Source of the DNA: an uncultured Clostridium sp.
GTDB lineage: Bacteria > Bacillota > Clostridia > TANB77 > CAG-508
Direction of reading: 5' to 3'
Length of the DNA: 51,623 bases
NCBI GenBank assembly: GCA_947061115.1
Contig: CAMSMU010000002.1
Location: 1 to 51,623, forward strand
Shown here: piece after piece, positions 1 through 51,623 of the stretch
Position numbering within the stretch: the stretch's first letter is position 1
Layout: each line of letters opens with the position of its first letter
Notes under the pieces: generated by a model
Databases searched by the model: none
What the model was told of the DNA's origin: nothing
Seen by the model: only the letters and a program-made list of their open reading frames with translations
Made by a program: the position numbers and the translations under genes

Positions 1-494
1 GCATAATTTTAGGTATGATTTTATTTGGTACAAGTTACATAGGGGTATTAATATCTAAGAAATATGCAAACAGAGTAAGAGACTTAAAAGAAATGAGAAA
101 AGGATTTAATTTTTTTGAAGAAAAAATTAAATTTACTTATGAGCCTATTCCAGATGTATTTGAAGAGATATCTAAAAAATTAAAATTAAATATAGGAAGT
201 ATTTTTTATGAAGCTTCTAAAAAGATGGAAAATATATCAGCAGGAGAGGCATGGGAAGATGCAATAAATAATTCAAATACAAGTTTCTTAAAAGAAGATA
301 TAGATGTTATAAAAGGTTTGGCTAAAATGTTAGGAAGAACAGACATAGATGGACAAGTTAGCGAGATAAGATTAACTAATAAATTTTTAGAAGTACAAAT
401 AAATGATGCAGAAAAAGAAAAAGCAAAAAATGAAAAATTATATAAAACACTTGGTGCTACAGTAGGCCTTGCATTAGTAATAATATTGATATAA
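1..494 (+). CDS. spoIIIAB: Stage III sporulation protein AB. The frame is open to the window edge; the first in-window ATG is at 15.
   Basis: 159-aa ORF with terminal TM helices. The C-terminal KNEKLYKTLG resembles B. subtilis SpoIIIAB KNEKMIKSLG. It is first in a colinear spoIIIAB-AH series. Confidence 0.85.
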   Translation, partial: IILGMILFGTSYIGVLISKKYANRVRDLKEMRKGFNFFEEKIKFTYEPIPDVFEEISKKLKLNIGSIFYEASKKMENISAGEAWEDAINNSNTSFLKEDIDVIKGLAKMLGRTDIDGQVSEIRLTNKFLEVQINDAEKEKAKNEKLYKTLGATVGLALVIILI

Positions 495-506
495 AGGAGA
501 AAATTT

Positions 507-701
507 ATGAATATAGATTTATTATTTAAAATTGCTGCAATAGGAATATTAGTAGCAGTATTATATCAAGTATTAGTAAGAGCTGGTAGGGAAGATCAAG
601 CTATGATGACAACATTAGCAGGTCTAATAATAGTTCTTACTATGGTAATAAAAGAAGTGAGTTCCTTATTTTCTACAGTTAGGACAATGTTTAATTTATA
701 A
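507..701 (+). CDS. spoIIIAC: Stage III sporulation protein AC
   Basis: 64-aa two-TM protein with an AGREDQAMMTTLAG core typical of SpoIIIAC. SD AAGGAGA lies upstream. Operon position fits. Confidence 0.9.
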   Translation: MNIDLLFKIAAIGILVAVLYQVLVRAGREDQAMMTTLAGLIIVLTMVIKEVSSLFSTVRTMFNL

Positions 702-727
702 GCTTTATAGGAAGGAACAAAAGAAAA

Positions 728-1114
728 ATGGATATAATAAAAATTATTGGTATAGCTTTTATAGCCATAATTATAATAGTTATTTTAAAGCAATATAGGC
801 CTGAATTTGCAATATATGCATCAATACTTGCAGGTGTACTAATATTAGCATTAGTATCAGACACTTTGTCAAGTATAGTAGATATGATAAAAAGTATAGC
901 TAACAAAACTAACATTAATAATAATTTTTTAATAATACTTATAAAAATAACAGGTATAGCAATACTTACAGAATTTGCAGTAAGTATATGTAAAGATTCA
1001 GGAGAAAGTGCAATTGCAAGTAAAGTAGATGTTGGAGGAAAAATTTTAATAATATCGTTATCTATTCCAATTATAAGTGCATTAGTTGATACAGTTGTAA
1101 AAATATTACCTTAA
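728..1114 (+). CDS. spoIIIAD: Stage III sporulation protein AD
   Basis: 128-aa polytopic membrane protein with a CKDSGESAIASKVDVGGK motif as in the SpoIIIAD family. Operon position fits. Confidence 0.9.
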   Translation: MDIIKIIGIAFIAIIIIVILKQYRPEFAIYASILAGVLILALVSDTLSSIVDMIKSIANKTNINNNFLIILIKITGIAILTEFAVSICKDSGESAIASKVDVGGKILIISLSIPIISALVDTVVKILP

Positions 1115-1143
1115 CATAAAATACTATATTAGAAAGGACAAGC

Positions 1144-2298
1144 ATGAAAAAGTATTGGATTTTTCTTTTAGTTGCACTAATTACATATTCTATTTCTCCT
1201 ACAGTAAAAGGAGTAAATGATTCAGAAAGCTTAGTATCATCACAAGTAGATTCATTGGGAATATCATCATTTTTATCAGATACTAAGAAATATACAGAAG
1301 AAGCATTTGGAGACTTAGATTTAAACAATGTATTTACGGATGCAATAAGTGGAAATTTAGATAATTCTAAAATAATAAATATTATATTAAAACTTTTAGG
1401 AAAAAATATATCTACGGCATTAAAAACAGTTACAAGTGTAATTATTATTGTAATTATACATAGTGTATTAAAATCAATTAGTGAAAACTTAGGAAACGAA
1501 AATGTTTCAAAAATAGCCTATTACATAGAATATATATTAATTGTTACATTAATAATGGCAAACTTTTCTAGTATCATTTCAGAAATGAAAACATCACTTC
1601 AAAATTTAACTGGATTTGCCAACTCATTAATACCACTTATGATGACACTCATGATAACCACAGGTAATGTAGTATCTTCTAGTATGATACAACCAATTTT
1701 ACTTTTATTAATTACATTTATAAGCAATTTTGTAACTAATATACTAATACCAATAATATTAGTCTCAACAGCATTAGGCATAATTTCAAAAATATCAGAA
1801 CAAGTACAAGTAGGAAAGCTTTCTAAATTTTTAAGTTCTAGTATGGTATGGGTATTAGGTACTATTTTCACATTATTTGTAAGTGTTACTTCATTAGAGG
1901 GAACATTAACTGCAAGTGTAGATGGTGTAACAGCAAAAGCAGCAAAAACAGCAGTATCATCAGTAGTACCAGTAATAGGAAGTATTTTAGGAGATGCTGT
2001 AAATACAATTATGGGATGTAGCAATATAATAAAAAATGCTGTAGGAGTAGTAGGAATTATAGTAATAATATCAATTTGCATAAAACCAATTTTAGAACTG
2101 GCTATTCTTACAATAACATATTATTTAGGAGCAGCACTATGTGAGCCAATAGCAGATAAGAAAATAGTAGGAGTAATGGAACAAATGGGAGGAACATTTA
2201 AAATATTTTTAGCAGTTATGTTTGGAATAACAGCATTATTAATCATAGGTATAGCAATTGTAATGAAAATATCTAATAGTGGACTTATGTACAACTAG
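1144..2298 (+). CDS. spoIIIAE: Stage III sporulation protein AE
   Basis: 384 aa with a signal peptide and many TM helices. Size and position match SpoIIIAE. Confidence 0.88.
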   Translation: MKKYWIFLLVALITYSISPTVKGVNDSESLVSSQVDSLGISSFLSDTKKYTEEAFGDLDLNNVFTDAISGNLDNSKIINIILKLLGKNISTALKTVTSVIIIVIIHSVLKSISENLGNENVSKIAYYIEYILIVTLIMANFSSIISEMKTSLQNLTGFANSLIPLMMTLMITTGNVVSSSMIQPILLLLITFISNFVTNILIPIILVSTALGIISKISEQVQVGKLSKFLSSSMVWVLGTIFTLFVSVTSLEGTLTASVDGVTAKAAKTAVSSVVPVIGSILGDAVNTIMGCSNIIKNAVGVVGIIVIISICIKPILELAILTITYYLGAALCEPIADKKIVGVMEQMGGTFKIFLAVMFGITALLIIGIAIVMKISNSGLMYN

Positions 2299-2312
2299 AG
2301 AGGAGAAAAAGA

Positions 2313-2870
2313 ATGATTTCTTTTATTAGTTCATGGGCACAGCAAATAATATTTGCAGTAATAATTGGTGTAATAATACAAATGCTCATTCCAGAAGGTA
2401 AAAACAAAAAATATATTAAAGTTGTGATTGGAATATATGTACTTTTTACAGTAATAAGTCCAGTAGTTGGAAAAAATATAGATATAGACTTAAGTAAATA
2501 CAATATAGATATAAATAAAAATACAAATAAAGTTGAAACAAATACTCAAGAGAATATCAATGAAATATATGTTAGTAACTTAAAACAAGATATTACAGTA
2601 AAATTAAAAAATAGAGGATATGAATGTACATTAGTAGAATTAAAGACAAATGAAAATTATGAGGTAGAAAATATAAAAGTAAGTAATGTTTATAAAATCG
2701 AAGAAGATGATGATGCAGTAAATAAAATAGTAATAAATGAAATACAAATTGGCAGTGATTCTACAAAAAAACAAAAAGAAAAGGATATATCTAATAATGA
2801 AAAAATTGAACTCAAGAAATATTTAAGTGAAACATACGATGTTAAAGAAACAAACATAAGCATAAATTAA
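2313..2870 (+). CDS. spoIIIAF: Stage III sporulation protein AF
   Basis: 185 aa. The N-terminus MISFISSWAQQIIFAVIIGVIIQMLIP parallels B. subtilis SpoIIIAF MSFLTEWLTTIVLFILFAIVIDMLLP. Two TM helices. Confidence 0.82.
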   Translation: MISFISSWAQQIIFAVIIGVIIQMLIPEGKNKKYIKVVIGIYVLFTVISPVVGKNIDIDLSKYNIDINKNTNKVETNTQENINEIYVSNLKQDITVKLKNRGYECTLVELKTNENYEVENIKVSNVYKIEEDDDAVNKIVINEIQIGSDSTKKQKEKDISNNEKIELKKYLSETYDVKETNISIN

Positions 2871-2902
2871 GTGAAAATATCACTTAAAGAAAAGAGGTAA
2901 AG

Positions 2903-3508
2903 ATGTTTATAGAGAAATTAAAAAAGATGTTTTCTAAGGAAGATGGAAATAACAAAAAGAAAATAGAAAATATAGTAGTATTTGTAATAATTTTAATAGT
3001 AACTATAGTTGCCATTAATTATATATGGAATGGTAATAAAACAGAAAAGAAAGAGTCGGTACCAAAATCAGATGCAGTAACAAATGAAACAATACAAGTT
3101 GCAAATCAGACAACTTCAGATGAAACAGAAAATAAATTAGCCAATATATTATCAAATATAGAAGGAGTTGGAAAAGTAAAAGTAATGCTTACATATTCTG
3201 AAACAAGTAAATATATGCCTATATATAATGAAAATACGAAAGGAAGCAATACGACAGAAACAGACAACACTGGTGGAAGTAGAACAATATCAGAAGAGGA
3301 TAGCCAAAGAGAAGTTATATATAAAGAAGACAGTAGTGGAAATAAAGAACCAGTAACACAAAGCATTATAAGTCCAAAAATAGAAGGAGCAATAATAACA
3401 GCACAAGGTGCAGATAGTAGTGAAATAAGAGCAAGTATAATTCAAGCAGTAGAAGCAGCAACAGGTCTTGCTACACATAAAATACAAGTTTTTAAAATGA
3501 GTAATTAA
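2903..3508 (+). CDS. spoIIIAG: Stage III sporulation protein AG
   Basis: 201 aa with an N-terminal TM helix. The C-terminal ring-building-type domain (SPKIEGAIITAQGADSSEIRASIIQAVEAATGL) resembles SpoIIIAG. Confidence 0.85.
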   Translation: MFIEKLKKMFSKEDGNNKKKIENIVVFVIILIVTIVAINYIWNGNKTEKKESVPKSDAVTNETIQVANQTTSDETENKLANILSNIEGVGKVKVMLTYSETSKYMPIYNENTKGSNTTETDNTGGSRTISEEDSQREVIYKEDSSGNKEPVTQSIISPKIEGAIITAQGADSSEIRASIIQAVEAATGLATHKIQVFKMSN

Positions 3509-3528
3509 TAAGAAAGGAAAGAGATTTT

Positions 3529-4239
3529 ATGAAAATGAAATTTGAAAATAAGTTAAAAGAAATTGGAATTGGAAAGATAATAAAAAAGAACCAAGTGGTA
3601 ATACTTACTTTAGCACTTATGCTTATGACAGCAGGATACATGAATTATACTAATAATCAAGAAAATGAAAATACATTACTTGCACAATTGGGAGATGCAC
3701 AATTAGTAAGTACAAATATAATAGAAAATGAACAAACAAATAATGAAGTAATAAATGAAGAAGAGAATCAAATAGAGGAAAAAGAAGATGAAAATCAGAT
3801 AGAAGAAATAAATAATACTTCTGAAAATGAAATAACAGAAAGTAGTAATATAGCAGATAATACAATACAAGAAACAAGTAGCAACATAAAGGATGATTAT
3901 TTTACAAAATCAAAATTAGAAAGAGATTCTATGTATTCACAAATGTTAGAAACATATAAAGGAATTTTAGAAAATGAAAAAATAGCATCAGAACAAAAAG
4001 GAATTGCAGAAAACGAAATAAAAAATATTAATGATAAGAAAAGTGCAATTATGATAGTAGAAAATTTATTACAAACAAAGGGATTTGCAAATTCAGTAGT
4101 ATTTATAAATGATCCAAGCATAAATGTAATAATAAAGGGAAAAGAACTTGCAGCAGAGCAAGTTGCACAAATACAAAATATAGTTCAAAGAGAATTAAAA
4201 ACAGAAATAGAAAATGTACATATAACAACAAAAGAATAG
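3529..4239 (+). CDS. spoIIIAH: Stage III sporulation protein AH
   Basis: 236 aa: N-terminal TM helix, acidic low-complexity linker, then a C-terminal YscJ/FliF-like domain. Last gene of the spoIIIA series. Confidence 0.8.
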   Translation: MKMKFENKLKEIGIGKIIKKNQVVILTLALMLMTAGYMNYTNNQENENTLLAQLGDAQLVSTNIIENEQTNNEVINEEENQIEEKEDENQIEEINNTSENEITESSNIADNTIQETSSNIKDDYFTKSKLERDSMYSQMLETYKGILENEKIASEQKGIAENEIKNINDKKSAIMIVENLLQTKGFANSVVFINDPSINVIIKGKELAAEQVAQIQNIVQRELKTEIENVHITTKE

Positions 4240-4400
4240 AAAAAATGATAAAGATATGAGGATACTATTAATTCCCACAAGATATAAAACCGTTTGTAGA
4301 AAAATAAAATCGTTATATATATTTGAAATATCCCAAAAAATGTGGTAAAATAAAGAAAGATGAAGAAAAAATAGCAACAATTTTAAAATTGGGAGTACAA

Positions 4401-6371
4401 ATGGAAGCAGTAAAAAATGATACAACAAATGAAAAAAATATAAGAAATAAAAGTAAAGGTAGAAGATTTAAAGAAAAAGAACCTAATAAAATAATGAAAT
4501 TTTTACCAAATAATTTATTATTTATATTTGGAATAATTTTATTATTATACAAATCTTTTTTCATAAGCAATAGTTTAGAACTTGAATTTAGTAAAGATGT
4601 TATTTTATATACAATATTAGCATCTATGCTTATAATGTGCCCAATAATTAATAAGAAAAATAAATTTGCTTACATTTATTTTACTGTTACATATATAATA
4701 GTAAATGTTATAGTTTATGCAGATTTTTTATATTATAACTATTCAAAGAATTTTCTATCAATGTATCAGATAGAAAATTTTAGATATGCAAAAGAAATAG
4801 GAGAAGGATTAGTAAGTATTGTTAATATAGATGATATATTAATATTTATAACTGATAATCTATTAATAATATTATTAAGTTTACTATTATACAAAAATTT
4901 TAAAAAGACAGTATATAAAAATAGTATTTTAAAAGCTGTATTGATATCAATAATTATTTTATCTAATATATTTGTTGTAAAAGAAAAAGTAAATAATATT
5001 TATGAAGATAAAATATATAATAAGTCACTAATAGTTCAAAACAGTTCGATTTATTATTATCATTATGAAGATGCTAAAGACTATTTAATTAGTTTATTTG
5101 TCAAAGAAGATGTAGATAATGAAAAATTAAAAAGTATTTATGAAGAAAATATAAATGAAAAAATATTGGAGACAGATTATACAGGAATAGCAAAAGATAA
5201 TAATGTTATTATTCTACAATTAGAAAGCTTAAATGAATATATTATAGGAAAGAAAGTTAATGGAAAAGAAATAACACCAAATTTAAATAAGTTTTTTGGT
5301 GAAAATATTTATTGCAGTGAAATGTATAATCAAGGTTTAGGAACTACAGCAGATTCAGAATTTGAAATGGAAAATTCAATGTATCCATTAGAAAATGGAT
5401 ATGTATTTCAAAAGTATTATAACAATAAATGGTTAGATATATATACTACATTAAGAGAAAATGAGTATTATACTTCATTCATGCATCCTAATAACAGTTC
5501 ATTTTGGAATAGAGGAGAAGTTTATAAAAAAGGATATAAAATAGATGAATATAATGATATTAATTCTTTTCCTAATATAGAAAATGCAGGGGAATTTTAT
5601 TCAGATGAAGGATTTTTCGAACAGGCAGTAGATAAAATAAATTCATATGAAGGAAAGTTCTGCACAACATTAGTAAGTATAACAACACATATACCATTTG
5701 AATTAACAGGTATTTCTGATTTAGAAAATAAATTAACATTAAATCATAATGATGTTACAGAATATGAAAATGAATATTTTAAAAATTATTTAATATCATG
5801 CAATTTTGTAGATTATGCATTCAGAAAATTTTTAAATAAATTAGAAGATACAGGACTAATGGAAAATACAATTTTAGTTGTATATGGAGACCATGGATCA
5901 GGACTTAATACTATTGAAGATATAACAAAACTATATAATGACAATAATTTAGAATTTACAGAATTTGAATATCATACAATAGATACACATATACCTTTTG
6001 GAATAAAAGTACCAGGAATAACTGAAAGTAAAAAAATAAATGAAGCAGTATCAAAAATTGATATAAAACCAACAATATTAGATTTATTAGGGATAAAAGA
6101 TGAATTTTCAATAGGAAGTAGCATATTTACAGGAAAGGATTATTCTTTTATAAAAGGATTAGGGTATGTCACAAGTAAAAACTATTGTATTAATGATAAA
6201 TATTATGACAAAATTACATTACAAGAGATAGACGAAAATGAAGATATTAAAAAAATGCAACATAAAATGGAGAGAGAAATTTATTTATCAGATACAATAA
6301 TAAAAAATGATCTAATTAGAAATAAAAGTAATTGCCAAGAGGGATGTAGCAATTGGGCAATTTCAAGGTAA
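4401..6371 (+). CDS. LTA-synthase (LtaS)/sulfatase-family membrane phosphotransferase
   Basis: N-terminal multi-TM region plus an extracellular sulfatase fold (ILQLESLNEY, ITPNLNKF, VVYGDHGSG). I start it at ATG 4401 (SD GGGAG 6 nt upstream) rather than the track's TTG at 4323. Confidence 0.8.
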   Translation: MEAVKNDTTNEKNIRNKSKGRRFKEKEPNKIMKFLPNNLLFIFGIILLLYKSFFISNSLELEFSKDVILYTILASMLIMCPIINKKNKFAYIYFTVTYIIVNVIVYADFLYYNYSKNFLSMYQIENFRYAKEIGEGLVSIVNIDDILIFITDNLLIILLSLLLYKNFKKTVYKNSILKAVLISIIILSNIFVVKEKVNNIYEDKIYNKSLIVQNSSIYYYHYEDAKDYLISLFVKEDVDNEKLKSIYEENINEKILETDYTGIAKDNNVIILQLESLNEYIIGKKVNGKEITPNLNKFFGENIYCSEMYNQGLGTTADSEFEMENSMYPLENGYVFQKYYNNKWLDIYTTLRENEYYTSFMHPNNSSFWNRGEVYKKGYKIDEYNDINSFPNIENAGEFYSDEGFFEQAVDKINSYEGKFCTTLVSITTHIPFELTGISDLENKLTLNHNDVTEYENEYFKNYLISCNFVDYAFRKFLNKLEDTGLMENTILVVYGDHGSGLNTIEDITKLYNDNNLEFTEFEYHTIDTHIPFGIKVPGITESKKINEAVSKIDIKPTILDLLGIKDEFSIGSSIFTGKDYSFIKGLGYVTSKNYCINDKYYDKITLQEIDENEDIKKMQHKMEREIYLSDTIIKNDLIRNKSNCQEGCSNWAISR

Positions 6372-6392
6372 AGGTATTTTTAGGCAAAAGTG

Positions 6393-6421
6393 TAGTAAAA
6401 ACAAAAATCATATGATACAAT
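6393..6421 (+). promoter_or_regulatory. Extended -10 promoter (TAGTAA -17 nt- TGaTACAAT) of small ORF A
   Basis: TG at 6413-6414 and TACAAT at 6416-6421. The paralogous promoter at 40372-40400 has the same geometry. Confidence 0.4.
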
Positions 6422-6450
6422 TAATAAAAACAAGAAAAAAGGAAAAACAA

Positions 6451-6501
6451 ATGAAAAACGTGAAAACACTTGATCCTGTATATATATATTGTAAGGTTTA
6501 A
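6451..6501 (+). CDS. Candidate 16-codon small ORF A (MKNVKTLDPVYIYCKV) containing a (TA)5 tract
   Basis: AGGAAA SD-like element about 7 nt upstream, own promoter and downstream terminator. Paralog at 40431-40484. Confidence 0.3.
   Translation: MKNVKTLDPVYIYCKV
6479..6489. repeat. (TA)5T microsatellite inside small ORF A
   Basis: Direct read: tatatatatat. Confidence 0.95.
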
Positions 6502-6527
6502 CAAAATAAAATTATGTAAACACAGAA

Positions 6528-6568
6528 GACTATGTCTTTTTAGAAAAGTCTAAAAGCATAGTTTTTTT
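6528..6568 (+). terminator. Intrinsic terminator after small ORF A
   Basis: Long imperfect hairpin (gactatg...catagt outer stem, ctttt(t)ag/ctaaaag inner stem) followed by T7. Confidence 0.5.
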
Positions 6569-7017
6569 GTGTGCGTGGGATAGTGGGATGGTTCCTTTTT
6601 CCAAAAAAAGGGTGTAGAAGAGACTATTAGTTGCCTGATGAAAAACATAATATTAAACAAAAGAATAATAAATTCAATAATAGAAATAATAATAAAAACA
6701 AAAATATGTGTAGACCTAAGTTCTAGTAACGACTAATAATAAGGTAGTAGATAAAAAAAGCATAAACAAATAGATATTGGAAGTAAATTTTGTAGTAATA
6801 AAATATGTAGTACTGTATCACTAACGTGGTACAGATATTTGCGTTTTAAAAAATTTAACATATATTACCAAAAATTATAACAGTATTAAAATATTAGATA
6901 GAATAATATAATAAATTTTTAATTTATTTAAACTGCGAAAAATGTTGACTTTTGCATTTTAGTGTTATATAACTTATAAAGAGATAAAAGGCATAAAATA
7001 AATGAAAGGAAGTAAAA

Positions 7018-8169
7018 ATGAAAATACTTTCAATTGATACATCTTCTAATATATGTACAATTGCAGTATTAGAAGATAATAAAATTTTAAAAGAAGTTCA
7101 TAATAGAAGTGAAAGAGAACATTCGGAAACTCTTATGCCAATGATAGATGAATTATTGGAATCATTAAATTTAAGATTAGATGATATGAATTTAATAGCT
7201 TGCACAAGGGGCCCAGGCTCATTCACAGGTATTAGAATAGGGATAGCTACAGTCAAAGCATTTGCAGATGCAAAAAATATTCCTATAATAGGGATAAATT
7301 CTTTAGAAGCATTAGCATATACTGGAATTATACAACGAGGAGATGGAGAGTATGTTTCAGTTATAGATGCTAAAAATGATAATGTTTATTTTGCAATTTA
7401 CAAATATAAAAATAAAAAATTTTCAATATATAAAAGTCCAGAAGCAATAAGTTATACAGAAATAACAAAATATATAGATAATTTAAAATTGCCAGTATAT
7501 TTTGTAGGAGATGTAAATGCAGAAAAGATAGAACCACTATATTTAGCACGAATATCAGCATATAAAGCTAATAGCGAAGAAATATGTAAACATGAATACT
7601 TAGAAAAAAATAACAGTTTAGCTGTTGGTGCAGCATTTGCAGCAATAGATAAATATAATATTGGAATATGTGAAAATGTAAATAACCTTTCTCCAATGTA
7701 TCTTAGAAATCCACAAGCACAAAGACAGTTAGAAAATTCATCAGATGATATAGCAATATTAGAAATGGGATACTTAGATTTAGAAAGAATAAAATTAAAT
7801 TATGGAGAATTTCCTAATTTATGGAAATATAATGTATTAGAAGAAGATTATAGAAATTCAAAATATTTTATCATAAAACAAAATGAGGAAATATATGGAT
7901 TCATTGGTATAAGAATAGTATTTGAAGAAATGGAAATAATTAATATTGTTACAAGAAAAGATAAAAGAAATCAAGGATTAGCATCTTCTCTTTTAAGTTA
8001 TATTATAAGATATGCCAATATAAATAATTTGGAAAGAATAAATTTAGAAGTAAATGTAAACAATATAAATGCAATAAAATTATATAAAAGTTTTGGTTTT
8101 GAAATAGTAGGCAAAAGAGAAAAATATTATAATGGCGAAGACGCTTTACTTATGACAGCATACATATAA
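7018..8169 (+). CDS. tsaB: Fused TsaB (t6A tRNA modification, YeaZ family) and RimI-type GNAT acetyltransferase
   Basis: The N-terminal half has ILSIDTSS and GPGSFTGIRIGIATVKAFA (TsaB). The C-terminal 150 aa has RNQGLASSLL...AIKLYKSFGFEIVGKREKYY (GNAT/RimI). Confidence 0.85.
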   Translation: MKILSIDTSSNICTIAVLEDNKILKEVHNRSEREHSETLMPMIDELLESLNLRLDDMNLIACTRGPGSFTGIRIGIATVKAFADAKNIPIIGINSLEALAYTGIIQRGDGEYVSVIDAKNDNVYFAIYKYKNKKFSIYKSPEAISYTEITKYIDNLKLPVYFVGDVNAEKIEPLYLARISAYKANSEEICKHEYLEKNNSLAVGAAFAAIDKYNIGICENVNNLSPMYLRNPQAQRQLENSSDDIAILEMGYLDLERIKLNYGEFPNLWKYNVLEEDYRNSKYFIIKQNEEIYGFIGIRIVFEEMEIINIVTRKDKRNQGLASSLLSYIIRYANINNLERINLEVNVNNINAIKLYKSFGFEIVGKREKYYNGEDALLMTAYI

Positions 8170-8208
8170 AAATAATTTAAATAAAACACATGAGAAAGGA
8201 AAAATAAA

Positions 8209-10572
8209 ATGAAAAATACAAATGAAGTACCATATAAAAAATTAAAATATACTTGTAATCCAGATATATTAGACTTTGTTACAACAGAAGAATTAGATAG
8301 AAATTATGAAGGTATAGGACAAGAAAGAGGAATAGATTCTCTTAAATTTGGACTAAATGTAGATGTTAATGGATATAATCTTTATTTAGAAGGCCCTTCT
8401 GGTGTAGGAAAAACAATGTACACTAGAGATTATTTAAATAAAATTAGTAAAAATAAAAAAACACCTCAAGATTGGTGCTATGTATATAATTTTACAAATC
8501 CAAATGAACCAGTTGCAATAAACTTTCCAGCAGGTCAAGGACATGAATTTAGAGATGCTATGGAAAGATTTATTAAAGATATATTAAAAGAAATAAAATC
8601 AACATTTAATAATGAAGATTTTGAAAAAGAAAAAAATATAATTGTACAAAAATATCAAGATAAAAGAGCAAAATTATTAGAAGATTTAAATACACAATCA
8701 GCTAAATATGGTTTTCAAGTTAAGTCATCAGACACAGGTATATATATGATGCCTGTAATAGATGGCAAAGTGGTAAAGGAAGAAGAATTTGAAAAATTAG
8801 ATGATAAAATAAAAAAAGAATATGAAGAGAAATCTACTATAGTTCAGCAACAAATAATTCAAGTAATAAGCAAAATAAAAGAAATAGAACAAGAATCAGA
8901 GAAAAAAGTATCTGAATGGCAATCAAGCATAGTGTCATTATCAATAGAAGGTCATGTAACATATGTAAAATCAAAGTTCAAAAGAAGTAAAAAAATAACT
9001 CAATTTTTGGATGGTGTAAGAAAAGATATATTAAAAAATATAAATAAATTTATAACAGAAGATAAACCAGCACAAAATAGTCAACCTCGTGTTATAGAAG
9101 TTAAACCATGGGAAAATTATAAGGTAAATTTATTTGTCGATAATAGTGAAGCAGAAGGTGCTCCAGTTATAATGGATAGTAACTATAGCTTTAATAATAT
9201 ATTCGGAAGACTAGAATATGAAAGCCAATATGGAGTATTAAGAACAGATTATACTATGATAAGACCAGGATTGCTTCATAAAGCAAATGGAGGATATATT
9301 ATATTCCAGGCAAATGACTTGTTATCAAATCCAGTAACATACGATTACTTGAAAAAGGTATTAAGAAATAAAGAATTAGGAATAGATAATTCAATGGAAC
9401 AAAGATCACCAGCAGTTATGGTGTCATTAAAACCAGAACCAATACCACTAGATTTAAAAGTAATTATAATAGGAAATGAAAATGTATATCAAACATTACT
9501 TTCAGTTGATGAGGACTTTAGAAAATTATTTAAGATAAAAGTGGAATTTTCAGAAGATGCACCACTAACAGATGAAAATATTAAAAATTTAGCAAAATTT
9601 GTTCGTGGATATTGCGAAGATGATGAATTACCACATTTAGATAAATTTGCAGTAGCAAGATTAGTAGAATATTCAACAAGATTATCATCAAGCCAAAATA
9701 GAATGTCAACAAGATTTGGTGAATTAGCACAAGTAATTGCAGAATCTGCAACATGGGCTAAAATGGATAAATCAAAAGTTGTAACTAAAGATTATATAGA
9801 AAAAGCATTAGAAGAAAGAAAAAATAGACTTAAAAAATATGATGACAAATATACTCAAATGATAGAAGAAGGGACTCTCCTTATAGATACTGATGGAGAA
9901 AAAGTTGGACAAATAAATGGACTTACAGTAATGACAATAGGAGATTACTCATTTGGAAAACCAGTAAGAATTACAGTAAACACATATACGGGTAAACAAG
10001 GAATTGTAAATATAGAAAGAGAGGTTGAATTATCAGGATCAACACACTCAAAAGGTGTATTAATATTAAATGGATACTTAGGAGAAAAATTTGCAAAAGA
10101 TATGCCTTTATCACTTACAGCAAGCATATGTTTTGAACAATTATATAATGGGGTAGATGGGGATAGTGCATCAAGTACAGAACTTTACGCATTACTTTCT
10201 AATTTATCAGGAGTACCAATAAATCAAGGAATAGCAGTAACTGGATCAGTAAATCAAAAAGGAGAAATACAAGCTATTGGTGGAGTAAATGAAAAAATTG
10301 AAGGATATTTTGAAATTTGTAAATTAAAAGGCTTAAACGGAAAACAAGGTGTATTAATACCTAGACAAAATATAAGAAATTTAAGTTTAGATGATGAGAT
10401 AATATCAGCTGTAAAAAATGGGAAATTCCATATATATGCAGTATCAACAATAGATGAGGGAATAGAAATATTAACAGGTGTTCCAGCAGGTAAAAAAGAT
10501 ATTCCAGGAACAATAAATTCACTTGTTTATCAAACACTTAAAAAATATAATAAAACAAGTAAGGATGAATAA
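8209..10572 (+). CDS. Lon-like ATP-dependent protease (COG1067-type AAA+ with a C-terminal S16 domain)
   Basis: Walker A GPSGVGKT. C-terminal Lon proteolytic domain with DGDSASSTELYALLS and VTGSVNQKGEIQAIGGVNEKIEG. Confidence 0.8.
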   Translation: MKNTNEVPYKKLKYTCNPDILDFVTTEELDRNYEGIGQERGIDSLKFGLNVDVNGYNLYLEGPSGVGKTMYTRDYLNKISKNKKTPQDWCYVYNFTNPNEPVAINFPAGQGHEFRDAMERFIKDILKEIKSTFNNEDFEKEKNIIVQKYQDKRAKLLEDLNTQSAKYGFQVKSSDTGIYMMPVIDGKVVKEEEFEKLDDKIKKEYEEKSTIVQQQIIQVISKIKEIEQESEKKVSEWQSSIVSLSIEGHVTYVKSKFKRSKKITQFLDGVRKDILKNINKFITEDKPAQNSQPRVIEVKPWENYKVNLFVDNSEAEGAPVIMDSNYSFNNIFGRLEYESQYGVLRTDYTMIRPGLLHKANGGYIIFQANDLLSNPVTYDYLKKVLRNKELGIDNSMEQRSPAVMVSLKPEPIPLDLKVIIIGNENVYQTLLSVDEDFRKLFKIKVEFSEDAPLTDENIKNLAKFVRGYCEDDELPHLDKFAVARLVEYSTRLSSSQNRMSTRFGELAQVIAESATWAKMDKSKVVTKDYIEKALEERKNRLKKYDDKYTQMIEEGTLLIDTDGEKVGQINGLTVMTIGDYSFGKPVRITVNTYTGKQGIVNIEREVELSGSTHSKGVLILNGYLGEKFAKDMPLSLTASICFEQLYNGVDGDSASSTELYALLSNLSGVPINQGIAVTGSVNQKGEIQAIGGVNEKIEGYFEICKLKGLNGKQGVLIPRQNIRNLSLDDEIISAVKNGKFHIYAVSTIDEGIEILTGVPAGKKDIPGTINSLVYQTLKKYNKTSKDE

Positions 10573-10600
10573 TTAACATATATAGTATTGGAGGAGCAAA

Positions 10601-11686
10601 ATGAAAATAGGAATAGTAGGATTGCCAAACGTAGGAAAAAGTACATTATTTAATAGTATAACAAATGCAGGGGCAGAATGTGCAAATTATCCATTTTGTA
10701 CAATAGAACCCAATGTTGGAGTTGTACCAGTTCCAGATGATAGACTAGATGTACTAAACAAAATGTATGATGCAGAAAAAGTTACACATGCTGTAATTGA
10801 ATTTGTGGATATTGCTGGTTTAGTAAAAGGTGCAAGCAAAGGAGAAGGTTTAGGAAACAAGTTTTTATCACATATAAGAGAAACAGATTCAATTGTGCAA
10901 GTTGTAAGATGTTTTGATGACTCTAATATTATACATGTTGATGGTAATATAGATCCTATTAGAGATATAGAAACAATAAATTTAGAATTAATATTAGCAG
11001 ATATGGAAACAGTAGAAAAAAGAATAGAAAGAGCTGCTAAACTTGCAAAAGGTGATAAAAAATATATCGCAGAAGAAGATGCATTCAAAAAAATTAGAAC
11101 AGCCTTAGAAAATGGAAAATCAGCAAGAACAGTTGAACTAAGTGATGAAGAAAAAGAAATAATAAAAGATGCATTTTTATTAACAACAAAACCTATTTTA
11201 TATGTAGCTAATATTTCAGAAAAAGATATTGGTAAAGAAAATGAATATGTAAAAAAAGTGAAGGAATATGCAGAAAAAGAAAAATCTCAAGTAATATCAT
11301 TATGCGTAAAAATAGAAGAAGAATTATCAAGTTTAGATAAAGAAGAAAAACTAGAAATGCTAGAAGCAATGGGACTTGAAGAATCTGGATTAGACAAAGT
11401 AATAAAAGCAAGTTATGATTTATTAGGCTTAATGTCTTTTTTAACAGCAGGTAAAAAAGAAGTAAGAGCATGGACAATAAAAAAAGGAACAAAGGCACCA
11501 GGTGCAGCAGGTAAGATACATACTGATTTTGAAAGAGGATTTATAAAAGCAGAAATTGTTTCATATGATGATTTAATAAGAGAAGGCTCATATCAAAAAG
11601 CAAAAGAAGCAGGACTCGTTAGACTAGAAGGAAAAGATTATATAATGCAAAATGGAGATATAGTAGAATTTAAATTTAATGTGTAA
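10601..11686 (+). CDS. ychF: Ribosome-binding ATPase YchF
   Basis: MKIGIVGLPNVGKSTLFN G1 motif, a TGS-like C-terminus (GFIKAEIV...) and 361 aa. Confidence 0.95.
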   Translation: MKIGIVGLPNVGKSTLFNSITNAGAECANYPFCTIEPNVGVVPVPDDRLDVLNKMYDAEKVTHAVIEFVDIAGLVKGASKGEGLGNKFLSHIRETDSIVQVVRCFDDSNIIHVDGNIDPIRDIETINLELILADMETVEKRIERAAKLAKGDKKYIAEEDAFKKIRTALENGKSARTVELSDEEKEIIKDAFLLTTKPILYVANISEKDIGKENEYVKKVKEYAEKEKSQVISLCVKIEEELSSLDKEEKLEMLEAMGLEESGLDKVIKASYDLLGLMSFLTAGKKEVRAWTIKKGTKAPGAAGKIHTDFERGFIKAEIVSYDDLIREGSYQKAKEAGLVRLEGKDYIMQNGDIVEFKFNV

Positions 11687-11834
11687 AAAAGAGCAAAAAT
11701 TATTTTTTGAATTTATATAAAAATAAAATATTACTAAATGATTACAAAAATGTAAAAAAATGCTGAAATATTATTGAAATCAATACTTAAATGTGTAAAA
11801 TAACAAAAATCGACAAAATTTTCAATATAAAATG

Positions 11835-11863
11835 TTGACTATTGTAGAAAAAAAGTATAGAAT
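11835..11863 (+). promoter_or_regulatory. Sigma-A-type promoter TTGACT -17 nt- TAGAAT
   Basis: Read directly, upstream of the small sortase-substrate gene. Confidence 0.5.
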
Positions 11864-11895
11864 CACTTTGATAGTAGAAAATGTAATAAATTTCA

Positions 11896-11904
11896 TGCTA
11901 TAAT
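11896..11904 (+). promoter_or_regulatory. Extended -10 element TGcTATAAT
   Basis: Perfect extended -10 about 55 nt upstream of ATG 11960. Confidence 0.45.
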
Positions 11905-11959
11905 TTGTTGAAAAAAACAAATACTAAAAACAGATCAAAAGAAGAAAAGGAGAAAAACT

Positions 11960-12289
11960 ATGAAAAATTCAATGAAATATGTAACAATTTCAATAGTTAT
12001 GATCTTTGCAGTTTTATTTTTAACAATGGTAAAAGCAAATGCATCATCATTTCAATTAACACTTGACCCAGCACAACAAAATGGATCAAATGATACAAGT
12101 ACAAATGCACCAGCTGTAAATAACCCTGTAGCAAAAGAAAACTTAGTACAAGTTAATCAAATAAATGATGCAGACAAAGATATTCCACAAACAGGAGAAA
12201 CAGATGTATATATAGTAGCTGGAATAGCTGTTATAGCAGTAGCTGTTGGAGCATTTGCATTTATGAAATCAAAGAAATATAATTTTTAA
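11960..12289 (+). CDS. Very small sortase-anchored surface protein (IPQTG sorting signal)
   Basis: Signal peptide (cleavage near VKANA/SS), about 50-aa mature part, IPQTGE motif, hydrophobic helix and a KSKKYNF tail. Strong SD AAAGGAGA. Confidence 0.7.
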   Translation: MKNSMKYVTISIVMIFAVLFLTMVKANASSFQLTLDPAQQNGSNDTSTNAPAVNNPVAKENLVQVNQINDADKDIPQTGETDVYIVAGIAVIAVAVGAFAFMKSKKYNF

Positions 12290-12314
12290 TTATAATAAAA
12301 ATAAAGTTGCAACT

Positions 12315-12341
12315 AAAAAGACGCCTATAAAGCGTCTTTTT
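12315..12341 (+). terminator. Rho-independent terminator
   Basis: aaaaagacgc-ctataaa-gcgtcttttt hairpin plus T-run. Confidence 0.75.
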
Positions 12342-12665
12342 CTATATTATAGGAAACTTAGTATAATATAGAATTATAGATCACATAAAATTGCATAGAA
12401 ATTTTGACAAAATGAAAAAAATATTCAGGACTAAAACTAAGTTAAAAGAACTAACGAAAAATAGATTAACTTTGTTCTATAAATTTAAAAATGACAATAT
12501 AATATAACTAAAATTAATGCGTTTTTAAATATTAAAAATAAAATTGCTATACAAAAGTTTACTTTTTTGGGTAAAAAATGTAATAAGAAAAAGTGGGAAT
12601 ATTGTTTACAAAAATATATTAAAGTGTTAAAATTAAAAAGAAAGTATATTTTTAGGAGAATAAGT

Positions 12666-13739
12666 ATGAGTAATAATAAAAAAATGAGAGAAAATATTGG
12701 AAAAAAGTCTAAAAAAGTATTAACAAAGAAAAAGAAAGTACTAAGGGTAATTTTAATCATTTTTATAATATTAATTGTAATAATTGCTGCAATATTAACA
12801 GCAGGATATACATTCGTTTATAGTAAATTAGGAGAAATGAATCAAGAAGAAATAAATGTAGATATAGACAAAGATATTGCTAACCAATTGTCAGGGTATA
12901 GAAATATTGCGATATTTGGAATAGATGCAAGAAAAGATGATTATGGAATGGGAAATAGAAGTGATTGCATAATGATAGCATCTATAAACAAAAAAACAAA
13001 TGAAGTAAAATTATTATCAGTATACAGAGATACATATTTGAAATTAACAGGAAGAAATTTGGATAAAGTAACACATGCATATTCATATGGTAAAGCAGAA
13101 CTAGCAGTAAGTACTTTAAATACAAATTTAGATCTAAATATTGAAGAATATGTAACAGTAAACTTTGATTCAGTAGTTGATGCAGTAGATGCTTTAGGCG
13201 GAATAAAAATGAATATAACAAGTGAAGAAGCTAAATATATTAATACATATATAGATGAAAATAATAGAGTAACAGGACATAATTCTAGTCATATAACAAA
13301 GGCTGGAACATATAACCTAGATGGAGTTCAAGCATTGGCTTATTCAAGAATACGTTATACAGCAGGAGGAGATTTTAAAAGGACAGAAAGAATGAGAGAT
13401 GTATTAGAAGCTATGCTAAAAAAAGCAAAAACATTAAGTATAAGTGAAATTCTAAATGTAGTAAATATAATGATGCCAAAAATTTCTACAAATATTAGTG
13501 CTAATGACATAATAGGTTTAGCGCCAACGTTAGTCTCAATGAATATAGGAAATAGTATAGGATGGCCACAGAAAAATAAAGGATCAACTATAGGTGGAAT
13601 ATATTATGGAGTACCAATAAATTTAGCAGAAAATGTTAAAACATTACATGAAGAATTATTTAATCAAGTAGATTATACACCATCTACAAATGTACAAAAC
13701 ATAAGTGATGAAATAATAAATAAAACTGGAGTAAAATAA
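12666..13739 (+). CDS. LytR-CpsA-Psr (LCP) family glycopolymer transferase, copy 1
   Basis: N-terminal TM helix. LCP motifs IAIFGIDAR...RSDCIMIASI and LAYSRIRY...DFKRTERMRDVL. Start moved to ATG 12666 (SD AGGAG). Confidence 0.85.
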   Translation: MSNNKKMRENIGKKSKKVLTKKKKVLRVILIIFIILIVIIAAILTAGYTFVYSKLGEMNQEEINVDIDKDIANQLSGYRNIAIFGIDARKDDYGMGNRSDCIMIASINKKTNEVKLLSVYRDTYLKLTGRNLDKVTHAYSYGKAELAVSTLNTNLDLNIEEYVTVNFDSVVDAVDALGGIKMNITSEEAKYINTYIDENNRVTGHNSSHITKAGTYNLDGVQALAYSRIRYTAGGDFKRTERMRDVLEAMLKKAKTLSISEILNVVNIMMPKISTNISANDIIGLAPTLVSMNIGNSIGWPQKNKGSTIGGIYYGVPINLAENVKTLHEELFNQVDYTPSTNVQNISDEIINKTGVK

Positions 13740-13740
13740 G

Positions 13741-14835
13741 ATGTTGAAAAAAGATAATAATATAAAATCCAAAAAAGACATAAATAAAACACAAAAGAAC
13801 AAAAAATACAAAGCATTGAAAGTTATAGGAATAATAGTATTTGTTATATTAGTTATAATTTTGATAATATTTCTTATAGTGAATACATTTATAAATAGTA
13901 AATTAAACAAAATCAAATATGAAAATATTGCAATAGAGGAATTAGGCATAGATGAAAACGAGCAAATGAAAAAATTTAGAAACATAGCTATTTTAGGTCT
14001 AGATTCACAATATGATACGTATGAAACAGGATATAGAACAGATTGTATAATGATAGCAAGTATAAATGAAGATGAAAAAACGATGCAATTATATTCTATA
14101 TATAGAGATACATATGTCCAAATGGAGGAAAATGGTACAACAAAAATGGACAAGATAAACCATGCATATTATGGTGGAATAGAAAATACGCTAAAAACAA
14201 TAAATACAAACTTAGATTTAAACATTTCAGAATATGTAATTGCAGATTTTAATGCAGTGGTAGATGTAGTAGATGCAGTAGGTGGAATTGACATTAATAT
14301 AAATAATGAAGAAATAAAATTTATAAATAATTATATTGAATCTGTTTCTGAAATAGTAGGCAAATCAGCTGATAAAATAAATAAAACAGGAATTCAACAT
14401 TTAAATGGTGTTCAAGCAGTAGCATATTGCAGAATAAGATATACAACAGGATATGATTATAAGAGAACAGAAAGAATGAGAACTGTACTTGAAAAAATAG
14501 GAAATAAAGTAAAAACTCTTAGTTTAAGTGAAATGAATAATTTATTAGATATAATTTTACCAAAAATTCGTACAAATATTTCAGGTAAGGAAATATTAAA
14601 ACTTGCACCAAAAGTTCTTTCATTAGAACAAAGACAATCTTTTGGCTGGCCATATAAAACAAAAGGAGTATATTTAAGAGGAGATTTTTTTGGACCAGCA
14701 GCAACACTTGAAAGTAATGTACAAAAATTACACAAAGATGTGTATGGACAAAAAAATTACGAAGTACCAGAATATATAAAACAAATAAGTAATAAAATAG
14801 TTGAGGAAACAGGAGTTAAAAACGAATTACAATAA
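13741..14835 (+). CDS. LCP family glycopolymer transferase, copy 2
   Basis: Same architecture and motifs as copy 1 (RTDCIMIASI, VAYCRIRY, DYKRTERMRTVL). Confidence 0.85.
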   Translation: MLKKDNNIKSKKDINKTQKNKKYKALKVIGIIVFVILVIILIIFLIVNTFINSKLNKIKYENIAIEELGIDENEQMKKFRNIAILGLDSQYDTYETGYRTDCIMIASINEDEKTMQLYSIYRDTYVQMEENGTTKMDKINHAYYGGIENTLKTINTNLDLNISEYVIADFNAVVDVVDAVGGIDININNEEIKFINNYIESVSEIVGKSADKINKTGIQHLNGVQAVAYCRIRYTTGYDYKRTERMRTVLEKIGNKVKTLSLSEMNNLLDIILPKIRTNISGKEILKLAPKVLSLEQRQSFGWPYKTKGVYLRGDFFGPAATLESNVQKLHKDVYGQKNYEVPEYIKQISNKIVEETGVKNELQ

Positions 14836-14842
14836 GGGGGGG
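14836..14842. repeat. G7 homopolymer forming the SD of the priming glycosyltransferase
   Basis: taaGGGGGGGattacaGTG read directly. Confidence 0.9.
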
Positions 14843-14848
14843 ATTACA

Positions 14849-15553
14849 GTGGCTGTAGATAATGAAGCAATACTACTAAAAGATGAAGAAGAAGCTGAGA
14901 TAGGTGCTATCACTGCTAATGTCAAACAAAAAAATATTGCTTTTAGATTTATAAAAAGAACATTTGATATTATAGGAAGTATAATAGGAATTATACTAAT
15001 ATTACCTATTACAATGTTGGTTTTTATATTGAATATATGTACAGGAGAAGGAGGATCAATATTTTATACACAGACAAGAATAGGAAAAAATGGAAAACAT
15101 TTTAAAATGTATAAATTCAGAACAATGTGTAAAAATGCTGACAAGATCTTAAAAACTATACTAGAAGAAAATGAAGATTTAAAAAAAGAATTTGAAGAAA
15201 CCAGAAAACTAAAAAATGATCCTCGTGTTACGAAAACAGGAAAGATACTAAGAAAAACAAGTTTAGACGAATTTCCACAATTTATCAATGTATTAAAAGG
15301 AGATATGAGTTTAGTAGGACCAAGACCAGTAATAGATGGAGAAATAGAACTTTTCGGAATACATAAAAAAGAAATATTGAGTACAAAACCAGGAGTTACA
15401 GGGTATTGGGCTGTAAACGGAAGAAGCAATACATCATATGAAGAAAGAATAAAGCTTGAAACATACTATATTAAGAACATGTCAATAAAACTTGATATAA
15501 AAATTATATTAAAAACTATAGTATCATTTATAAAAAAGGATGGAGCAATATAA
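14849..15553 (+). CDS. Undecaprenyl-phosphate sugar phosphotransferase (bacterial sugar transferase, WbaP/CpsE-like)
   Basis: FKRTFDIIGS, KFRTM, DPRVTKTGKILRKTSLDEFPQF and GDMSLVGPRP motifs. GTG 14849 sits 6 nt after the G7 SD; the track's TTG at 14801 has no SD. Confidence 0.85.
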   Translation: MAVDNEAILLKDEEEAEIGAITANVKQKNIAFRFIKRTFDIIGSIIGIILILPITMLVFILNICTGEGGSIFYTQTRIGKNGKHFKMYKFRTMCKNADKILKTILEENEDLKKEFEETRKLKNDPRVTKTGKILRKTSLDEFPQFINVLKGDMSLVGPRPVIDGEIELFGIHKKEILSTKPGVTGYWAVNGRSNTSYEERIKLETYYIKNMSIKLDIKIILKTIVSFIKKDGAI

Positions 15554-16342
15554 ATGAAAGATATACAAATAGTAGTGGCAACGCATAAAAAATATCAAAT
15601 GCCTAAACAAGAAATATATTTACCACTACATGTAGGGAGTAAAGGAAAAGAGAAAATTGGATACCAAACTGATGATATTGGAGATAATATTTCAGACAAA
15701 AATCCATATTTTTGTGAATTAACAGGATTATATTGGGCATGGAAAAATTTAGATGCAAAATATATTGGTTTATGCCATTATAGAAGACATTTTTCAGTAA
15801 GAAAAATAATTACAACAAATGAAAATAAGAAATTCAATAAAATACTAAATGAAAGACAAGCTAGAGAATTATTAAAAAACACAGACATAATTTTACCTAA
15901 AAAAAGAAATTATTATATAGAAAATTTATACTCACATTATAAACATACAATGTATATAGAAACATTAGATGAAACTAAAAAGATAATAGAAGAAAAATAT
16001 CCAGAATATGTAGAAGAATTTAAAAAATTACACAAAAGAAAAAAAGCACATATATTTAATATGCTTATAATGAAAAAAGAAATATTAGAAGAATATTGCA
16101 TATGGCTATTCGATATTTTATTTGAATTAGAAAATAGAATAGATGTAACCAAATATGATTCATTTCATTCAAGATTTTTTGGAAGAGTATCAGAACTTCT
16201 TTTAGATATATGGATTAATACAAACAAACTTGAATATAAAGAAATAGAGTTTGTTGATATGCAAAATATAAACTGGATAAAAAAAGGAACAGCGTTCTTA
16301 TTAGCTAAATTTACAGGAAAAAAATATACAAAAAGTTTTTAA
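15554..16342 (+). CDS. DUF4422-family glycosyltransferase
   Basis: IQIVVATHKKYQMP...YLPLHVG...ISDKNPYFCELTGLYWAWKN is the characteristic DUF4422 N-terminus. Confidence 0.75.
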   Translation: MKDIQIVVATHKKYQMPKQEIYLPLHVGSKGKEKIGYQTDDIGDNISDKNPYFCELTGLYWAWKNLDAKYIGLCHYRRHFSVRKIITTNENKKFNKILNERQARELLKNTDIILPKKRNYYIENLYSHYKHTMYIETLDETKKIIEEKYPEYVEEFKKLHKRKKAHIFNMLIMKKEILEEYCIWLFDILFELENRIDVTKYDSFHSRFFGRVSELLLDIWINTNKLEYKEIEFVDMQNINWIKKGTAFLLAKFTGKKYTKSF

Positions 16343-16354
16343 ATTGGGGGAAAA

Positions 16355-17578
16355 ATGAACAAAAGTAGATTGAATAATATATTAGTTTTTATATTAATAG
16401 TATTTTTTGAACCACAAATTTTTAAAGAAAATGCATTTAAAGGTGTTGGATATGTAGATCAAATTTATAAAATACTTAAAATATTATCTTTTGCTGTCGT
16501 TTTATTAGTTTATACATATAAAAAAACAAAATATTCAAAAATAGTATTATCTGTTTTTGCTCTGCAACTAATAACTTTTATATCAACTATAATTAACAAA
16601 GGTAGTGTTATGAGGTTTATAGGACCAGCTATTACAACAGTTACAATGGTTATGATAGCAGAAATATTAATTAGTAGAAAAATTATAGTAGAAGTATTAA
16701 AAAAAGTTAATATATATTTTGTAATCTGTTTTATTTTAAACTTAATATCAATAATTATGATAGATGTATTTAAACTTACAAATTTTACAAAAATATACTT
16801 CTTAGGAATCGATAATAGATTTATATTCACTTTATTACCATGGATTGTTTCAGAAGGAATAGTTAGTATACTAGAAAATAGAAAATTATCTAAAAGATGG
16901 TTTTGGTGTGTTATTGCATCAGAATTAGTTTTACTTTATAAATTTAGTGTTGCAGCAATGATTGCGGTAATACTATTTATCTTATTATATTTTATAAATA
17001 ATAAGATAAATATTGCTAAATATAGTAAAATAACATTATATTGTTATGTAATACTAAATGTATTAATTGTATTCTTTAATATCCAAAATTATTTTACCCC
17101 AATGCTTAATATAGTAGATAAGGATGTAACCTTTTCAGGAAGAACATTTTTGTGGGATGGAGTTAAAGAAGAGTTCTTAAAAAGTCCAATTTTAGGAAAT
17201 GGAATGCAAAGCGAAGAATATGACAAATCATTTTTCTATAAAAGTACAGCACCATATTATTTAAGTTTTGCGAAAGTTGTGCATGCACATAATTCAGCAA
17301 TGACCATAATTTATAGAGGTGGAGGATTAGCAATATTAACATATTTATATATATTATATTATTGTACAGATAAAATAAAGAAGAATTACAAAAATCCACT
17401 TGCTAATTTATTTATAGTTTCAATAGCAATAATATTTATGCTATCAATATTTGATACCATGGACTTTGCAGGATTGTATTTTATAATAACACTTGCAATA
17501 AATATGAAAAAGATTATGTATGAAAATAAAGATATCGAAGTAAAATATTTAAGTGATAAATATACTGAAAAAATTTAA
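16355..17578 (+). CDS. wzy: O-antigen polymerase/ligase-family membrane protein (Wzy-like)
   Basis: About 10 TM helices, an external loop with HAHNSAMTIIYRGG, and cps-locus context. Confidence 0.7.
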   Translation: MNKSRLNNILVFILIVFFEPQIFKENAFKGVGYVDQIYKILKILSFAVVLLVYTYKKTKYSKIVLSVFALQLITFISTIINKGSVMRFIGPAITTVTMVMIAEILISRKIIVEVLKKVNIYFVICFILNLISIIMIDVFKLTNFTKIYFLGIDNRFIFTLLPWIVSEGIVSILENRKLSKRWFWCVIASELVLLYKFSVAAMIAVILFILLYFINNKINIAKYSKITLYCYVILNVLIVFFNIQNYFTPMLNIVDKDVTFSGRTFLWDGVKEEFLKSPILGNGMQSEEYDKSFFYKSTAPYYLSFAKVVHAHNSAMTIIYRGGGLAILTYLYILYYCTDKIKKNYKNPLANLFIVSIAIIFMLSIFDTMDFAGLYFIITLAINMKKIMYENKDIEVKYLSDKYTEKI

Positions 17579-17621
17579 TATATATATTTATAGCAGATAA
17601 AGTATATGCAGGAGAAATAAT

Positions 17622-18602
17622 ATGGAAGAATTAATAACTGTAGTAGTTCCAATATATAAAGTAGAAGATTGTCTTACAATATGTATTGATTCTATATTAA
17701 GCCAAACATATAGAAATTTAGAAATTATATTAGTAGATGATGGATCACCAGATAATTGTAGTAAAATATGTGATGAATATGGAAAAAAAGATAAGCGTGT
17801 AAAAGTAATTCACAAAGAAAATGGTGGATTATCAGATGCACGAAATGCGGGAATGAAAATAGCTACAGGGAAATACATTACATTTATAGATTCAGATGAC
17901 TATGTAAGTAATGATTATGTTGAATATCTATATAATTTATTAAAAAAATATAATGTTAAATTATCAATATGTGACTTTAAAAAAGTGTGGAAAGAAACAG
18001 ATATAACAGCAAAAGAGGAAACAAAAATAGAAGTACTTAATAGTGAAAAAGCCTTTAAAAATTTATTATTTAGTCAAGGAATAGATATATCTGCATGGGC
18101 AAAATTATATCAAATAGACTTATGGGAAAATTATGAATTTCCAAAAGGAAAATGTTATGAAGATTCAGCAATAATATATAAACTAATAGATAGAGCAGAA
18201 AATGTTGCTTTTGGAAATAAGCAATGTTATTATTATGTTGCAAGACCAGGTTCTATTTCTAAACAAAAAGGGTTTAACAAAAATGAAGAAGACTATATAG
18301 AAAATACAAAACAAATGCTTAGTTTTATTAGAGAAAAATATCCAAATATAAATTCAGCAACAAATAGATATGATTTATATTCAAATTTTAGAATACTGAG
18401 AATACTAATTTTTACAAAACCAAGAAATAGAAAAATGGAGAAAATAGTTATAAAAAATATAAATCAACATAAAAAGAAAGTATTTTTGGGTAAGGAAACA
18501 CCTAAAAGAGACAAATTAGCTATAATATTTTTAAGTATGGGATTACCAGTCTTTAAAATTTTCTGGTATATATATAGTAAAATCACAGGGAGAATCTTAT
18601 AA
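17622..18602 (+). CDS. Family 2 glycosyltransferase
   Basis: VVVPIYKVEDCL...ILVDDGSPD...GLSDARNAG...FIDSDD motifs. Confidence 0.85.
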   Translation: MEELITVVVPIYKVEDCLTICIDSILSQTYRNLEIILVDDGSPDNCSKICDEYGKKDKRVKVIHKENGGLSDARNAGMKIATGKYITFIDSDDYVSNDYVEYLYNLLKKYNVKLSICDFKKVWKETDITAKEETKIEVLNSEKAFKNLLFSQGIDISAWAKLYQIDLWENYEFPKGKCYEDSAIIYKLIDRAENVAFGNKQCYYYVARPGSISKQKGFNKNEEDYIENTKQMLSFIREKYPNINSATNRYDLYSNFRILRILIFTKPRNRKMEKIVIKNINQHKKKVFLGKETPKRDKLAIIFLSMGLPVFKIFWYIYSKITGRIL

Positions 18603-18619
18603 AATTAGGAGAAAAATAT

Positions 18620-19720
18620 ATGAGTAAATATGATTATTTGATAGTAGGAGCAGGATTATTTGGATCAATATTTGCATATGAGATGACAAAAAGAGGTAAA
18701 AGCTGTCTTGTAATAGATAAAAGACCACATGTTGGAGGAAATATATACACAGAAAGAAAAGACAATATTAATGTACATAAATATGGTGCACATATATTTC
18801 ACACAAATAATAAAGAAATATGGCAATATATTAACCAATTTGCAGAATTTAATAGATATACAAATTCACCTATTGCATTATATAAAAACGAACTATATAA
18901 TATGCCATTTAATATGAATACATTTAATAAATTATGGGGAGTTAAAACACCAGAAGAAGCTAAACAAAAAATTGCAGAAGAAATAAGAGAAGCAAATATA
19001 CAAGAACCAAAAAATCTAGAAGAGCAAGCAATTAGCTTAGTAGGAAAAACGATTTATGAAAAACTTGTAAAAGGGTATACAGAAAAACAATGGGGAAGAA
19101 AATGTTCAGAATTACCAAGCTTTATTATAAAAAGATTACCTGTTAGGTTTACATATGATAACAATTATTTTAATGATAAATATCAAGGAATTCCAATAGG
19201 TGGTTATACGCAAATAATAGAAAAAATGTTAGAAAATGTAGAAGTATGGACAAATTGTGATTATTTTGATAATAAAGAGCAACTTGAAAATATAGCAAAT
19301 AAAATTATTTTTACAGGCCCAATAGATAAGTATTATAATTATAAATTTGGAGAATTAGAATATAGAAGTTTGAAATTTGAAACAGAGTTATTAAATGAAA
19401 AAAATCATCAAGGAAATGCAGTTGTAAATTATACAGAATATGAGATACCATATACAAGAATTATTGAACATAAACATTTTGAATTTGATACAATTAGTGA
19501 TAAAACCATAATAACAAAAGAATATCCAGATAATTGGACAAAAGATAAAGAACCATATTACCCTATTAATAATGATAAGAATAATGAATTATACGATAAA
19601 TACAAGCAATTAGCAGAAAAAGACAATAAAGTTATATTTGGAGGAAGATTAGGTCAATATAAATATTATGATATGGACAAAGTAATTGAAAGTGCACTTA
19701 AATGCATAACAAATATATAA
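18620..19720 (+). CDS. glf: UDP-galactopyranose mutase
   Basis: YDYLIVGAGLFGSIFA FAD fold, RPHVGGNIYT, GYTEKQWG and GRLGQYKYYDMD. Confidence 0.9.
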   Translation: MSKYDYLIVGAGLFGSIFAYEMTKRGKSCLVIDKRPHVGGNIYTERKDNINVHKYGAHIFHTNNKEIWQYINQFAEFNRYTNSPIALYKNELYNMPFNMNTFNKLWGVKTPEEAKQKIAEEIREANIQEPKNLEEQAISLVGKTIYEKLVKGYTEKQWGRKCSELPSFIIKRLPVRFTYDNNYFNDKYQGIPIGGYTQIIEKMLENVEVWTNCDYFDNKEQLENIANKIIFTGPIDKYYNYKFGELEYRSLKFETELLNEKNHQGNAVVNYTEYEIPYTRIIEHKHFEFDTISDKTIITKEYPDNWTKDKEPYYPINNDKNNELYDKYKQLAEKDNKVIFGGRLGQYKYYDMDKVIESALKCITNI

Positions 19721-19768
19721 TAATTTGTAGATACAAATTGATAAATATAGAATATATAGGAGCATAAA

Positions 19769-20785
19769 ATGATTTCAATAATAATACCAGTATATCAAGC
19801 ACAAGACTATATAGAAAGATGTTTAGAATCAATAAAAAATCAAAATGATAATAGTGATTTAGAAATAGTATGTGTAAATGATGGTTCAACAGATAATAGC
19901 AAAAAAATAATTGAAGACTTCAAATTAAAAAATAAAAATATAAAAGTAAAGATTATAGATAAGGAAAATACTGGAGTTAGTGATTCAAGAAATATAGGAA
20001 TAGAAAATGCCGAAGGTAAATACATAATGTTTGTAGATTCAGATGATGAATTAGAAACAAATGCTATAGAAGAATTACGAAAAGCTTTAAGCGATAATAT
20101 AGATGTAATAATATATAATTCATTACAAATTAAGAAAAATAATAAAAATAAAGAAAGAATTATTTTTAACGAAGAAAATGGTATTATTCCAGTAAAAAAG
20201 GTGTATGATGAACTAATAAGACATGCTGAACTAAATACTGTATGGCAATTTTTAATACTAAAAGATTTTATATTAGAAAATAAAATAAAATTTGACAATC
20301 AATATGCTGTAGGTGAAGATTTATTATTTAACTCAGATATGTTTACCTGTAATCCCCAAATATATTATCTTAATAAAATAATTTATAGATACAATTATAA
20401 TGAAAAAAGTGTAATGAGAAATTTAAAACAAGACAGTACACAAAAAAGAATAAACCAAACTTTAGAACTATATTGTAAATATTATGAATATATAAAAAAA
20501 TGGAAAATGGATAGTAAGGAAAATAGAGAGTATCTATCAAGTAAAGCAATTAATGTATTAAATTATGAACTAAGAAGTATTATATTATTGGATATTTCTA
20601 ACAAAGAAAAAATTAATATGCTGAAAGAAACTTTTGAAAATCCTAATATGATAGAAATAAGAAAAAACTTGTCAACAGATAAATACTTAATTAGAGAATC
20701 TAAGTATATATATACAAACAAAATATATTTATATTTTCTAATAAAATCATCAATTGAAATAATAAGAAAAATATTAAATGTATAA
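19769..20785 (+). CDS. Family 2 glycosyltransferase
   Basis: ISIIIPVYQAQDYI...VCVNDGSTD...GVSDSRNIG...FVDSDDE. Confidence 0.8.
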   Translation: MISIIIPVYQAQDYIERCLESIKNQNDNSDLEIVCVNDGSTDNSKKIIEDFKLKNKNIKVKIIDKENTGVSDSRNIGIENAEGKYIMFVDSDDELETNAIEELRKALSDNIDVIIYNSLQIKKNNKNKERIIFNEENGIIPVKKVYDELIRHAELNTVWQFLILKDFILENKIKFDNQYAVGEDLLFNSDMFTCNPQIYYLNKIIYRYNYNEKSVMRNLKQDSTQKRINQTLELYCKYYEYIKKWKMDSKENREYLSSKAINVLNYELRSIILLDISNKEKINMLKETFENPNMIEIRKNLSTDKYLIRESKYIYTNKIYLYFLIKSSIEIIRKILNV

Positions 20786-20802
20786 AGAAGAGGTATGAAT
20801 AA

Positions 20803-21870
20803 ATGAAAAAAGTAGGAATATTAACAATTAATGATATGAAAAATGTTGGAAACAGATTACAAAATTATGCGACACAAGAAGTTCTAAAAAATTTAGGATG
20901 TGAAGCTGAAACAATACATAATTCAGAAAAGATGTATAATGGAAACTATTATAGAATAATAAGAAAAAAATTAGCAAATATATATAAAATAGTTTTTGGA
21001 AGAAAAAAATACATTAGACATTATTATTTTATGCAGTTTGAAAAAAATATTAGGCATTCAAAATATATGATAGATTACAAACATATTCCAAAAGAGTTAA
21101 ATAATGAGTATGATTATTTTGTAGCAGGAAGTGATCAAATTTGGAACCCAACATGGGGAAGAATGTCAGATATCGACTTTTTATCATTTGCTGATTATAA
21201 CAAAAGAATATCTTTTGCTGCAAGTATGGGAATAGGATATATCCCAAAAGACTTTGAAAATTTTTATAAAGAAAAGGTAAAAGAATTAAAAAATGTATCA
21301 GTTAGAGAAGATAAAGCAAAAGAACTTTTAGAAAATTTGACAGATAGGAAAGACATAGAAGTATTAATTGATCCAACAATGTTACTTAAAACAGAAGAAT
21401 GGGACAAGGTAGCAAAAAGACCAAAATTCTTAGATAAAATGACTCATAAAAATATAATAGCGACATACTTTTTGGGAAAATTGTCAGAAGAAAGAAAAAA
21501 AGAAATAAATAGAATTGCAGAAGAAAACGACTGTGATATTATAAATATGTTAGAAACAAAAATAGGGCCAAGTGAATTTTTATACTTAGAAAAAAATGCA
21601 TTCTTAATATGTACAGACTCTTTTCACTCAAGTGTATTTGCAATTTTATATAATAGACCATTTTTAGTATTTAACAGAGAAGATAAAGAAGAAAGCATGA
21701 ATTCAAGGCTAGAAACATTACTTAATAAATTTAAATTGGATGATAGGAAATATACTGGAGAAATAACCAAAAAACAGCTAGAATGTAATTATGAAGAATC
21801 ATATAAGATTTTAGAAGAAGAAAGAGAAAAATCATATAATTTCTTAAAGAAATCTCTAGAAATAAAATAA
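20803..21870 (+). CDS. Polysaccharide pyruvyl transferase family protein
   Basis: VGILTINDMKNVGNRLQNYATQEVL N-terminus, GSDQIWNP and a C-terminal TDSFHSSVFAI motif typical of the family. Confidence 0.75.
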   Translation: MKKVGILTINDMKNVGNRLQNYATQEVLKNLGCEAETIHNSEKMYNGNYYRIIRKKLANIYKIVFGRKKYIRHYYFMQFEKNIRHSKYMIDYKHIPKELNNEYDYFVAGSDQIWNPTWGRMSDIDFLSFADYNKRISFAASMGIGYIPKDFENFYKEKVKELKNVSVREDKAKELLENLTDRKDIEVLIDPTMLLKTEEWDKVAKRPKFLDKMTHKNIIATYFLGKLSEERKKEINRIAEENDCDIINMLETKIGPSEFLYLEKNAFLICTDSFHSSVFAILYNRPFLVFNREDKEESMNSRLETLLNKFKLDDRKYTGEITKKQLECNYEESYKILEEEREKSYNFLKKSLEIK

Positions 21871-21892
21871 AAAATTTTAGAAAGGAATAATA

Positions 21893-23452
21893 ATGAAAGA
21901 AACAAGTAGAACAAAAAATTCAATATTTAATGTTAGTTCTAACCTTGTAGTATATGTAATAAAAAATTTACTAAGCTTTGTTGCAAGAACAATATTTATA
22001 AAAGTATTAGGAGAAATGTATTTAGGAGTAAATGGCTTACTTACTAATGTATTATCAATGTTATCATTAGCTGAATTAGGATTAAGTTCAGCAATAAGTT
22101 TTGGACTATATAAACCACTTGCAGATAAAGATAATGAAAAAGTAAGTTCTCTTATGACATTTTTTAAAAGAGTATATGAAGTAATAGGAGTTATAGTATT
22201 AATATTTGGAATAGTAATATATTTCTTCCTTAATAAAATAATAAAAGAATATGATTCAATACCACAACTTAATATTATATATATATTATATTTAATTAAT
22301 ACAGTATCAACATATTATACAGCATATAAAGAGATACTTATAACAGCTGACCAGAAAGCATATAAATTAACAAAAATAAATATTACATTTACAGTATTAT
22401 TATACATATTCCAAATAATATCATTATTATTATTTAAGAATTTCATAGTTTATTTAATTGTTCAATTTTTTATGCAAATAGCTCAAAAAATTGTAACAAA
22501 CCTTTATATAACAAAAGAATATAAAGAAATAAATTTCAAAAGTAATAAAAAAATAGAAAAGAGTACGTTGGCAACAATTAAAAAAAATGTTAAAGCAATG
22601 ATGTTCCATAAAATAGGAAACTATTGTATTAATGGAACAGATAATATTATAATAAGTACAATGATAAATGTATCAACAGTAGGTATATACTCAAATTATA
22701 ATATGATTATTACAACAGTAAACGAAATTATATTAACAATATATAATAATATAACAGCTAGCTTTGGAAATTTATTAGTTGAAGAAGACAATAAAAAAAG
22801 CCTTGAAATATATAAAAAAATGGATTTTTTAGCTTTTATTATATACAGCTTTTTTGGAACTATATTTGGTTGTGCAATTAGTAGATTTATACAAATATGG
22901 ATAGGCGAAAGTTATATATTAGAGGCTAGTATTGTTATGCTATTATCATTTAGCTTTTTCTTTACTGGTATTAGAATACCATGCTCTGTAACAAAAAATG
23001 CAGCAGGATTGTATAATGAAGATAAATGGGTACCTATTATACAATCAATAATTAATTTGGTTTTATCTATAGCCTTAGCAAAATATATTGGACTGCATGG
23101 TGTTATATTAGGAACAATTGTCAGTGGAATATTACCTAATTTCTATAGGCCATATATTTTGTTTAAAAATATATTTAAAGAAAATTACACTAAATATCTA
23201 ATAAGTAATTATATTCCTTATATAATACACTTTATAATAATTTTAGGTATATCGTATATTATATGTAGCTTTATAAATATTTCAGGAGTAATAGGATTAA
23301 TATTATGTGTAATAATTGCAATGGTAATATATATAGTTTCTATATTAATATGTTTTAGAAAGACTGAAGAATTTACATTTTTCAAAGATATAATAAGAAA
23401 TATATTATCTAAAATATTAAACAAGATAAAACCAAATAGAAAAGAGGCATAA
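21893..23452 (+). CDS. wzx: Wzx-type polysaccharide flippase (MOP superfamily)
   Basis: 519 aa with 12 or more TM helices and cps-locus context. Confidence 0.8.
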   Translation: MKETSRTKNSIFNVSSNLVVYVIKNLLSFVARTIFIKVLGEMYLGVNGLLTNVLSMLSLAELGLSSAISFGLYKPLADKDNEKVSSLMTFFKRVYEVIGVIVLIFGIVIYFFLNKIIKEYDSIPQLNIIYILYLINTVSTYYTAYKEILITADQKAYKLTKINITFTVLLYIFQIISLLLFKNFIVYLIVQFFMQIAQKIVTNLYITKEYKEINFKSNKKIEKSTLATIKKNVKAMMFHKIGNYCINGTDNIIISTMINVSTVGIYSNYNMIITTVNEIILTIYNNITASFGNLLVEEDNKKSLEIYKKMDFLAFIIYSFFGTIFGCAISRFIQIWIGESYILEASIVMLLSFSFFFTGIRIPCSVTKNAAGLYNEDKWVPIIQSIINLVLSIALAKYIGLHGVILGTIVSGILPNFYRPYILFKNIFKENYTKYLISNYIPYIIHFIIILGISYIICSFINISGVIGLILCVIIAMVIYIVSILICFRKTEEFTFFKDIIRNILSKILNKIKPNRKEA

Positions 23453-23453
23453 T

Positions 23454-24407
23454 ATGAAAAAAGATTTAGTAACAATTATAACACCTTGCTATAATGGAGA
23501 AAAATACTTAAAAAGATATTTTGATTCAATAGTAAACCAAACATATAAAAATATAGAACTTATATTTATAAATGATGGTTCAAAAGATAAAACAGAAAGT
23601 ATAATAAAAGAATATGAAGGAAAAATAAAACAAAAAGGATACGAATTTAAATATATATATCAAGAAAATGCAGGACAAGCAGAAGCAGTAAATAAAGCAC
23701 TGCCAAATATATCTGGAGAATTTTTATATTGGATGGATTCAGATGATTACCTAGAGCCAGATAGTATAGAGAAACTTGTTAACTTTTTACAAAAAAATGA
23801 GAACTATAATATTGTACGAGGTAAAGTAAGAATAGTAAAAGATGGAAAAGAAATAAAAATAGGTAAGCCTAAAAAGAATGAAAGTGAATATATATTTGAA
23901 AATTATATTTTTGGAATAAATACATACTGTTATCCAGGAATATTCATGATTAGAATGGAAGAATTCGATAAAAATATAAAAGATAGAAAAATATATAGTC
24001 TAGTAGGAGTAGGGCAAAATTGGCAACTAATACTTCCAAATACATATAATCAAAAATGTGGTTTTGTAGATAGTATAGTATACAATTATAATATTATAGA
24101 AAATAGTCATTCAAGGACAGAACTAAAAAAGTTTGAAGATGAAATAAATAAAATTAATAGTGATATAGATGTTTTATATCACATACTAACTGATCTAAAA
24201 GTGTTAGATAAGTATAGAGAAAAGATTGAATTATTATATGATAGAAGTAGAATAAGAGTGGGATTAAAATACGATAAATATAATTATATAAATGAAATAC
24301 TAGAAAATGAAAAGAAAAATTATAAAAACTATAAAGAAAATAAAAAGTATTGGATATTAAAAAATAAGGCATTTTATAGATTATATAGAAAGGTAAAAAA
24401 TAGATGA
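23454..24407 (+). CDS. Family 2 glycosyltransferase
   Basis: VTIITPCYNGEKYL...IFINDGSKD...GQAEAVNKA...WMDSDD. Confidence 0.8.
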   Translation: MKKDLVTIITPCYNGEKYLKRYFDSIVNQTYKNIELIFINDGSKDKTESIIKEYEGKIKQKGYEFKYIYQENAGQAEAVNKALPNISGEFLYWMDSDDYLEPDSIEKLVNFLQKNENYNIVRGKVRIVKDGKEIKIGKPKKNESEYIFENYIFGINTYCYPGIFMIRMEEFDKNIKDRKIYSLVGVGQNWQLILPNTYNQKCGFVDSIVYNYNIIENSHSRTELKKFEDEINKINSDIDVLYHILTDLKVLDKYREKIELLYDRSRIRVGLKYDKYNYINEILENEKKNYKNYKENKKYWILKNKAFYRLYRKVKNR

Positions 24408-25534
24408 AGATTTTATTTATTGGAGGAACAGGAGTATTAAGTACAGACATAGTAAAACTATGTGTAAAAAAAGAATATGAAGTTTATATGATTAATAGAG
24501 GACACAATAATAAAAATGTAGATAAAAAAGTTAATATAATAATAGGAGATATTAATGATAAAGAATCTATAAAAGAAAAAATAGAAGGAATGACATTTGA
24601 TGTAGTAATAGATTTCTTAAGCTATATGGAAAATGAATTAAAAAGTAAATTAGAAATCTTTAATAACAAATGTGAACAATATATATTTATATCTTCTGCT
24701 ACAGTATATAGAAAAACTGAAAAAGGAGAGAGAATAACAGAAAAAACTGAAGCATCTAATCATGAATGGGATTATTCAGACAATAAATTAAAATGTGAAA
24801 AAGTATTAGAAGAAAATTATAAAAAGACAGGACAAAAGTATACAATAGTTAGACCATATATCACATATAGTGAAAAAAGAATACCAGATATGGCAATATC
24901 ACCAAAGAAATGGACTTTAGCTAATAGAATTATAAACCAAAAACCAGTACTATTATGGGATGATGGACAAGCAAGGTGTACTCTTACACAAACAAAGGAG
25001 TTTGCAGTAGGAATTGTAGGACTATTTTTAAATGAAAAAGCATATCAAGAAGTATTTCATATAACTACAGATCATACTTTAACATGGAAAGAAGCTACTA
25101 TATATATAGCAAAAGCATTAGAAACAGAACCTATTATTGCAAATGTACCAAGTGACTATATTATAAATGTAATGCCAGAATATAAAGGAGTACTTAAAGC
25201 AGATAAAGGTATTGATAGAGAATTTGATAATTCTAAAATAAAAAGTATAGTGCCAGAGTTTAATGCAAAAACAAAGTTTGAAGATGGAATTAAAGAAACA
25301 ATAGAATATTATAAAGAAGATACCAAAAGACAAGAAGTAGATTATCTTTGGGATGGTAGAGTTGATAGACTAATAAAAAAGTATTACAAGCAAAATAATA
25401 TAGAATATGATAAAAAAAGTCTATCAGTAAAGTCTTATAAAGAAGATATAAACTTAAAAAATAAGATTAAGTATTATATTGGAAAAAATATAGTATTATA
25501 TAAATTAATGCAAATTATTAGAAAGTTGGTGTAA
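24404..25534 (+). CDS. NAD-dependent epimerase/dehydratase (SDR) family protein
   Basis: KILFIGGTGVLS Rossmann motif and a YSDNK catalytic-type motif. Confidence 0.7.
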   Translation: MKILFIGGTGVLSTDIVKLCVKKEYEVYMINRGHNNKNVDKKVNIIIGDINDKESIKEKIEGMTFDVVIDFLSYMENELKSKLEIFNNKCEQYIFISSATVYRKTEKGERITEKTEASNHEWDYSDNKLKCEKVLEENYKKTGQKYTIVRPYITYSEKRIPDMAISPKKWTLANRIINQKPVLLWDDGQARCTLTQTKEFAVGIVGLFLNEKAYQEVFHITTDHTLTWKEATIYIAKALETEPIIANVPSDYIINVMPEYKGVLKADKGIDREFDNSKIKSIVPEFNAKTKFEDGIKETIEYYKEDTKRQEVDYLWDGRVDRLIKKYYKQNNIEYDKKSLSVKSYKEDINLKNKIKYYIGKNIVLYKLMQIIRKLV

Positions 25535-25537
25535 AAA

Positions 25538-26716
25538 TTGATAAACATAGAAAAAAAAGAACAATGTATGGGATGTAGTGCATGTTATAACATATGTCCT
25601 AAAAATGCTATAGAAATGTGTGAAGATAAAGAAGGATTTAAGTATCCAAAGATTAATAAAGAAAAATGTATAAACTGTGGACTATGTGAAAAGATATGCC
25701 CTATGATAAATGAAGCAAAAACTAATAATTTTGAAAAACCTAAGGTTTATGCTGCATGGAGCAAAAGTGAGAATATAAGATTAGATAGCACATCAGGAGG
25801 GATATTTTCAGAATTAGCAAATCAAATACTAAAAGAAGATGGATACATATGTGGTGCTGTATACAATAAAGAATGGAAAGTAGAACATCTACTTACAAAT
25901 GAAAAAAAAGAATTAGATAATATAAGAAGTTCAAAGTATTTGCAAAGTGATATAAATCTTATATATAGAGAAATAAAGGACAAGCTAACTGAAGGAATTA
26001 AAGTTCTATTTTGTGGTAGTCCTTGTCAAGTATCTGGACTATATAACTATTTAAATAAATCTTATGATAATTTGTATGCATGTGATTTTATTTGTAGAGG
26101 CATGAACTCTCCAAAAATATTTAAAATGTATATAAATAGTTTAGAAAATAAATATAAATCTAAAGTTAAAAAAATTAAATTTAAAAATAAAACATATGGA
26201 TGGCATAATTTTTCAACTAGAATAGACTTTGAAAATGGTAAGAAATACATAGGAATAAGATACATTGATTCCTTTATGGTGGGATACTTAAAATATACTG
26301 CATTTATGAGACCAGCATGTTATGAATGTAGATTTAAAGGTTTACCTAGAAAGGGAGATATAACATTAGCAGACTTTTGGGGAATAGAAAAAATAAATAA
26401 AACATTAGACAATGACATGGGAACATCTATGGTATTAATAAACTCAGAAAAAGGAAAAGAACTATTTGAAAAAGCAAAAGCTAATATAGAATCTACACAA
26501 ATAGATTCGGAAGATGTTTTCAATGATAATGTTTGTACATATAAGTCACCTGATAAGACAAAAGAAAGAGAACTTGTATTTGAAAATATTGATAAAATGA
26601 ATTGGGAAGAATTATGTAACAACTTTCTAAAACCACCAAAACTAAAATCTAGAATCAAGATATATATTAAAAGAAGTAAAATATATAGAAAATTAAAGAA
26701 AATAATAAAAAAGTAA
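25538..26716 (+). CDS. FrhB-family (coenzyme F420 hydrogenase/dehydrogenase beta-like) oxidoreductase with two N-terminal 4Fe-4S motifs
   Basis: CMGCSACYNICP and CINCGLCEKICP. The TTG start at 25538 is required to include the first Cys. Members of this family commonly accompany pyruvyl transferases in glycan loci. Confidence 0.7.
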   Translation: MINIEKKEQCMGCSACYNICPKNAIEMCEDKEGFKYPKINKEKCINCGLCEKICPMINEAKTNNFEKPKVYAAWSKSENIRLDSTSGGIFSELANQILKEDGYICGAVYNKEWKVEHLLTNEKKELDNIRSSKYLQSDINLIYREIKDKLTEGIKVLFCGSPCQVSGLYNYLNKSYDNLYACDFICRGMNSPKIFKMYINSLENKYKSKVKKIKFKNKTYGWHNFSTRIDFENGKKYIGIRYIDSFMVGYLKYTAFMRPACYECRFKGLPRKGDITLADFWGIEKINKTLDNDMGTSMVLINSEKGKELFEKAKANIESTQIDSEDVFNDNVCTYKSPDKTKERELVFENIDKMNWEELCNNFLKPPKLKSRIKIYIKRSKIYRKLKKIIKK

Positions 26717-26733
26717 TATTGGGAGAGAAATAA

Positions 26734-27315
26734 ATGGATAGAAGTATAGTAAATAGCTTAAAATACAGAAATAAACAAATTATATTTAGAAAGTATTCAA
26801 GAGTAACTATTGATAAGAGTGCTAATATTAGTGGAAATGGAAAAATAGCAATTGGAGATAAAGAAAATCCAAAATCAAAACAAGAAACAAGATTAAGCTT
26901 AGGAAAGAATAGCGAGTTAAATGTAAATGGAAACTTTAGTGTAGGATTTGGATCAGATATTAGAGTATTTAATAATGCAAAATTAGAAATTGGAAGCGGA
27001 TACTTAAATGCATTTGTTCAAATTGTTTGCTCTAAAAAAATATCTATAGGAAATAATGTTGCAATTGCCAGAGACGTAATAATTAGAGATACAGATGCAC
27101 ACGATATAATTGGAGAAGATCACAAAAAAGAAGCAGAAGTAAAAATAGGAAATCATGTTTGGATAGGAACTAGAGCAATTATAATGAAAGGAGTAACTAT
27201 TGGAGATGGTGCAATAGTAGGAGCAGGTGCAATAGTCACAAAAGATGTTCCAGAAAATTCAATAGTAGTAGGGGTCCCTGCAAAGGTAATAAAGGAAAAT
27301 ATAGAATGGAAGTAA
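26734..27315 (+). CDS. Left-handed beta-helix (hexapeptide) O-acetyltransferase
   Basis: [49 protein letters not shown]. Confidence 0.8.
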
Positions 27316-28511
27316 AAGAAAAAGCAAAGAAAAACCGTAGAACCCTTACAGCTGTACACACACACACACACACGGACGGTATATTTAATAAAAAGAAAAA
27401 TATAATAATTTGTGTAATAATAATATTTGTAATATTAATTTTAACAGTAATATATTCTTATAACTTTTCTAGTTACCCAATAATAGGAGGAGCAATTTCT
27501 TCATTTAATAAAGAATGTGAAGTAACAAGAGTAAAAGGAGTAGGCAATTTTCAAGAAAAAACGTATAAATGGGTAGGTGGAGTTTTAGGAAAAGATGGGT
27601 GTATATATGCAATACCAAATTGCTATGATAAAGTATTAAAGATAGATCCTGAAACTGAAAAAGTAAAAGAATTTGGTAATTTATCTAAAAATAAATTCAA
27701 ATATACTGGAGGCTGTACATACAAAGACAAAATATATGGATTTCCAAGAGCTAGTAATAAATTACTTGAAATAGATCCTAAAAAAGAAGAAGTAAAAGAG
27801 ATTGATTTAGCATTAAATTATGATGAAGATGGAAAAGACTACTATTATTCAGGCACATTATATAAAAATATAGCATATCTAGCACCTCGAAGCTCAAATC
27901 ACATATTAGCAATTAACTTAGATGATTATTCAACAAAGAAAATAGGAGAAGGAGTTGTACCAGAAAGTTATCAATATGATGGAGCAATTTTACATTATAA
28001 TGGTCTAATATACTTTTTTCCAAAAGTATATTCTCAAGTAATGGTGTTAAATCCAAAAACAGATGAAATAAAATTCATTGGCGATAAAATGAATGTACAA
28101 ATTTTTGGAGGAGCTATTGCTAAAAATGGAAATATATATTCTTTTACAGCTTATTCAGAGGGTGGAATAGTAAGAATAAATACTAAAGAAGAAAAAGTAG
28201 ATGTGATTTGCAAAGATACAGTAGAAACAGGGTTTTATGGAACAAAGTTAGCATCTAATGGAAAAATGTATGGAGTAGTAGGACATTCAAATAAAATATA
28301 TGAATTTGATCCAGAAACTGAAAAAGTAAAGGTAATAAGAGAATTAGTAAAATTAAATAATGTTGTAAGATGTGCTGGCGGAGTTTTAGATAGAAATGGA
28401 AATTTATGGTTTATACCAGCATATGGAGAAAAAATAATAAAATTAGAAATTGAACAAAAAGTGCCACTTAATAATAGAATTCTAGAATCAGTACAATTTT
28501 CTAATTACTAA
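27306..28511 (+). CDS. Membrane-anchored protein with about seven 45-aa propeller-like repeats, function unknown
   Basis: Short cytoplasmic tail, one TM helix ([18 protein letters not shown]), then repeats of the form GG-x4-(D/N)G-x-IY-x-P-x7-(L/V)-x-IDP-x-T-x-K-V. Confidence 0.6.
27356..27373. repeat. (AC)9 dinucleotide microsatellite inside codons 17-23 of the propeller-protein gene
   Basis: Direct read acacacacacacacacac, translated as HTHTHT. Confidence 0.95.
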
Positions 28512-28604
28512 TAGATTTTATAAATTATACAATTTATGAATATTGCATTAAAATATACAGTATGATAAAATATGAATAATTTAAATTTATATGAGAGGAA
28601 CACT

Positions 28605-29309
28605 ATGGAAGAAGAATTTGATATATTAGAGATACTAAAGATGTTTTGGAATAAAAGGATACAAATAATATTAATAATTTTATTTTTTATGATTATTGGA
28701 TATATATACACAGTATATTTTATACAACCACAATATAGATCTGAATCTACAATAATATTGGCCAATAATAATGAAAGTGAAAATTATAATGAAACATTAA
28801 CTCAAAGTGAAGTTATGTTAAATGATAAACTTGTAGCTACATATAGAGAACTTGCCAAAAGTAGTTCTGTTATAGAAGAAGTCATAGCAAACTTAAGACT
28901 ACAAGATAGATATACAGAAGAAAGTTTAGGAAAAAAGGTAGAAGTAACATTAGTTACTAATACTCAAGTTATAAAAATATCAGCAACAGACGAAAATCCA
29001 GAATTAGCAGCAAATATAACAAATGAAGTTACTAAAGTTTTTTCACAAAAAGTATCAGAAGTATATAATATAAATAATATAAAAGTTTTAAGTGATGCAG
29101 AACCTTCAAACGATCCAAGCAATATTAGTTTAAAGAAAAATTTATTCATGTTTTTTGGAATAGGATTTATAATATCTATAGTGTATGTAATAATATTAAA
29201 TACACTAGATTCAACTATAAAGAATAAAAAAGACATAGAAGATATAACTGGACTTAATGTATTAGCAGAAATACCAGTATTTGATATTGATAAGGAGAGA
29301 AAAAAATAA
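28605..29309 (+). CDS. Wzz/CpsC-type chain-length determinant (BY-kinase transmembrane modulator)
   Basis: EEEFDILEILKMFWNKR, a TM helix, YRSESTIIL and a second TM helix near the C-terminus. Start moved to ATG 28605 (SD GAGAGGAA). Confidence 0.8.
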   Translation: MEEEFDILEILKMFWNKRIQIILIILFFMIIGYIYTVYFIQPQYRSESTIILANNNESENYNETLTQSEVMLNDKLVATYRELAKSSSVIEEVIANLRLQDRYTEESLGKKVEVTLVTNTQVIKISATDENPELAANITNEVTKVFSQKVSEVYNINNIKVLSDAEPSNDPSNISLKKNLFMFFGIGFIISIVYVIILNTLDSTIKNKKDIEDITGLNVLAEIPVFDIDKERKK

Positions 29310-30211
29310 TGAAAGAAGAAGTAATATCTCATTTAGAACCAAAATCACCTATATCAGAAGTGTTTAGAGCATTAAGAACAAATTTACAATTTATGTATAA
29401 ATTAGATACATGCCAAACAATATTAATAACAAGCACAGTTCAATCAGAAGGTAAAAGCTTAGTTGCATCAAATTTAGCTACAACTTTTGCACAAGCTGGA
29501 AAAAGAACATTACTAATAGATTCAGATATGAGAAGACCAAGACAATATACAATATTTTCAACTAAAAGTTCACCAGGGCTTTCAAATTATTTATCTAATA
29601 TTATTAGTAATGAAAAGAAAGATAATCTAAGTGCAGCAGAGTGCATAGTAAAAACAGAAATAGAAAATTTGTCACTACTTCCAGCAGGAGATATACCTCC
29701 TAATCCATCTGAATTATTATTATCTTCTAGAATAGAAGAACTAATAAAAGAGGTATCAGAAAATTTTGATACTGTAATATTTGATGGTGCACCATGCCTG
29801 TTAGTTACAGACTCAGTAATTTTATCAAGATTAGTGAGCCAAACACTATTAGTTACAAGTTACAAAAATACTAAAAAGGATGATTTAAGAGAAGTAAAAA
29901 AGAGAATAGATAATATAGGTGGAAATATTGTAGGAGTAGTATTAAATAAAGTTGAAATATCAGCAAAAAAATATGATAGTAAATATTATTATTATTCTAA
30001 TACAGCAAAAGAAGAAATAGTAGAAGATAATAAAATTTCTATGAAAACAAATATAAAAGATGCTGAAAAAAATATAGAAAATACTAAAAATGAAATAGAG
30101 AAAGAGCAACAAGAAAATAAAGAAAACAGTATAGAAATGATAGATAACGAAAATGATATATCAGATAAAACAAAGGAAATATTAGCAGATATAGAAAAAT
30201 TTGAAGAATAA
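29309..30211 (+). CDS. CpsD/YwqD-type tyrosine autokinase (BY-kinase) with a long acidic C-terminal tail
   Basis: Walker A-like SEGKS, LLIDSDMRRP, VIFDGAP and the tyrosine cluster KYDSKYYYYS. Confidence 0.85.
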   Translation: MKEEVISHLEPKSPISEVFRALRTNLQFMYKLDTCQTILITSTVQSEGKSLVASNLATTFAQAGKRTLLIDSDMRRPRQYTIFSTKSSPGLSNYLSNIISNEKKDNLSAAECIVKTEIENLSLLPAGDIPPNPSELLLSSRIEELIKEVSENFDTVIFDGAPCLLVTDSVILSRLVSQTLLVTSYKNTKKDDLREVKKRIDNIGGNIVGVVLNKVEISAKKYDSKYYYYSNTAKEEIVEDNKISMKTNIKDAEKNIENTKNEIEKEQQENKENSIEMIDNENDISDKTKEILADIEKFEE

Positions 30212-30240
30212 AATATAGTGACAGTTATAAAGGAGAAAAA

Positions 30241-30999
30241 ATGGTAGATATACACTCACATATTCTTCCAGGAATAGATGATGGAGCAAGCAATATAAAT
30301 GAAACATTTGCAATGATACAAGAAGCCTGTGATGCTGGATTTACAGACATTTTTTCTACTTCACATTATATAGAAAATGAATACGAATTTAGCAAAATAG
30401 AAAGAGAACATATAATTAATGCAATAATGAAAAAAGTAGAAGAAAAAGGTATAAATATAAAAATACATGTAGGTGCAGAAGCATATATATCTAATAACTT
30501 ACCACAATTAATAAAAGACAAAAAAGTTGCAACATTAGGAAACAGTAGATATGTTTTATTTGAATTACCACTAAATGCTAAAGTGATGTACACAGAAAGT
30601 ATAATAGATGAGCTTATAAGGATGAATTTAATTCCAGTTATTGCACATCCTGAAAGATATGAAATGGTGAAAAAAGAACCTAATATAGTATTAGAATGGA
30701 TTGCAAGAGGAACTTTAATGCAATGTAATTATGGAGGTATAATAGGCATATATGGAAATGAAGCTCAAAATACTTTAGTGAAATTATTAAAAGCAGATGC
30801 AGTACATTTTTTAGGAACAGATTGTCATAGATCAAACAGTATATATACAAAAATGGAAGAAATAGAAAAAAGTTTTATAAAAGAAATAGGACAAGACAAA
30901 TTTAATATATTAAGTATAGAAAATCCTAAATCAGTTATAAATAATGAAAAAATACAAATACAAAAACCTAATATGATAAAAAATAGTTTTTTTAGTTGA
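30241..30999 (+). CDS. CpsB/YwqE-type PHP-family tyrosine phosphatase
   Basis: MVDIHSHILPGIDDGA N-terminus, IAHPERY and GTDCH motifs. Confidence 0.85.
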   Translation: MVDIHSHILPGIDDGASNINETFAMIQEACDAGFTDIFSTSHYIENEYEFSKIEREHIINAIMKKVEEKGINIKIHVGAEAYISNNLPQLIKDKKVATLGNSRYVLFELPLNAKVMYTESIIDELIRMNLIPVIAHPERYEMVKKEPNIVLEWIARGTLMQCNYGGIIGIYGNEAQNTLVKLLKADAVHFLGTDCHRSNSIYTKMEEIEKSFIKEIGQDKFNILSIENPKSVINNEKIQIQKPNMIKNSFFS

Positions 31000-31021
31000 A
31001 TAGAAATTATATTATACAACA

Positions 31022-31052
31022 AAGCACTGCAGGTAGTTTACCTGCAGTGCTT
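31022..31052. terminator. Bidirectional hairpin terminator between convergent genes
   Basis: 13-bp perfect stem aagcactgcaggt/acctgcagtgctt with a 5-nt loop. Confidence 0.7.
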
Positions 31053-31075
31053 ACTAATTCAATATTCAGTTGTCT

Positions 31076-31171
31076 TTATTTCATATGTTTGTTGCTGTAT
31101 TCAGGATCCTTGCTGTTGTAGTAGTTCTGAATGATGATGATTCCTTTTTTTGTGTAGATTACACTTGACAT
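31076..31171 (-). CDS. Unannotated 31-aa protein MSSVIYTKKGIIIIQNYYNSKDPEYSNKHMK
   Basis: SD AAAGGAGAAAG lies 5 nt from the ATG. It has its own consensus promoter and a terminator 24 nt after the stop. Too short for the ORF track. Confidence 0.45.
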   Translation of the reverse strand: MSSVIYTKKGIIIIQNYYNSKDPEYSNKHMK

Positions 31172-31223
31172 ATGTGCTTTCTCCTTTGAATGTGATATTT
31201 AGTATAAATATATACTTATACAT

Positions 31224-31252
31224 AGTATATCATAATTGTTTACATAAGTCAA
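31224..31252 (-). promoter_or_regulatory. Sigma-A promoter TTGACT -17 nt- TATACT for the 31-aa gene
   Basis: Reverse complement of 31224-31252 read directly. Confidence 0.55.
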
Positions 31253-31321
31253 ATAACAAGTGATATTATTAAGAAAATCTTAATTTATTTAATTAAATTA
31301 CTTTAAGTTTTTTTATATATA

Positions 31322-31330
31322 TGATAGAAT
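31322..31330 (+). promoter_or_regulatory. Extended -10 element TGaTAGAAT upstream of pyrH
   Basis: Read directly, about 55 nt upstream of the pyrH start. Confidence 0.4.
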
Positions 31331-31384
31331 ACAAAAAAATATAAATAGTGGAATTTACATAAGTTCAAGATAGGAGTGAAAGTT

Positions 31385-32092
31385 TTGGAGAAAGTAAAAT
31401 ATAAAAAAGTATTATTAAAATTAAGTGGAGAAGCGCTAGCAGGAGATGAAGGTACTGGTATAGACGAAAAAACAATGAATGATATATGTGATTCAATTAA
31501 AAAATTATATGATATGAATGTAAAGATATCAATTGTTGTTGGTGGAGGAAATTTCTGGAGAGGAAAATATGGAAAAAATATGGTAAAAACAACAGCAGAC
31601 TATATGGGGATGCTTGCAACTGTAATGAACAGTTTAGCACTTCAAGATGCAATTGAAAAAAGAGGTATAGCTGTTAGAGTTCAAACTGCAATAGAAATGA
31701 GACAAATAGCAGAACCATTTATTCAAAGAAAAGCAGAAAGACATTTAGAAAAAGATAGAGTAGTTATATTTTCATGTGGTACAGGACATCCATTTTTCTC
31801 AACAGATACTACAGCAGCATTAAGAGCAGCAGAAATGAATGTAGATGCAATTTTAGTTGCTAAAACAATAGATGGAGTTTACAATGCAGATCCAAAAGTA
31901 GATAAAGAAGCAAAAAAATATGATCATATAACTTATCAAGAAATATTAGAAAAAGACTTAAAGGTTATGGATTCAACAGCAATTTCATTGTGCAAAGATA
32001 ATAATATACCACTCGTTGTATTTGCAATGAGCGATCCAGAAAATATTGTAAGAGCAGTAAAAGGTGAAAATATAGGTACATATGTTGATTAA
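31385..32092 (+). CDS. pyrH: UMP kinase
   Basis: [23 protein letters not shown] and [11 protein letters not shown] motifs. TTG 31385 is 8 nt after SD AGGAG; the track's GTG 31376 overlaps the SD. Confidence 0.95.
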
Positions 32093-32128
32093 AAAATAAT
32101 ATAAATTAAAATAAGGGAGAATGTTATT

Positions 32129-32677
32129 ATGAGTTTAGAAAATTTAAATGAAAAAATGGAAAAAGTAATAGATAATTTAGAAGAAAATTATTCAGAAGTA
32201 AGAGCAGGAAGAGCAAATCCAGCAATACTTAACAAAGTAATGGTAGAATATTATGGTACACCAACACCAATAAATCAAGTTGCAAGTGTATCAGTACCAG
32301 AAGCAAGACTTATTACAATTCAACCATGGGATAGAAGTTTACTTTCACCAGTAGAAAAAGCTATTGAAAAAGCAGATATCGGAATACATCCAATGAATGA
32401 TGGAAATATAATACGTTTAGCATTTCCAGAACTTACAGAAGAAAGAAGAAAAGAATTAGTAAAAGATATAAAAAAGATGGCAGAAGAAGCAAAAGTAGCT
32501 GTAAGAAATGTTAGAAGAGATGAAATGGATAAAGCTAAAGAACAACTAAAAAACAAAGAATTATCAGAGGATGAAGAAAGAGCTTTAGAAGATAAAATAC
32601 AAAAAGAAACAGATAAATATGTAGCAAAAATAGATGAAATATCTGATAAAAAAGAAAAAGAAATAATGTCAGTATAA
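32129..32677 (+). CDS. frr: Ribosome recycling factor
   Basis: VRAGRANPAILNKVMVEYYGTPTPINQVA...PELTEERRKELVK. Confidence 0.95.
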   Translation: MSLENLNEKMEKVIDNLEENYSEVRAGRANPAILNKVMVEYYGTPTPINQVASVSVPEARLITIQPWDRSLLSPVEKAIEKADIGIHPMNDGNIIRLAFPELTEERRKELVKDIKKMAEEAKVAVRNVRRDEMDKAKEQLKNKELSEDEERALEDKIQKETDKYVAKIDEISDKKEKEIMSV

Positions 32678-32727
32678 AACAAATATATAGTTAGTAGATA
32701 ACAAGAAATTTAGAAAGGTTAATTAAT

Positions 32728-33435
32728 ATGGAAGAAAAAATATTGCCTAAGCATATTGCAATAATTATGGATGGTAATAGAAGATGGGCAAAGGAACATG
32801 GAATAGAGAGTAGTTTAGGGCATAAAAAAGGTGCAGAAGTTTTAGAAAAAATTGCAAAATATTGCAATAAAATAGGAATAGAAGCTTTAACAGTATATGC
32901 ATTTTCTACAGAGAACTGGAAGAGAACAAAAGAAGAAGTGGGAGCAATAATGCTTTTACTTCAAATGTATTTAGATAAATTTCTTAAATCTGCTGATTTA
33001 GATAACATTAAATTAAGAATAATTGGTGATAGAGAAAACAATATGCCAGAAGAAATAAAAACAAAGATGCTTAAGATGGAAGAAAAAACAAAAAATAATA
33101 CAGGATTAAAATTCAACATAGCATTTAATTATGGTGGTAGAGATGAAATAGTAAAAGCTGTGCAAAGTATTTCAAAACAAGTAAAAGAAGGAAAAATTAA
33201 TATAGAAGATATAAATGAAGAAACAGTAGCTAATAATTTATATACAAAAGGGTTACCAGATCCAGATCTTTTAATACGTACAAGTGGAGAATTAAGAACG
33301 AGTAATTTTTTACCTTGGCAAATCACATATTCTGAATTTTTAGTTTTAGACAAATATTGGCCAGACTTTACTATAGAAGATATTGAATTTGCCATACAAG
33401 AATATGAAAAGAGGAACAGAAGAGTAGGAAAATAA
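32728..33435 (+). CDS. uppS: Undecaprenyl diphosphate synthase
   Basis: HIAIIMDGNRRWA, FSTENWKR and LIRTSGELRTSNFLPWQ motifs. Confidence 0.95.
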   Translation: MEEKILPKHIAIIMDGNRRWAKEHGIESSLGHKKGAEVLEKIAKYCNKIGIEALTVYAFSTENWKRTKEEVGAIMLLLQMYLDKFLKSADLDNIKLRIIGDRENNMPEEIKTKMLKMEEKTKNNTGLKFNIAFNYGGRDEIVKAVQSISKQVKEGKINIEDINEETVANNLYTKGLPDPDLLIRTSGELRTSNFLPWQITYSEFLVLDKYWPDFTIEDIEFAIQEYEKRNRRVGK

Positions 33436-33455
33436 TAATAGAAAGGAAAAAATTA

Positions 33456-34301
33456 ATGAATAAAGAAAAAATGGCAGAAACAGTATCAAGAACATTAACA
33501 GCTGTAATTGCTTTTCCACTTATTGCACTAATACTTATATTTGCAAATACTTTAATAATAGATATTTTTGTTGCGATTATTGCAATTATTAGCATGTATG
33601 AATATTATAATTGCTTTAAGATTTCAAAAAAGGCTAAACCAATCCAGTATATAGGATATATAATTTGTGTATTAATAGCGTTTGTACATTTTATAGATAC
33701 AAGAACACTTTATATGATAATGTGTGCAATTATACCAATATCGTTACTGATTTCATTTATACATCTTATTATATCAAATGGAAAAACAAATATAAAAGAT
33801 GTAGCAATTACAATTCTTGGTGTTTGTTATGTTCCATTAATGACAATATATCTTTCACTAATTAGAAATATGGAATTAGGAAATAATTTAAATGGAAAAA
33901 TGCTAATTTGGTTTGTTCTTTTTGCATCATGGGGAAGTGATGTTTTTGCATATTTCATAGGAAGGCATTTTGGAAAACATCATTTTACAAATATAAGTAA
34001 AAATAAAACTATAGAAGGTTCAATTGCTGGCATAATAGGAGCAGTAGCATTAGGTATACTTTATACTGTTTTGTGTAATAATGTATGGGGAACTGAAATA
34101 AATTATATAATAATTGGAATTACGATAGCTATACTTAGCATAATTGGTCAAATAGGAGATTTAGCAGCATCAAGTATTAAAAGATATTGTGAAGTAAAAG
34201 ATTTTGGAGATATTATTTATGGCCATGGAGGAATGTTAGATAGAGTTGATAGTATTATATTTTTACTTCCTTTCGCATATATATTATTTAGCTTATTATA
34301 G
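33456..34301 (+). CDS. cdsA: Phosphatidate cytidylyltransferase
   Basis: Polytopic membrane protein with SDVFAYFIGRHFGKH, KTIEGSIAG and GHGGMLDRVDS motifs. Confidence 0.9.
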   Translation: MNKEKMAETVSRTLTAVIAFPLIALILIFANTLIIDIFVAIIAIISMYEYYNCFKISKKAKPIQYIGYIICVLIAFVHFIDTRTLYMIMCAIIPISLLISFIHLIISNGKTNIKDVAITILGVCYVPLMTIYLSLIRNMELGNNLNGKMLIWFVLFASWGSDVFAYFIGRHFGKHHFTNISKNKTIEGSIAGIIGAVALGILYTVLCNNVWGTEINYIIIGITIAILSIIGQIGDLAASSIKRYCEVKDFGDIIYGHGGMLDRVDSIIFLLPFAYILFSLL

Positions 34302-34310
34302 GAGGATAAA

Positions 34311-35069
34311 TTGGGTTTTATTATAACAGCAATCAAAATAATATTTTTATTAGGATTTTTAATAATAATACATGAGGGTGGGCATTTTTTAGCTTGCAGA
34401 TTGTGTAAAGTTAAAGTTAATGAATTTGCTATTGGATTTGGACCAAAAATATGGTCCAAAAAAACAAAAGAAACAAATTATGAATTACGATTAATACCAT
34501 TTGGTGGATTTGTTAGTATGGAAGGAGAAGAAGAGCATTCTAACATAGAAGGCTCTTTTAGTAAGGCAAGCAGGCCTAAAAGATTCGCAATTATATGTGC
34601 AGGAGCTTTGGTTAATATTATTTTTGGTATATTGGCATATATGATATTGATATTTGTAATATATATGAATACTAACCAATCAGGAATTTTAGAATCAGTA
34701 TCATATGCTGCAAATAGTACACAAACACTTATATCTTCAATGTTTGAAGGTATTATAATGCTATTTACAGGAAAAGTTTCATTAAATGATATGGTAGGTC
34801 CTGTTGGAATTTCTCAAATGGTATCTCAAACATCAGGAATATCACAATTTATATACCTTTTATCAGTAATATCAATTTCATTAGGAATAACCAATTTATT
34901 ACCATTTGTACCACTAGATGGAGGCAAAGCTGTTCTTATAATAATTGAAGCAATTAGAAATAAGCCATTAAAGCAAGAAACAGAGTTAAAAATACAATCA
35001 ATAGGATTTTTGGTATTAATTATTTTCTCAGTATTTGTAGCATATAATGACATAGTTAGATTAGTTTAA
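34311..35069 (+). CDS. rseP: M50-family site-2 protease in the RseP/RasP position, with no PDZ domain
   Basis: HEGGHFLACR zinc motif, NLLPFVPLDGG and a TTG start with SD AGGAGG. At 252 aa there is no room for a PDZ insert. Confidence 0.8.
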   Translation: MGFIITAIKIIFLLGFLIIIHEGGHFLACRLCKVKVNEFAIGFGPKIWSKKTKETNYELRLIPFGGFVSMEGEEEHSNIEGSFSKASRPKRFAIICAGALVNIIFGILAYMILIFVIYMNTNQSGILESVSYAANSTQTLISSMFEGIIMLFTGKVSLNDMVGPVGISQMVSQTSGISQFIYLLSVISISLGITNLLPFVPLDGGKAVLIIIEAIRNKPLKQETELKIQSIGFLVLIIFSVFVAYNDIVRLV

Positions 35070-35120
35070 GATATCAAAAGATAAATAAATTGATTTAAAT
35101 AGATATTTTGGGGGCAAGAA

Positions 35121-38100
35121 ATGGAACAATCACACACAGATATAAAAAAGATAAAAAATGTATTTTTAGATTATAGCTCAAATAGCTTTTCTTTTTCTGA
35201 TGCTGAAATTTTAAATATAAATCTATATAGAAAAACAAATAAATTAGAAATGTTTTTAAAAACAGATAATTATATTAATATAGACGAAATTTACAAATTT
35301 GAAAAATATGCTATAAAAAGATTTAATATATCTGGTGTAGAACTCAAAATTGAAATTGAAAAAAAAGAAGAACCACCAATCAAAGAAGAATGGAATAATA
35401 TACTTACATACTTTTCAAATAAAAATCCTATGGCAAAAGCATTTTTAAAAGATAGTGAAATAGATTTTAATAATGGACTAAATGTACATATAAAAGTAAA
35501 AGGAAAAGAAATATTAGAAAAGCAAGGAATATCTACTAAATTTTCTGAATATTTAAAGGATATATATGGAGTAGGATACAAAGTTAATTTTATAGAGGAA
35601 AACAGTAATGATTACGAAAAAGCTTTTCAAGAAAAAAATGAAAATATAATAAAAAGTTTATCACAAGAAGTACAAAATAATGTACATGAAAAGCCAGAAA
35701 TAAAAGATAATAAAAGTGCAGAAATATCTAAAGAAAAGATTGAAAAAGTAGAAAAAGAAATTATACAAGAAACAGAAGAAATTGATTCTCCAGTTATTCA
35801 TGGAAGAAATGCAAATATAAGGGAACCATTAATGAAAATAGAAGATATATCTATTGATACATCAGATGTTCAAATTGCAGGAGAAATAGTAAAAGTAGCT
35901 GATCCAACAGAATTAAAAAAGAGCGGAAAGTTTTTATTTTCATTTGATGTATATGATGGAACAAGTACAATTACTTGTAAGATTTTTGTTCTTCCAGAAA
36001 ATAAAAACTCAGTTTCAAAAAAGATAAAAGAAGGCAATGGAGTTAAAGTTGGAGGAAAGGCTGCTTTTGATAACTTTGCTAAAGAAATAACAATAATAGC
36101 AAGCACAGTAGTGGAAGGAGAACCACTTAAAAAAGTTTCAAGAATGGATAATTCAGAAGTAAAAAGAGTAGAACTTCATATGCATACACAGATGAGTCAA
36201 ATGGATGCAGTAACACCTGTTAAAGACTTAATTAAACGTGCAATGAAATGGGGCATGAAATCAATTGCTATAACAGATCATGGCGTAGTTCAATCTTTTC
36301 CAGATTCACATAAAATGTTGGGATATGATAATAAAGATATAAAAATTCTTTATGGCGTAGAGGGATATTTAGTACCTGACAAAAATCAGATAGTAACAAA
36401 AGGAAAAGGACAACCATTAGAAGATACTATTTATTGTGTATTTGATTTAGAAACAACAGGAATATCTTTTAGAACAGAAAAAATAACAGAAATAGGAATA
36501 ATGAAAATAAAAAATGGAGAAGTAATTGATACATTTGAAACATTCGTAAATCCAGAAAAACCAATTCCTATGAATGTACAACAAATAACAAATATAACAG
36601 ATGAAATGGTAAAAGATGCTCCAACAATAGAGAAAATAATGCCGAAAGTATTGGAATTTTTTGGAGATTCAGTATTAGTAGCACATAATGCAGATTTTGA
36701 TACAAGTTTTATAAAATATAATTGTGATAAAATGGGGCTTAAATTTGAAAATACATATCTAGATACATTAAGATTAGCAAAAGATTTATTTCCAGATTTT
36801 AAAAAATATAAATTAGGTATTATTGCAGAAAATTTAGGAATAAAAGTAGAAGTTGCACATAGGGCTTTAGACGATGTTGATACAACTGTAAAAGTTTTTA
36901 ATGTAATGATGAAAATGCTAAAAGAAAAGGGTATAAAAACATTACAAGAAATGGACGAAGAAGAAGGGAAAAATGCTAACTATAAAAAACTTAGAAGCTA
37001 TCATATAATAATACTTGCACAAAATTATATAGGTCTTAGGAATTTATATAAATTAGTATCATTATCACATATTAATTACTTTTATAAAAGACCACTTATA
37101 TTAAAATCATTATTAAAAAAATATTCAGAAGGACTAATAATAGGATCAGCTTGTGATCAAGGAGAACTTTACCAAGCAATATTAGGTGGCAGATCGGATG
37201 AAGATATAGAAGAAATAGCTAAAGAATATGATTACTTAGAGATCCAACCAATAGGAAATGATGATTATTTAGTAAGAAATGGAACTCTTCAAAGCAAAGA
37301 AGATCTGAAAAATATAGTTAGAAAAATAGTAGATTTAGGAGAAAAATTAGACAAACCAGTTTGCGCAACTTGTGATGTGCATTTTATGGATCCACAAGAT
37401 GAAATATATAGAAGAATCCTTCAAGCAGGACAAGGATATGAAGACGCAGATATGCAAGCACCATTATATTTAAGAACAACAGAAGAAATGTTAAATGAAT
37501 TTGAATTTTTAGGAAAAGAAAAAGCATATGAAGTTGTAGTAACAAACACAAATAAAATATCAGATATGTGTGAAAGAATAAGTCCAATTTCACCAGAAAA
37601 ATGTCCACCACATATTCCAGGATGTGAAGAAACTATAAAACAGATTGCATATGATAAAGCACATGAATTATATGGAGAAAATTTACCAAAAATTGTACAA
37701 GAAAGGCTAGATAAAGAATTAGACTCAATTATAAAAAATGGTTTCTCAGTAATGTATATCATTGCACAAAAATTAGTGTGGAAATCAAATGAGGATGGAT
37801 ATATAGTAGGATCAAGAGGTTCAGTAGGATCTTCATTTGTAGCTAATATGACAGGTATAACAGAAGTAAACTCTCTTCCACCACATTATAGATGTCCTAA
37901 ATGTAAATATTCAGACTTTACTGATTATGGTGTAAAAAATGGTTTTGACCTTCCAGATAAAGAATGTCCTAATTGTGGTAATTTATTGGATAAAGATGGA
38001 TTAGATATACCATTTGAAACATTCCTTGGATTTAATGGAGATAAGGAACCAGATATAGATCTTAACTTCTCAGGAGAATATCAAGCAAAAGCACATAAAT

Positions 38101-39491
38101 ACACAGAAGTAATATTTGGCAAAGGAACAACATTTAAAGCTGGAACAGTAGGAACAATAGCAGACAAAACTGCATTTGGATATGTAAAAAAGTATTATGA
38201 TGAAAAAGGAATACCAATAAGTAATGCAGAAGTTGCAAGAGAAGCTAAAGGGTGTACAGGGATAAAAAGAACAACAGGTCAGCATCCTGGTGGAATTATA
38301 GTAGTTCCAAAAGGGAGAGAAATTTATGAATTTACACCTGTACAGCATCCAGCAGATGACTCTGAATCAGATATTATTACAACACATTTTGATTATCACT
38401 CAATAGATCAAAACTTACTTAAACTAGATATATTAGGACATGATGATCCAACAGTAATACGTATGCTTTATGATATAACTGGATTAGATCCAACTAAAGT
38501 GCCTCTTGATGATAAAGAGACAATGTCTATTTATTCATCAACAGATGCATTAGGAGTAACAAAAGAGCAAATACATTCAGATGTAGGTACATTCGGCATA
38601 CCAGAATCAGGAACTAAATTTGTAAGAGGAATGCTTAAAGATACAAAGCCTACAACATTTGAAGAACTACTAAGAATTTCAGGACTTTCACATGGTACTG
38701 ATGTGTGGCTGGGAAATGCACAAGAACTTATAAATAATAAAACAGCAACATTAAGTGAAGTTATATGTACACGTGATGATATAATGTTATATTTAATAAA
38801 GCAGGGACTAGAACCCAATACAGCATTTAAAATAATGGAACTTGTTCGTAAAGGAAAGGTTGCTAAAGAACCAGAAAAGTGGGCAAAATTCAAAGCTATA
38901 ATGGAAGAAAATAATGTACCTGAATGGTATATTGACTCATGTAATAAAATAAAATACCTATTTCCAAAAGCTCATGCTGCTGCATATGTTACAAATGCAT
39001 TTAGAATAGCATGGTATAAAGTACATATTCCCAAAGCATATTATTGTGCATATTTTTCAATTAGAGCAGATGCATTTGATAGTGATGTAATGTGTCATGG
39101 AAAAGAAAAAGTTAAAAACGAAATGAGAAGAATAGAACTATTAGGTCAAGCAGCAACACAAAAGGATACATCAAGTTACGAAACATTAGAAATTGTCAAT
39201 GAAATGTATGAAAGAGGAATAGACTTTCTGCCTATAGATTTATATAAATCTAGTAGTACAAAATTTATAATGGAAGATGAAGGAATAAGACCTCCTTTAA
39301 ATAGTATACCAGGTTTTGGAACTGTTGCAGCACAAGGAATAGAAGAAGCAAGAAAAGATGGAGAGTTTATGTCTATTAATGACTTAAAATTAAGAGCGAA
39401 ATTAGGAAAAAGTGGAATTGAAATGTTACAAAATGCAGGATGTTTAAAAGGAATGAGTTTAAGTAATCAAATTAGTTTATTTAATTTTTAA
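35121..39491 (+). CDS. polC: DNA polymerase III alpha subunit, PolC type
   Basis: 1456 aa. PHP domain (VELHMHTQMS), inserted DEDDh exonuclease (CVFDLETTG...VAHNADFD...HRALDD), Zn finger (CPKC...CPNCG) and polymerase core. Confidence 0.97.
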   Translation: MEQSHTDIKKIKNVFLDYSSNSFSFSDAEILNINLYRKTNKLEMFLKTDNYINIDEIYKFEKYAIKRFNISGVELKIEIEKKEEPPIKEEWNNILTYFSNKNPMAKAFLKDSEIDFNNGLNVHIKVKGKEILEKQGISTKFSEYLKDIYGVGYKVNFIEENSNDYEKAFQEKNENIIKSLSQEVQNNVHEKPEIKDNKSAEISKEKIEKVEKEIIQETEEIDSPVIHGRNANIREPLMKIEDISIDTSDVQIAGEIVKVADPTELKKSGKFLFSFDVYDGTSTITCKIFVLPENKNSVSKKIKEGNGVKVGGKAAFDNFAKEITIIASTVVEGEPLKKVSRMDNSEVKRVELHMHTQMSQMDAVTPVKDLIKRAMKWGMKSIAITDHGVVQSFPDSHKMLGYDNKDIKILYGVEGYLVPDKNQIVTKGKGQPLEDTIYCVFDLETTGISFRTEKITEIGIMKIKNGEVIDTFETFVNPEKPIPMNVQQITNITDEMVKDAPTIEKIMPKVLEFFGDSVLVAHNADFDTSFIKYNCDKMGLKFENTYLDTLRLAKDLFPDFKKYKLGIIAENLGIKVEVAHRALDDVDTTVKVFNVMMKMLKEKGIKTLQEMDEEEGKNANYKKLRSYHIIILAQNYIGLRNLYKLVSLSHINYFYKRPLILKSLLKKYSEGLIIGSACDQGELYQAILGGRSDEDIEEIAKEYDYLEIQPIGNDDYLVRNGTLQSKEDLKNIVRKIVDLGEKLDKPVCATCDVHFMDPQDEIYRRILQAGQGYEDADMQAPLYLRTTEEMLNEFEFLGKEKAYEVVVTNTNKISDMCERISPISPEKCPPHIPGCEETIKQIAYDKAHELYGENLPKIVQERLDKELDSIIKNGFSVMYIIAQKLVWKSNEDGYIVGSRGSVGSSFVANMTGITEVNSLPPHYRCPKCKYSDFTDYGVKNGFDLPDKECPNCGNLLDKDGLDIPFETFLGFNGDKEPDIDLNFSGEYQAKAHKYTEVIFGKGTTFKAGTVGTIADKTAFGYVKKYYDEKGIPISNAEVAREAKGCTGIKRTTGQHPGGIIVVPKGREIYEFTPVQHPADDSESDIITTHFDYHSIDQNLLKLDILGHDDPTVIRMLYDITGLDPTKVPLDDKETMSIYSSTDALGVTKEQIHSDVGTFGIPESGTKFVRGMLKDTKPTTFEELLRISGLSHGTDVWLGNAQELINNKTATLSEVICTRDDIMLYLIKQGLEPNTAFKIMELVRKGKVAKEPEKWAKFKAIMEENNVPEWYIDSCNKIKYLFPKAHAAAYVTNAFRIAWYKVHIPKAYYCAYFSIRADAFDSDVMCHGKEKVKNEMRRIELLGQAATQKDTSSYETLEIVNEMYERGIDFLPIDLYKSSSTKFIMEDEGIRPPLNSIPGFGTVAAQGIEEARKDGEFMSINDLKLRAKLGKSGIEMLQNAGCLKGMSLSNQISLFNF

Positions 39492-39512
39492 AAAATTGGG
39501 TATAGTAATACT

Positions 39513-40334
39513 ATGAACAAATTTAAAATTAGAGAAAAATATAAAAAAATACAAAAATTATTCGATAATATAGAAGAAGATTATATTAGTGCATTTACTG
39601 CACAGTGTGCATATTATACGATACTATCTTTTATACCATTTATCATTTTAGTAATAACTTCAATACAATACACAGGAATAGGACCAGAAACATTGTATGA
39701 TGCAATTTCAAAAGTCATACCATCAAGTATGAATGAAATGGTTTTAGGAATAGTACAAGAAGTATATTCTAAATCAATTGGTACAATATCAATCTCAATT
39801 ATATTTATAATATGGTCTGCTGGAAATGGTTTATATGCACTAACAAAAGGTCTTCAATCTATTTATAATATAGACGATAAAGAAGATGTATCATATATAT
39901 ATTTAAGAATTAAAGTAATTATAGAAACAATAATATTTATAATTCTAATAATAATAGGATTAATTGCATTAGTATTTGGAGATAAGTTAAAAGAATTTAT
40001 TCAAAACAATTTTAACTGGTTTGCAAATTATAATATTATAGTATCAATATTAACAAAAGTAGGATTTATATTTGCTACTTTTGTTGTGTTTTTACTATTA
40101 TATAAATTTATGCCAAAACACAAAGTATCAATAAAAAATCAAGTTTATGGTGCAATATTTGGAGCAGTAGCATTAAATATAGTATCATATGTATTTTCTA
40201 TATATTTAGATATATTCAAAGGATTTTCAATAACATATGGAAGTTTAACAACACTAATATTAATAATGATGTGGACATATGCATGCTTTTATACAATATT
40301 TTTAGGAGCAGAAATAAATAAATTTTTAAAATAG
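39513..40334 (+). CDS. YihY/BrkB-family membrane protein
   Basis: AFTAQCAYYTILSFIPFI... with 6 TM helices. Size and pattern fit the family. Confidence 0.75.
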   Translation: MNKFKIREKYKKIQKLFDNIEEDYISAFTAQCAYYTILSFIPFIILVITSIQYTGIGPETLYDAISKVIPSSMNEMVLGIVQEVYSKSIGTISISIIFIIWSAGNGLYALTKGLQSIYNIDDKEDVSYIYLRIKVIIETIIFIILIIIGLIALVFGDKLKEFIQNNFNWFANYNIIVSILTKVGFIFATFVVFLLLYKFMPKHKVSIKNQVYGAIFGAVALNIVSYVFSIYLDIFKGFSITYGSLTTLILIMMWTYACFYTIFLGAEINKFLK

Positions 40335-40371
40335 GACTATGGGGACGGTCTTTTTGTACAAAATAAAATTA

Positions 40372-40400
40372 TAGAAAAAAATATAACAATATGATAGAAT
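40372..40400 (+). promoter_or_regulatory. Extended -10 promoter (TAGAAA -17 nt- TGaTAGAAT) of small ORF B
   Basis: Paralogous to 6393-6421. Confidence 0.4.
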
Positions 40401-40430
40401 AAATAAAAATATTAATAAAGGAAAGAATAA

Positions 40431-40484
40431 ATGAAAAACGCTATAATACTTGAGGCTGTATATATATATATATATATATCGTAA
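40431..40484 (+). CDS. Candidate 17-codon small ORF B (MKNAIILEAVYIYIYIS) containing a (TA)10 tract
   Basis: Paralog of the ORF at 6451-6501, with conserved promoter, SD-like GGAAAG and ATGAAAAAC start. Confidence 0.3.
   Translation: MKNAIILEAVYIYIYIS
40459..40479. repeat. (TA)10T microsatellite
   Basis: Direct read, 21 nt of alternating TA. Confidence 0.95.
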
Positions 40485-40637
40485 GGTTTAATAAAACAAA
40501 ATTATGTAGTTAAGGTAAAAACTAGTAATTTAGGGGCAGAGGGGCCAGTCAAAATTGGTTAAATATAGAAAATAATAAGTATAATATATTAAATAAAACA
40601 AATAATAATAAAAATATACAAAAGCAATTAATATTAA

Positions 40638-40666
40638 TTGCAAAAATATAAGTGATATGATATAAA
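40638..40666 (+). promoter_or_regulatory. Sigma-A promoter TTGCAA -17 nt- (TGa)TATAAA for the flagellin-like gene
   Basis: Read directly. It is itself a third copy of the small-ORF promoter segment. Confidence 0.5.
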
Positions 40667-40712
40667 TAAAAAAGCAAGAAAGATAAAATGCAAAAACAAA
40701 GGAGAATGAGTT

Positions 40713-42347
40713 ATGAACAAATTAAAAAAAAATAGTAAAAATAAAGAGAATATAATAAATTATAAAATCTTTAGGGGCGATTGTCAGTCGCATACAGGAA
40801 TAACATTAATATCATTAATAGTAACAATAATAGTGTTACTGATTTTGGCAGGAATAGCAATAAATTTAAGCATAGGAGATAATGGACTATTTAATAGAGC
40901 AAAATCCGCAGTAGAAAAATATAAGATAGCAGCTAATGAAGAAAGTGAATTTTTTGAAGAATTAGATAAAAGCTTTGCAGTAGGGAATAGTAAATTACCA
41001 ATAAGAACACAGGTTATTGGTTATGATCAATATATTGATAATTGTAGTAATGGTATATCAGCAATTCAAATGTTTAATGGAGCATTAGGAGAAAATAAAT
41101 CTATAATAGAAAGAATTATATATCTAATTATTAGTGAAGACTATGATAAGAATGATGAAATTGTTATACAAGAATTGCAAGATCTAGAAAATGAATTTAA
41201 TCGTATATATGAAGAAAGTTGTTTTAAGTTTCATCAACCAATTAAAATTTATTATAATACAACTAAATATATAGAAATTTCATCAAATTTAGATCATATT
41301 AATATAGATTTTTCAACAAGTGAAACAATAAAGAATTCAGTTACAAAACTTCAAGGTGAAATGCAAAAAATTGATAATGAAATTAATGAACTCAATAAAA
41401 AAGAAGAAACGGTAAGAAAAATAATATCAGAATTAGAAATAAAAAATGAAGAATTATTAAAATATGATTATTTAGATAATATAGAATTAAAAGAAGTTGA
41501 ATTAAATGGAGAATTAGAAAGTGAAAAAATAGAATCAATTAACCAAATGTTAAAAAATATAAATGATATTATAAAATTGCAAAGTAGTTCAGAAGAAAAA
41601 CTGTCAGAAATATATAGTAAATTGTGTAGAATAAATGAGCTAATTTATAATGGATCTAATGATGAAATAATTGAAATAAAACAAGAAATTGATTTAATAG
41701 CAAATGAAATGAGAACAATAAATGAAACTTTTATAATAGATATCCAAGGAGAAAAAATAACTATTAAAATAAGAGATTTAAATACAAATTATTTAGGAAA
41801 AGATAATACTCCTTTATATTTAGATGTATCTAATAAAGAAAGATCACAAGAATCATTAGATAATGCAATTTATATTATTGATTGTGAACGAGCTAATTTA
41901 GGAGCTATATTAAATAGAGTAGACCATACAATTAAATATTATACAAGAATAAAGGATGTGTTGGAAAGTAGAATAAAAAATAAAGAAGATAGAAATAAAA
42001 GATTGGCAATTGTAAGTTTAGAAGAGATGCAATATTGTTTAGACAGGATCAGAACATTAATGATAAGAAGTCATAATGGAGTAAATTCAATAAAGGATAA
42101 GTATGGAATCAAGTTAGAGATAGATCAGATATTATTAGAAATAAATAGAATAGCAACGCATACTATGATAGAAAATGATACAGGTCTATTAAATGGTCAA
42201 TGGAATAAAAATATAAATGTAACACTTGAAAGTTTAGCTATAAAAGAAATAAATAATGATACAGAAGAAAATATTCAAGCAGGAATAAGAAAACTAGAAG
42301 AAAGTATTATTAAAATATATGAAAATCGTAAGGCATTAGCAAAATAA
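40713..42347 (+). CDS. Flagellin-homology protein with a pilin-like N-terminal hydrophobic segment. It lacks the flagellin D0/export regions.
   Basis: - Residues 29-50, GITLISLIVTIIVLLILAGIAI, are preceded by a basic leader.
- IRTQVIGYDQYIDNCSNGISAIQMFNGALGE resembles flagellin MRGQIRGL..ASKNSQDGISLIQTAEGAL.
- ERANLGAILNRVDHTI resembles flagellin RAxLGAxxNRLxxxI.
- SD AAAGGAGA lies upstream. Confidence 0.6.
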   Translation: MNKLKKNSKNKENIINYKIFRGDCQSHTGITLISLIVTIIVLLILAGIAINLSIGDNGLFNRAKSAVEKYKIAANEESEFFEELDKSFAVGNSKLPIRTQVIGYDQYIDNCSNGISAIQMFNGALGENKSIIERIIYLIISEDYDKNDEIVIQELQDLENEFNRIYEESCFKFHQPIKIYYNTTKYIEISSNLDHINIDFSTSETIKNSVTKLQGEMQKIDNEINELNKKEETVRKIISELEIKNEELLKYDYLDNIELKEVELNGELESEKIESINQMLKNINDIIKLQSSSEEKLSEIYSKLCRINELIYNGSNDEIIEIKQEIDLIANEMRTINETFIIDIQGEKITIKIRDLNTNYLGKDNTPLYLDVSNKERSQESLDNAIYIIDCERANLGAILNRVDHTIKYYTRIKDVLESRIKNKEDRNKRLAIVSLEEMQYCLDRIRTLMIRSHNGVNSIKDKYGIKLEIDQILLEINRIATHTMIENDTGLLNGQWNKNINVTLESLAIKEINNDTEENIQAGIRKLEESIIKIYENRKALAK

Positions 42348-42607
42348 ACGATGGGATGGAGTTGGGATACAAAAAGAAAATGTAGGGGCAATTATTAATC
42401 TTAAAAATAGTAAATCAAAGCCTATTTTCCAAATAAAATGAGCATATAACAAATGGATTTATAGAAGTATTACTAGATAAAAAAATAGAAATCATAGTAA
42501 TAGCAAATTATTAAAATAAGATACTTAAAATTAAAAAGTGAATAATATTAATCTGGACTTTTTATACTATATATGTTATATTGTAAAAAAAGCAAGAGGA
42601 AAATAAA

Positions 42608-42898
42608 ATGTTAAATTTTATAATAGGATATTTAGTAATAATTAATTGTATATCAATGATTTTTATGTATATGGATATGAAAACAGATTTAATTAAACTA
42701 GAAAAAGGAACTATAAATTTTATATATGCACTATTAGCAATAATTGGTGGAAGTGTAGGAATATTAGTTACTTCTCAAATGTTTGGATATAAAAAAGAAG
42801 AGAAAATAATAAAAAGATTTATACCATTTATAGTATTTTTAGAAGTTATAATTATAGGAATAATTATAATAAAAAAATATGAATTGAATATATTGTAA
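42608..42898 (+). CDS. Small membrane protein, DUF1294-like
   Basis: 96 aa with three hydrophobic helices. LLAIIGGSVGILVTSQMFGYKK resembles the DUF1294 core. Confidence 0.45.
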   Translation: MLNFIIGYLVIINCISMIFMYMDMKTDLIKLEKGTINFIYALLAIIGGSVGILVTSQMFGYKKEEKIIKRFIPFIVFLEVIIIGIIIIKKYELNIL

Positions 42899-42918
42899 GT
42901 TAAAATTTCTTTTGATAT

Positions 42919-42945
42919 AATAACCTCATGAAGAGGTTATTTTCG
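42919..42945 (+). terminator. Rho-independent terminator
   Basis: aataacctc-atgaa-gaggttatt hairpin plus T-run. Confidence 0.7.
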
Positions 42946-43034
42946 TTTAAATAGAATAATATAATTAATTTATATTATTGAAAGCTATAATATAAATAAC
43001 TTTTAATAGACAATTAATAATGGAGGTTTTATAT

Positions 43035-43517
43035 ATGTGCCAATGTGTAGAAAATGAAATAAAAGAACAAGTAAATAAAATATTAAATAATTACAAAATA
43101 GAAAAGGATAATTTAATTCCAATATTAAATGATATTCAAGAAAAGTATGGATATATTCCTAAAATAGCACAAGTAGAAATATCTAACTATTTAGATATGC
43201 CACTTGCAGAAATATATGGAGTAATTACATTTTATTCAAGATTTACTTTAGAACCAAAGGGAAAATATAATATATCTGTTTGCTTAGGCACAGCCTGTTT
43301 CGTAAAAGGTTCACAATCAATACTAGATAGATTAAAAGATAGATTAAAAATAGAAGAAGGTAAAACCACTGAAGATGGCAAATTTTCAATAGATACTACT
43401 AGATGTGTAGGCGCATGTGGAATAGCACCAGTATTTACAGTAAACAACGAAGTATATGGCCATGCAACTGTAAAGAAATTAGATGAAGTATTAAATGAAT
43501 TAGAAAAAGCAAAGTAG
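43035..43517 (+). CDS. hydC: NuoE-like [2Fe-2S] subunit of a bifurcating [FeFe] hydrogenase (HydC/HndA)
   Basis: Motifs VCLGTAC...C...RCVGACGIAP. ATG 43035 is 8 nt after SD GGAGG; the track's ATG 43020 overlaps that SD. Confidence 0.85.
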   Translation: MCQCVENEIKEQVNKILNNYKIEKDNLIPILNDIQEKYGYIPKIAQVEISNYLDMPLAEIYGVITFYSRFTLEPKGKYNISVCLGTACFVKGSQSILDRLKDRLKIEEGKTTEDGKFSIDTTRCVGACGIAPVFTVNNEVYGHATVKKLDEVLNELEKAK

Positions 43518-43619
43518 AAATTAATCACATATATTTTTATATTACAGTAAATTCATAGAATTTCGATATAATTTAAAAATATTTATTAAAAATAAAATAA
43601 GTATACGTGGAGGTCATAT

Positions 43620-45479
43620 ATGAAAAAATTAGATGAAATAAACAAAATTAGAATTGAAAAAAGAAAAGAATTAGACTTAAGAGCTAATACTGAAGCGGAC
43701 ACTAGAGAAAAACATATATTGGTATGTAATGGTACAGGATGTACATCCTCTAAATCACCACAAATATTAGAAAATTTTAAAAGAATAATAAAAGAAAAAA
43801 ATCTTCCTAATGTTAGAGTAATAAAAACAGGATGTTTTGGATTATGTGCAAAAGGACCAATAGTAATTATCAGACCTGAAGATACATTTTATGCAAATTG
43901 CAGACCAGAAGATTGTGAAGAAATAATAGAATCACATATAATACATGGAAAAGTTGTAGAAAGACTACTATGTAAGGATATAGATGGAAAATTAGTTCAA
44001 AAGTTAGATGACTTAAATTTTTATAAAAAGCAAAAAAGAATAGCTTTAAAAAATTGTGGAGTAATTAATCCAGAAGATATTGACGAATATATAGCATTTG
44101 ATGGATATAAAGCATTAGAAAAAGTATTAACTACTATGACAAGAGATGATGTTATAGATGTTATTAAAAAATCAGGACTAAGAGGAAGAGGGGGAGCAGG
44201 ATTCCCTACAGGAAAAAAATGGGAACTTACTAAAGCATATGAAGATGAAATTAAATATGTAGTATGTAATGCAGATGAAGGAGATCCAGGAGCTTTTATG
44301 GATAGAAGTATACTTGAAGGAGATCCACATACTGTATTAGAAGCAATGGAAATAGCAGGCTATAGTATAGGCGCTAAAAAAGGTTTTATATATGTTAGAG
44401 CAGAATATCCAATAGCTGTACAAAGATTGCAAATAGCAATAGATCAAGCAAGACGTTATGGAATATTAGGAAAAAACATATTCGGAACAGATTTTTCTTT
44501 TGATATAGAAATAAGATTAGGTGCGGGAGCATTTGTATGTGGAGAAGAAACTGCATTATTAGAATCTATAGAAGGAAAAAGAGGCCAACCAAGAGTAAAA
44601 CCGCCATATCCAGCAGAACATGGATTATGGGGTAAACCAACTCTTATAAATAATGTAGAAACATATGCTAATATATCACAAATAATATTAAATGGAGCTG
44701 ATTGGTATTCAAAAATAGGAACAGAGAATTCTAAAGGTACAAAAGTATTTGCATTAGGTGGAAATGTTAATAATGTAGGATTAGTTGAAGTACCAATGGG
44801 AACAACATTAAGAGAAATCGTTTATGACATAGGTGGCGGAATACCAAATGGTAGAGATTTTAAAGCAGCACAGACTGGTGGACCTTCAGGTGGATGCATA
44901 CCTAAAGAACATTTAGATACACCAATAGATTATGAATCACTAAAAGAAATAGGCTCAATGATGGGGTCTGGTGGATTAATAGTAATGGATGATACAAAAT
45001 GTATGGTATGTTTAGCAAAATTTTATCTAGAATTTACAGTTAGTGAAAGCTGCGGAAAATGTACTCCTTGTAGAATCGGAACCAAAAGAATGCTGGAAAT
45101 ATTAGAAAGACTGTGCTCAGGAGAAGGAGAAGAATACGACATATATAGACTAGAAAAACTAGCAATAAACATAAAAAATTCTAGTATATGTGGATTAGGA
45201 CAAAGTGCACCAAACCCTGTAATAAGTACTCTTAAATATTTTAGGGATGAGTTTAGACAACATGCTATACAAAAAGAATGTAAAACAATGGAGTGTAAGT
45301 CATTAGCTAAAATAGAGATAGATGAAGAAAAATGTAAGTCATGTGGTCTATGTCAGAAAAATTGTCCAGTAAATGCAATAGAAGGAGAAGGAAAAGAAAA
45401 AAGAATAATAAATTATGATAAATGTATAAAATGTGGAACTTGTATTGCAAAATGTCCATTCCATGCAATAGGAAACTAA
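43620..45479 (+). CDS. hydB: NuoF-like NAD(P)H/FMN subunit of [FeFe] hydrogenase (HydB/HndC)
   Basis: N-terminal thioredoxin-like 2Fe-2S domain, GLRGRGGAGFPTGKKW, CNADEGDPGAF, SCGKCTPCR and two C-terminal CxxCxxCxxxCP motifs. Confidence 0.9.
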   Translation: MKKLDEINKIRIEKRKELDLRANTEADTREKHILVCNGTGCTSSKSPQILENFKRIIKEKNLPNVRVIKTGCFGLCAKGPIVIIRPEDTFYANCRPEDCEEIIESHIIHGKVVERLLCKDIDGKLVQKLDDLNFYKKQKRIALKNCGVINPEDIDEYIAFDGYKALEKVLTTMTRDDVIDVIKKSGLRGRGGAGFPTGKKWELTKAYEDEIKYVVCNADEGDPGAFMDRSILEGDPHTVLEAMEIAGYSIGAKKGFIYVRAEYPIAVQRLQIAIDQARRYGILGKNIFGTDFSFDIEIRLGAGAFVCGEETALLESIEGKRGQPRVKPPYPAEHGLWGKPTLINNVETYANISQIILNGADWYSKIGTENSKGTKVFALGGNVNNVGLVEVPMGTTLREIVYDIGGGIPNGRDFKAAQTGGPSGGCIPKEHLDTPIDYESLKEIGSMMGSGGLIVMDDTKCMVCLAKFYLEFTVSESCGKCTPCRIGTKRMLEILERLCSGEGEEYDIYRLEKLAINIKNSSICGLGQSAPNPVISTLKYFRDEFRQHAIQKECKTMECKSLAKIEIDEEKCKSCGLCQKNCPVNAIEGEGKEKRIINYDKCIKCGTCIAKCPFHAIGN

Positions 45480-45501
45480 AAGAGTAGAAAAGGAGGTAGT
45501 A

Positions 45502-47259
45502 ATGGAAAAAAATACAGTAACAGTAATTATAGATGGCCAAAAAGTTGAAGCAAAAAAAGGAACAACTATATTGCAAGCTGCTAAAAGTGTAGGAATAGAT
45601 ATACCAACATTATGTTTTTTAAAAGATATAAATGAAGTTGGTGATTGTAGAATGTGTATAGTAGAAGTAGAAGGAAGAAGAGGATTTGCAACATCTTGCA
45701 TCCAAAAAGTAGAAGAAGGAATGGTAATACATACACATACACAAAATGTACTAGAAGCAAGACATGTAATATTAGATTTAATAATTTCAAATCACTCAAA
45801 AGATTGCCTAACATGTACACGTTCAGGAAATTGTGAATTACAAGATTTAGCTATTAAATTTAATGTATTAAATAATGAATTTGTTGGAGAAAGAACAGTT
45901 CACAAAATAGATGATAAATCTCCATCAATAGTAAGAGATTTTAATAAATGTATTCTATGTAGAAGATGTGTAGCAACATGTAAAAATGTACAAAAAATAG
46001 GAGCAATAGATTGTATAAATAGAGGTTTTGATTCTTGTATATCTACGACATATGATCATAGTTTGAATGATGTAAACTGTACATTCTGTGGTCAATGTAT
46101 AGAAAGTTGTCCAACAGGAGCACTACATGAAAAAGAAAACATAAATGATGTATGGGCAAAATTAAAAGATCCAGATACATTTGTAGTAGTTCAAACAGCA
46201 CCAGCAGTTAGAGTTGCATTAGGTGAAGAATTTGGAATGGAAATAGGAACAAATGTGACTGGAAAGATGATTACAGCACTAAGAAGATTAGGATTTGACA
46301 AAGTATTTGATACAAATACAGGAGCAGACTTTACAATAATGGAGGAAGCAACAGAATTTGTAGAAAGATTTAAAAATAATGATAATCTTCCAATGGCAAC
46401 ATCATGTTGCCCAGCGTGGGTTAAATACGTAGAAACTACTTATCCAGAAAATATTAAACATTTATCTAGTTGTAAATCTCCACATCAAATGTTAGGTGCA
46501 ATTATAAAATCATATTATGCAGAAAAAAATAATATAGATAGAAACAAAATATATGTTGTATCAGTAATGCCTTGTACAGCAAAGAAATATGAAAGACAAA
46601 GAGAAGAGATGAAAGTAGATGAAATATGTGATGTTGATGCAGTAATAACTACTAGAGAACTTTCAAGGATGATAAAACAAGCAAATATAGATTTTAATAA
46701 ACTAGAAAAAAGCACATTTGATGATCCAATGGGAGAGGCAACAGGTGCTGCAGCAATATTTGGAACAACAGGTGGAGTTATGGAAGCGGCATTAAGAGCA
46801 GCATATGAAATGATTACAAAAGAAAAATTACAAAATGTTAAATTTGAATCAATAAGAGGAGAAAAAGGTATAAAAAAAGCAGAAGTAAAAATAGGAGATA
46901 AAAAAGTAAAAGTAGCAGTAGCACATGGATTAGGAAATGCAAACAAAATTATGGAAGATATAAAAAATGGAACATCTGATTATGACTTCGTAGAGGTAAT
47001 GGCATGCCCTGGAGGATGTATTATGGGAGGAGGACAGCCAATAAGAACATCAAAAGAAAGAGCCAATATAGATATAAGAGCTAAAAGAGCTGAAGCAATA
47101 TATAATATTGATGAGAATAGTAAAATAAGAAAATCTCAAAATAATGAAGTAGTTAAAAAAATATATGACGAATATATTGGAAAACCAGGAACAGAAAAAG
47201 CACATGAGCTTTTACATACACACTATAAAGAAAAGGCAAAATATAATTTAGGCGAATAA
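45502..47259 (+). CDS. hydA: [FeFe] hydrogenase catalytic subunit
   Basis: N-terminal 2Fe-2S and 4Fe-4S domains. H-cluster motifs TSCCPAW, MPCTAKKYE and EVMACPGGCIMGGGQP. Confidence 0.92.
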   Translation: MEKNTVTVIIDGQKVEAKKGTTILQAAKSVGIDIPTLCFLKDINEVGDCRMCIVEVEGRRGFATSCIQKVEEGMVIHTHTQNVLEARHVILDLIISNHSKDCLTCTRSGNCELQDLAIKFNVLNNEFVGERTVHKIDDKSPSIVRDFNKCILCRRCVATCKNVQKIGAIDCINRGFDSCISTTYDHSLNDVNCTFCGQCIESCPTGALHEKENINDVWAKLKDPDTFVVVQTAPAVRVALGEEFGMEIGTNVTGKMITALRRLGFDKVFDTNTGADFTIMEEATEFVERFKNNDNLPMATSCCPAWVKYVETTYPENIKHLSSCKSPHQMLGAIIKSYYAEKNNIDRNKIYVVSVMPCTAKKYERQREEMKVDEICDVDAVITTRELSRMIKQANIDFNKLEKSTFDDPMGEATGAAAIFGTTGGVMEAALRAAYEMITKEKLQNVKFESIRGEKGIKKAEVKIGDKKVKVAVAHGLGNANKIMEDIKNGTSDYDFVEVMACPGGCIMGGGQPIRTSKERANIDIRAKRAEAIYNIDENSKIRKSQNNEVVKKIYDEYIGKPGTEKAHELLHTHYKEKAKYNLGE

Positions 47260-47298
47260 AATTAAAATATAGATAACTTTAAAACTTTGTAAGTATAT

Positions 47299-47332
47299 AA
47301 AACACATATTAGCCATAACTAATATGTGTTTT
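47299..47332. terminator. Bidirectional hairpin terminator shared by hydA and comEB
   Basis: aaaacacatatta-8 nt-taatatgtgtttt. It overlaps the comEB stop codon. Confidence 0.6.
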
Positions 47333-47816
47333 TACCATTTAATAAGTCATCCTTTTCAATCCAATCTTGAACATCAATAACTTTATAATTTTGTTTATCA
47401 ATTCTAACATATACTGTTTTTATTCCAGAATTAATAATTAACTTTCTACATATTTGACAAGGAGAAGCACCTTCTTCATAAGACTTAGTGTCATAGCGAA
47501 TACCAACTAAATATAAATCAGAATCAATCATGTTTTTTCGTGCAGCACTTAACATAGCATTTTGCTCTGCATGAACACTTCTACAAGAATCATATCCTGC
47601 ATGTCTTACATCAGGAAAGAATTTCTTTTTAGTACAAAATCCTAAATCTATACAATTATCTCTTCCACGTGGAGCACCAGTATATCCAGTAGATATAATT
47701 TCATCATTTTTAACTATAATTGCGCCAAAGTTTTTTCTTAAACATGTACCACGCTCAGATATAGTTTCTGCTATATCTAAATAATAATTTACTTTATCAA
47801 CTCTCTTCATATACAC
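47319..47816 (-). CDS. comEB: dCMP deaminase (ComEB family)
   Basis: HAEQNAM zinc motif and PCQICRKLI. Confidence 0.9.
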   Translation of the reverse strand: MYMKRVDKVNYYLDIAETISERGTCLRKNFGAIIVKNDEIISTGYTGAPRGRDNCIDLGFCTKKKFFPDVRHAGYDSCRSVHAEQNAMLSAARKNMIDSDLYLVGIRYDTKSYEEGASPCQICRKLIINSGIKTVYVRIDKQNYKVIDVQDWIEKDDLLNGKNTY

Positions 47817-47931
47817 CTTCTATAAATTGATTTGATAATATTTTATCAAATATAACAAAAACAGTCAATTATGTGAAAATTTATATATTACATGATTTTA
47901 TCTATTAATGATAAAAATATTTAAAAAATCA

Positions 47932-47960
47932 TTGAATTTTAAAAAATGTAATGCTATAAT
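47932..47960 (+). promoter_or_regulatory. Sigma-A promoter TTGAAT -17 nt- (TGc)TATAAT for pyk
   Basis: Read directly; near-consensus with extended -10. Confidence 0.6.
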
Positions 47961-47989
47961 ATAAGCTGCGTGTAAAGGGAGGAAAAAAT

Positions 47990-49432
47990 ATGAAGGAATC
48001 AATCAGAAAAACTAAAATAGTTGGAACAATAGGACCTGCTAGTGAAAATAGACTAGAAGAATTATTTGAAGCAGGATTAAATGTAACAAGAATTAACTAT
48101 TCACATGGTAGTTGGGATGAACAAAAAGATAAAACAGAAGAAATAATAAAATTAAGAAAAGAAAAAGATATACCTATAGCAATGATCTTAGATATGCAAG
48201 GACCTGAAATAAGAACAGGTATGTTAGTAACTGGTAAAAACGAAAAAATAAAATTAGAAGATGGACAAAAATTTACATTAGTTAATGATGATATAATAGG
48301 AGATAAAGATAAAGTATCAGTAACTTATAAAAATTTATATCAAGATGTAAAACCAGGATCAAAAGTATTAATAGATGATGGAGCTATAGAATTAGTAGTT
48401 GATAAAATAGAAGGTAAAGATATAGTATGTACAGTAGTACATGGAAATGGATTAGGAAGTAGAAAAACAATCAACTTACCAGGAACATCAGTAAGACTTC
48501 CAGCATTAAAAGAAAAAGATATAGAAGATCTAAAAACAGCATGTGAACATGATTATGATTATGTAGCTATGTCATTTACAAGAGGAAAAGACGATATAGA
48601 TCAAGTACGTAAAGTATTAGATGAAAATGGTGGAAAAGATATAAAAATAATAACTAAAGTAGAAAATGTAGAAGGTTTAGAGCACATGGAAGAAATCGTT
48701 GAAAATGCAGATGCTCAAATGATTGCCCGTGGAGATATGGCTACAGAAACAGACTTTACAGAACCACCAGTAATGCAAAAAAGATTTATAAAACTATCTA
48801 ATAAAGCTAATAAACCAGCTATAACAGCAACACAAATGTTAGAAACAATGACACATCAACCATTACCTACAAGAGCAGAAGCAAGTGATGTTGCAAATGC
48901 TATATATGATAGAACAAGTGCTGTTATGTTATCTGGAGAATGTGCAATGGGAGATTATCCAGTAGAATGTGTTAAAACAATGGATAAAATAGCACATAGA
49001 GTAGAAAAAGAAATAAATTACTGGAAAAGATTTGATCAAAATGAAAATCTTAGATTAGAAACATTAGAAGAATATGTTGCATATTCAGCTTGTGTTACAG
49101 CTAAAAATACAAAAGCTGATGCAATTGTTTGCTACACACATACAGGTAATTCAGCAAGAATTTTATCAGGATTAGGAGCAGGATGTCCTATACTTGCAAT
49201 AACAGATAATAGAAGAACATTTAATCAATTATCATTAGTATGGAATGTAACTCCTATATATATAGAAGGAAAATCAAGTAAAAATGAAACACTAGAAGCT
49301 GGATTCGAAAAATTAAAAGAAAAAGGTATACTAGAAAAAGGAGACTTAATAATAATAGCTGGTGGAGATCAAATATTAACATCTGAAAATGCTCCAGTAA
49401 ATAAAACAATAGGTGGAATACTTAGAGTTTAA
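47990..49432 (+). CDS. pyk: Pyruvate kinase
   Basis: RKTKIVGTIGPAS, NYSHG, MIARGDM and AVMLSGE motifs. Confidence 0.95.
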   Translation: MKESIRKTKIVGTIGPASENRLEELFEAGLNVTRINYSHGSWDEQKDKTEEIIKLRKEKDIPIAMILDMQGPEIRTGMLVTGKNEKIKLEDGQKFTLVNDDIIGDKDKVSVTYKNLYQDVKPGSKVLIDDGAIELVVDKIEGKDIVCTVVHGNGLGSRKTINLPGTSVRLPALKEKDIEDLKTACEHDYDYVAMSFTRGKDDIDQVRKVLDENGGKDIKIITKVENVEGLEHMEEIVENADAQMIARGDMATETDFTEPPVMQKRFIKLSNKANKPAITATQMLETMTHQPLPTRAEASDVANAIYDRTSAVMLSGECAMGDYPVECVKTMDKIAHRVEKEINYWKRFDQNENLRLETLEEYVAYSACVTAKNTKADAIVCYTHTGNSARILSGLGAGCPILAITDNRRTFNQLSLVWNVTPIYIEGKSSKNETLEAGFEKLKEKGILEKGDLIIIAGGDQILTSENAPVNKTIGGILRV

Positions 49433-49445
49433 TATAAAAATCCTA

Positions 49446-49480
49446 AAAAACACTATCATGTAGTTATGATAGTGTTTTTT
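49446..49480 (+). terminator. Rho-independent terminator
   Basis: aaaaacactatcat-gtagtt-atgatagtgtttttt. Confidence 0.75.
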
Positions 49481-49650
49481 GAATTATAATTCACATAAAA
49501 ATAAGTTGTTTTTTTGTATAAAATAAAAAGGATTTATAGTATATGATTATATATAAAAAACAATAAATATGTATAATAGACGAAAAAATTGTAGAAAATT
49601 ATTGCCTAAATATGCCAAAATAAACTTATATATAGTTTAAAGGAGAAATA

Positions 49651-50310
49651 ATGGCAGTAAAAACTACTAAAATAAAAAAAGAACCAATAAAACAAGTAAA
49701 AATAGACAATAAACATACAAAAAAGCAAATAGAAAAATTAAGAGAAAGCGAATCATTATATATTAATAAAACTAAAATAGATGAAAATGTAATAAATAAG
49801 TTTTATAGATTTTATAATTTTAGAATAGAAAAGTTTGATTGTTATGCATTTTTAGTTTCAGGTATTATACTTATTGCAATGGGAATAATATATTTGATAA
49901 AATTAGATAGACATTTTTTAGGTATAGTATGGAATATAATTATTAATACATTATTTATAATGCTTGGGATAATATTTGTAATATTAGCTTTAAAAAGTAA
50001 AAAGTATAATAAAGAAAAAACATTAGAAATAACTAAGCAAGATGTAACTGACTTGGAAAATAAATACTATTTTTATGATGATATATTAATTATAGTTAAT
50101 GAAGTTGGTGAAACAGAAACAAAATATAAATATATAGAAAAAATATATGAATCAAGAAATTACTACTATATATTTACTAATCAGGATAATGCATATATTT
50201 TAGATAAATGCAATTTCACTAAAGGTGATCAATATAAATTTGAAAAATTTATAGATACAAAAGTAGATAAAATATATAAAAAATTATTTAAAATAAGAAA
50301 AAATAAATAA
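49651..50310 (+). CDS. Two-TM membrane protein with a YcxB-like C-terminal domain
   Basis: Two adjacent TM helices, then IEKIYESRNYYYIFTNQDNAYILDKCNF, which resembles the YcxB domain. SD AAAGGAGA. Confidence 0.45.
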   Translation: MAVKTTKIKKEPIKQVKIDNKHTKKQIEKLRESESLYINKTKIDENVINKFYRFYNFRIEKFDCYAFLVSGIILIAMGIIYLIKLDRHFLGIVWNIIINTLFIMLGIIFVILALKSKKYNKEKTLEITKQDVTDLENKYYFYDDILIIVNEVGETETKYKYIEKIYESRNYYYIFTNQDNAYILDKCNFTKGDQYKFEKFIDTKVDKIYKKLFKIRKNK

Positions 50311-50313
50311 CTC

Positions 50314-50341
50314 AAAATCAGCTATGTGAATAGCTGATTTT
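50314..50341. terminator. Bidirectional hairpin terminator
   Basis: aaaatcagctat-gtga-atagctgatttt. Confidence 0.75.
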
Positions 50342-50367
50342 AAAATTTATTTCATATTCAAACTAAA

Positions 50368-50520
50368 TCAAAGCATTGTAACAGTACTTACAAATGTATC
50401 ATTATTAAGTAATTTAAAAAATAGAACAAATAAAGTAAAAATTATAATATATAAAATAGTTAATAAAATATAATGTTTTAATTTAGAATATTTAAAGAAA
50501 TCTTTATGTATTTTTTTCAC
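50368..50520 (-). CDS. Unannotated 50-aa single-TM membrane protein (GTG start)
   Basis: SD AGGAGG is 9 nt upstream of the GTG. Sequence VKKIHKDFFKYSKLKHYILLTILYIIIFTLFVLFFKLLNNDTFVSTVTML. It ends before the shared terminator. Confidence 0.45.
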   Translation of the reverse strand: MKKIHKDFFKYSKLKHYILLTILYIIIFTLFVLFFKLLNNDTFVSTVTML

Positions 50521-50613
50521 AAATAAGTGCCTCCTAAATTTAGTATATGTAAGATAGTTGTTTTATGTAACTATTATAAGAAATTCACATAATATATTAT
50601 TGAGGAGGAAATT

Positions 50614-50937
50614 ATGTGTAAATGTAATATGAATAATATGAGCAATATAAAAAATTGCAATATGAACAATGTAAATACCATTAATATAACACCAGACGAA
50701 AATTCATGCGAATGTGGTTTTGAAGAAAATTCAGTATTTCCAGATAATTATATGTTTGGACAAAGCTATGTACCAATTCAACGTATGACAACTACATTTA
50801 AATCAGATGTAGGATTAAGAATGGGAACAATATTTCCAGAGTTAGTTAGTCCTTATGAGCCAGGTCAAAGCTTAGAAGAAATTAACTTTTTAAGATGTTC
50901 AAATGAAATTAAGGAGGGATGTAATAGTGGGATGTAA
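50614..50937 (+). CDS. cotJA: Spore coat-associated protein CotJA
   Basis: FGQSYVPIQRMTTTFKSDVGLRMGTIFPELVSPYEPG is the CotJA signature region. SD GAGGAGG. Confidence 0.8.
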   Translation: MCKCNMNNMSNIKNCNMNNVNTINITPDENSCECGFEENSVFPDNYMFGQSYVPIQRMTTTFKSDVGLRMGTIFPELVSPYEPGQSLEEINFLRCSNEIKEGCNSGM

Positions 50938-51211
50938 TTGCAACTGTACTTGCAAAGAAAATAATAGTAATAGAGAAGAAATGATGAATGATATAAGAAG
51001 TTATAATTTTGCTATAACAGAATTAGGACTTTATTTAGATGTTCATCCAGATGATCAAAGAGCAATAGCATTGCATAAAGAATACTGCAAATGCTATAAA
51101 GAAGTAATGGATAAATACCAAAGAATGTATGGACCACTTTCTATATTCTATCCATGCAATAAATGGAGATGGTTAGAAGAACCATGGCCATGGGAAGGAG
51201 GTAATTTCTAA
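50927..51211 (+). CDS. cotJB: Spore coat protein CotJB
   Basis: FAITELGLYLDVHPDD...YGPL motifs. GTG 50927 is 8 nt after SD GGAGGG. Confidence 0.85.
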   Translation: MGCNCNCTCKENNSNREEMMNDIRSYNFAITELGLYLDVHPDDQRAIALHKEYCKCYKEVMDKYQRMYGPLSIFYPCNKWRWLEEPWPWEGGNF

Positions 51212-51417
51212 TGTGGACTTATAATAAAACTTTACAATATCCAGTAAAAATAAAACAAAAAGACCCAAGACTTGCTAAATTTATAATATCTCAATATGGT
51301 GGTCCAGATGGAGAATTAGCAGCATCACTTAGATATTTAAGCCAAAGATTTGGAATGCCAGATCAAAATGCAAAAGCAATTCTTAATGATATAGGTACAG
51401 AAGAATGTGCACCATGA
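51211..51417 (+). pseudogene. cotJC: CotJC (manganese-catalase-family spore coat protein), interrupted after codon 65 of an expected roughly 190
   Basis: MWTYNKTLQYPVK...QYGGPDGELAASLRYLSQRF...DIGTEE matches the CotJC N-terminus. The expected (F/L)AHLEMI is replaced by CAP-stop. Confidence 0.8.
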
Positions 51418-51427
51418 TGTTGTCAAT
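51416..51427. repeat. Left arm of a 12-nt inverted repeat (GATGTTGTCAAT)
   Basis: Its partner at 51610-51621 reads GATGATGTCAAT on the opposite strand (11 of 12 match). Confidence 0.6.
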
Positions 51428-51597
51428 AGTATTCTACAAGATGAAAATGTTTACTCGATATAGAATCTTTAGGTAGATTATTTAAAATAGACAGAACTGG
51501 AATTACAAGACATATAAATAATATTTATAAAGATGAGGAATTAAAAGAAGATAGCATATGTGCAAAAATTGCACATATGGGTAACAATGGAAAATAA
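51419..51597 (+). pseudogene. Decayed fragment of a RhuM-family (virulence/DNA-binding) gene
   Basis: LGRLFKIDRTGITRHINNIYKDEELKEDSICAKIAHMGNNGK resembles the RhuM N-terminal region. The upstream piece ILQDENVYS is in another frame, and the ORF is far too short for the family. Confidence 0.45.
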
Positions 51598-51609
51598 CAG
51601 TATTTTATA

Positions 51610-51621
51610 ATTGACATCATC
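51610..51621. repeat. Right arm of the 12-nt inverted repeat (ATTGACATCATC)
   Basis: See 51416-51427. It lies 2 nt from the window end. Confidence 0.6.
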
Positions 51622-51623
51622 GC

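Follow-up and report, generated by a model that had tools for sequence, protein, structure and literature searches.

A naturally polymorphic (AC)n tract in a capsule-operon gene of an uncultured mouse-gut Clostridia species: a probable ON/OFF frameshift switch carried by a repeat-bearing leader cassette

The capsule operon of an uncultured Clostridia species from the mouse gut contains a gene whose 5' end carries a perfect AC repeat, and the number of repeat units differs among near-identical genomes and populations. This (AC)n tract probably acts as a frameshift switch that turns the gene ON or OFF. Furthermore, the tract is embedded in a leader and a tail that recur, with repeats of their own, in front of many unrelated genes. 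The window, i.e. the whole stretch of DNA analysed here, covers 51,623 nucleotides (contig CAMSMU010000002.1, positions 1 to 51,623).

The tract, its reading frames and its natural length variants

The window has about 25% GC. In such AT-rich DNA, the (AC)9 tract, detected as a perfect 9-copy array by Tandem Repeats Finder, is as unexpected as an earlier reading of the sequence alone had claimed: (AC)6 or longer appeared in 0 of 100 dinucleotide-preserving shuffles of the window, and (AC)4 occurs six times, always inside this tract, versus 0.44 expected. The features of the locus are collected in Table 1.

Table 1. Features of the switched locus and of the second repeat cassette of the window
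Feature	Position	Strand	Basis
Hexapeptide-repeat acetyltransferase, upstream gene	26734..27315	+	ORF list; Pfam Hexapep 8e-11
Shine-Dalgarno-like AAAGGA, 9 nt 5' of ATG, weak	27291..27296	+	Read from sequence
Switched gene, 401 aa, DUF6923	27306..28511	+	ORF, Pfam, homologues, AlphaFold, fold matches
Cassette core TAGAACCCTTACAGCTGT, encodes R-T-L-T-A-V, adjoins tract	27338..27355	+	Exact T-R-R-AACC-N11 match, row L001
Hypermutable tract (AC)9	27356..27373	+	Sequence, frame simulation, length variants 6 to at least 13 units
Cassette tail GGACGGTATATTTAATAAAAAG...	27374..27405	+	Sequence, frame reading; TTTAATAAA-type tail also in relatives
TM anchor coding region, residues ~33-52	27402..27461	+	18-residue hydrophobic stretch; AlphaFold helix 24-54
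Beta-propeller domain, residues 73-382	27522..28451	+	AlphaFold, fold search
Wzz-type chain-length determinant, CpsD-like tyrosine kinase and CpsB phosphatase	28572..30999	+	Pfam Wzz, AAA_31/CbiA, CpsB_CapC
(TA)10 cassette	40431-40514; with AAAGGAAAG from 40417		Sequence

The tract is a perfect simple-sequence repeat within the 5' part of a coding region, and its 2-nt unit is not divisible by three. Its surroundings read ...AGAACCCTTACAGCTGT(AC)9GGACGGTATATTTAATAAAAAG... and it begins at the last base of codon 17 (GTA) and finishes at the second base of codon 23 (ACG), these codons encoding V17-H-T-H-T-H-T23. This confirms its proposed place in codons 17-23, upstream of the TM helix. Frame arithmetic gives 6, 9, 12 and 15 as the in-frame unit numbers. 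Simulated alleles with 6, 9 or 12 units retain a full protein of 399-403 aa, and other unit numbers leave an ORF of only 24-35 aa ending at TAA 27386 or TAA 27403. Both shifted frames are just as the sequence-only reading had described them: the loss of one unit gives GGA CGG TAT ATT TAA, with a stop (27386-27388) 4 codons past the tract, and the gain of one unit leads to TAA 27403-27405, 10 codons past it. The absence of any start codon that would rescue the gene downstream was also verified, since the frame of the 401-aa gene contains no ATG, GTG or TTG between the tract and codon 246, which is the next in-frame start. Moreover, a gene caller applied to an 8-unit assembly finds solely a 156-aa C-terminal part of the gene (P0040).

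We propose that AC units are gained or lost by slipped-strand mispairing at replication, which would bring the ATG into, or take it out of, the reading frame of the remaining gene. Tracts of 6, 9 or 12 units would allow the full-length anchored propeller described below to be made; with any other number, translation would end 4 or 10 codons past the tract. Because of this early stop and of the lack of a rescue start, out-of-frame alleles should yield no anchored propeller. Such a switch would be reversible and may have a selective value.

The public runs that hold the locus, among them SRR12358631, the source of L001, are mouse-gut metagenomes, in which alleles were read as assembler consensus contigs. 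Their interpretation as isolates of the bacterium was rejected: the label "Organism A" is also borne by huge single-cell RNA runs and therefore probably refers to the host, and all runs were treated as metagenomes. On flanks identical to those of the window, the tract has 9 units in X1, X2, X6, X9, X7/X8 and X24, 8 units in X4, X10 and X12, 7 units in X3, 6 units in X5, 10 units in X26 and at least 13 units in X35, whose contig continues ACACACACA and then ends. The three alleles of X3, X5 and X35 come from one study. A sister lineage, lineage B, is marked by C27493T and by ACAC after the tract versus GGAC in the window; it carries 11 units in X13, X14, X17, X19 and X34 and 10 units in X18. 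Because ACAC replaces GGAC, its 11-unit tract has the total length and frame of the window tract. A fixed repeat number in related strains had been named beforehand as the result that would speak against a switch; instead, the alleles range from 6 to at least 13 units.

These length differences occur on otherwise intact backgrounds, with 0-4 SNPs per 7-8 kb and no further gene indels. For instance, the X4 contig (8,208 nt) is identical to window positions 20922-29131 except for one AC unit (2 nt) fewer. This loss is the sole within-gene indel across the 20 kb compared, a comparison that rests on the X4 and X10 contigs, those of X3 and X5 being lost at the 95% threshold. The other indels across the 20 kb are two single bases (35089 and 35106) in a divergent intergenic patch. 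At a site of such low complexity, length differences could in principle come from sequencing, PCR stutter or assembly, as dinucleotide repeats stutter in PCR and some assemblies break at the tract. However, the 18-nt tract is shorter than an assembler word, so that single words cover it together with its flanks, and every allele is a consensus contig with a depth of 6-340. In addition, the differences are as large as at least 3 units, the 8-unit allele recurs across independent studies (X4, X10 and X12) and no other indel lies within a gene in the 20 kb. An artefactual origin is thus very improbable. The assembly graph is broken exactly at the tract in X7/X8, X11, X17 and X18, and the depth falls there from 9.1 to 4.2 in X7/X8; these breaks and this drop hint at mixed alleles, although the samples are metagenomes.

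The consensus allele is in frame in 12 of the 18 informative runs and out of frame in the six others, a tally that is descriptive only since the runs share studies and facilities and are not independent. The OFF consensus alleles indicate that the gene is dispensable in vivo, and a decaying gene would look alike. The tract might be a hypermutable microsatellite that varies neutrally because its gene is decaying or can be dispensed with, and not an evolved contingency device, in agreement with the six out-of-frame runs and with closest homologues that function without any repeat. This explanation is unlikely: the remainder of the gene is intact in all alleles at the SNP density given above, the in-frame runs, which have differing lengths (6, 9 and the lineage-B 11 units), exceed the one third expected at random, and the tract belongs to a cassette, conserved at more than 100 loci, whose stop-bearing tail offers one long frame and two short ones. 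The contingency reading, ON with nine units and OFF after a change of one, is supported both as sequence logic and by natural length polymorphism.

A predicted membrane-anchored propeller within a capsule operon

The organism is a low-GC Firmicute with PolC, whose relatives are Clostridia with SpoIIIA, genomes of about 1.5 Mb and 88-89% YchF identity; one related genome has about 1.55 Mb. Its polysaccharide operon is of the Gram-positive type and includes two LytR-CpsA-Psr genes and genes for glycosyltransferases, a pyruvyl transferase, a flippase, an epimerase and a FrhB-like protein. These are followed by the acetyltransferase gene, the switched gene and then the genes of Wzz, the CpsD-like kinase and CpsB. 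The stop codon of the acetyltransferase gene (27313-27315) lies within a 10-nt overlap with the start of the switched gene, for which ATG 27306, preceded by a weak RBS, is the likely initiation codon. No repeats were found in the first capsule-locus genes of the relatives with 88-89% YchF identity.

The product of the switched gene would consist of a Lys/Arg-rich cytoplasmic tail that includes (HT)3, one TM helix and an extracytoplasmic seven-bladed beta-propeller. It matches Pfam DUF6923 (7.8e-13), and the AlphaFold model (26 homologues, pLDDT 90.3) comprises a disordered tail (1-22), a helix (24-54) and a seven-bladed propeller. The best PDB folds are the virginiamycin B lyases 2qc5 and 2z2p (Foldseek E 1.6e-13, 14-15% identity), with target-normalised TM-scores of 0.82-0.85 for the propeller model. 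The predicted propeller thus resembles that of virginiamycin B lyase, a likeness of fold for which no enzymatic function is claimed. Together with the capsule-operon setting, the DUF6923 match and the model agree with the membrane-anchored propeller of a glycan locus that the sequence-only reading had described.

The switched gene is a real, conserved member of the capsule operon. Its product has homologues with 63-42% identity, and the genes of those with 61-63% identity (L122 and L123) occupy the same place in the capsule locus, in the acetyltransferase-wzz interval. No AC tract was found in these syntenic homologues, which indicates that the cytoplasmic tail tolerates such insertions and acquired the tract in this lineage only. 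Part of the switched gene is also covered by a metatranscriptome contig (X27).

The AC locus of the window has no promoter and no terminator of its own, unlike most members of the cassette family. The only terminator-like sites are located at 12315, 22070 (weak) and 31022, none other than the weak one lying between 12341 and 31022. When the switch is OFF, polarity on wzz-cpsD-cpsB may ensue, and these three genes are possible targets of it. Polarity on wzz, the cpsD kinase and the cpsB phosphatase, and not the loss of the propeller, could even be the main effect of the switch, since the early stop leaves 1.1 kb of mRNA untranslated inside a long operon, with these genes directly downstream and no terminator-like site before 31022. 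However, Rho-dependent polarity in the host organism is an assumption here, the 60-nt spacer before wzz makes independent initiation possible, and the cassettes of relatives usually control just the adjoining gene. We consider polarity as the main effect to be doubtful, and favour a switch that acts primarily on the propeller.

A family of leader cassettes with three wirings

The tract was probably not made in place and would have come with a conserved modular 5' cassette composed of an RBS, an ATG, a leader, a dinucleotide repeat and a tail that has one long and two short frames. The sequence-only reading had not recognised this cassette, nor its copies before other genes and the (TA)n version further along the window. 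Short contigs from the metagenomes that hold the locus match 27341-27373, and thus the 15 nt located 5' of the tract; their upstream sequences differ, each with an SD and an in-frame ATG. An origin of these contigs from mouse (AC)n microsatellites was considered and rejected on account of their AT-rich flanks, their SD and their in-frame ATG, and they led to the cassette family. Its members encode a leader of the type ..[E/K/R]-T-[L/V]-x-x-[V/L] before the dinucleotide tract and have a TTTAATAAA-type tail. The window locus shares with the family an SD-like site, an ATG 2-13 codons before the core and a core that ends at the tract and equals the family consensus CTTGGGGCTGT at 8 of the 11 unconstrained positions. 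Its tail likewise offers one long frame (x-N/F-L/I-x-K...) and two frames with stops within a few codons. For instance, TTTAATAAA at 27384-27392 encodes F-N-K in the productive frame and contains TAA 27386-27388 of the frame reached by the loss of one unit.

A genome scan with one genome per species and the pattern T-R-R-AACC-N11-(AC)6 gave at least 120 matches. The hosts of the matches listed are nearly all uncultured gut Clostridia MAGs (from rabbit, human, chicken and ruminants), and a handful of Bacteroidota and environmental matches look like chance. Among the matches listed, CTTG-N-GG-CTGT is common as the N11 of low-GC loci, and the conservation reaches 0.93 for T at -10, 0.88 for T at -9, 0.94 for G at -8 and 0.98 for T at -1. 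An in-frame ATG lies at most 15 codons upstream in 100 of 119 matches listed, 88 of these 100 having an SD-like site, and the encoded N-terminus is M-x(1-12)-[A/L]-[E/K/R]-T-[L/V]-x-x-[V/L]-(HT)n. In the same set of listed matches, the AC tract has 6-28 units (median 11) and a single genome assembly harbors up to 6 AC cassettes. The metagenomes with the window locus also contain leaders that have an identical core but other upstream sequences, of which at least one has a match on a phage contig. The exact leader of the window had no match in a scan of metagenome contigs, and no Rfam family was found in the window or in seven cassette loci. In gut Alphaproteobacteria (Ca. Enterousia and others), GCTGAAACC-CGCAGAAACCT-(AC)n is fused to secreted proteins; its homology with the Clostridia cassette is not established, because the search pattern forces part of the likeness. 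These matches suggest that uncultured gut Clostridia carry the cassette at more than 100 loci, and that it apparently extends to phage contigs and to Alphaproteobacteria of the gut.

Among the matches listed, 86 cassettes have at least 200 nt downstream. In 52 of them a short ORF is followed by a hairpin and a T-run, 26 are fused to a long ORF and eight have an unclear arrangement. The AC locus of the window is of the fused type, its leader being continuous with the 401-aa ORF with no separate leader ORF, and neither in the window nor in L001 is the tract followed by a hairpin with a T-run. Forty-seven short-ORF cassettes whose hairpin has a predicted energy of at most -10 kcal/mol (median -23) were retained as the anti-termination set. 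In 46 of the 47, the long frame runs into the hairpin or past it before ending, whereas 90 of the 94 short frames already stop more than 12 nt ahead of the stem. Short-ORF cassettes thus appear to follow a logic of ribosome-dependent anti-termination. Furthermore, the assembled frame is the long one in only 11 of the 47 attenuator-type and 10 of the 26 fused cassettes (matches listed), a low share that would be expected of switches, not of fixed genes.

The same shares bear on whether the (HT)n peptide could itself be functional, through metal binding or as a His/Thr-sensing attenuator leader, with length changes tuning it. The leader does encode alternating His-Thr, and the classical his and thr attenuators use runs of His or Thr codons. 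However, in addition to this scarcity of the long-ORF frame among relatives, alleles with 7, 8 and 10 units exist, the changes not being multiples of three, a sister cassette has a (TA)n tract that encodes Tyr-Ile, and the regulated genes are surface genes and not genes of His/Thr biosynthesis. A role of the peptide itself is hardly credible, and His/Thr attenuation was rejected on the allele lengths, the sister cassette and the surface-gene targets.

In related gut bacteria, the cassette would control pilin-like, adhesin-like, O-acyltransferase, YfhO and hsdS genes. The genes located after the terminators mostly encode type IV pilin-like proteins (..GITLIALV..LTGENGI..) or anchored surface proteins with LRR/BspA, Ig-like, MucBP or Flg_new domains. 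The targets of fused cassettes include two Acyl_transf_3 proteins, YfhO, Methylase_S (hsdS) and MaoC. Such surface or restriction-modification genes are typical of contingency loci. Moreover, about 14 of the 18 matches on phage contigs are true cassettes. In these, the stop of the long frame and the start of the following small ORF overlap as ATGA, an arrangement suggestive of translational coupling. One of the phage-contig leaders is identical to the "paralogue" leader of the mouse run X9.

The sister cassette of the window, with its (TA)10 tract, consists of AAAGGAAAG, ATG AAA AAC GCT ATA ATA CTT GAG GCT GT, (AT)10 and CGTAAGGTTTAATAAAAC... It carries the family box CTTGAGGCTGT and the tail TTTAATAAA, and 19 of its 28 leader bases equal those of the AC cassette. 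A flagellin-like gene (40713) lies about 230 nt downstream. Contigs break at this cassette in the four runs examined (4/4), and it is one unit shorter in one contig each of X1 and X4. From 38 to 109 contigs per run match it, at depths 20-200x the flanking depth. A metagenome scan with CTTGNGGCTGT(AT)6 retrieved 106 loci in which the leader, the tail and an ACATAG...CTATGT hairpin are very uniform, and one assembly accounts for at least 21 of the contigs, all of similar coverage. The TA tract has 10 units in 60 of 108 cases, 9 units in 23 and 8 units in 13; by frame arithmetic the long frame is reached at 9 or 12 units, and 20 of 85 cassettes are in it. A hybrid (AT)8(AC)3 tract occurs in L089.

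Comparison with known switches and significance

Phase variation of gut commensals is known mainly from DNA inversions (Bacteroides, Clostridioides), and repeat-driven switching mainly from a few pathogens. In Helicobacter pylori, the outer-membrane protein genes hopZ, oipA, babA/B and sabA carry 5' CT repeats in their signal or leader part; slipped-strand mispairing shifts their frame, and they are expressed only in strains with an open frame (PMC12915409). The window locus shares with them a dinucleotide repeat in the 5' coding region of a surface gene and, as proposed here, a slipped-strand frame shift. It differs in its unit (AC or TA instead of CT), in its hosts, which are Gram-positive spore-forming gut Clostridia, in its target, a capsule-operon propeller and not outer-membrane proteins, and in a conserved leader box and tail common to unrelated genes, phages and non-fused wirings. 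The likeness is one of logic, with no claim of homology in sequence.

Most relatives of the cassette are closer to pil1 of Streptococcus gallolyticus, in which a leader carries GCAGA repeats and the ribosome keeps the terminator from forming only when the leader peptide is long, as shown experimentally (Danne et al. 2014, PMC3894217). In most of these relatives, too, a short leader ORF bears the repeat and only one of its frames would take the ribosome into an intrinsic terminator located just before a pilus or surface gene, in line with that published model. However, the AC leader of the window is fused to its gene and has no terminator. In addition, pil1 has a pentanucleotide unit and controls sortase pili, whereas the cassette relatives have dinucleotide units and precede type IV pilin-like genes, and they form a family whose leader is conserved and whose copies number in the tens per assembly.

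Poly-G tracts of Campylobacter jejuni are reported to switch individual polysaccharide-modifying genes in capsule and LOS loci, and such intragenic simple repeats in a capsule locus likewise lead to surface heterogeneity (PMC8437040). These tracts differ from the cassette in being homopolymers within ORFs of a Gram-negative pathogen, with no conserved leader cassette.

The opa genes of Neisseria form a multigene family with CTCTT repeats in the region coding for the leader peptide and with independent ON/OFF states. As in this family, many surface genes each have their own 5' coding repeat in a conserved leader. The opa leader is nevertheless that of one protein family, whereas the cassette precedes unrelated genes and also acts, as far as can be judged from its arrangements, via terminators and translational coupling.

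No description of an (AC)n/(TA)n leader cassette was found in the literature; subscription journals were outside this search and a prior description is possible. A paper on the pilins of TANB77 mentions neither repeats nor phase variation. The conserved leader and tail common to these loci, the three outputs served by a single module, the multiplicity and the presence on phage contigs seem to be without a described counterpart.

On balance, we lean towards the view that the AC tract exemplifies a hitherto undescribed phase-variation cassette, modular in build and mobile by horizontal transfer, in which a frame-coded tail follows a conserved leader box and an (AC)n/(TA)n repeat. It would stand before tens of surface, glycan-modification and restriction-specificity genes per genome in small-genome gut Clostridia, and apparently also in gut Alphaproteobacteria and phages. 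Its output would take any of three interchangeable forms, namely fusion in frame, anti-termination that depends on the ribosome, or translational coupling through ATGA. The capsule operon of an uncultured mouse-gut Clostridia species thus provides a naturally polymorphic repeat switch, and a simple sequence signature retrieves hundreds of similar candidate switches in gut metagenomes. Their putative targets are pilin-like and adhesin-like genes, polysaccharide acyltransferase genes, a YfhO glycosylation gene and a type I restriction specificity gene, phage contigs being among the carriers. If the cassette works as proposed, counting repeat units in reads would directly measure the heterogeneity of the surface and of phage receptors in these abundant bacteria, gene calls that look "frameshifted" or truncated in assemblies would in many cases be explained, and the cassette would represent a compact natural ON/OFF module. 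If true, these commensal anaerobes would possess a phase-variable gene set comparable to that of Neisseria or Campylobacter.

A second cassette and other variable or possibly variable sites in the window

A second switch cassette, carrying (TA)10 in place of (AC)n, is located in the window (see table) and shares a CTTGAGGCTGT box and a TTTAATAAA tail with the AC cassette. As assembled, its reading frame meets a stop at 40482-40484, the long frame running to near 40514, and a flagellin-like gene (40713..42347) begins about 230 nt downstream. In public mouse-gut metagenome runs, this cassette is a site of contig breaks and its depth is 20-200 times that of its flanks; variants with one unit fewer were found in two of these runs (X1 and X4).

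At the AC tract, a sister lineage, found in runs X13, X14, X17, X18, X19 and X34, differs from the window by G27374A, G27375C and C27493T. Because of the first two changes, the (AC)9-GG-AC of the window reads as an unbroken (AC)11 in this lineage. The (AC)9 allele of the window may be an interrupted derivative.

Furthermore, runs X2 and X6 show another assembly-graph break near 27289-27325 (within window 27270-27340), and in both, depth over the propeller gene is exceeded 2.5-fold at the 3' end of the gene for the acetyltransferase (430 versus 171 and 845 versus 336). This break and this depth step suggest mosaicism of the capsule locus, i.e. co-resident strains, or loci having a common upstream gene followed by different downstream sequence. 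Runs X3, X4 and X10 have in common several clustered SNPs, together with single-base deletions at 35089 and 35106, in 35061-35106, an intergenic patch directly upstream of polC (35121) that is locally divergent between otherwise near-identical genomes. In addition, seven consecutive G residues, which is unusual for DNA of 25% GC, are found at 14836-14842, where the second LytR-CpsA-Psr gene (ending at 14835) meets an ORF (14801..15553), and could be another variable tract.

Cassettes of the TA and AC types in metagenome and viral contigs

A very uniform (TA)n cassette is carried by 106 loci from metagenome contigs (L124-L229), at least 21 of these contigs, of similar coverage, coming from the single assembly ERZ1643246. 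It consists of a GCTGAAAGC-CTTGAGGCTGT leader, the tract and a tail beginning with CGTAAGATTTAATAAAATA, followed by an ACATAG-loop-CTATGT hairpin and a T-run. The distribution of tract lengths has a sharp maximum at 10 units, which corresponds to a short (OFF) frame, and only 20 of 85 cassettes are in the long frame. One locus from the scans (L089) has a hybrid (AT)8(AC)3 tract behind a normal AC-type leader, which suggests that TA and AC tracts change into one another.

Moreover, about 14 true (AC)n cassettes are carried by IMG/VR viral contigs of 34-37 kb (L230-L247). In three of them (L231, L241 and L242), the long frame is closed by an ATGA overlap with an ORF of 109-120 aa, whose N-terminus is conserved (MIPQ..TK) and whose C-terminus is variable. 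In L234 and L246, the sequence upstream of the leader is identical to a loose end found in mouse run X9.

Location of cassettes and cassette-fused genes
Feature	Locus	Position
(TA)10 switch cassette	window	40417-40514 (tract 40459-40479)
Hybrid TA/AC tract	L089	around 2371-2386 (minus strand 3075)
Viral (AC)n cassette (example)	L231	1789-1818
Viral (AC)n cassette (example)	L234	6948-6977
Fused type I restriction specificity (Methylase_S) gene	L025	3146-3703
Fused Acyl_transf_3 O-acyltransferase	L030	3941-5152
Fused Acyl_transf_3 O-acyltransferase	L110	4194-5249
Fused 928-aa YfhO protein	L121	5135-7918
Alphaproteobacteria cassettes	L004, L008, L013, L029, L043, L048, L056, L059, L065, L072, L088, L094, L097, L105, L114	

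Cassette fusions and the capsule locus in other genomes

The closest functional parallels to the capsule-gene fusion of the window are the cassette-fused Methylase_S, Acyl_transf_3 and YfhO genes. Among the matches listed, GCTGAAACC-CGCAGAAACCT-(AC)9-20 cassettes are also found in genome assemblies of gut and termite-gut Alphaproteobacteria, up to four of them per assembly, and most are fused to secreted or signal-peptide proteins. These cassettes and those of Clostridia may be homologous or convergent.

In three loci from related genomes (L248-L250, 88% YchF identity), repeats are absent from the first 10 kb of the capsule loci. These loci retain the order SpoIIIA, TsaD-GNAT, LonC, YchF, ..., LytR, and the capsule gene set after LytR differs from that of the window. 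Such a conserved gene order followed by different capsule genes marks the capsule locus as a variable island whose position on the chromosome is fixed.

Follow-up and report, generated by a model that had tools for sequence, protein, structure and literature searches.

A hypermutable TA-repeat leader upstream of a pilin/flagellin-like gene in a gut Clostridium: a probable truncated member of a multi-copy family of predicted attenuators

When a perfect TA repeat lies within a short open reading frame (ORF) just upstream of a gene for a surface-type protein, the question arises as to whether the repeat acts as a slipped-strand switch for that gene, and by what means it could do so. Such an arrangement is found near position 40,400 of a 51,623-nt stretch of DNA from an uncultured Clostridium sp. 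(hereinafter the window), which has a GC content of 25% and carries nearly every gene on the forward strand. Given that PolC, the spoIIIA operon and CotJA/B are encoded in the window, its source can be identified as an endospore-forming Firmicute, and mouse gut metagenomes contain the same organism. The module and the gene downstream of it can be described by the following features:

40372–40400, forward strand: promoter-like site found by a promoter scan, comprising TAGAAA, a 17-nt spacer and the TG-extended -10 TGATAGAAT (40392–40400)
40420–40426, forward strand: Shine-Dalgarno (SD)-like AGGAAAG, 5–10 nt 5' of the ATG, read from the sequence
40431–40484, forward strand: leader ORF as presently read, in frame C, with ATG at 40431–40433, product MKNAIILEAVYIYIYIS and TAA at 40482–40484
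40459–40479, forward strand: (TA)10T tract, the hypermutable element, detected by TRF as a perfect period-2 array of 10.5 copies
40480–40491, forward strand: conserved 12-mer CGTAAGGTTTAA, in which frame C stops at +3 and frame A at +10, frame B being left open
40492–40512, forward strand: conserved tail TAAAACAAAATTATGTA with the frame-B stop TAA (40510–40512), lacking the terminator of the full copies
40624–40666, forward strand: candidate proximal promoter, read from the sequence, with the perfect palindrome GCAATTAATATTAATTGC overlapping the -35 TTGCAA, a 17-nt spacer and TGaTATAAA
40713–42347, forward strand: downstream gene of 544 aa with a type IV pilin-like N-terminus (..GITLISLIVTIIVLLILAG..) and flagellin-like helical segments

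The anatomy that a sequence-only reading had assigned to this module stands, all of the listed sequence features being present, with one correction of spacing. Its extended -10 (TGaTAGAAT) reappears in the promoter scan as TAGAAA-17-TAGAAT with an upstream TG, and the block is conserved as TGATACAAT in a paralog within the window, with TATAAT or TGATATAAT in relatives. The SD-like GGAAAG (40421–40426) is likewise present, though at about 20 nt from the -10 rather than the 30 nt that had been given, which is instead the distance to the ATG; in L007, L008, L016 and L018, the canonical AAGGAG replaces AGGAAAG at the same position. The ORF of 17 codons, with Y-I repeats encoded by the 21-nt (TA)10T tract, was recovered as described (TRF array at 40459–40479; stop at 40482–40484), and so were the stops of the 12-mer in two frames (40482–40484 and 40489–40491) and the longer third frame (to 40510–40512). 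One further TA unit shifts the ORF to frame A, with the ending ...YIYRKV before the TAA at 40489–40491, just as had been foreseen, and two units shift it to frame B, with the ending ...IVRFNKTKLCS before the TAA at 40510–40512. The claim that no terminator separates the module from the downstream gene also agrees with our results, the promoter/terminator scan and RNA folds of 40372–40712 having returned no terminator-like site before 40713.

The hairpin that can be folded around the tract is weak (-4 to -9.5 kcal/mol, with z = +0.7 and -0.7 against shuffled sequence). This structure, CUUG/UAAG plus (UA)n, does not surpass those of shuffles and was rejected as the functional core. Rfam 15 gave no matches over the whole window at gathering thresholds, and permissive local Rfam scans gave only chance-level miRNA matches; Pfam, NCBIfam and Rfam hold no family for the cassette or its products. 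A single metatranscriptome contig of low depth spans 40332–40536; it begins 5' of the promoter and might represent DNA or read-through.

Two further places in the window bear on the nature of the module:

6413–6501, forward strand: paralogous module with TGATACAAT (6413–6421), ATG at 6451, (TA)5T at 6479–6489, TGTAAGGTTTAA and the frame-A stop at 6499–6501
6513–6577, forward strand: intrinsic terminator of the paralog, a long hairpin followed by T7 (-20.8 kcal/mol, z = -5.0 by folding)
27333–27395, forward strand: module-like leader with (AC)9 (27356–27373), from alignment, TRF and Pfam

The paralog, to which the sequence-only reading had drawn attention at 6451–6501, is real and encodes MKNVKTLDPVYIYCKV from its ATG and (TA)5T tract. 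Between its -10 box and ...AAAATTATGTA, a span of about 110 nt, it shares about 80–85% identity with the 40372 copy; the homology of the two copies ends at 40508/6518. It is at 40508 that the 40372 copy departs from the family consensus, with 12 X1 contigs going on there as AACATAGAAAACTATGTCTTTTT, which in those contigs is a hairpin and T run like the terminator of the paralog. The frame-B stop of the paralog (GTC TAA, 6549–6551) falls just beyond the terminator loop. On its 3' side lies a gene remnant of 33 codons (6638–6739), from a block that is itself repeated about 37-fold, and after this comes tsaB with its own promoter. Motif searches of the window recovered exactly two copies of the module versus 0.00–0.01 expected in shuffles, and nhmmer with a profile of the two copies found no third one in the window except for a weak match to the (AC)9 leader, which is fused in frame to a DUF6923 membrane-protein ORF (27306–28511). 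REP-like GGGACGGTYC hairpins occur near the cassettes.

Beyond the window, the genome carries this module in tens of copies: the contig depth of the module core relative to unique flanks is about 20–30x in runs X2, X3 and X4 and 26–80x in X1. A protein database queried with the frame-B (read-through) product yielded 172 called ORFs from ENA, NCBI and JGI assemblies, the frame-B ORF matches ranging from 33 to 68 aa among the matches listed (best 120 of 172; e.g., MTKIAESLEAVYIYIYIVRFNKINLCEHRRKTMLFRRI). Nine distinct DNA copies, several of them found collaterally, outside the ORF search, come from at least five organisms (GC 23–29%, with YabP, YqfD and SpoVT genes near). The set of frame-B ORFs is biased, since it is their openness that led to the retrieval of most of them; three full copies are free of this bias, and 3/3 fit. 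Scans of genome collections for the DNA returned no matches, the second pattern having demanded GTAAGG where most relatives have GTAAGA, while a metagenome scan returned as its sole contig L005, from the same organism, and a scan of viral contigs for the cassette returned no matches. The family is present in many low-GC, spore-forming gut Firmicutes, and what had been noticed as a pair is a part of this widespread family, whose full members carry a strong terminator in which the third frame ends.

The members share a common order of elements, which begins with TATAAT (often TG-extended), AAGGAG and an ATG 6–9 nt on, continues with 9–10 codons and G(TA)nT, and is completed by C[GA]TA[AG]G[GA]TTTAA, about 25 nt of spacing, a hairpin of 16–20 bp and a U run. 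The tract is mostly 17–25 nt in the family. The terminator is absent from L007c1 as well as from the 40372 copy, and every copy found lies 5' of, and is co-oriented with, a gene or gene remnant. In all copies, one frame stops 3 nt past the tract and a second 10 nt past it; the third, frame B, stays open for about 20 codons in 7/7 full copies and stops at +59 to +74, i.e., at the apex of the hairpin (within the loop or at the upper end of one of the two terminator arms), the base of which extends from about +31–39 to about +83–95. The terminator hairpin covaries, with double changes in 6 of the 22 pairs across seven copies. In L016, which has CATAGGATTTAA (CATAGG for CGTAAG), the early stops are kept as TAG and TAA in the same two frames, and, judging from the codons, the rare frame-B variants G, S and I would also be compatible with retained stops. 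Tracts of 7, 13, 19 and 25 nt lead into frame B, those of 11, 17 and 23 nt into frame A, and those of 9, 15 and 21 nt into frame C, and all three frames are occupied by natural copies. At the 40372 copy, the frames end at 40484, 40491 and 40512, within 30 nt of each other and about 200 nt 5' of the gene.

The length of the tract was compared across public assemblies that encode an identical upstream BrkB-family protein, with the alleles read throughout from assembled contigs. Against the window, L001 and L002 (from runs X2 and X3) have two mismatches in 4966 and 4256 nt, respectively, together with one 14-nt gap placed exactly in the tract, such that TATATAT (7 nt) replaces (TA)10T. This 7-nt allele can be taken as real, since at k=31 the short tract is linked on either side to flanks that are specific to this copy, and the same allele is present in run X4, from a different study. 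The metatranscriptome contig X24 is 4 nt shorter, giving a 17-nt tract on otherwise identical flanks, an allele that is less secure in that the short flanks fall within one k-mer. The tract in L004 is at least 19 nt long. In the paralog, the tract is 11 nt in the window, X1 and X19 and 13 nt in the JGI contig L005; an X13 contig is 6 nt longer over 6300–6676, and this insertion, whose place within the region is not localised, probably represents a 17-nt tract. In six groups of family ORFs, the flanks are identical and the number of YI pairs alone differs (corresponding to 19, 25 or 31 nt). Eight further runs give k=31 contigs that break inside long tracts, only short alleles being assembled through, and these breaks are not evidence of heterogeneity, as other copies have the same flanks.

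The comparison of tract lengths across related strains that the sequence-only reading had called for thus reveals variation (7, 21 and probably 17 nt), and the tract is hypermutable, its length differing between near-identical strains. As the alleles differ on near-identical flanks, tract length must change much faster than point substitutions accumulate. The 21-nt, 7-nt and probable 17-nt alleles of the window locus each set a different frame, and all of these end by 40512.

The genes that follow the cassettes fall into two related groups, mostly of pilin-like or membrane-anchored surface proteins. The first group, with type IV pilin-like N-termini, comprises the window gene, L020_414 and a fragment in L008; the second, the MKKLSKKQK...TM...GITIGGITGTL family, comprises L007_446, L018_434, L007_120 and the Big_2 protein of L016. 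A distant C-terminal similarity connects L007_446 and L020_414 (22% over 347 aa), and L020_414 has a weak, sub-threshold match to FGE-sulfatase (E = 0.32). The window gene had been termed flagellin-like, which holds for its helices, and the type IV pilin-like N-terminus is to be added to that description. It also contains an A9 run at 40724–40732, which is A8 in run X4. Its only full-length homolog, at 62% identity, is found in L006, where a decayed leader-like stretch without a TA tract precedes it, and this locus is consistent with the decay of a leader at that position.

How these genes might be transcribed differs among the copies. In L016, L018 and L008, only 20–45 nt separate the U run from the SD of the following gene, too little to accommodate a promoter, and transcription must, therefore, cross the terminator. 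Upstream of the window gene, TTGCAA (40638–40643) and TGaTATAAA (40658–40666) at 40624–40666 make up a candidate for its own promoter, and a homologous palindrome/promoter arrangement precedes the pilin-like gene of L020. With a candidate promoter of their own in the window gene and its L020 homolog, control by the cassette is not obligatory.

The layout of the full cassettes matches that of the pil1 switch of Streptococcus gallolyticus, and on this ground they are proposed to be (TA)n-gated attenuators that are ON in frame B and OFF in frames A and C. Slipped-strand mispairing would alter n in (TA)n. At 7, 13, 19 or 25 nt, a ribosome would read in frame B, traverse the 5' arm of the terminator and come off at the apex, where, by analogy with pil1, it would block the hairpin and allow read-through into the surface-protein gene; in frames A and C, it would come off 28–36 nt 5' of the hairpin and permit termination. 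That the leader is translated and that its frame affects termination are both predictions from sequence and from the pil1 analogy. The fact that Firmicutes often do without tight coupling of transcription and translation counts against the attenuator reading, as do the missing terminators of the 40372 copy and L007c1, the candidate promoters of the window gene and its L020 homolog, and the gene remnant and separately promoted tsaB that follow the paralog.

With its promoter, SD, leader ORF and long perfect tract all intact, the 40372 element is, in our estimation, probably a truncated member of this multi-copy family of repeat-gated leader-peptide attenuators. In its present state, it most likely serves as an upstream promoter reading toward the pilin/flagellin-like gene, with little or no gating effect most likely left to the length of its tract. 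Of the slipped-strand switch next to a surface-protein gene that had been suggested here, the hypermutable tract and the surface-type gene hold good; control of the 40713 gene by tract length is unproven and may have been lost, given the absent terminator and the candidate promoter of the gene itself. Taken genome-wide, the set in uncultured low-GC gut spore-formers might comprise tens of (TA)n-gated attenuator cassettes, each independently and stochastically switching one protein of a large pilin-like or membrane-anchored surface repertoire. The cassettes might double as portable blocks of homology for the insertion, deletion and shuffling of surface-protein genes, in some cases along with PDDEXK/Rpn-like nuclease genes, a broader picture that we offer only tentatively.

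Other explanations of the same facts must be weighed against that of a truncated attenuator. The one that accompanied the original description takes the tract to be a spacer between TTGAGG (40450–40455) and TAAGGT (40482–40487), whose length would tune an internal promoter. The geometry is as stated, with TTGAGG-26-TAAGGT in the 40372 copy, which has no terminator downstream, and with TTGATC-16-TAAGGT, a near-optimal spacing, in the paralog, where the L005 allele would give 18 nt. However, the alleles at the 40372 locus give spacers of 12, 22 and 26 nt, none of which falls at 16–18 nt, and the prevailing tracts of 17–25 nt in the family translate to spacers of 22–30 nt. Moreover, the supposed -10 is weak (TAAGGT/TAAGAT; TAGGAT in L016) and lacks a TG extension, a promoter at this place in the full copies would fire into the terminator, and the conserved SD, ATG and three-frame stops would be left unexplained, making this the least credible of the readings. 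The small-ORF reading instead captures the correct anatomy: relatives in other organisms keep AAGGAG, the ATG and a third frame that stays open while the other two are stopped at once. This anatomy might also belong to a phase-variable gene for a small protein, the product of which (a basic frame-B peptide of 33–44 aa, or one of 16–19 aa) would itself be functional, with the terminator merely ending a monocistronic transcript and the neighbours being uncontrolled. In keeping with this, promoter, SD and terminator are all part of the unit, frame B contains a highly conserved VRFNKI.LC.H, the N-terminus of the ORF 27306 membrane protein is an in-frame homolog of the leader, and some downstream genes have promoters of their own. 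Yet the terminator stem underlies the C-terminal half of the frame-B product, and compensatory stem changes alter the residues of that product and its length (33–44 aa); neither Pfam nor NCBIfam has a match for it; natural copies occupy all three frames; and the promoterless genes 20–45 nt past the U run in L016, L018 and L008 would be hard to explain, such that we regard a dedicated small protein as unlikely.

The dispersion of the cassette might alternatively be seen as that of a DNA element, either REP-/MITE-like or a boundary of gene-swap cassettes, with the ORF-like features and the TA variation being incidental. This would suit the tens of copies per genome, the nearby REP-like hairpins, the 1.1-kb indel that adjoins a cassette in the comparison of L020 with L023, and the 2046-bp segment between two cassette copies in L016 (encoding a Big_2 protein, a 65-aa ORF and a PDDEXK_2 nuclease-like gene) that is absent from L017. 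By eye, however, no terminal inverted repeats or target duplications were noticed, each copy found is co-oriented with its downstream gene, and the retention across species of the SD, the ATG, the early stops and the open third frame is not predicted by such an element, and recombination between dispersed repeats is compatible with an attenuator; an incidental origin of these features is rather improbable. Less easily set aside, though still doubtful, is the proposition that the 40372 copy continues to gate its gene in another manner, through frame-dependent mRNA stability, Rho-dependent polarity or (UA)n hairpins in a long 5' UTR. No terminator intervenes between the module promoter and the gene, the tract has been kept long, perfect and polymorphic, and a transcript-derived contig extends over 40332–40536. 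Against it stand the ends of all frames within 30 nt at about 200 nt 5' of the gene, the weakness of the tract hairpin, similar to that of shuffles, the candidate promoter of the gene itself and the orthologous locus in a related organism (L006), which lacks the tract. On balance, the reading of the 40372 element as a truncated attenuator cassette is the one retained here.

If the proposed mechanism is true for the family, commensal gut Firmicutes would have a widely used, modular form of surface variation with tens of independent switches per genome, and a contingency-locus system would join the invertible promoters for which the group has mainly been known so far. The breaks in short-read assemblies at cassette sites would likewise be accounted for, and the length of the tract in nucleotides modulo 6 (with 7, 13, 19 and 25 being ON) would predict the state of surface genes in metagenomes.

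Several known systems share parts of this arrangement. In the hifA/hifB locus of Haemophilus influenzae, a (TA)n tract forms the -35/-10 spacer of divergent promoters, and the likeness lies in a slippage-variable (TA)n tract adjoining a surface-appendage gene; the tract described here instead lies in a predicted translated leader ORF, and the spacers that it would form are mostly far from 16–18 nt. The CTCTT repeats of Neisseria opa and the CAAT repeats of Haemophilus lic1 are intragenic frameshift switches in which length modulo 3 determines the frame close to the 5' end of the ORF. The ORF at 27306, with its (AC)9 inside a fused coding sequence, resembles this type, whereas the repeat at 40459 lies in a separate ORF of 17 codons, about 230 nt 5' of the structural gene, and no long protein with an N-terminal ..AVYIYIYIVRFNK.. 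occurs among the matches listed (best 120 of 172), the longest being of 68 aa. The leader of Escherichia coli pyrBI provides a parallel of another kind, in that its ORF runs through the terminator hairpin and a closely following ribosome blocks it; there, UTP-sensitive polymerase pausing determines the coupling, while here it would be set genetically, via the reading frame that the repeat dictates.

The closest precedent is pil1. The literature search returned S. gallolyticus as the only precedent and nothing on TA-repeat leaders in Clostridia; to our knowledge, the mechanism of repeat-gated leader-peptide attenuation has been worked out for the pili of that species only. On biological grounds, sequence homology between pil1 and the TA family would not be expected. 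In pil1, hypervariable GCAGA repeats lie in a leader ORF 5' of a premature terminator; in OFF alleles, translation stops 39 bp before the hairpin, while in ON alleles it stops within or beyond the hairpin, which the ribosome blocks (Danne et al. 2014, PMC3894217). Common to pil1 (and pil3) and the family are a promoter, an SD, an ATG-initiated short leader with a repeat, a terminator and a gene for a surface appendage. The distance from the OFF stop to the hairpin, 39 bp in pil1, has its counterpart in the 28–36 nt of the TA family; the ON stop lies within the hairpin in both, as a prediction in the case of the family; and in both, a gut Firmicute would stochastically turn surface structures ON and OFF. 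The 40372 copy itself has the promoter, SD and short ATG-initiated ORF, lies co-oriented 5' of a surface-protein gene and contains the variable repeat, with the intrinsic terminator of pil1 being absent from it and present in the paralog and in seven full copies elsewhere.

The differences are equally apparent: the repeat is TA, in about 3–15 units, in the family versus about 22 GCAGA units in pil1; ON is predicted for one of three frames versus any out-of-frame change in pil1; and the cargo consists of pilin-like or TM-anchored proteins versus sortase pili. Above all, there are tens of cassettes per genome across many uncultured low-GC spore-formers, as against one or two loci of the pil1 type. 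Relative to the precedent, the family thus differs in its repeat and in its lineage, and it is deployed in massively many copies.

A second candidate switch, of the classical frameshift type, can be proposed from the sequence of an ORF in which a dinucleotide repeat leads into a membrane protein:

27306-28511: ORF encoding an N-terminal TM helix and DUF6923 repeats
27356-27373: (AC)9 dinucleotide repeat in the 5' part of this ORF (region 27306-27400)

On alignment, the 5' end of the ORF matches the TA module, i.e., the (TA)n leader ORF, in the same frame, with ten residues followed by (HT)3..DGIFNKK in the former as against MKNAIILEAV(YI)n VRFNK in the latter; the (AC)9 tract occupies the place of the TA repeat and is joined in frame to the protein. 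Since the segment 27343-27520 is missing from all four of the runs examined, it is strain-variable.

The gene downstream of the main TA module (40713-42347) encodes a product combining a type IV pilin-like N-terminus (GITLISLIVTIIVLLILAG) with several flagellin D0/D1-like helical segments. NCBIfam flagellin models match it at E = 1e-23, far below the model cut-offs, and the protein is a near-orphan, with a single homolog (62%) among 5.8 billion proteins. Two further features lie around its start:

40624-40666: perfect 18-bp palindrome GCAATTAATATTAATTGC and candidate promoter, just 5' of the gene
40724-40732: A9 run, codons 5-7 of the gene

The palindrome overlaps the -35 element (TTGCAA) of a TGaTATAAA promoter and, by its sequence, looks like an operator; at the equivalent site in the relative L020 (10190-10232), GCAAT-N8-ATTGC precedes a homologous pilin-like gene. 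As for the A9 run, the assembly of one sequencing run (X4) has A8, an allele that would frameshift the gene past codon 6; this difference might mean that the homopolymer is a switch in its own right, or else that low depth led to a misassembly.

Repeated sequences also accompany the modules themselves, both in the window and in L007, a public-assembly contig of a relative:

6642-6705: second repeated block, within 6638-6739, at about 37x the flank depth
L007 2771-2812, 9853-9898, 10160-10240, 13172-13217 and 15861-15973: REP-like unit sites
L007 5839-5990: cassette (a copy of the TA module) without terminator

The block reads like the beginning of an ORF (MKNIILNKRIINSIIEIIIKTK...), and 6638-6739 is probably what is left of the 5' end of a gene from a multi-copy family whose usual place in this genome is behind the cassette terminator. 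Other copies align on either side of 6557-6640, the sequence in between not being resolved, and this interval appears particular to the paralog copy of the module. The motif GGGA(C/T)GGT(C/T)C adjoins both window modules (6585-6597 and 40342-40351) and in L007 it is the loop sequence of palindromic, REP-like units (TGTCAGTTGGGACGGTTCTAACTGACA), which occur as intergenic inverted pairs. In the terminator-less L007 cassette, the read-through frame (the leader's third reading frame) ends in an ATGA that it shares with the start codon of the next gene, an arrangement suggestive of translational coupling rather than attenuation.

Two direct cassette copies in L016 (9987-12200) flank a 2046-bp segment coding for a Big_2 surface protein, a 65-aa ORF and a PDDEXK_2/Rpn-like nuclease, and this segment is missing from L017 (126-300). 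Between L020 and L023, the difference is a 1.1-kb gene adjoining the cassette. A Transposase_31 (YhgA-like) gene lies two genes past a cassette in L007.

Separately, within 51212-51623 of the window, a CotJC-like Mn-catalase ORF breaks off abruptly around 51417 and gives way to unrelated sequence; either this sequence was inserted or the contig is chimeric at its end. In L018 (18483-19825), about 8 kb from a cassette, are found bAvd and split RVT_1 genes, which look like a diversity-generating retroelement.

Follow-up and report, generated by a model that had tools for sequence, protein, structure and literature searches.

A 544-residue clostridial protein with three tandem flagellin D1-type bundles behind a widely shared pilin-like N-terminal module

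The 544-aa protein described here carries three tandem flagellin D1-type bundles without D0 (residues 97-543), headed by a pilin-like N-terminal segment that is a widely reused module and not a peculiarity of this protein. With middling confidence, we interpret it as a non-flagellar cell-surface protein with a pilin-derived signal-anchor and as one of many cargoes on the shared module. The literature search found no published description of this combination of module and D1 units, in line with the preliminary description of this DNA, which knew of no function described for such an architecture. The family that shares it comprises at least 17 sequences.

The gene lies within a stretch of 51,623 nucleotides, which was analysed as a whole and is referred to below as the window. 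Its host is a spore-forming, gut-type Clostridium. The coordinates and organization of the gene and its product are provided in Table 1. The frame upstream of position 40,713 was full of stops, so that the 544-aa open reading frame (ORF) cannot be extended, and no ORF of at least 50 aa was found in the 378-nt intergenic region upstream. Therefore, no N-terminal D0 helix (ND0) is hidden there, which removes the objection, raised at the outset, that the start might be mis-called and a normal ND0 encoded upstream. A check of the translation placed the quoted motif IRTQ...ERI at residues 97-135, ERANLGAILNRVDHTI at residues 392-407 (nt 41886-41933) and DRIRTLMIRSHNG at residues 444-456.

Table 1. 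Features of the gene and its 544-aa product, in window coordinates.
Feature	Residues	Coordinates	Strand	Description
Ribosome-binding site AGGAG		40700..40704	+	8 nt upstream of the ATG; read from the sequence
Whole gene		40713..42347	+	544 aa plus stop; product of ~63 kDa, pI 5.0 (ORF list, translation)
Basic hydrophilic leader	1-28	40713..40796	+	Net charge +5; predicted cytoplasmic
Gly29 and hydrophobic helix ITLISLIVTIIVLLILAGIAIN	29-54	40797..40874	+	Pilin alpha1-N-like part of the shared module
GDNG turn and amphipathic helix	55-88	40875..40976	+	Second half of the shared module
D1-like unit 1	97-249	41001..41459	+	ND1a-like 97-141, ND1b-like 149-171, beta-hairpin 177-189, long third helix 203-249
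D1-like unit 2, complete D1	270-418	41520..41966	+	ND1a 270-313, ND1b 316-333, hairpin 336-353, CD1 375-418 bearing ERANLGAILNRVDHTI
D1-like unit 3	424-543	41982..42341	+	Shortened ND1a 424-454, ND1b 460-483, short beta segment, terminal helix 518-543

Flagellin D1-type helices had already been recognised in the protein, and the searches bore this out. Pfam Flagellin_N matched with an E-value of 1.2e-13 (51.7 bits, cut-off 26.6) over three stretches, the best of which was residues 435-496 in unit 3, and a PDB sequence search with the whole protein matched 60 flagellins, the best at 2.1e-11. Flagellin_C, which matched residues 382-422, did not reach its cut-off (14.8 bits against 23), and every NCBIfam flagellin model stayed far under its own (best 3.6e-23; 82.7 bits against 426). 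Each unit was also recognised alone: residues 97-201 of unit 1 aligned with flagellin positions 52-160 in the PDB sequence search (E 2.5e-6), residues 271-415 of unit 2 with positions 54-220 of a 270-aa flagellin (E 1.8e-8), and residues 432-498 of unit 3 with flagellin positions 77-142 (E 7e-8). The fold check on a predicted model gave the same picture. The AF2 model (pLDDT 83.8, pTM 0.76) returned flagellins exclusively among its top 45 Foldseek matches in the PDB, and the best local fold match was the D1 of Bacillus subtilis flagellin (chain 5gy2_C, TM 0.74, rmsd 2.8 Å). The earlier proposal of one D1 domain plus at least one further N-like repeat is thereby extended, since three D1-like units are present. 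The RAxLGA-type signature ERANLGAILNRVDHTI was confirmed in its position and lies in the CD1 helix of unit 2. The third helix of unit 1 appears CD1-like, an assignment that comes from the model and not from the sequence, and the protein terminates inside the CD1-like helix of unit 3, where the 'R..LGA' of flagellin CD1 would start. All three units retain residues equivalent to Arg and Leu in the 'LQRxxEL' segment of flagellin. Alignments of unit against unit were insignificant (z 0.7-1.8). Therefore, a recent internal duplication was rejected, and the units are recognisable only against flagellins.

In the family scans, in the PDB search and with each unit alone, the matches set in at about residue 52 or 77 of the flagellin or profile and stopped short of CD0. 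Accordingly, neither the N-terminal nor the C-terminal D0 helix was found in any family or PDB alignment of the protein, as the preliminary description had claimed. The N-terminus consists of a basic leader followed by a hydrophobic helix, in place of a type III export signal. With neither D0 nor export signal, the protein is therefore no type III-exported, polymerising flagellin; this supports the earlier view that it could be neither exported nor polymerised like a normal one, a view that follows from what is established about the roles of D0 and of the N-terminal export signal.

The prepilin-like character of the N-terminus, with a 28-aa basic leader and Ser in place of Glu5, also stood up to scrutiny. 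The leader ends at Gly29 and is followed by ITLISLIVTIIVLLILAGIAI, with ~21-22 hydrophobic residues, as in pilin leaders and helices. Within G29-ITLIS the +5 position is occupied by Ser34, and the Glu5 of mature pilins is not present. This is the only strongly hydrophobic stretch of the protein, the best Kyte-Doolittle windows beginning at residues 30-36. A homologous leader, 'MNKLKKN...', is found in P0003, and residues 1-28 are taken as disordered in the AF2 model because their pLDDT is below 50. In this model a helix at 32-54 is broken at GDNG (55-58) and resumes at 59-88, from where it runs directly into the flagellin-like unit; it contains no beta-sheet pilin head domain, nor a continuous alpha1 helix of ~50 residues on such a head. 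The N_methyl signature (PF07963 / IPR012902) was below its threshold on the 544-aa protein, with an E-value of 0.19 and 11.8 bits (cut-off 21.2).

A total of 12,182 library proteins, clustered at 50% identity, matched the 544-aa query at E<=1e-3, and among the best 150 of them the majority aligned to its N-terminal region alone. The segment responsible is a module of ~60 aa, GITL[IV]ALV[VI]TII[VI]LLILAG...G[DE]NG...A..A...Y..A, present in 187 of the 193 proteins retrieved, where it heads unrelated surface-type proteins (FGE-sulfatase, Glug, LRR_5, fn3 and Flg_new). Over these 187 proteins the consensus of its second half was G-[DE]-N-G-[IL]-[FI]-x-[KR]-A-x-x-A-x-x-x-Y-x-x-A. Their +5 residue was Ala in 149, Ser in 30, Thr in 5, Gly in 3 and Glu in none, and K or R directly preceded the Gly in 124. 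Against the PDB, the module profile matched type IV pilins only (MshA, PilE1, geopilin and PilA), although weakly (E 0.004-0.025), and these alignments began one residue past the cleavage-site Gly, that is, in the register of mature pilins. Sub-threshold matches to GspG were obtained with 25 of 30 module segments, while 18 of the 30 also matched FliL, a single-pass membrane protein, and all NCBIfam pilin models remained far under their cut-offs. Module proteins of 76-128 aa were considered as a 'major pilin' and rejected, as they appear to be contig-end fragments or frameshifted pieces. A scan of genome contigs found a single locus, in which the match was confined to the module. Given that the module is common to many surface-type proteins, the question is no longer about an unusual flagellin but about a single cargo within a general display system.

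The fusion of this module with D1 units was found in at least 17 sequences, with 1.5-3 D1 units each. Matches to N_methyl, all sub-threshold, were obtained with 10 of 17 family members (best 0.0012). It must be noted that an exhaustive protein search was needed to recover the family. Word-indexed searches without the module returned only the full-length homologue P0002, and with the family profile only P0002 and P0052, probably because low-complexity words crowd out candidates. A profile scan of metagenome contigs with one of the alignments yielded nothing.

Family genes were solitary or formed tandem paralogs (at locus L013) among housekeeping genes, and none was found in a pilus or flagellar operon. 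No flagellar genes (fliS, fliD, flg and others) were present in the 51-kb window or in the relatives' neighbourhoods. Likewise, neither prepilin peptidase (peptidase A24), PilB, PilC nor other type 4 filament genes were found in the window or in the gene tables obtained for the surroundings of eight relatives. There was no synteny between the flanks of the window and the loci of the relatives, and Rfam gave no match in the window. With respect to a phage or defence origin, PADLOC gave no match, PHROGs a single weak match to a family of unknown function in flagellin-like unit 3, and the BFVD fold search nothing but unspecific matches to long helices, tape-measure proteins among them; such an origin was therefore rejected. 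As regards the use of a pilin pathway, which had been suggested for this protein, the sub-threshold N_methyl score, the weak resemblance to pilins, the lack of a head domain and the lack of machinery genes in the regions searched leave it not established.

Several known systems share part of this architecture. The modular pilins PilB and PilC of Streptococcus sanguinis (PMC8179133, PMC9934059) likewise have a Gly-ended leader, ~21 hydrophobic residues and a large grafted module, with cargoes that vary, and 264 architectures with grafted domains have been reported among modular pilins (PMC8179133). They differ in having Glu5, whereas our protein has Ser and most module proteins have Ala at +5, and also in that here the IPR012902/PF07963 signature is below threshold, no head domain is predicted and the gene stands outside pilus operons. 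No flagellin cargo among modular pilins was found in the supplementary text of PMC8179133, which may be incomplete. Glu5 is also missing from tip minor pilins of the GspK/PilK type and from PilA of S. sanguinis (PMC9934059), and their class 3 signal peptides are degenerate; however, each of these is a single specialised subunit whose gene shares an operon with those of its partner pilins, whereas the Glu5-less form is the rule here across unrelated proteins. For a general display system, the closest functional analogy is the archaeal 'bindosome' of Sulfolobus (PMC3047682), whose sugar-binding proteins are non-pilin ectodomains held at the surface by a pilin-type (class III) signal peptide. The 'bindosome' is, however, archaeal, carries a different cargo and relies on the PibD peptidase and on an assembly system of its own (Bas), and no such system was found here. 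A report on TANB77 pilins (PMC11680825) was considered as a description of the module and rejected, as it concerns Tad-type pilins.

On the flagellin side, the protein shares with FliC/Hag the D1 three-helix bundle and beta-hairpin and the motifs ISxIQ...GAL, LxRIxEL, RAxLGAxxNR and LLNG, but it differs from them in having D1 three times in tandem and an N-terminal membrane helix, and in having no ND0, CD0 or type III export signal. Flagellin folds in roles other than propulsion are found in Campylobacter FlaC, a secreted immunomodulator (PMC4863622), and in the cell-surface flagellin p5 of Sphingomonas A1, which binds ligands at the surface (PDB 2ZBI, 3K8V and 3K8W). The latter was among both the sequence and the fold matches of our protein. 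D0 is retained in both FlaC and p5, which leave the cell through the flagellar apparatus, and a membrane helix or tandem D1 domains are, to our knowledge, found in neither.

In attention to the above, we consider that the protein is best explained as a surface protein on a signal-anchor. The basic leader would remain cytoplasmic, and the single hydrophobic helix, a Glu5-less derivative of pilin alpha1-N, would insert in an N-in/C-out orientation; the presence of one strongly hydrophobic segment, preceded by a leader of net charge +5, supports this topology. With or without cleavage of the leader after Gly29 by a prepilin peptidase, the helix would anchor the protein in the membrane. The three flagellin D1-type bundles would then form a helical array of about 450 residues that extends outward from the cell. 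Since it has no D0 coiled coil, this array would be able neither to use flagellar type III export nor to polymerise into a flagellar filament, and it would most likely offer a rigid, adhesin-like surface for protein binding or as a scaffold. The protein would thus be one among many cargoes that uncultured low-GC Clostridia show by means of the conserved module.

Alternatively, the protein could be a true modular type 4 pilin, cut after Gly29 by a prepilin peptidase and extracted from the membrane by type 4 filament machinery whose genes lie in another part of the genome. As it lacks Glu5, it would occupy the tip of the filament, as GspK and S. sanguinis PilA do, and present its D1 array there. 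We regard this as possible but rather doubtful. Clostridia often carry type IV pilus genes. The ~21 hydrophobic residues after the Gly-ended leader match T4a pilins residue for residue (ILAGIAIN as compared with ILAAIAIP), and the basic residue before the Gly is frequent in module proteins. Pilins with grafted domains are widespread (PMC8179133), and tip pilins without Glu5 are known whose degenerate class 3 signal peptides are missed by standard tools (PMC9934059). In addition, the helix is strictly kept over unrelated cargoes, as expected of subunits sharing one filament core, and such extreme conservation is hard to explain for a mere anchor without a dedicated partner (peptidase, filament core or sorting machine), which favours this reading. 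However, a single Glu5-less subunit caps a filament, which fits poorly with many paralogs none of which, among the 187, has Glu5. No head domain is predicted, the helix breaking at GDNG with the cargo following, and both N_methyl and the NCBIfam pilin models fall far below their cut-offs. Furthermore, minor pilins usually share operons with their machinery, yet peptidase A24, PilB and PilC were missing near the family and module genes examined, as they were from the window.

A new homopolymeric filament, a type 4/flagellar hybrid with pilin-like helices as the core and D1 bundles as the outer layer, is improbable. Each of the two parent domains forms filaments, axial and lateral contacts within flagellar filaments are made through D1, and tandem paralogs occur at L013; nevertheless, the protein lacks both the Glu5 on which canonical type 4 polymerisation relies and the D0 needed by flagellins, assembly genes were not found nearby, and a rare, solitary family with 1.5-3 units per protein is unlike a major structural subunit. 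Even an inverted topology was considered, in which a membrane-tethered D1 array in the cytoplasm binds FliS or flagellin and acts as a regulator or sink. The D1-type helices and the conserved Arg and Leu of 'LQRxxEL' would agree with it, but it is very improbable: the positive-inside rule puts the leader, with its net charge of +5, in the cytoplasm and the rest of the protein, which is acidic (pI 4.8), on the outer side, the CD0 to which FliS binds is missing here, and the other cargoes of the module (LRR, fn3, Glug and FGE-sulfatase types) are typically extracellular. Finally, the architecture is unusual enough to raise the suspicion that the gene has no function of its own, being a flagellin gene in decay or the product of an assembly error or of a wrongly called start; nothing else speaks for decay, apart from an insertion sequence that truncates one relative (locus L002). 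This reading is effectively refuted, as the whole architecture is kept across the family: the 544-aa frame is intact and has a good ribosome-binding site, P0002, a full-length homologue, is 62% identical, 15 more distant members have the same fusion, the structure model is confident and the upstream DNA contains no ND0-coding frame.

The D1 domain of flagellin is usually discussed as a building block of the filament and as the ligand of TLR5. Its occurrence without D0, in three copies and on a pilin-type membrane helix, would represent a flagellin core co-opted for a surface role other than motility, and organisms with such a protein could show flagellin-like epitopes independently of flagella. 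Through the module, the gene is also connected with a very large number of surface proteins that are still uncharacterised, and knowledge of how the module is handled would annotate all of them together. In this regard, we tentatively propose that [KR]-G-ITLIALVVTIIVLLILAG-x-x-IN-x-x-LG[DE]NG, together with the amphipathic helix, may represent a large and so far undescribed group of sorting signals in uncultured gut Clostridia, derived from pilins but without Glu5. Many cargoes would be displayed through it by a dedicated machine, which could be a bindosome-like assembly or a type 4 filament with a prepilin peptidase; here the cargo would be a co-opted tandem array of flagellin D1. If this is true, the part of flagellin recognised by TLR5 would be exposed on the cell surface without any flagellum. 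The handling of the module may also point to a bacterial equivalent of the class III signal display known from archaea.

The gene under study (see table) is free of interruptions and is preceded by a ribosome-binding site (AGGAG, 8 nt 5' of its ATG), and the motifs and coordinates quoted for it in the preliminary description all proved correct on checking. The 378-nt intergenic stretch upstream is AT-rich and contains in-frame stops, and no ORF of at least 50 aa was found in any of its frames. Therefore, no ND0, the N-terminal terminal segment of flagellin, can be encoded there, as had been maintained. The same stretch contains two imperfect direct repeats of 28-30 nt and a perfect (TA)10.5 tract, a candidate slippage-prone element which could influence expression of the gene.

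Location of the features in the window, in the 544-aa product and in loci of relatives
Feature	Sequence	Position	Strand	Remarks
Target gene	window	40713-42347	+	544 codons
(TA)10.5 tract	window	40459-40479		~235 nt 5' of target start codon
Small membrane protein	window	42608-42898		96 aa, three-helix; shortly 3' of target
Terminator-like hairpin	window	42919-42941		sole one of the region
Cell-envelope polysaccharide cluster	window	12567-30999		long
Unit 1	product	residues 90-260		flagellin positions 52-160, E 2.5e-6
Unit 2	product	residues 261-422		positions 54-220 of a 270-aa flagellin (whole D1), E 1.8e-8
Unit 3	product	residues 423-544		flagellin positions 77-142, E 7e-8
Tandem paralogs	L013	8329-11902		535 and 633 aa
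Shortened P0002-type relative and neighbouring transposase-like ORF	L002	9-2541		419 and 344 aa
Overlapping ORFs	L025	15877-17228		module-only and Big_2
Overlapping ORFs	L026	11682-13060		module-only and Big_2
Module-bearing ORF fragment	L027	2-274		immediately 5' of P0002 gene

The window has a G+C content of 21-31% and carries spoIIIA genes, cotJA, polC, a capsule/EPS cluster and pyrH-frr-uppS-cdsA-rseP, which places the host among the spore-forming Clostridia. A yihY/BrkB gene lies immediately 5' of the target, and the small membrane protein and a HydABC-type hydrogenase follow on its 3' side. The former, whose gene precedes the hairpin, was not matched by Pfam, PADLOC or PHROGs, and relatives of the target do not have it beside them. 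The polysaccharide cluster comprises two LCP-family genes, several GT2 genes and those for a sugar transferase, a Wzy-like polymerase, UDP-galactopyranose mutase, a pyruvyl transferase, a flippase, Wzz, a tyrosine-kinase-like protein and CpsB, so that surface structures are a heavy investment of this organism. No flagellar or pilus genes were found across the 51-kb window, and its Rfam scan gave zero family matches.

The flagellin homology first proposed was borne out: Pfam Flagellin_N matched the product in three stretches (1.2e-13) and Flagellin_C weakly, its sequence matched 60 PDB flagellins, and NCBIfam flagellin models reached up to 3.6e-23, yet far under their cut-offs. Each of three units resembling D1, the flagellin core, matched flagellin when searched alone. 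In an AlphaFold2 model built from a 17-sequence family alignment (mean pLDDT 83.8, pTM 0.76), a long helix, a shorter one, a beta-hairpin and another long helix follow one another three times over (residues 97-249, 270-418, and 424-543). The Foldseek comparison suggested in the preliminary description confirmed D1-like bundles, since all top 45 PDB matches were flagellins; the best local fit was to B. subtilis flagellin D1 (5gy2_C; TM 0.74, rmsd 2.8 A over 170 columns). At least one further repeat had been noted; the repetition holds, and the count is three. Pairwise comparison detected no similarity among the units, which indicates that the repeats are old. In accordance with the reported loss of D0, no match extended into residues 1-50 of flagellin or into its C-terminal D0, and the C-terminus of the product falls inside the third CD1-like helix. 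D0 forms the inner tube of the flagellar filament, and the type III export signal sits at the extreme N-terminus of flagellin. As both are absent, the protein cannot be a flagellar filament subunit, in line with the earlier view that it is not exported or polymerised like a normal flagellin.

A fusion of flagellin-like units to the N-terminal module described below was found by exhaustive and local profile searches in 17 sequences, namely the target, P0002 (62% identical) and 15 more 50%-identity representatives, leaving out insertion-sequence-truncated P0002 variants. All 17 matched Flagellin_N (best 1e-46) and 13 matched Flagellin_C; they span 239-681 aa and about 1.5 to 3 D1 units. Besides the truncated variants, only the fragment P0049 lacks the N-terminal module. 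The gene is thus real and conserved as a family, and that it might be an artefact or pseudogene is hardly credible. About ten members (P0045-P0049, P0053, P0054, P0057, P0087, P0166), the target and P0002 not among them, end in an extra motif of ~40 aa (…KW..KLKII.GEL.YIGTDE.E.KWA.E.GI…) without Pfam match, which could form a small domain of its own for binding or docking. The shortened relative in L002 is missing the module together with half of unit 1 and adjoins a 344-aa transposase-like ORF (IS110-like by eye); members of the family can therefore be disrupted by insertion sequences.

No relative's locus is syntenic with the window. P0052 has an aminoacyl-tRNA synthetase or HD gene on one side and fatty-acid synthesis genes on the other, P0113 is found just 5' of rpsL-rpsG-fusA, and P0002 is flanked by a further ORF with the module and by a glycosyltransferase-4 gene. 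In tandem between upp and transketolase are P0057 and a paralog of 535 aa; the two paralogs of L013, which have the same flanking genes, each carry the module and several flagellin-like units, and L014 is arranged alike. The module-only relatives P0035 and P0012 are solitary too. Wherever a gene table was obtained for a neighbourhood, it listed neither flagellar genes nor peptidase A24 or PilB/PilC. The fragment in L027 has an in-frame stop and, together with L002 5263-6585, indicates that module-bearing genes tend to cluster closely.

The N-terminus agrees with the basic leader, Gly and prepilin-like segment initially described. Residues 1-28 are basic (net +5); ITLISLIVTIIVLLILAGIAIN, after Gly29, is the only strongly hydrophobic stretch, with Ser34 at +5 in place of Glu5. 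Next come a GDNG turn and, at residues 59-88, an amphipathic helix. The pilin-like membrane helix is part of a module that is in wide reuse. In a word-indexed search, 42 of 44 matches have only this segment in common with the target, followed by FGE-sulfatase, Glug, LRR_5, fn3, Flg_new or no recognised domain. Exhaustive search of 1.84 billion representatives gave 12,182 proteins at E<=1e-3, and the majority of the best 150 align solely to this region. The motif [KR]-G-I-T-L-[IV]-A-L-V-[VI]-T-I-I-[VI]-L-L-I-L-A-G-V-x-I-N-x-x-L-G-[DE]-N-G-[IL]-[FI]-x-[KR]-A-x-x-A-x-x-x-Y-x-x-A was present in 187 of the 193 proteins retrieved to that point, a conservation somewhat inflated because the set was chosen by similarity to the target and G and T were invariant in the regular expression. 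Position +5 was A, S, T or G in these 187 and never E. ORFs starting with the module also occur in ten IMG/VR contigs classified as viral (L015-L024), in three of which (L022-L024) a stop cuts it after ~23 residues. In L025 and L026, a 67-76-aa module-only ORF overlaps the 5' end of an ORF with a Big_2 domain; the pair may represent a split or frameshifted module-cargo gene.

A profile of 30 diverse module copies matched, above noise in PDB, only type IV pilins (MshA 0.004, S. sanguinis PilE1 0.011, geopilin 0.012 and 0.025, PilA 0.017), all in register with the mature pilin N-terminus; the following matches had E >3. Below threshold, N_methyl was found in 10 of the 17 family members, and GspG (25), PpdD-type pilin (14) and PilA (10) among the 30 module segments. 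As 18 of these segments also matched FliL, an ordinary membrane protein with a single span, statistics alone are insufficient as proof of pilin ancestry. Given the residue-by-residue correspondence (G/xTLIxL...ILAGIAIN against G/FTLIEL...ILAAIAIP in pilins), the most economical reading is that the segment descends from a class III signal peptide. Similarity to pilins does not extend past the membrane helix.

That the protein is a true modular or tip pilin is possible though doubtful. The conserved Gly, the preceding Lys/Arg and the strict helix conservation hint that a prepilin-type peptidase recognises the module or that it packs into a common filament core, and there are precedents in S. sanguinis modular pilins (PMC8179133) and in Glu5-less tip pilins (PMC9934059). 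However, Glu5 is universally absent, there is a break after the membrane helix, the model contains no pilin head domain, and the genes show no linkage to pilus genes in the neighbourhoods above. These features are more in keeping with display by retention in the membrane, for which the closest analogue is archaeal, namely sugar-binding proteins that carry class III signal peptides (PMC3047682), and we give membrane-anchored display about an even chance. A new homopolymeric filament is improbable. The topology would be N-in/C-out, because of the positive-inside rule and the extracellular nature of other cargo domains; an inverted, cytoplasmic arrangement is very improbable.

Searches of the literature on the motif, on flagellin plus pilin architecture and on non-flagellar flagellins found no published description, and no flagellin entry appears in the available, possibly incomplete, supplementary text of the modular-pilin survey (PMC8179133). 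Since both building blocks are of known kinds, the finding is not categorically new. As a class, the N-terminal module seems not to have been described before, and it is the lead of greater consequence. The protein itself is probably located at the cell surface, with a predicted binding or scaffold role.
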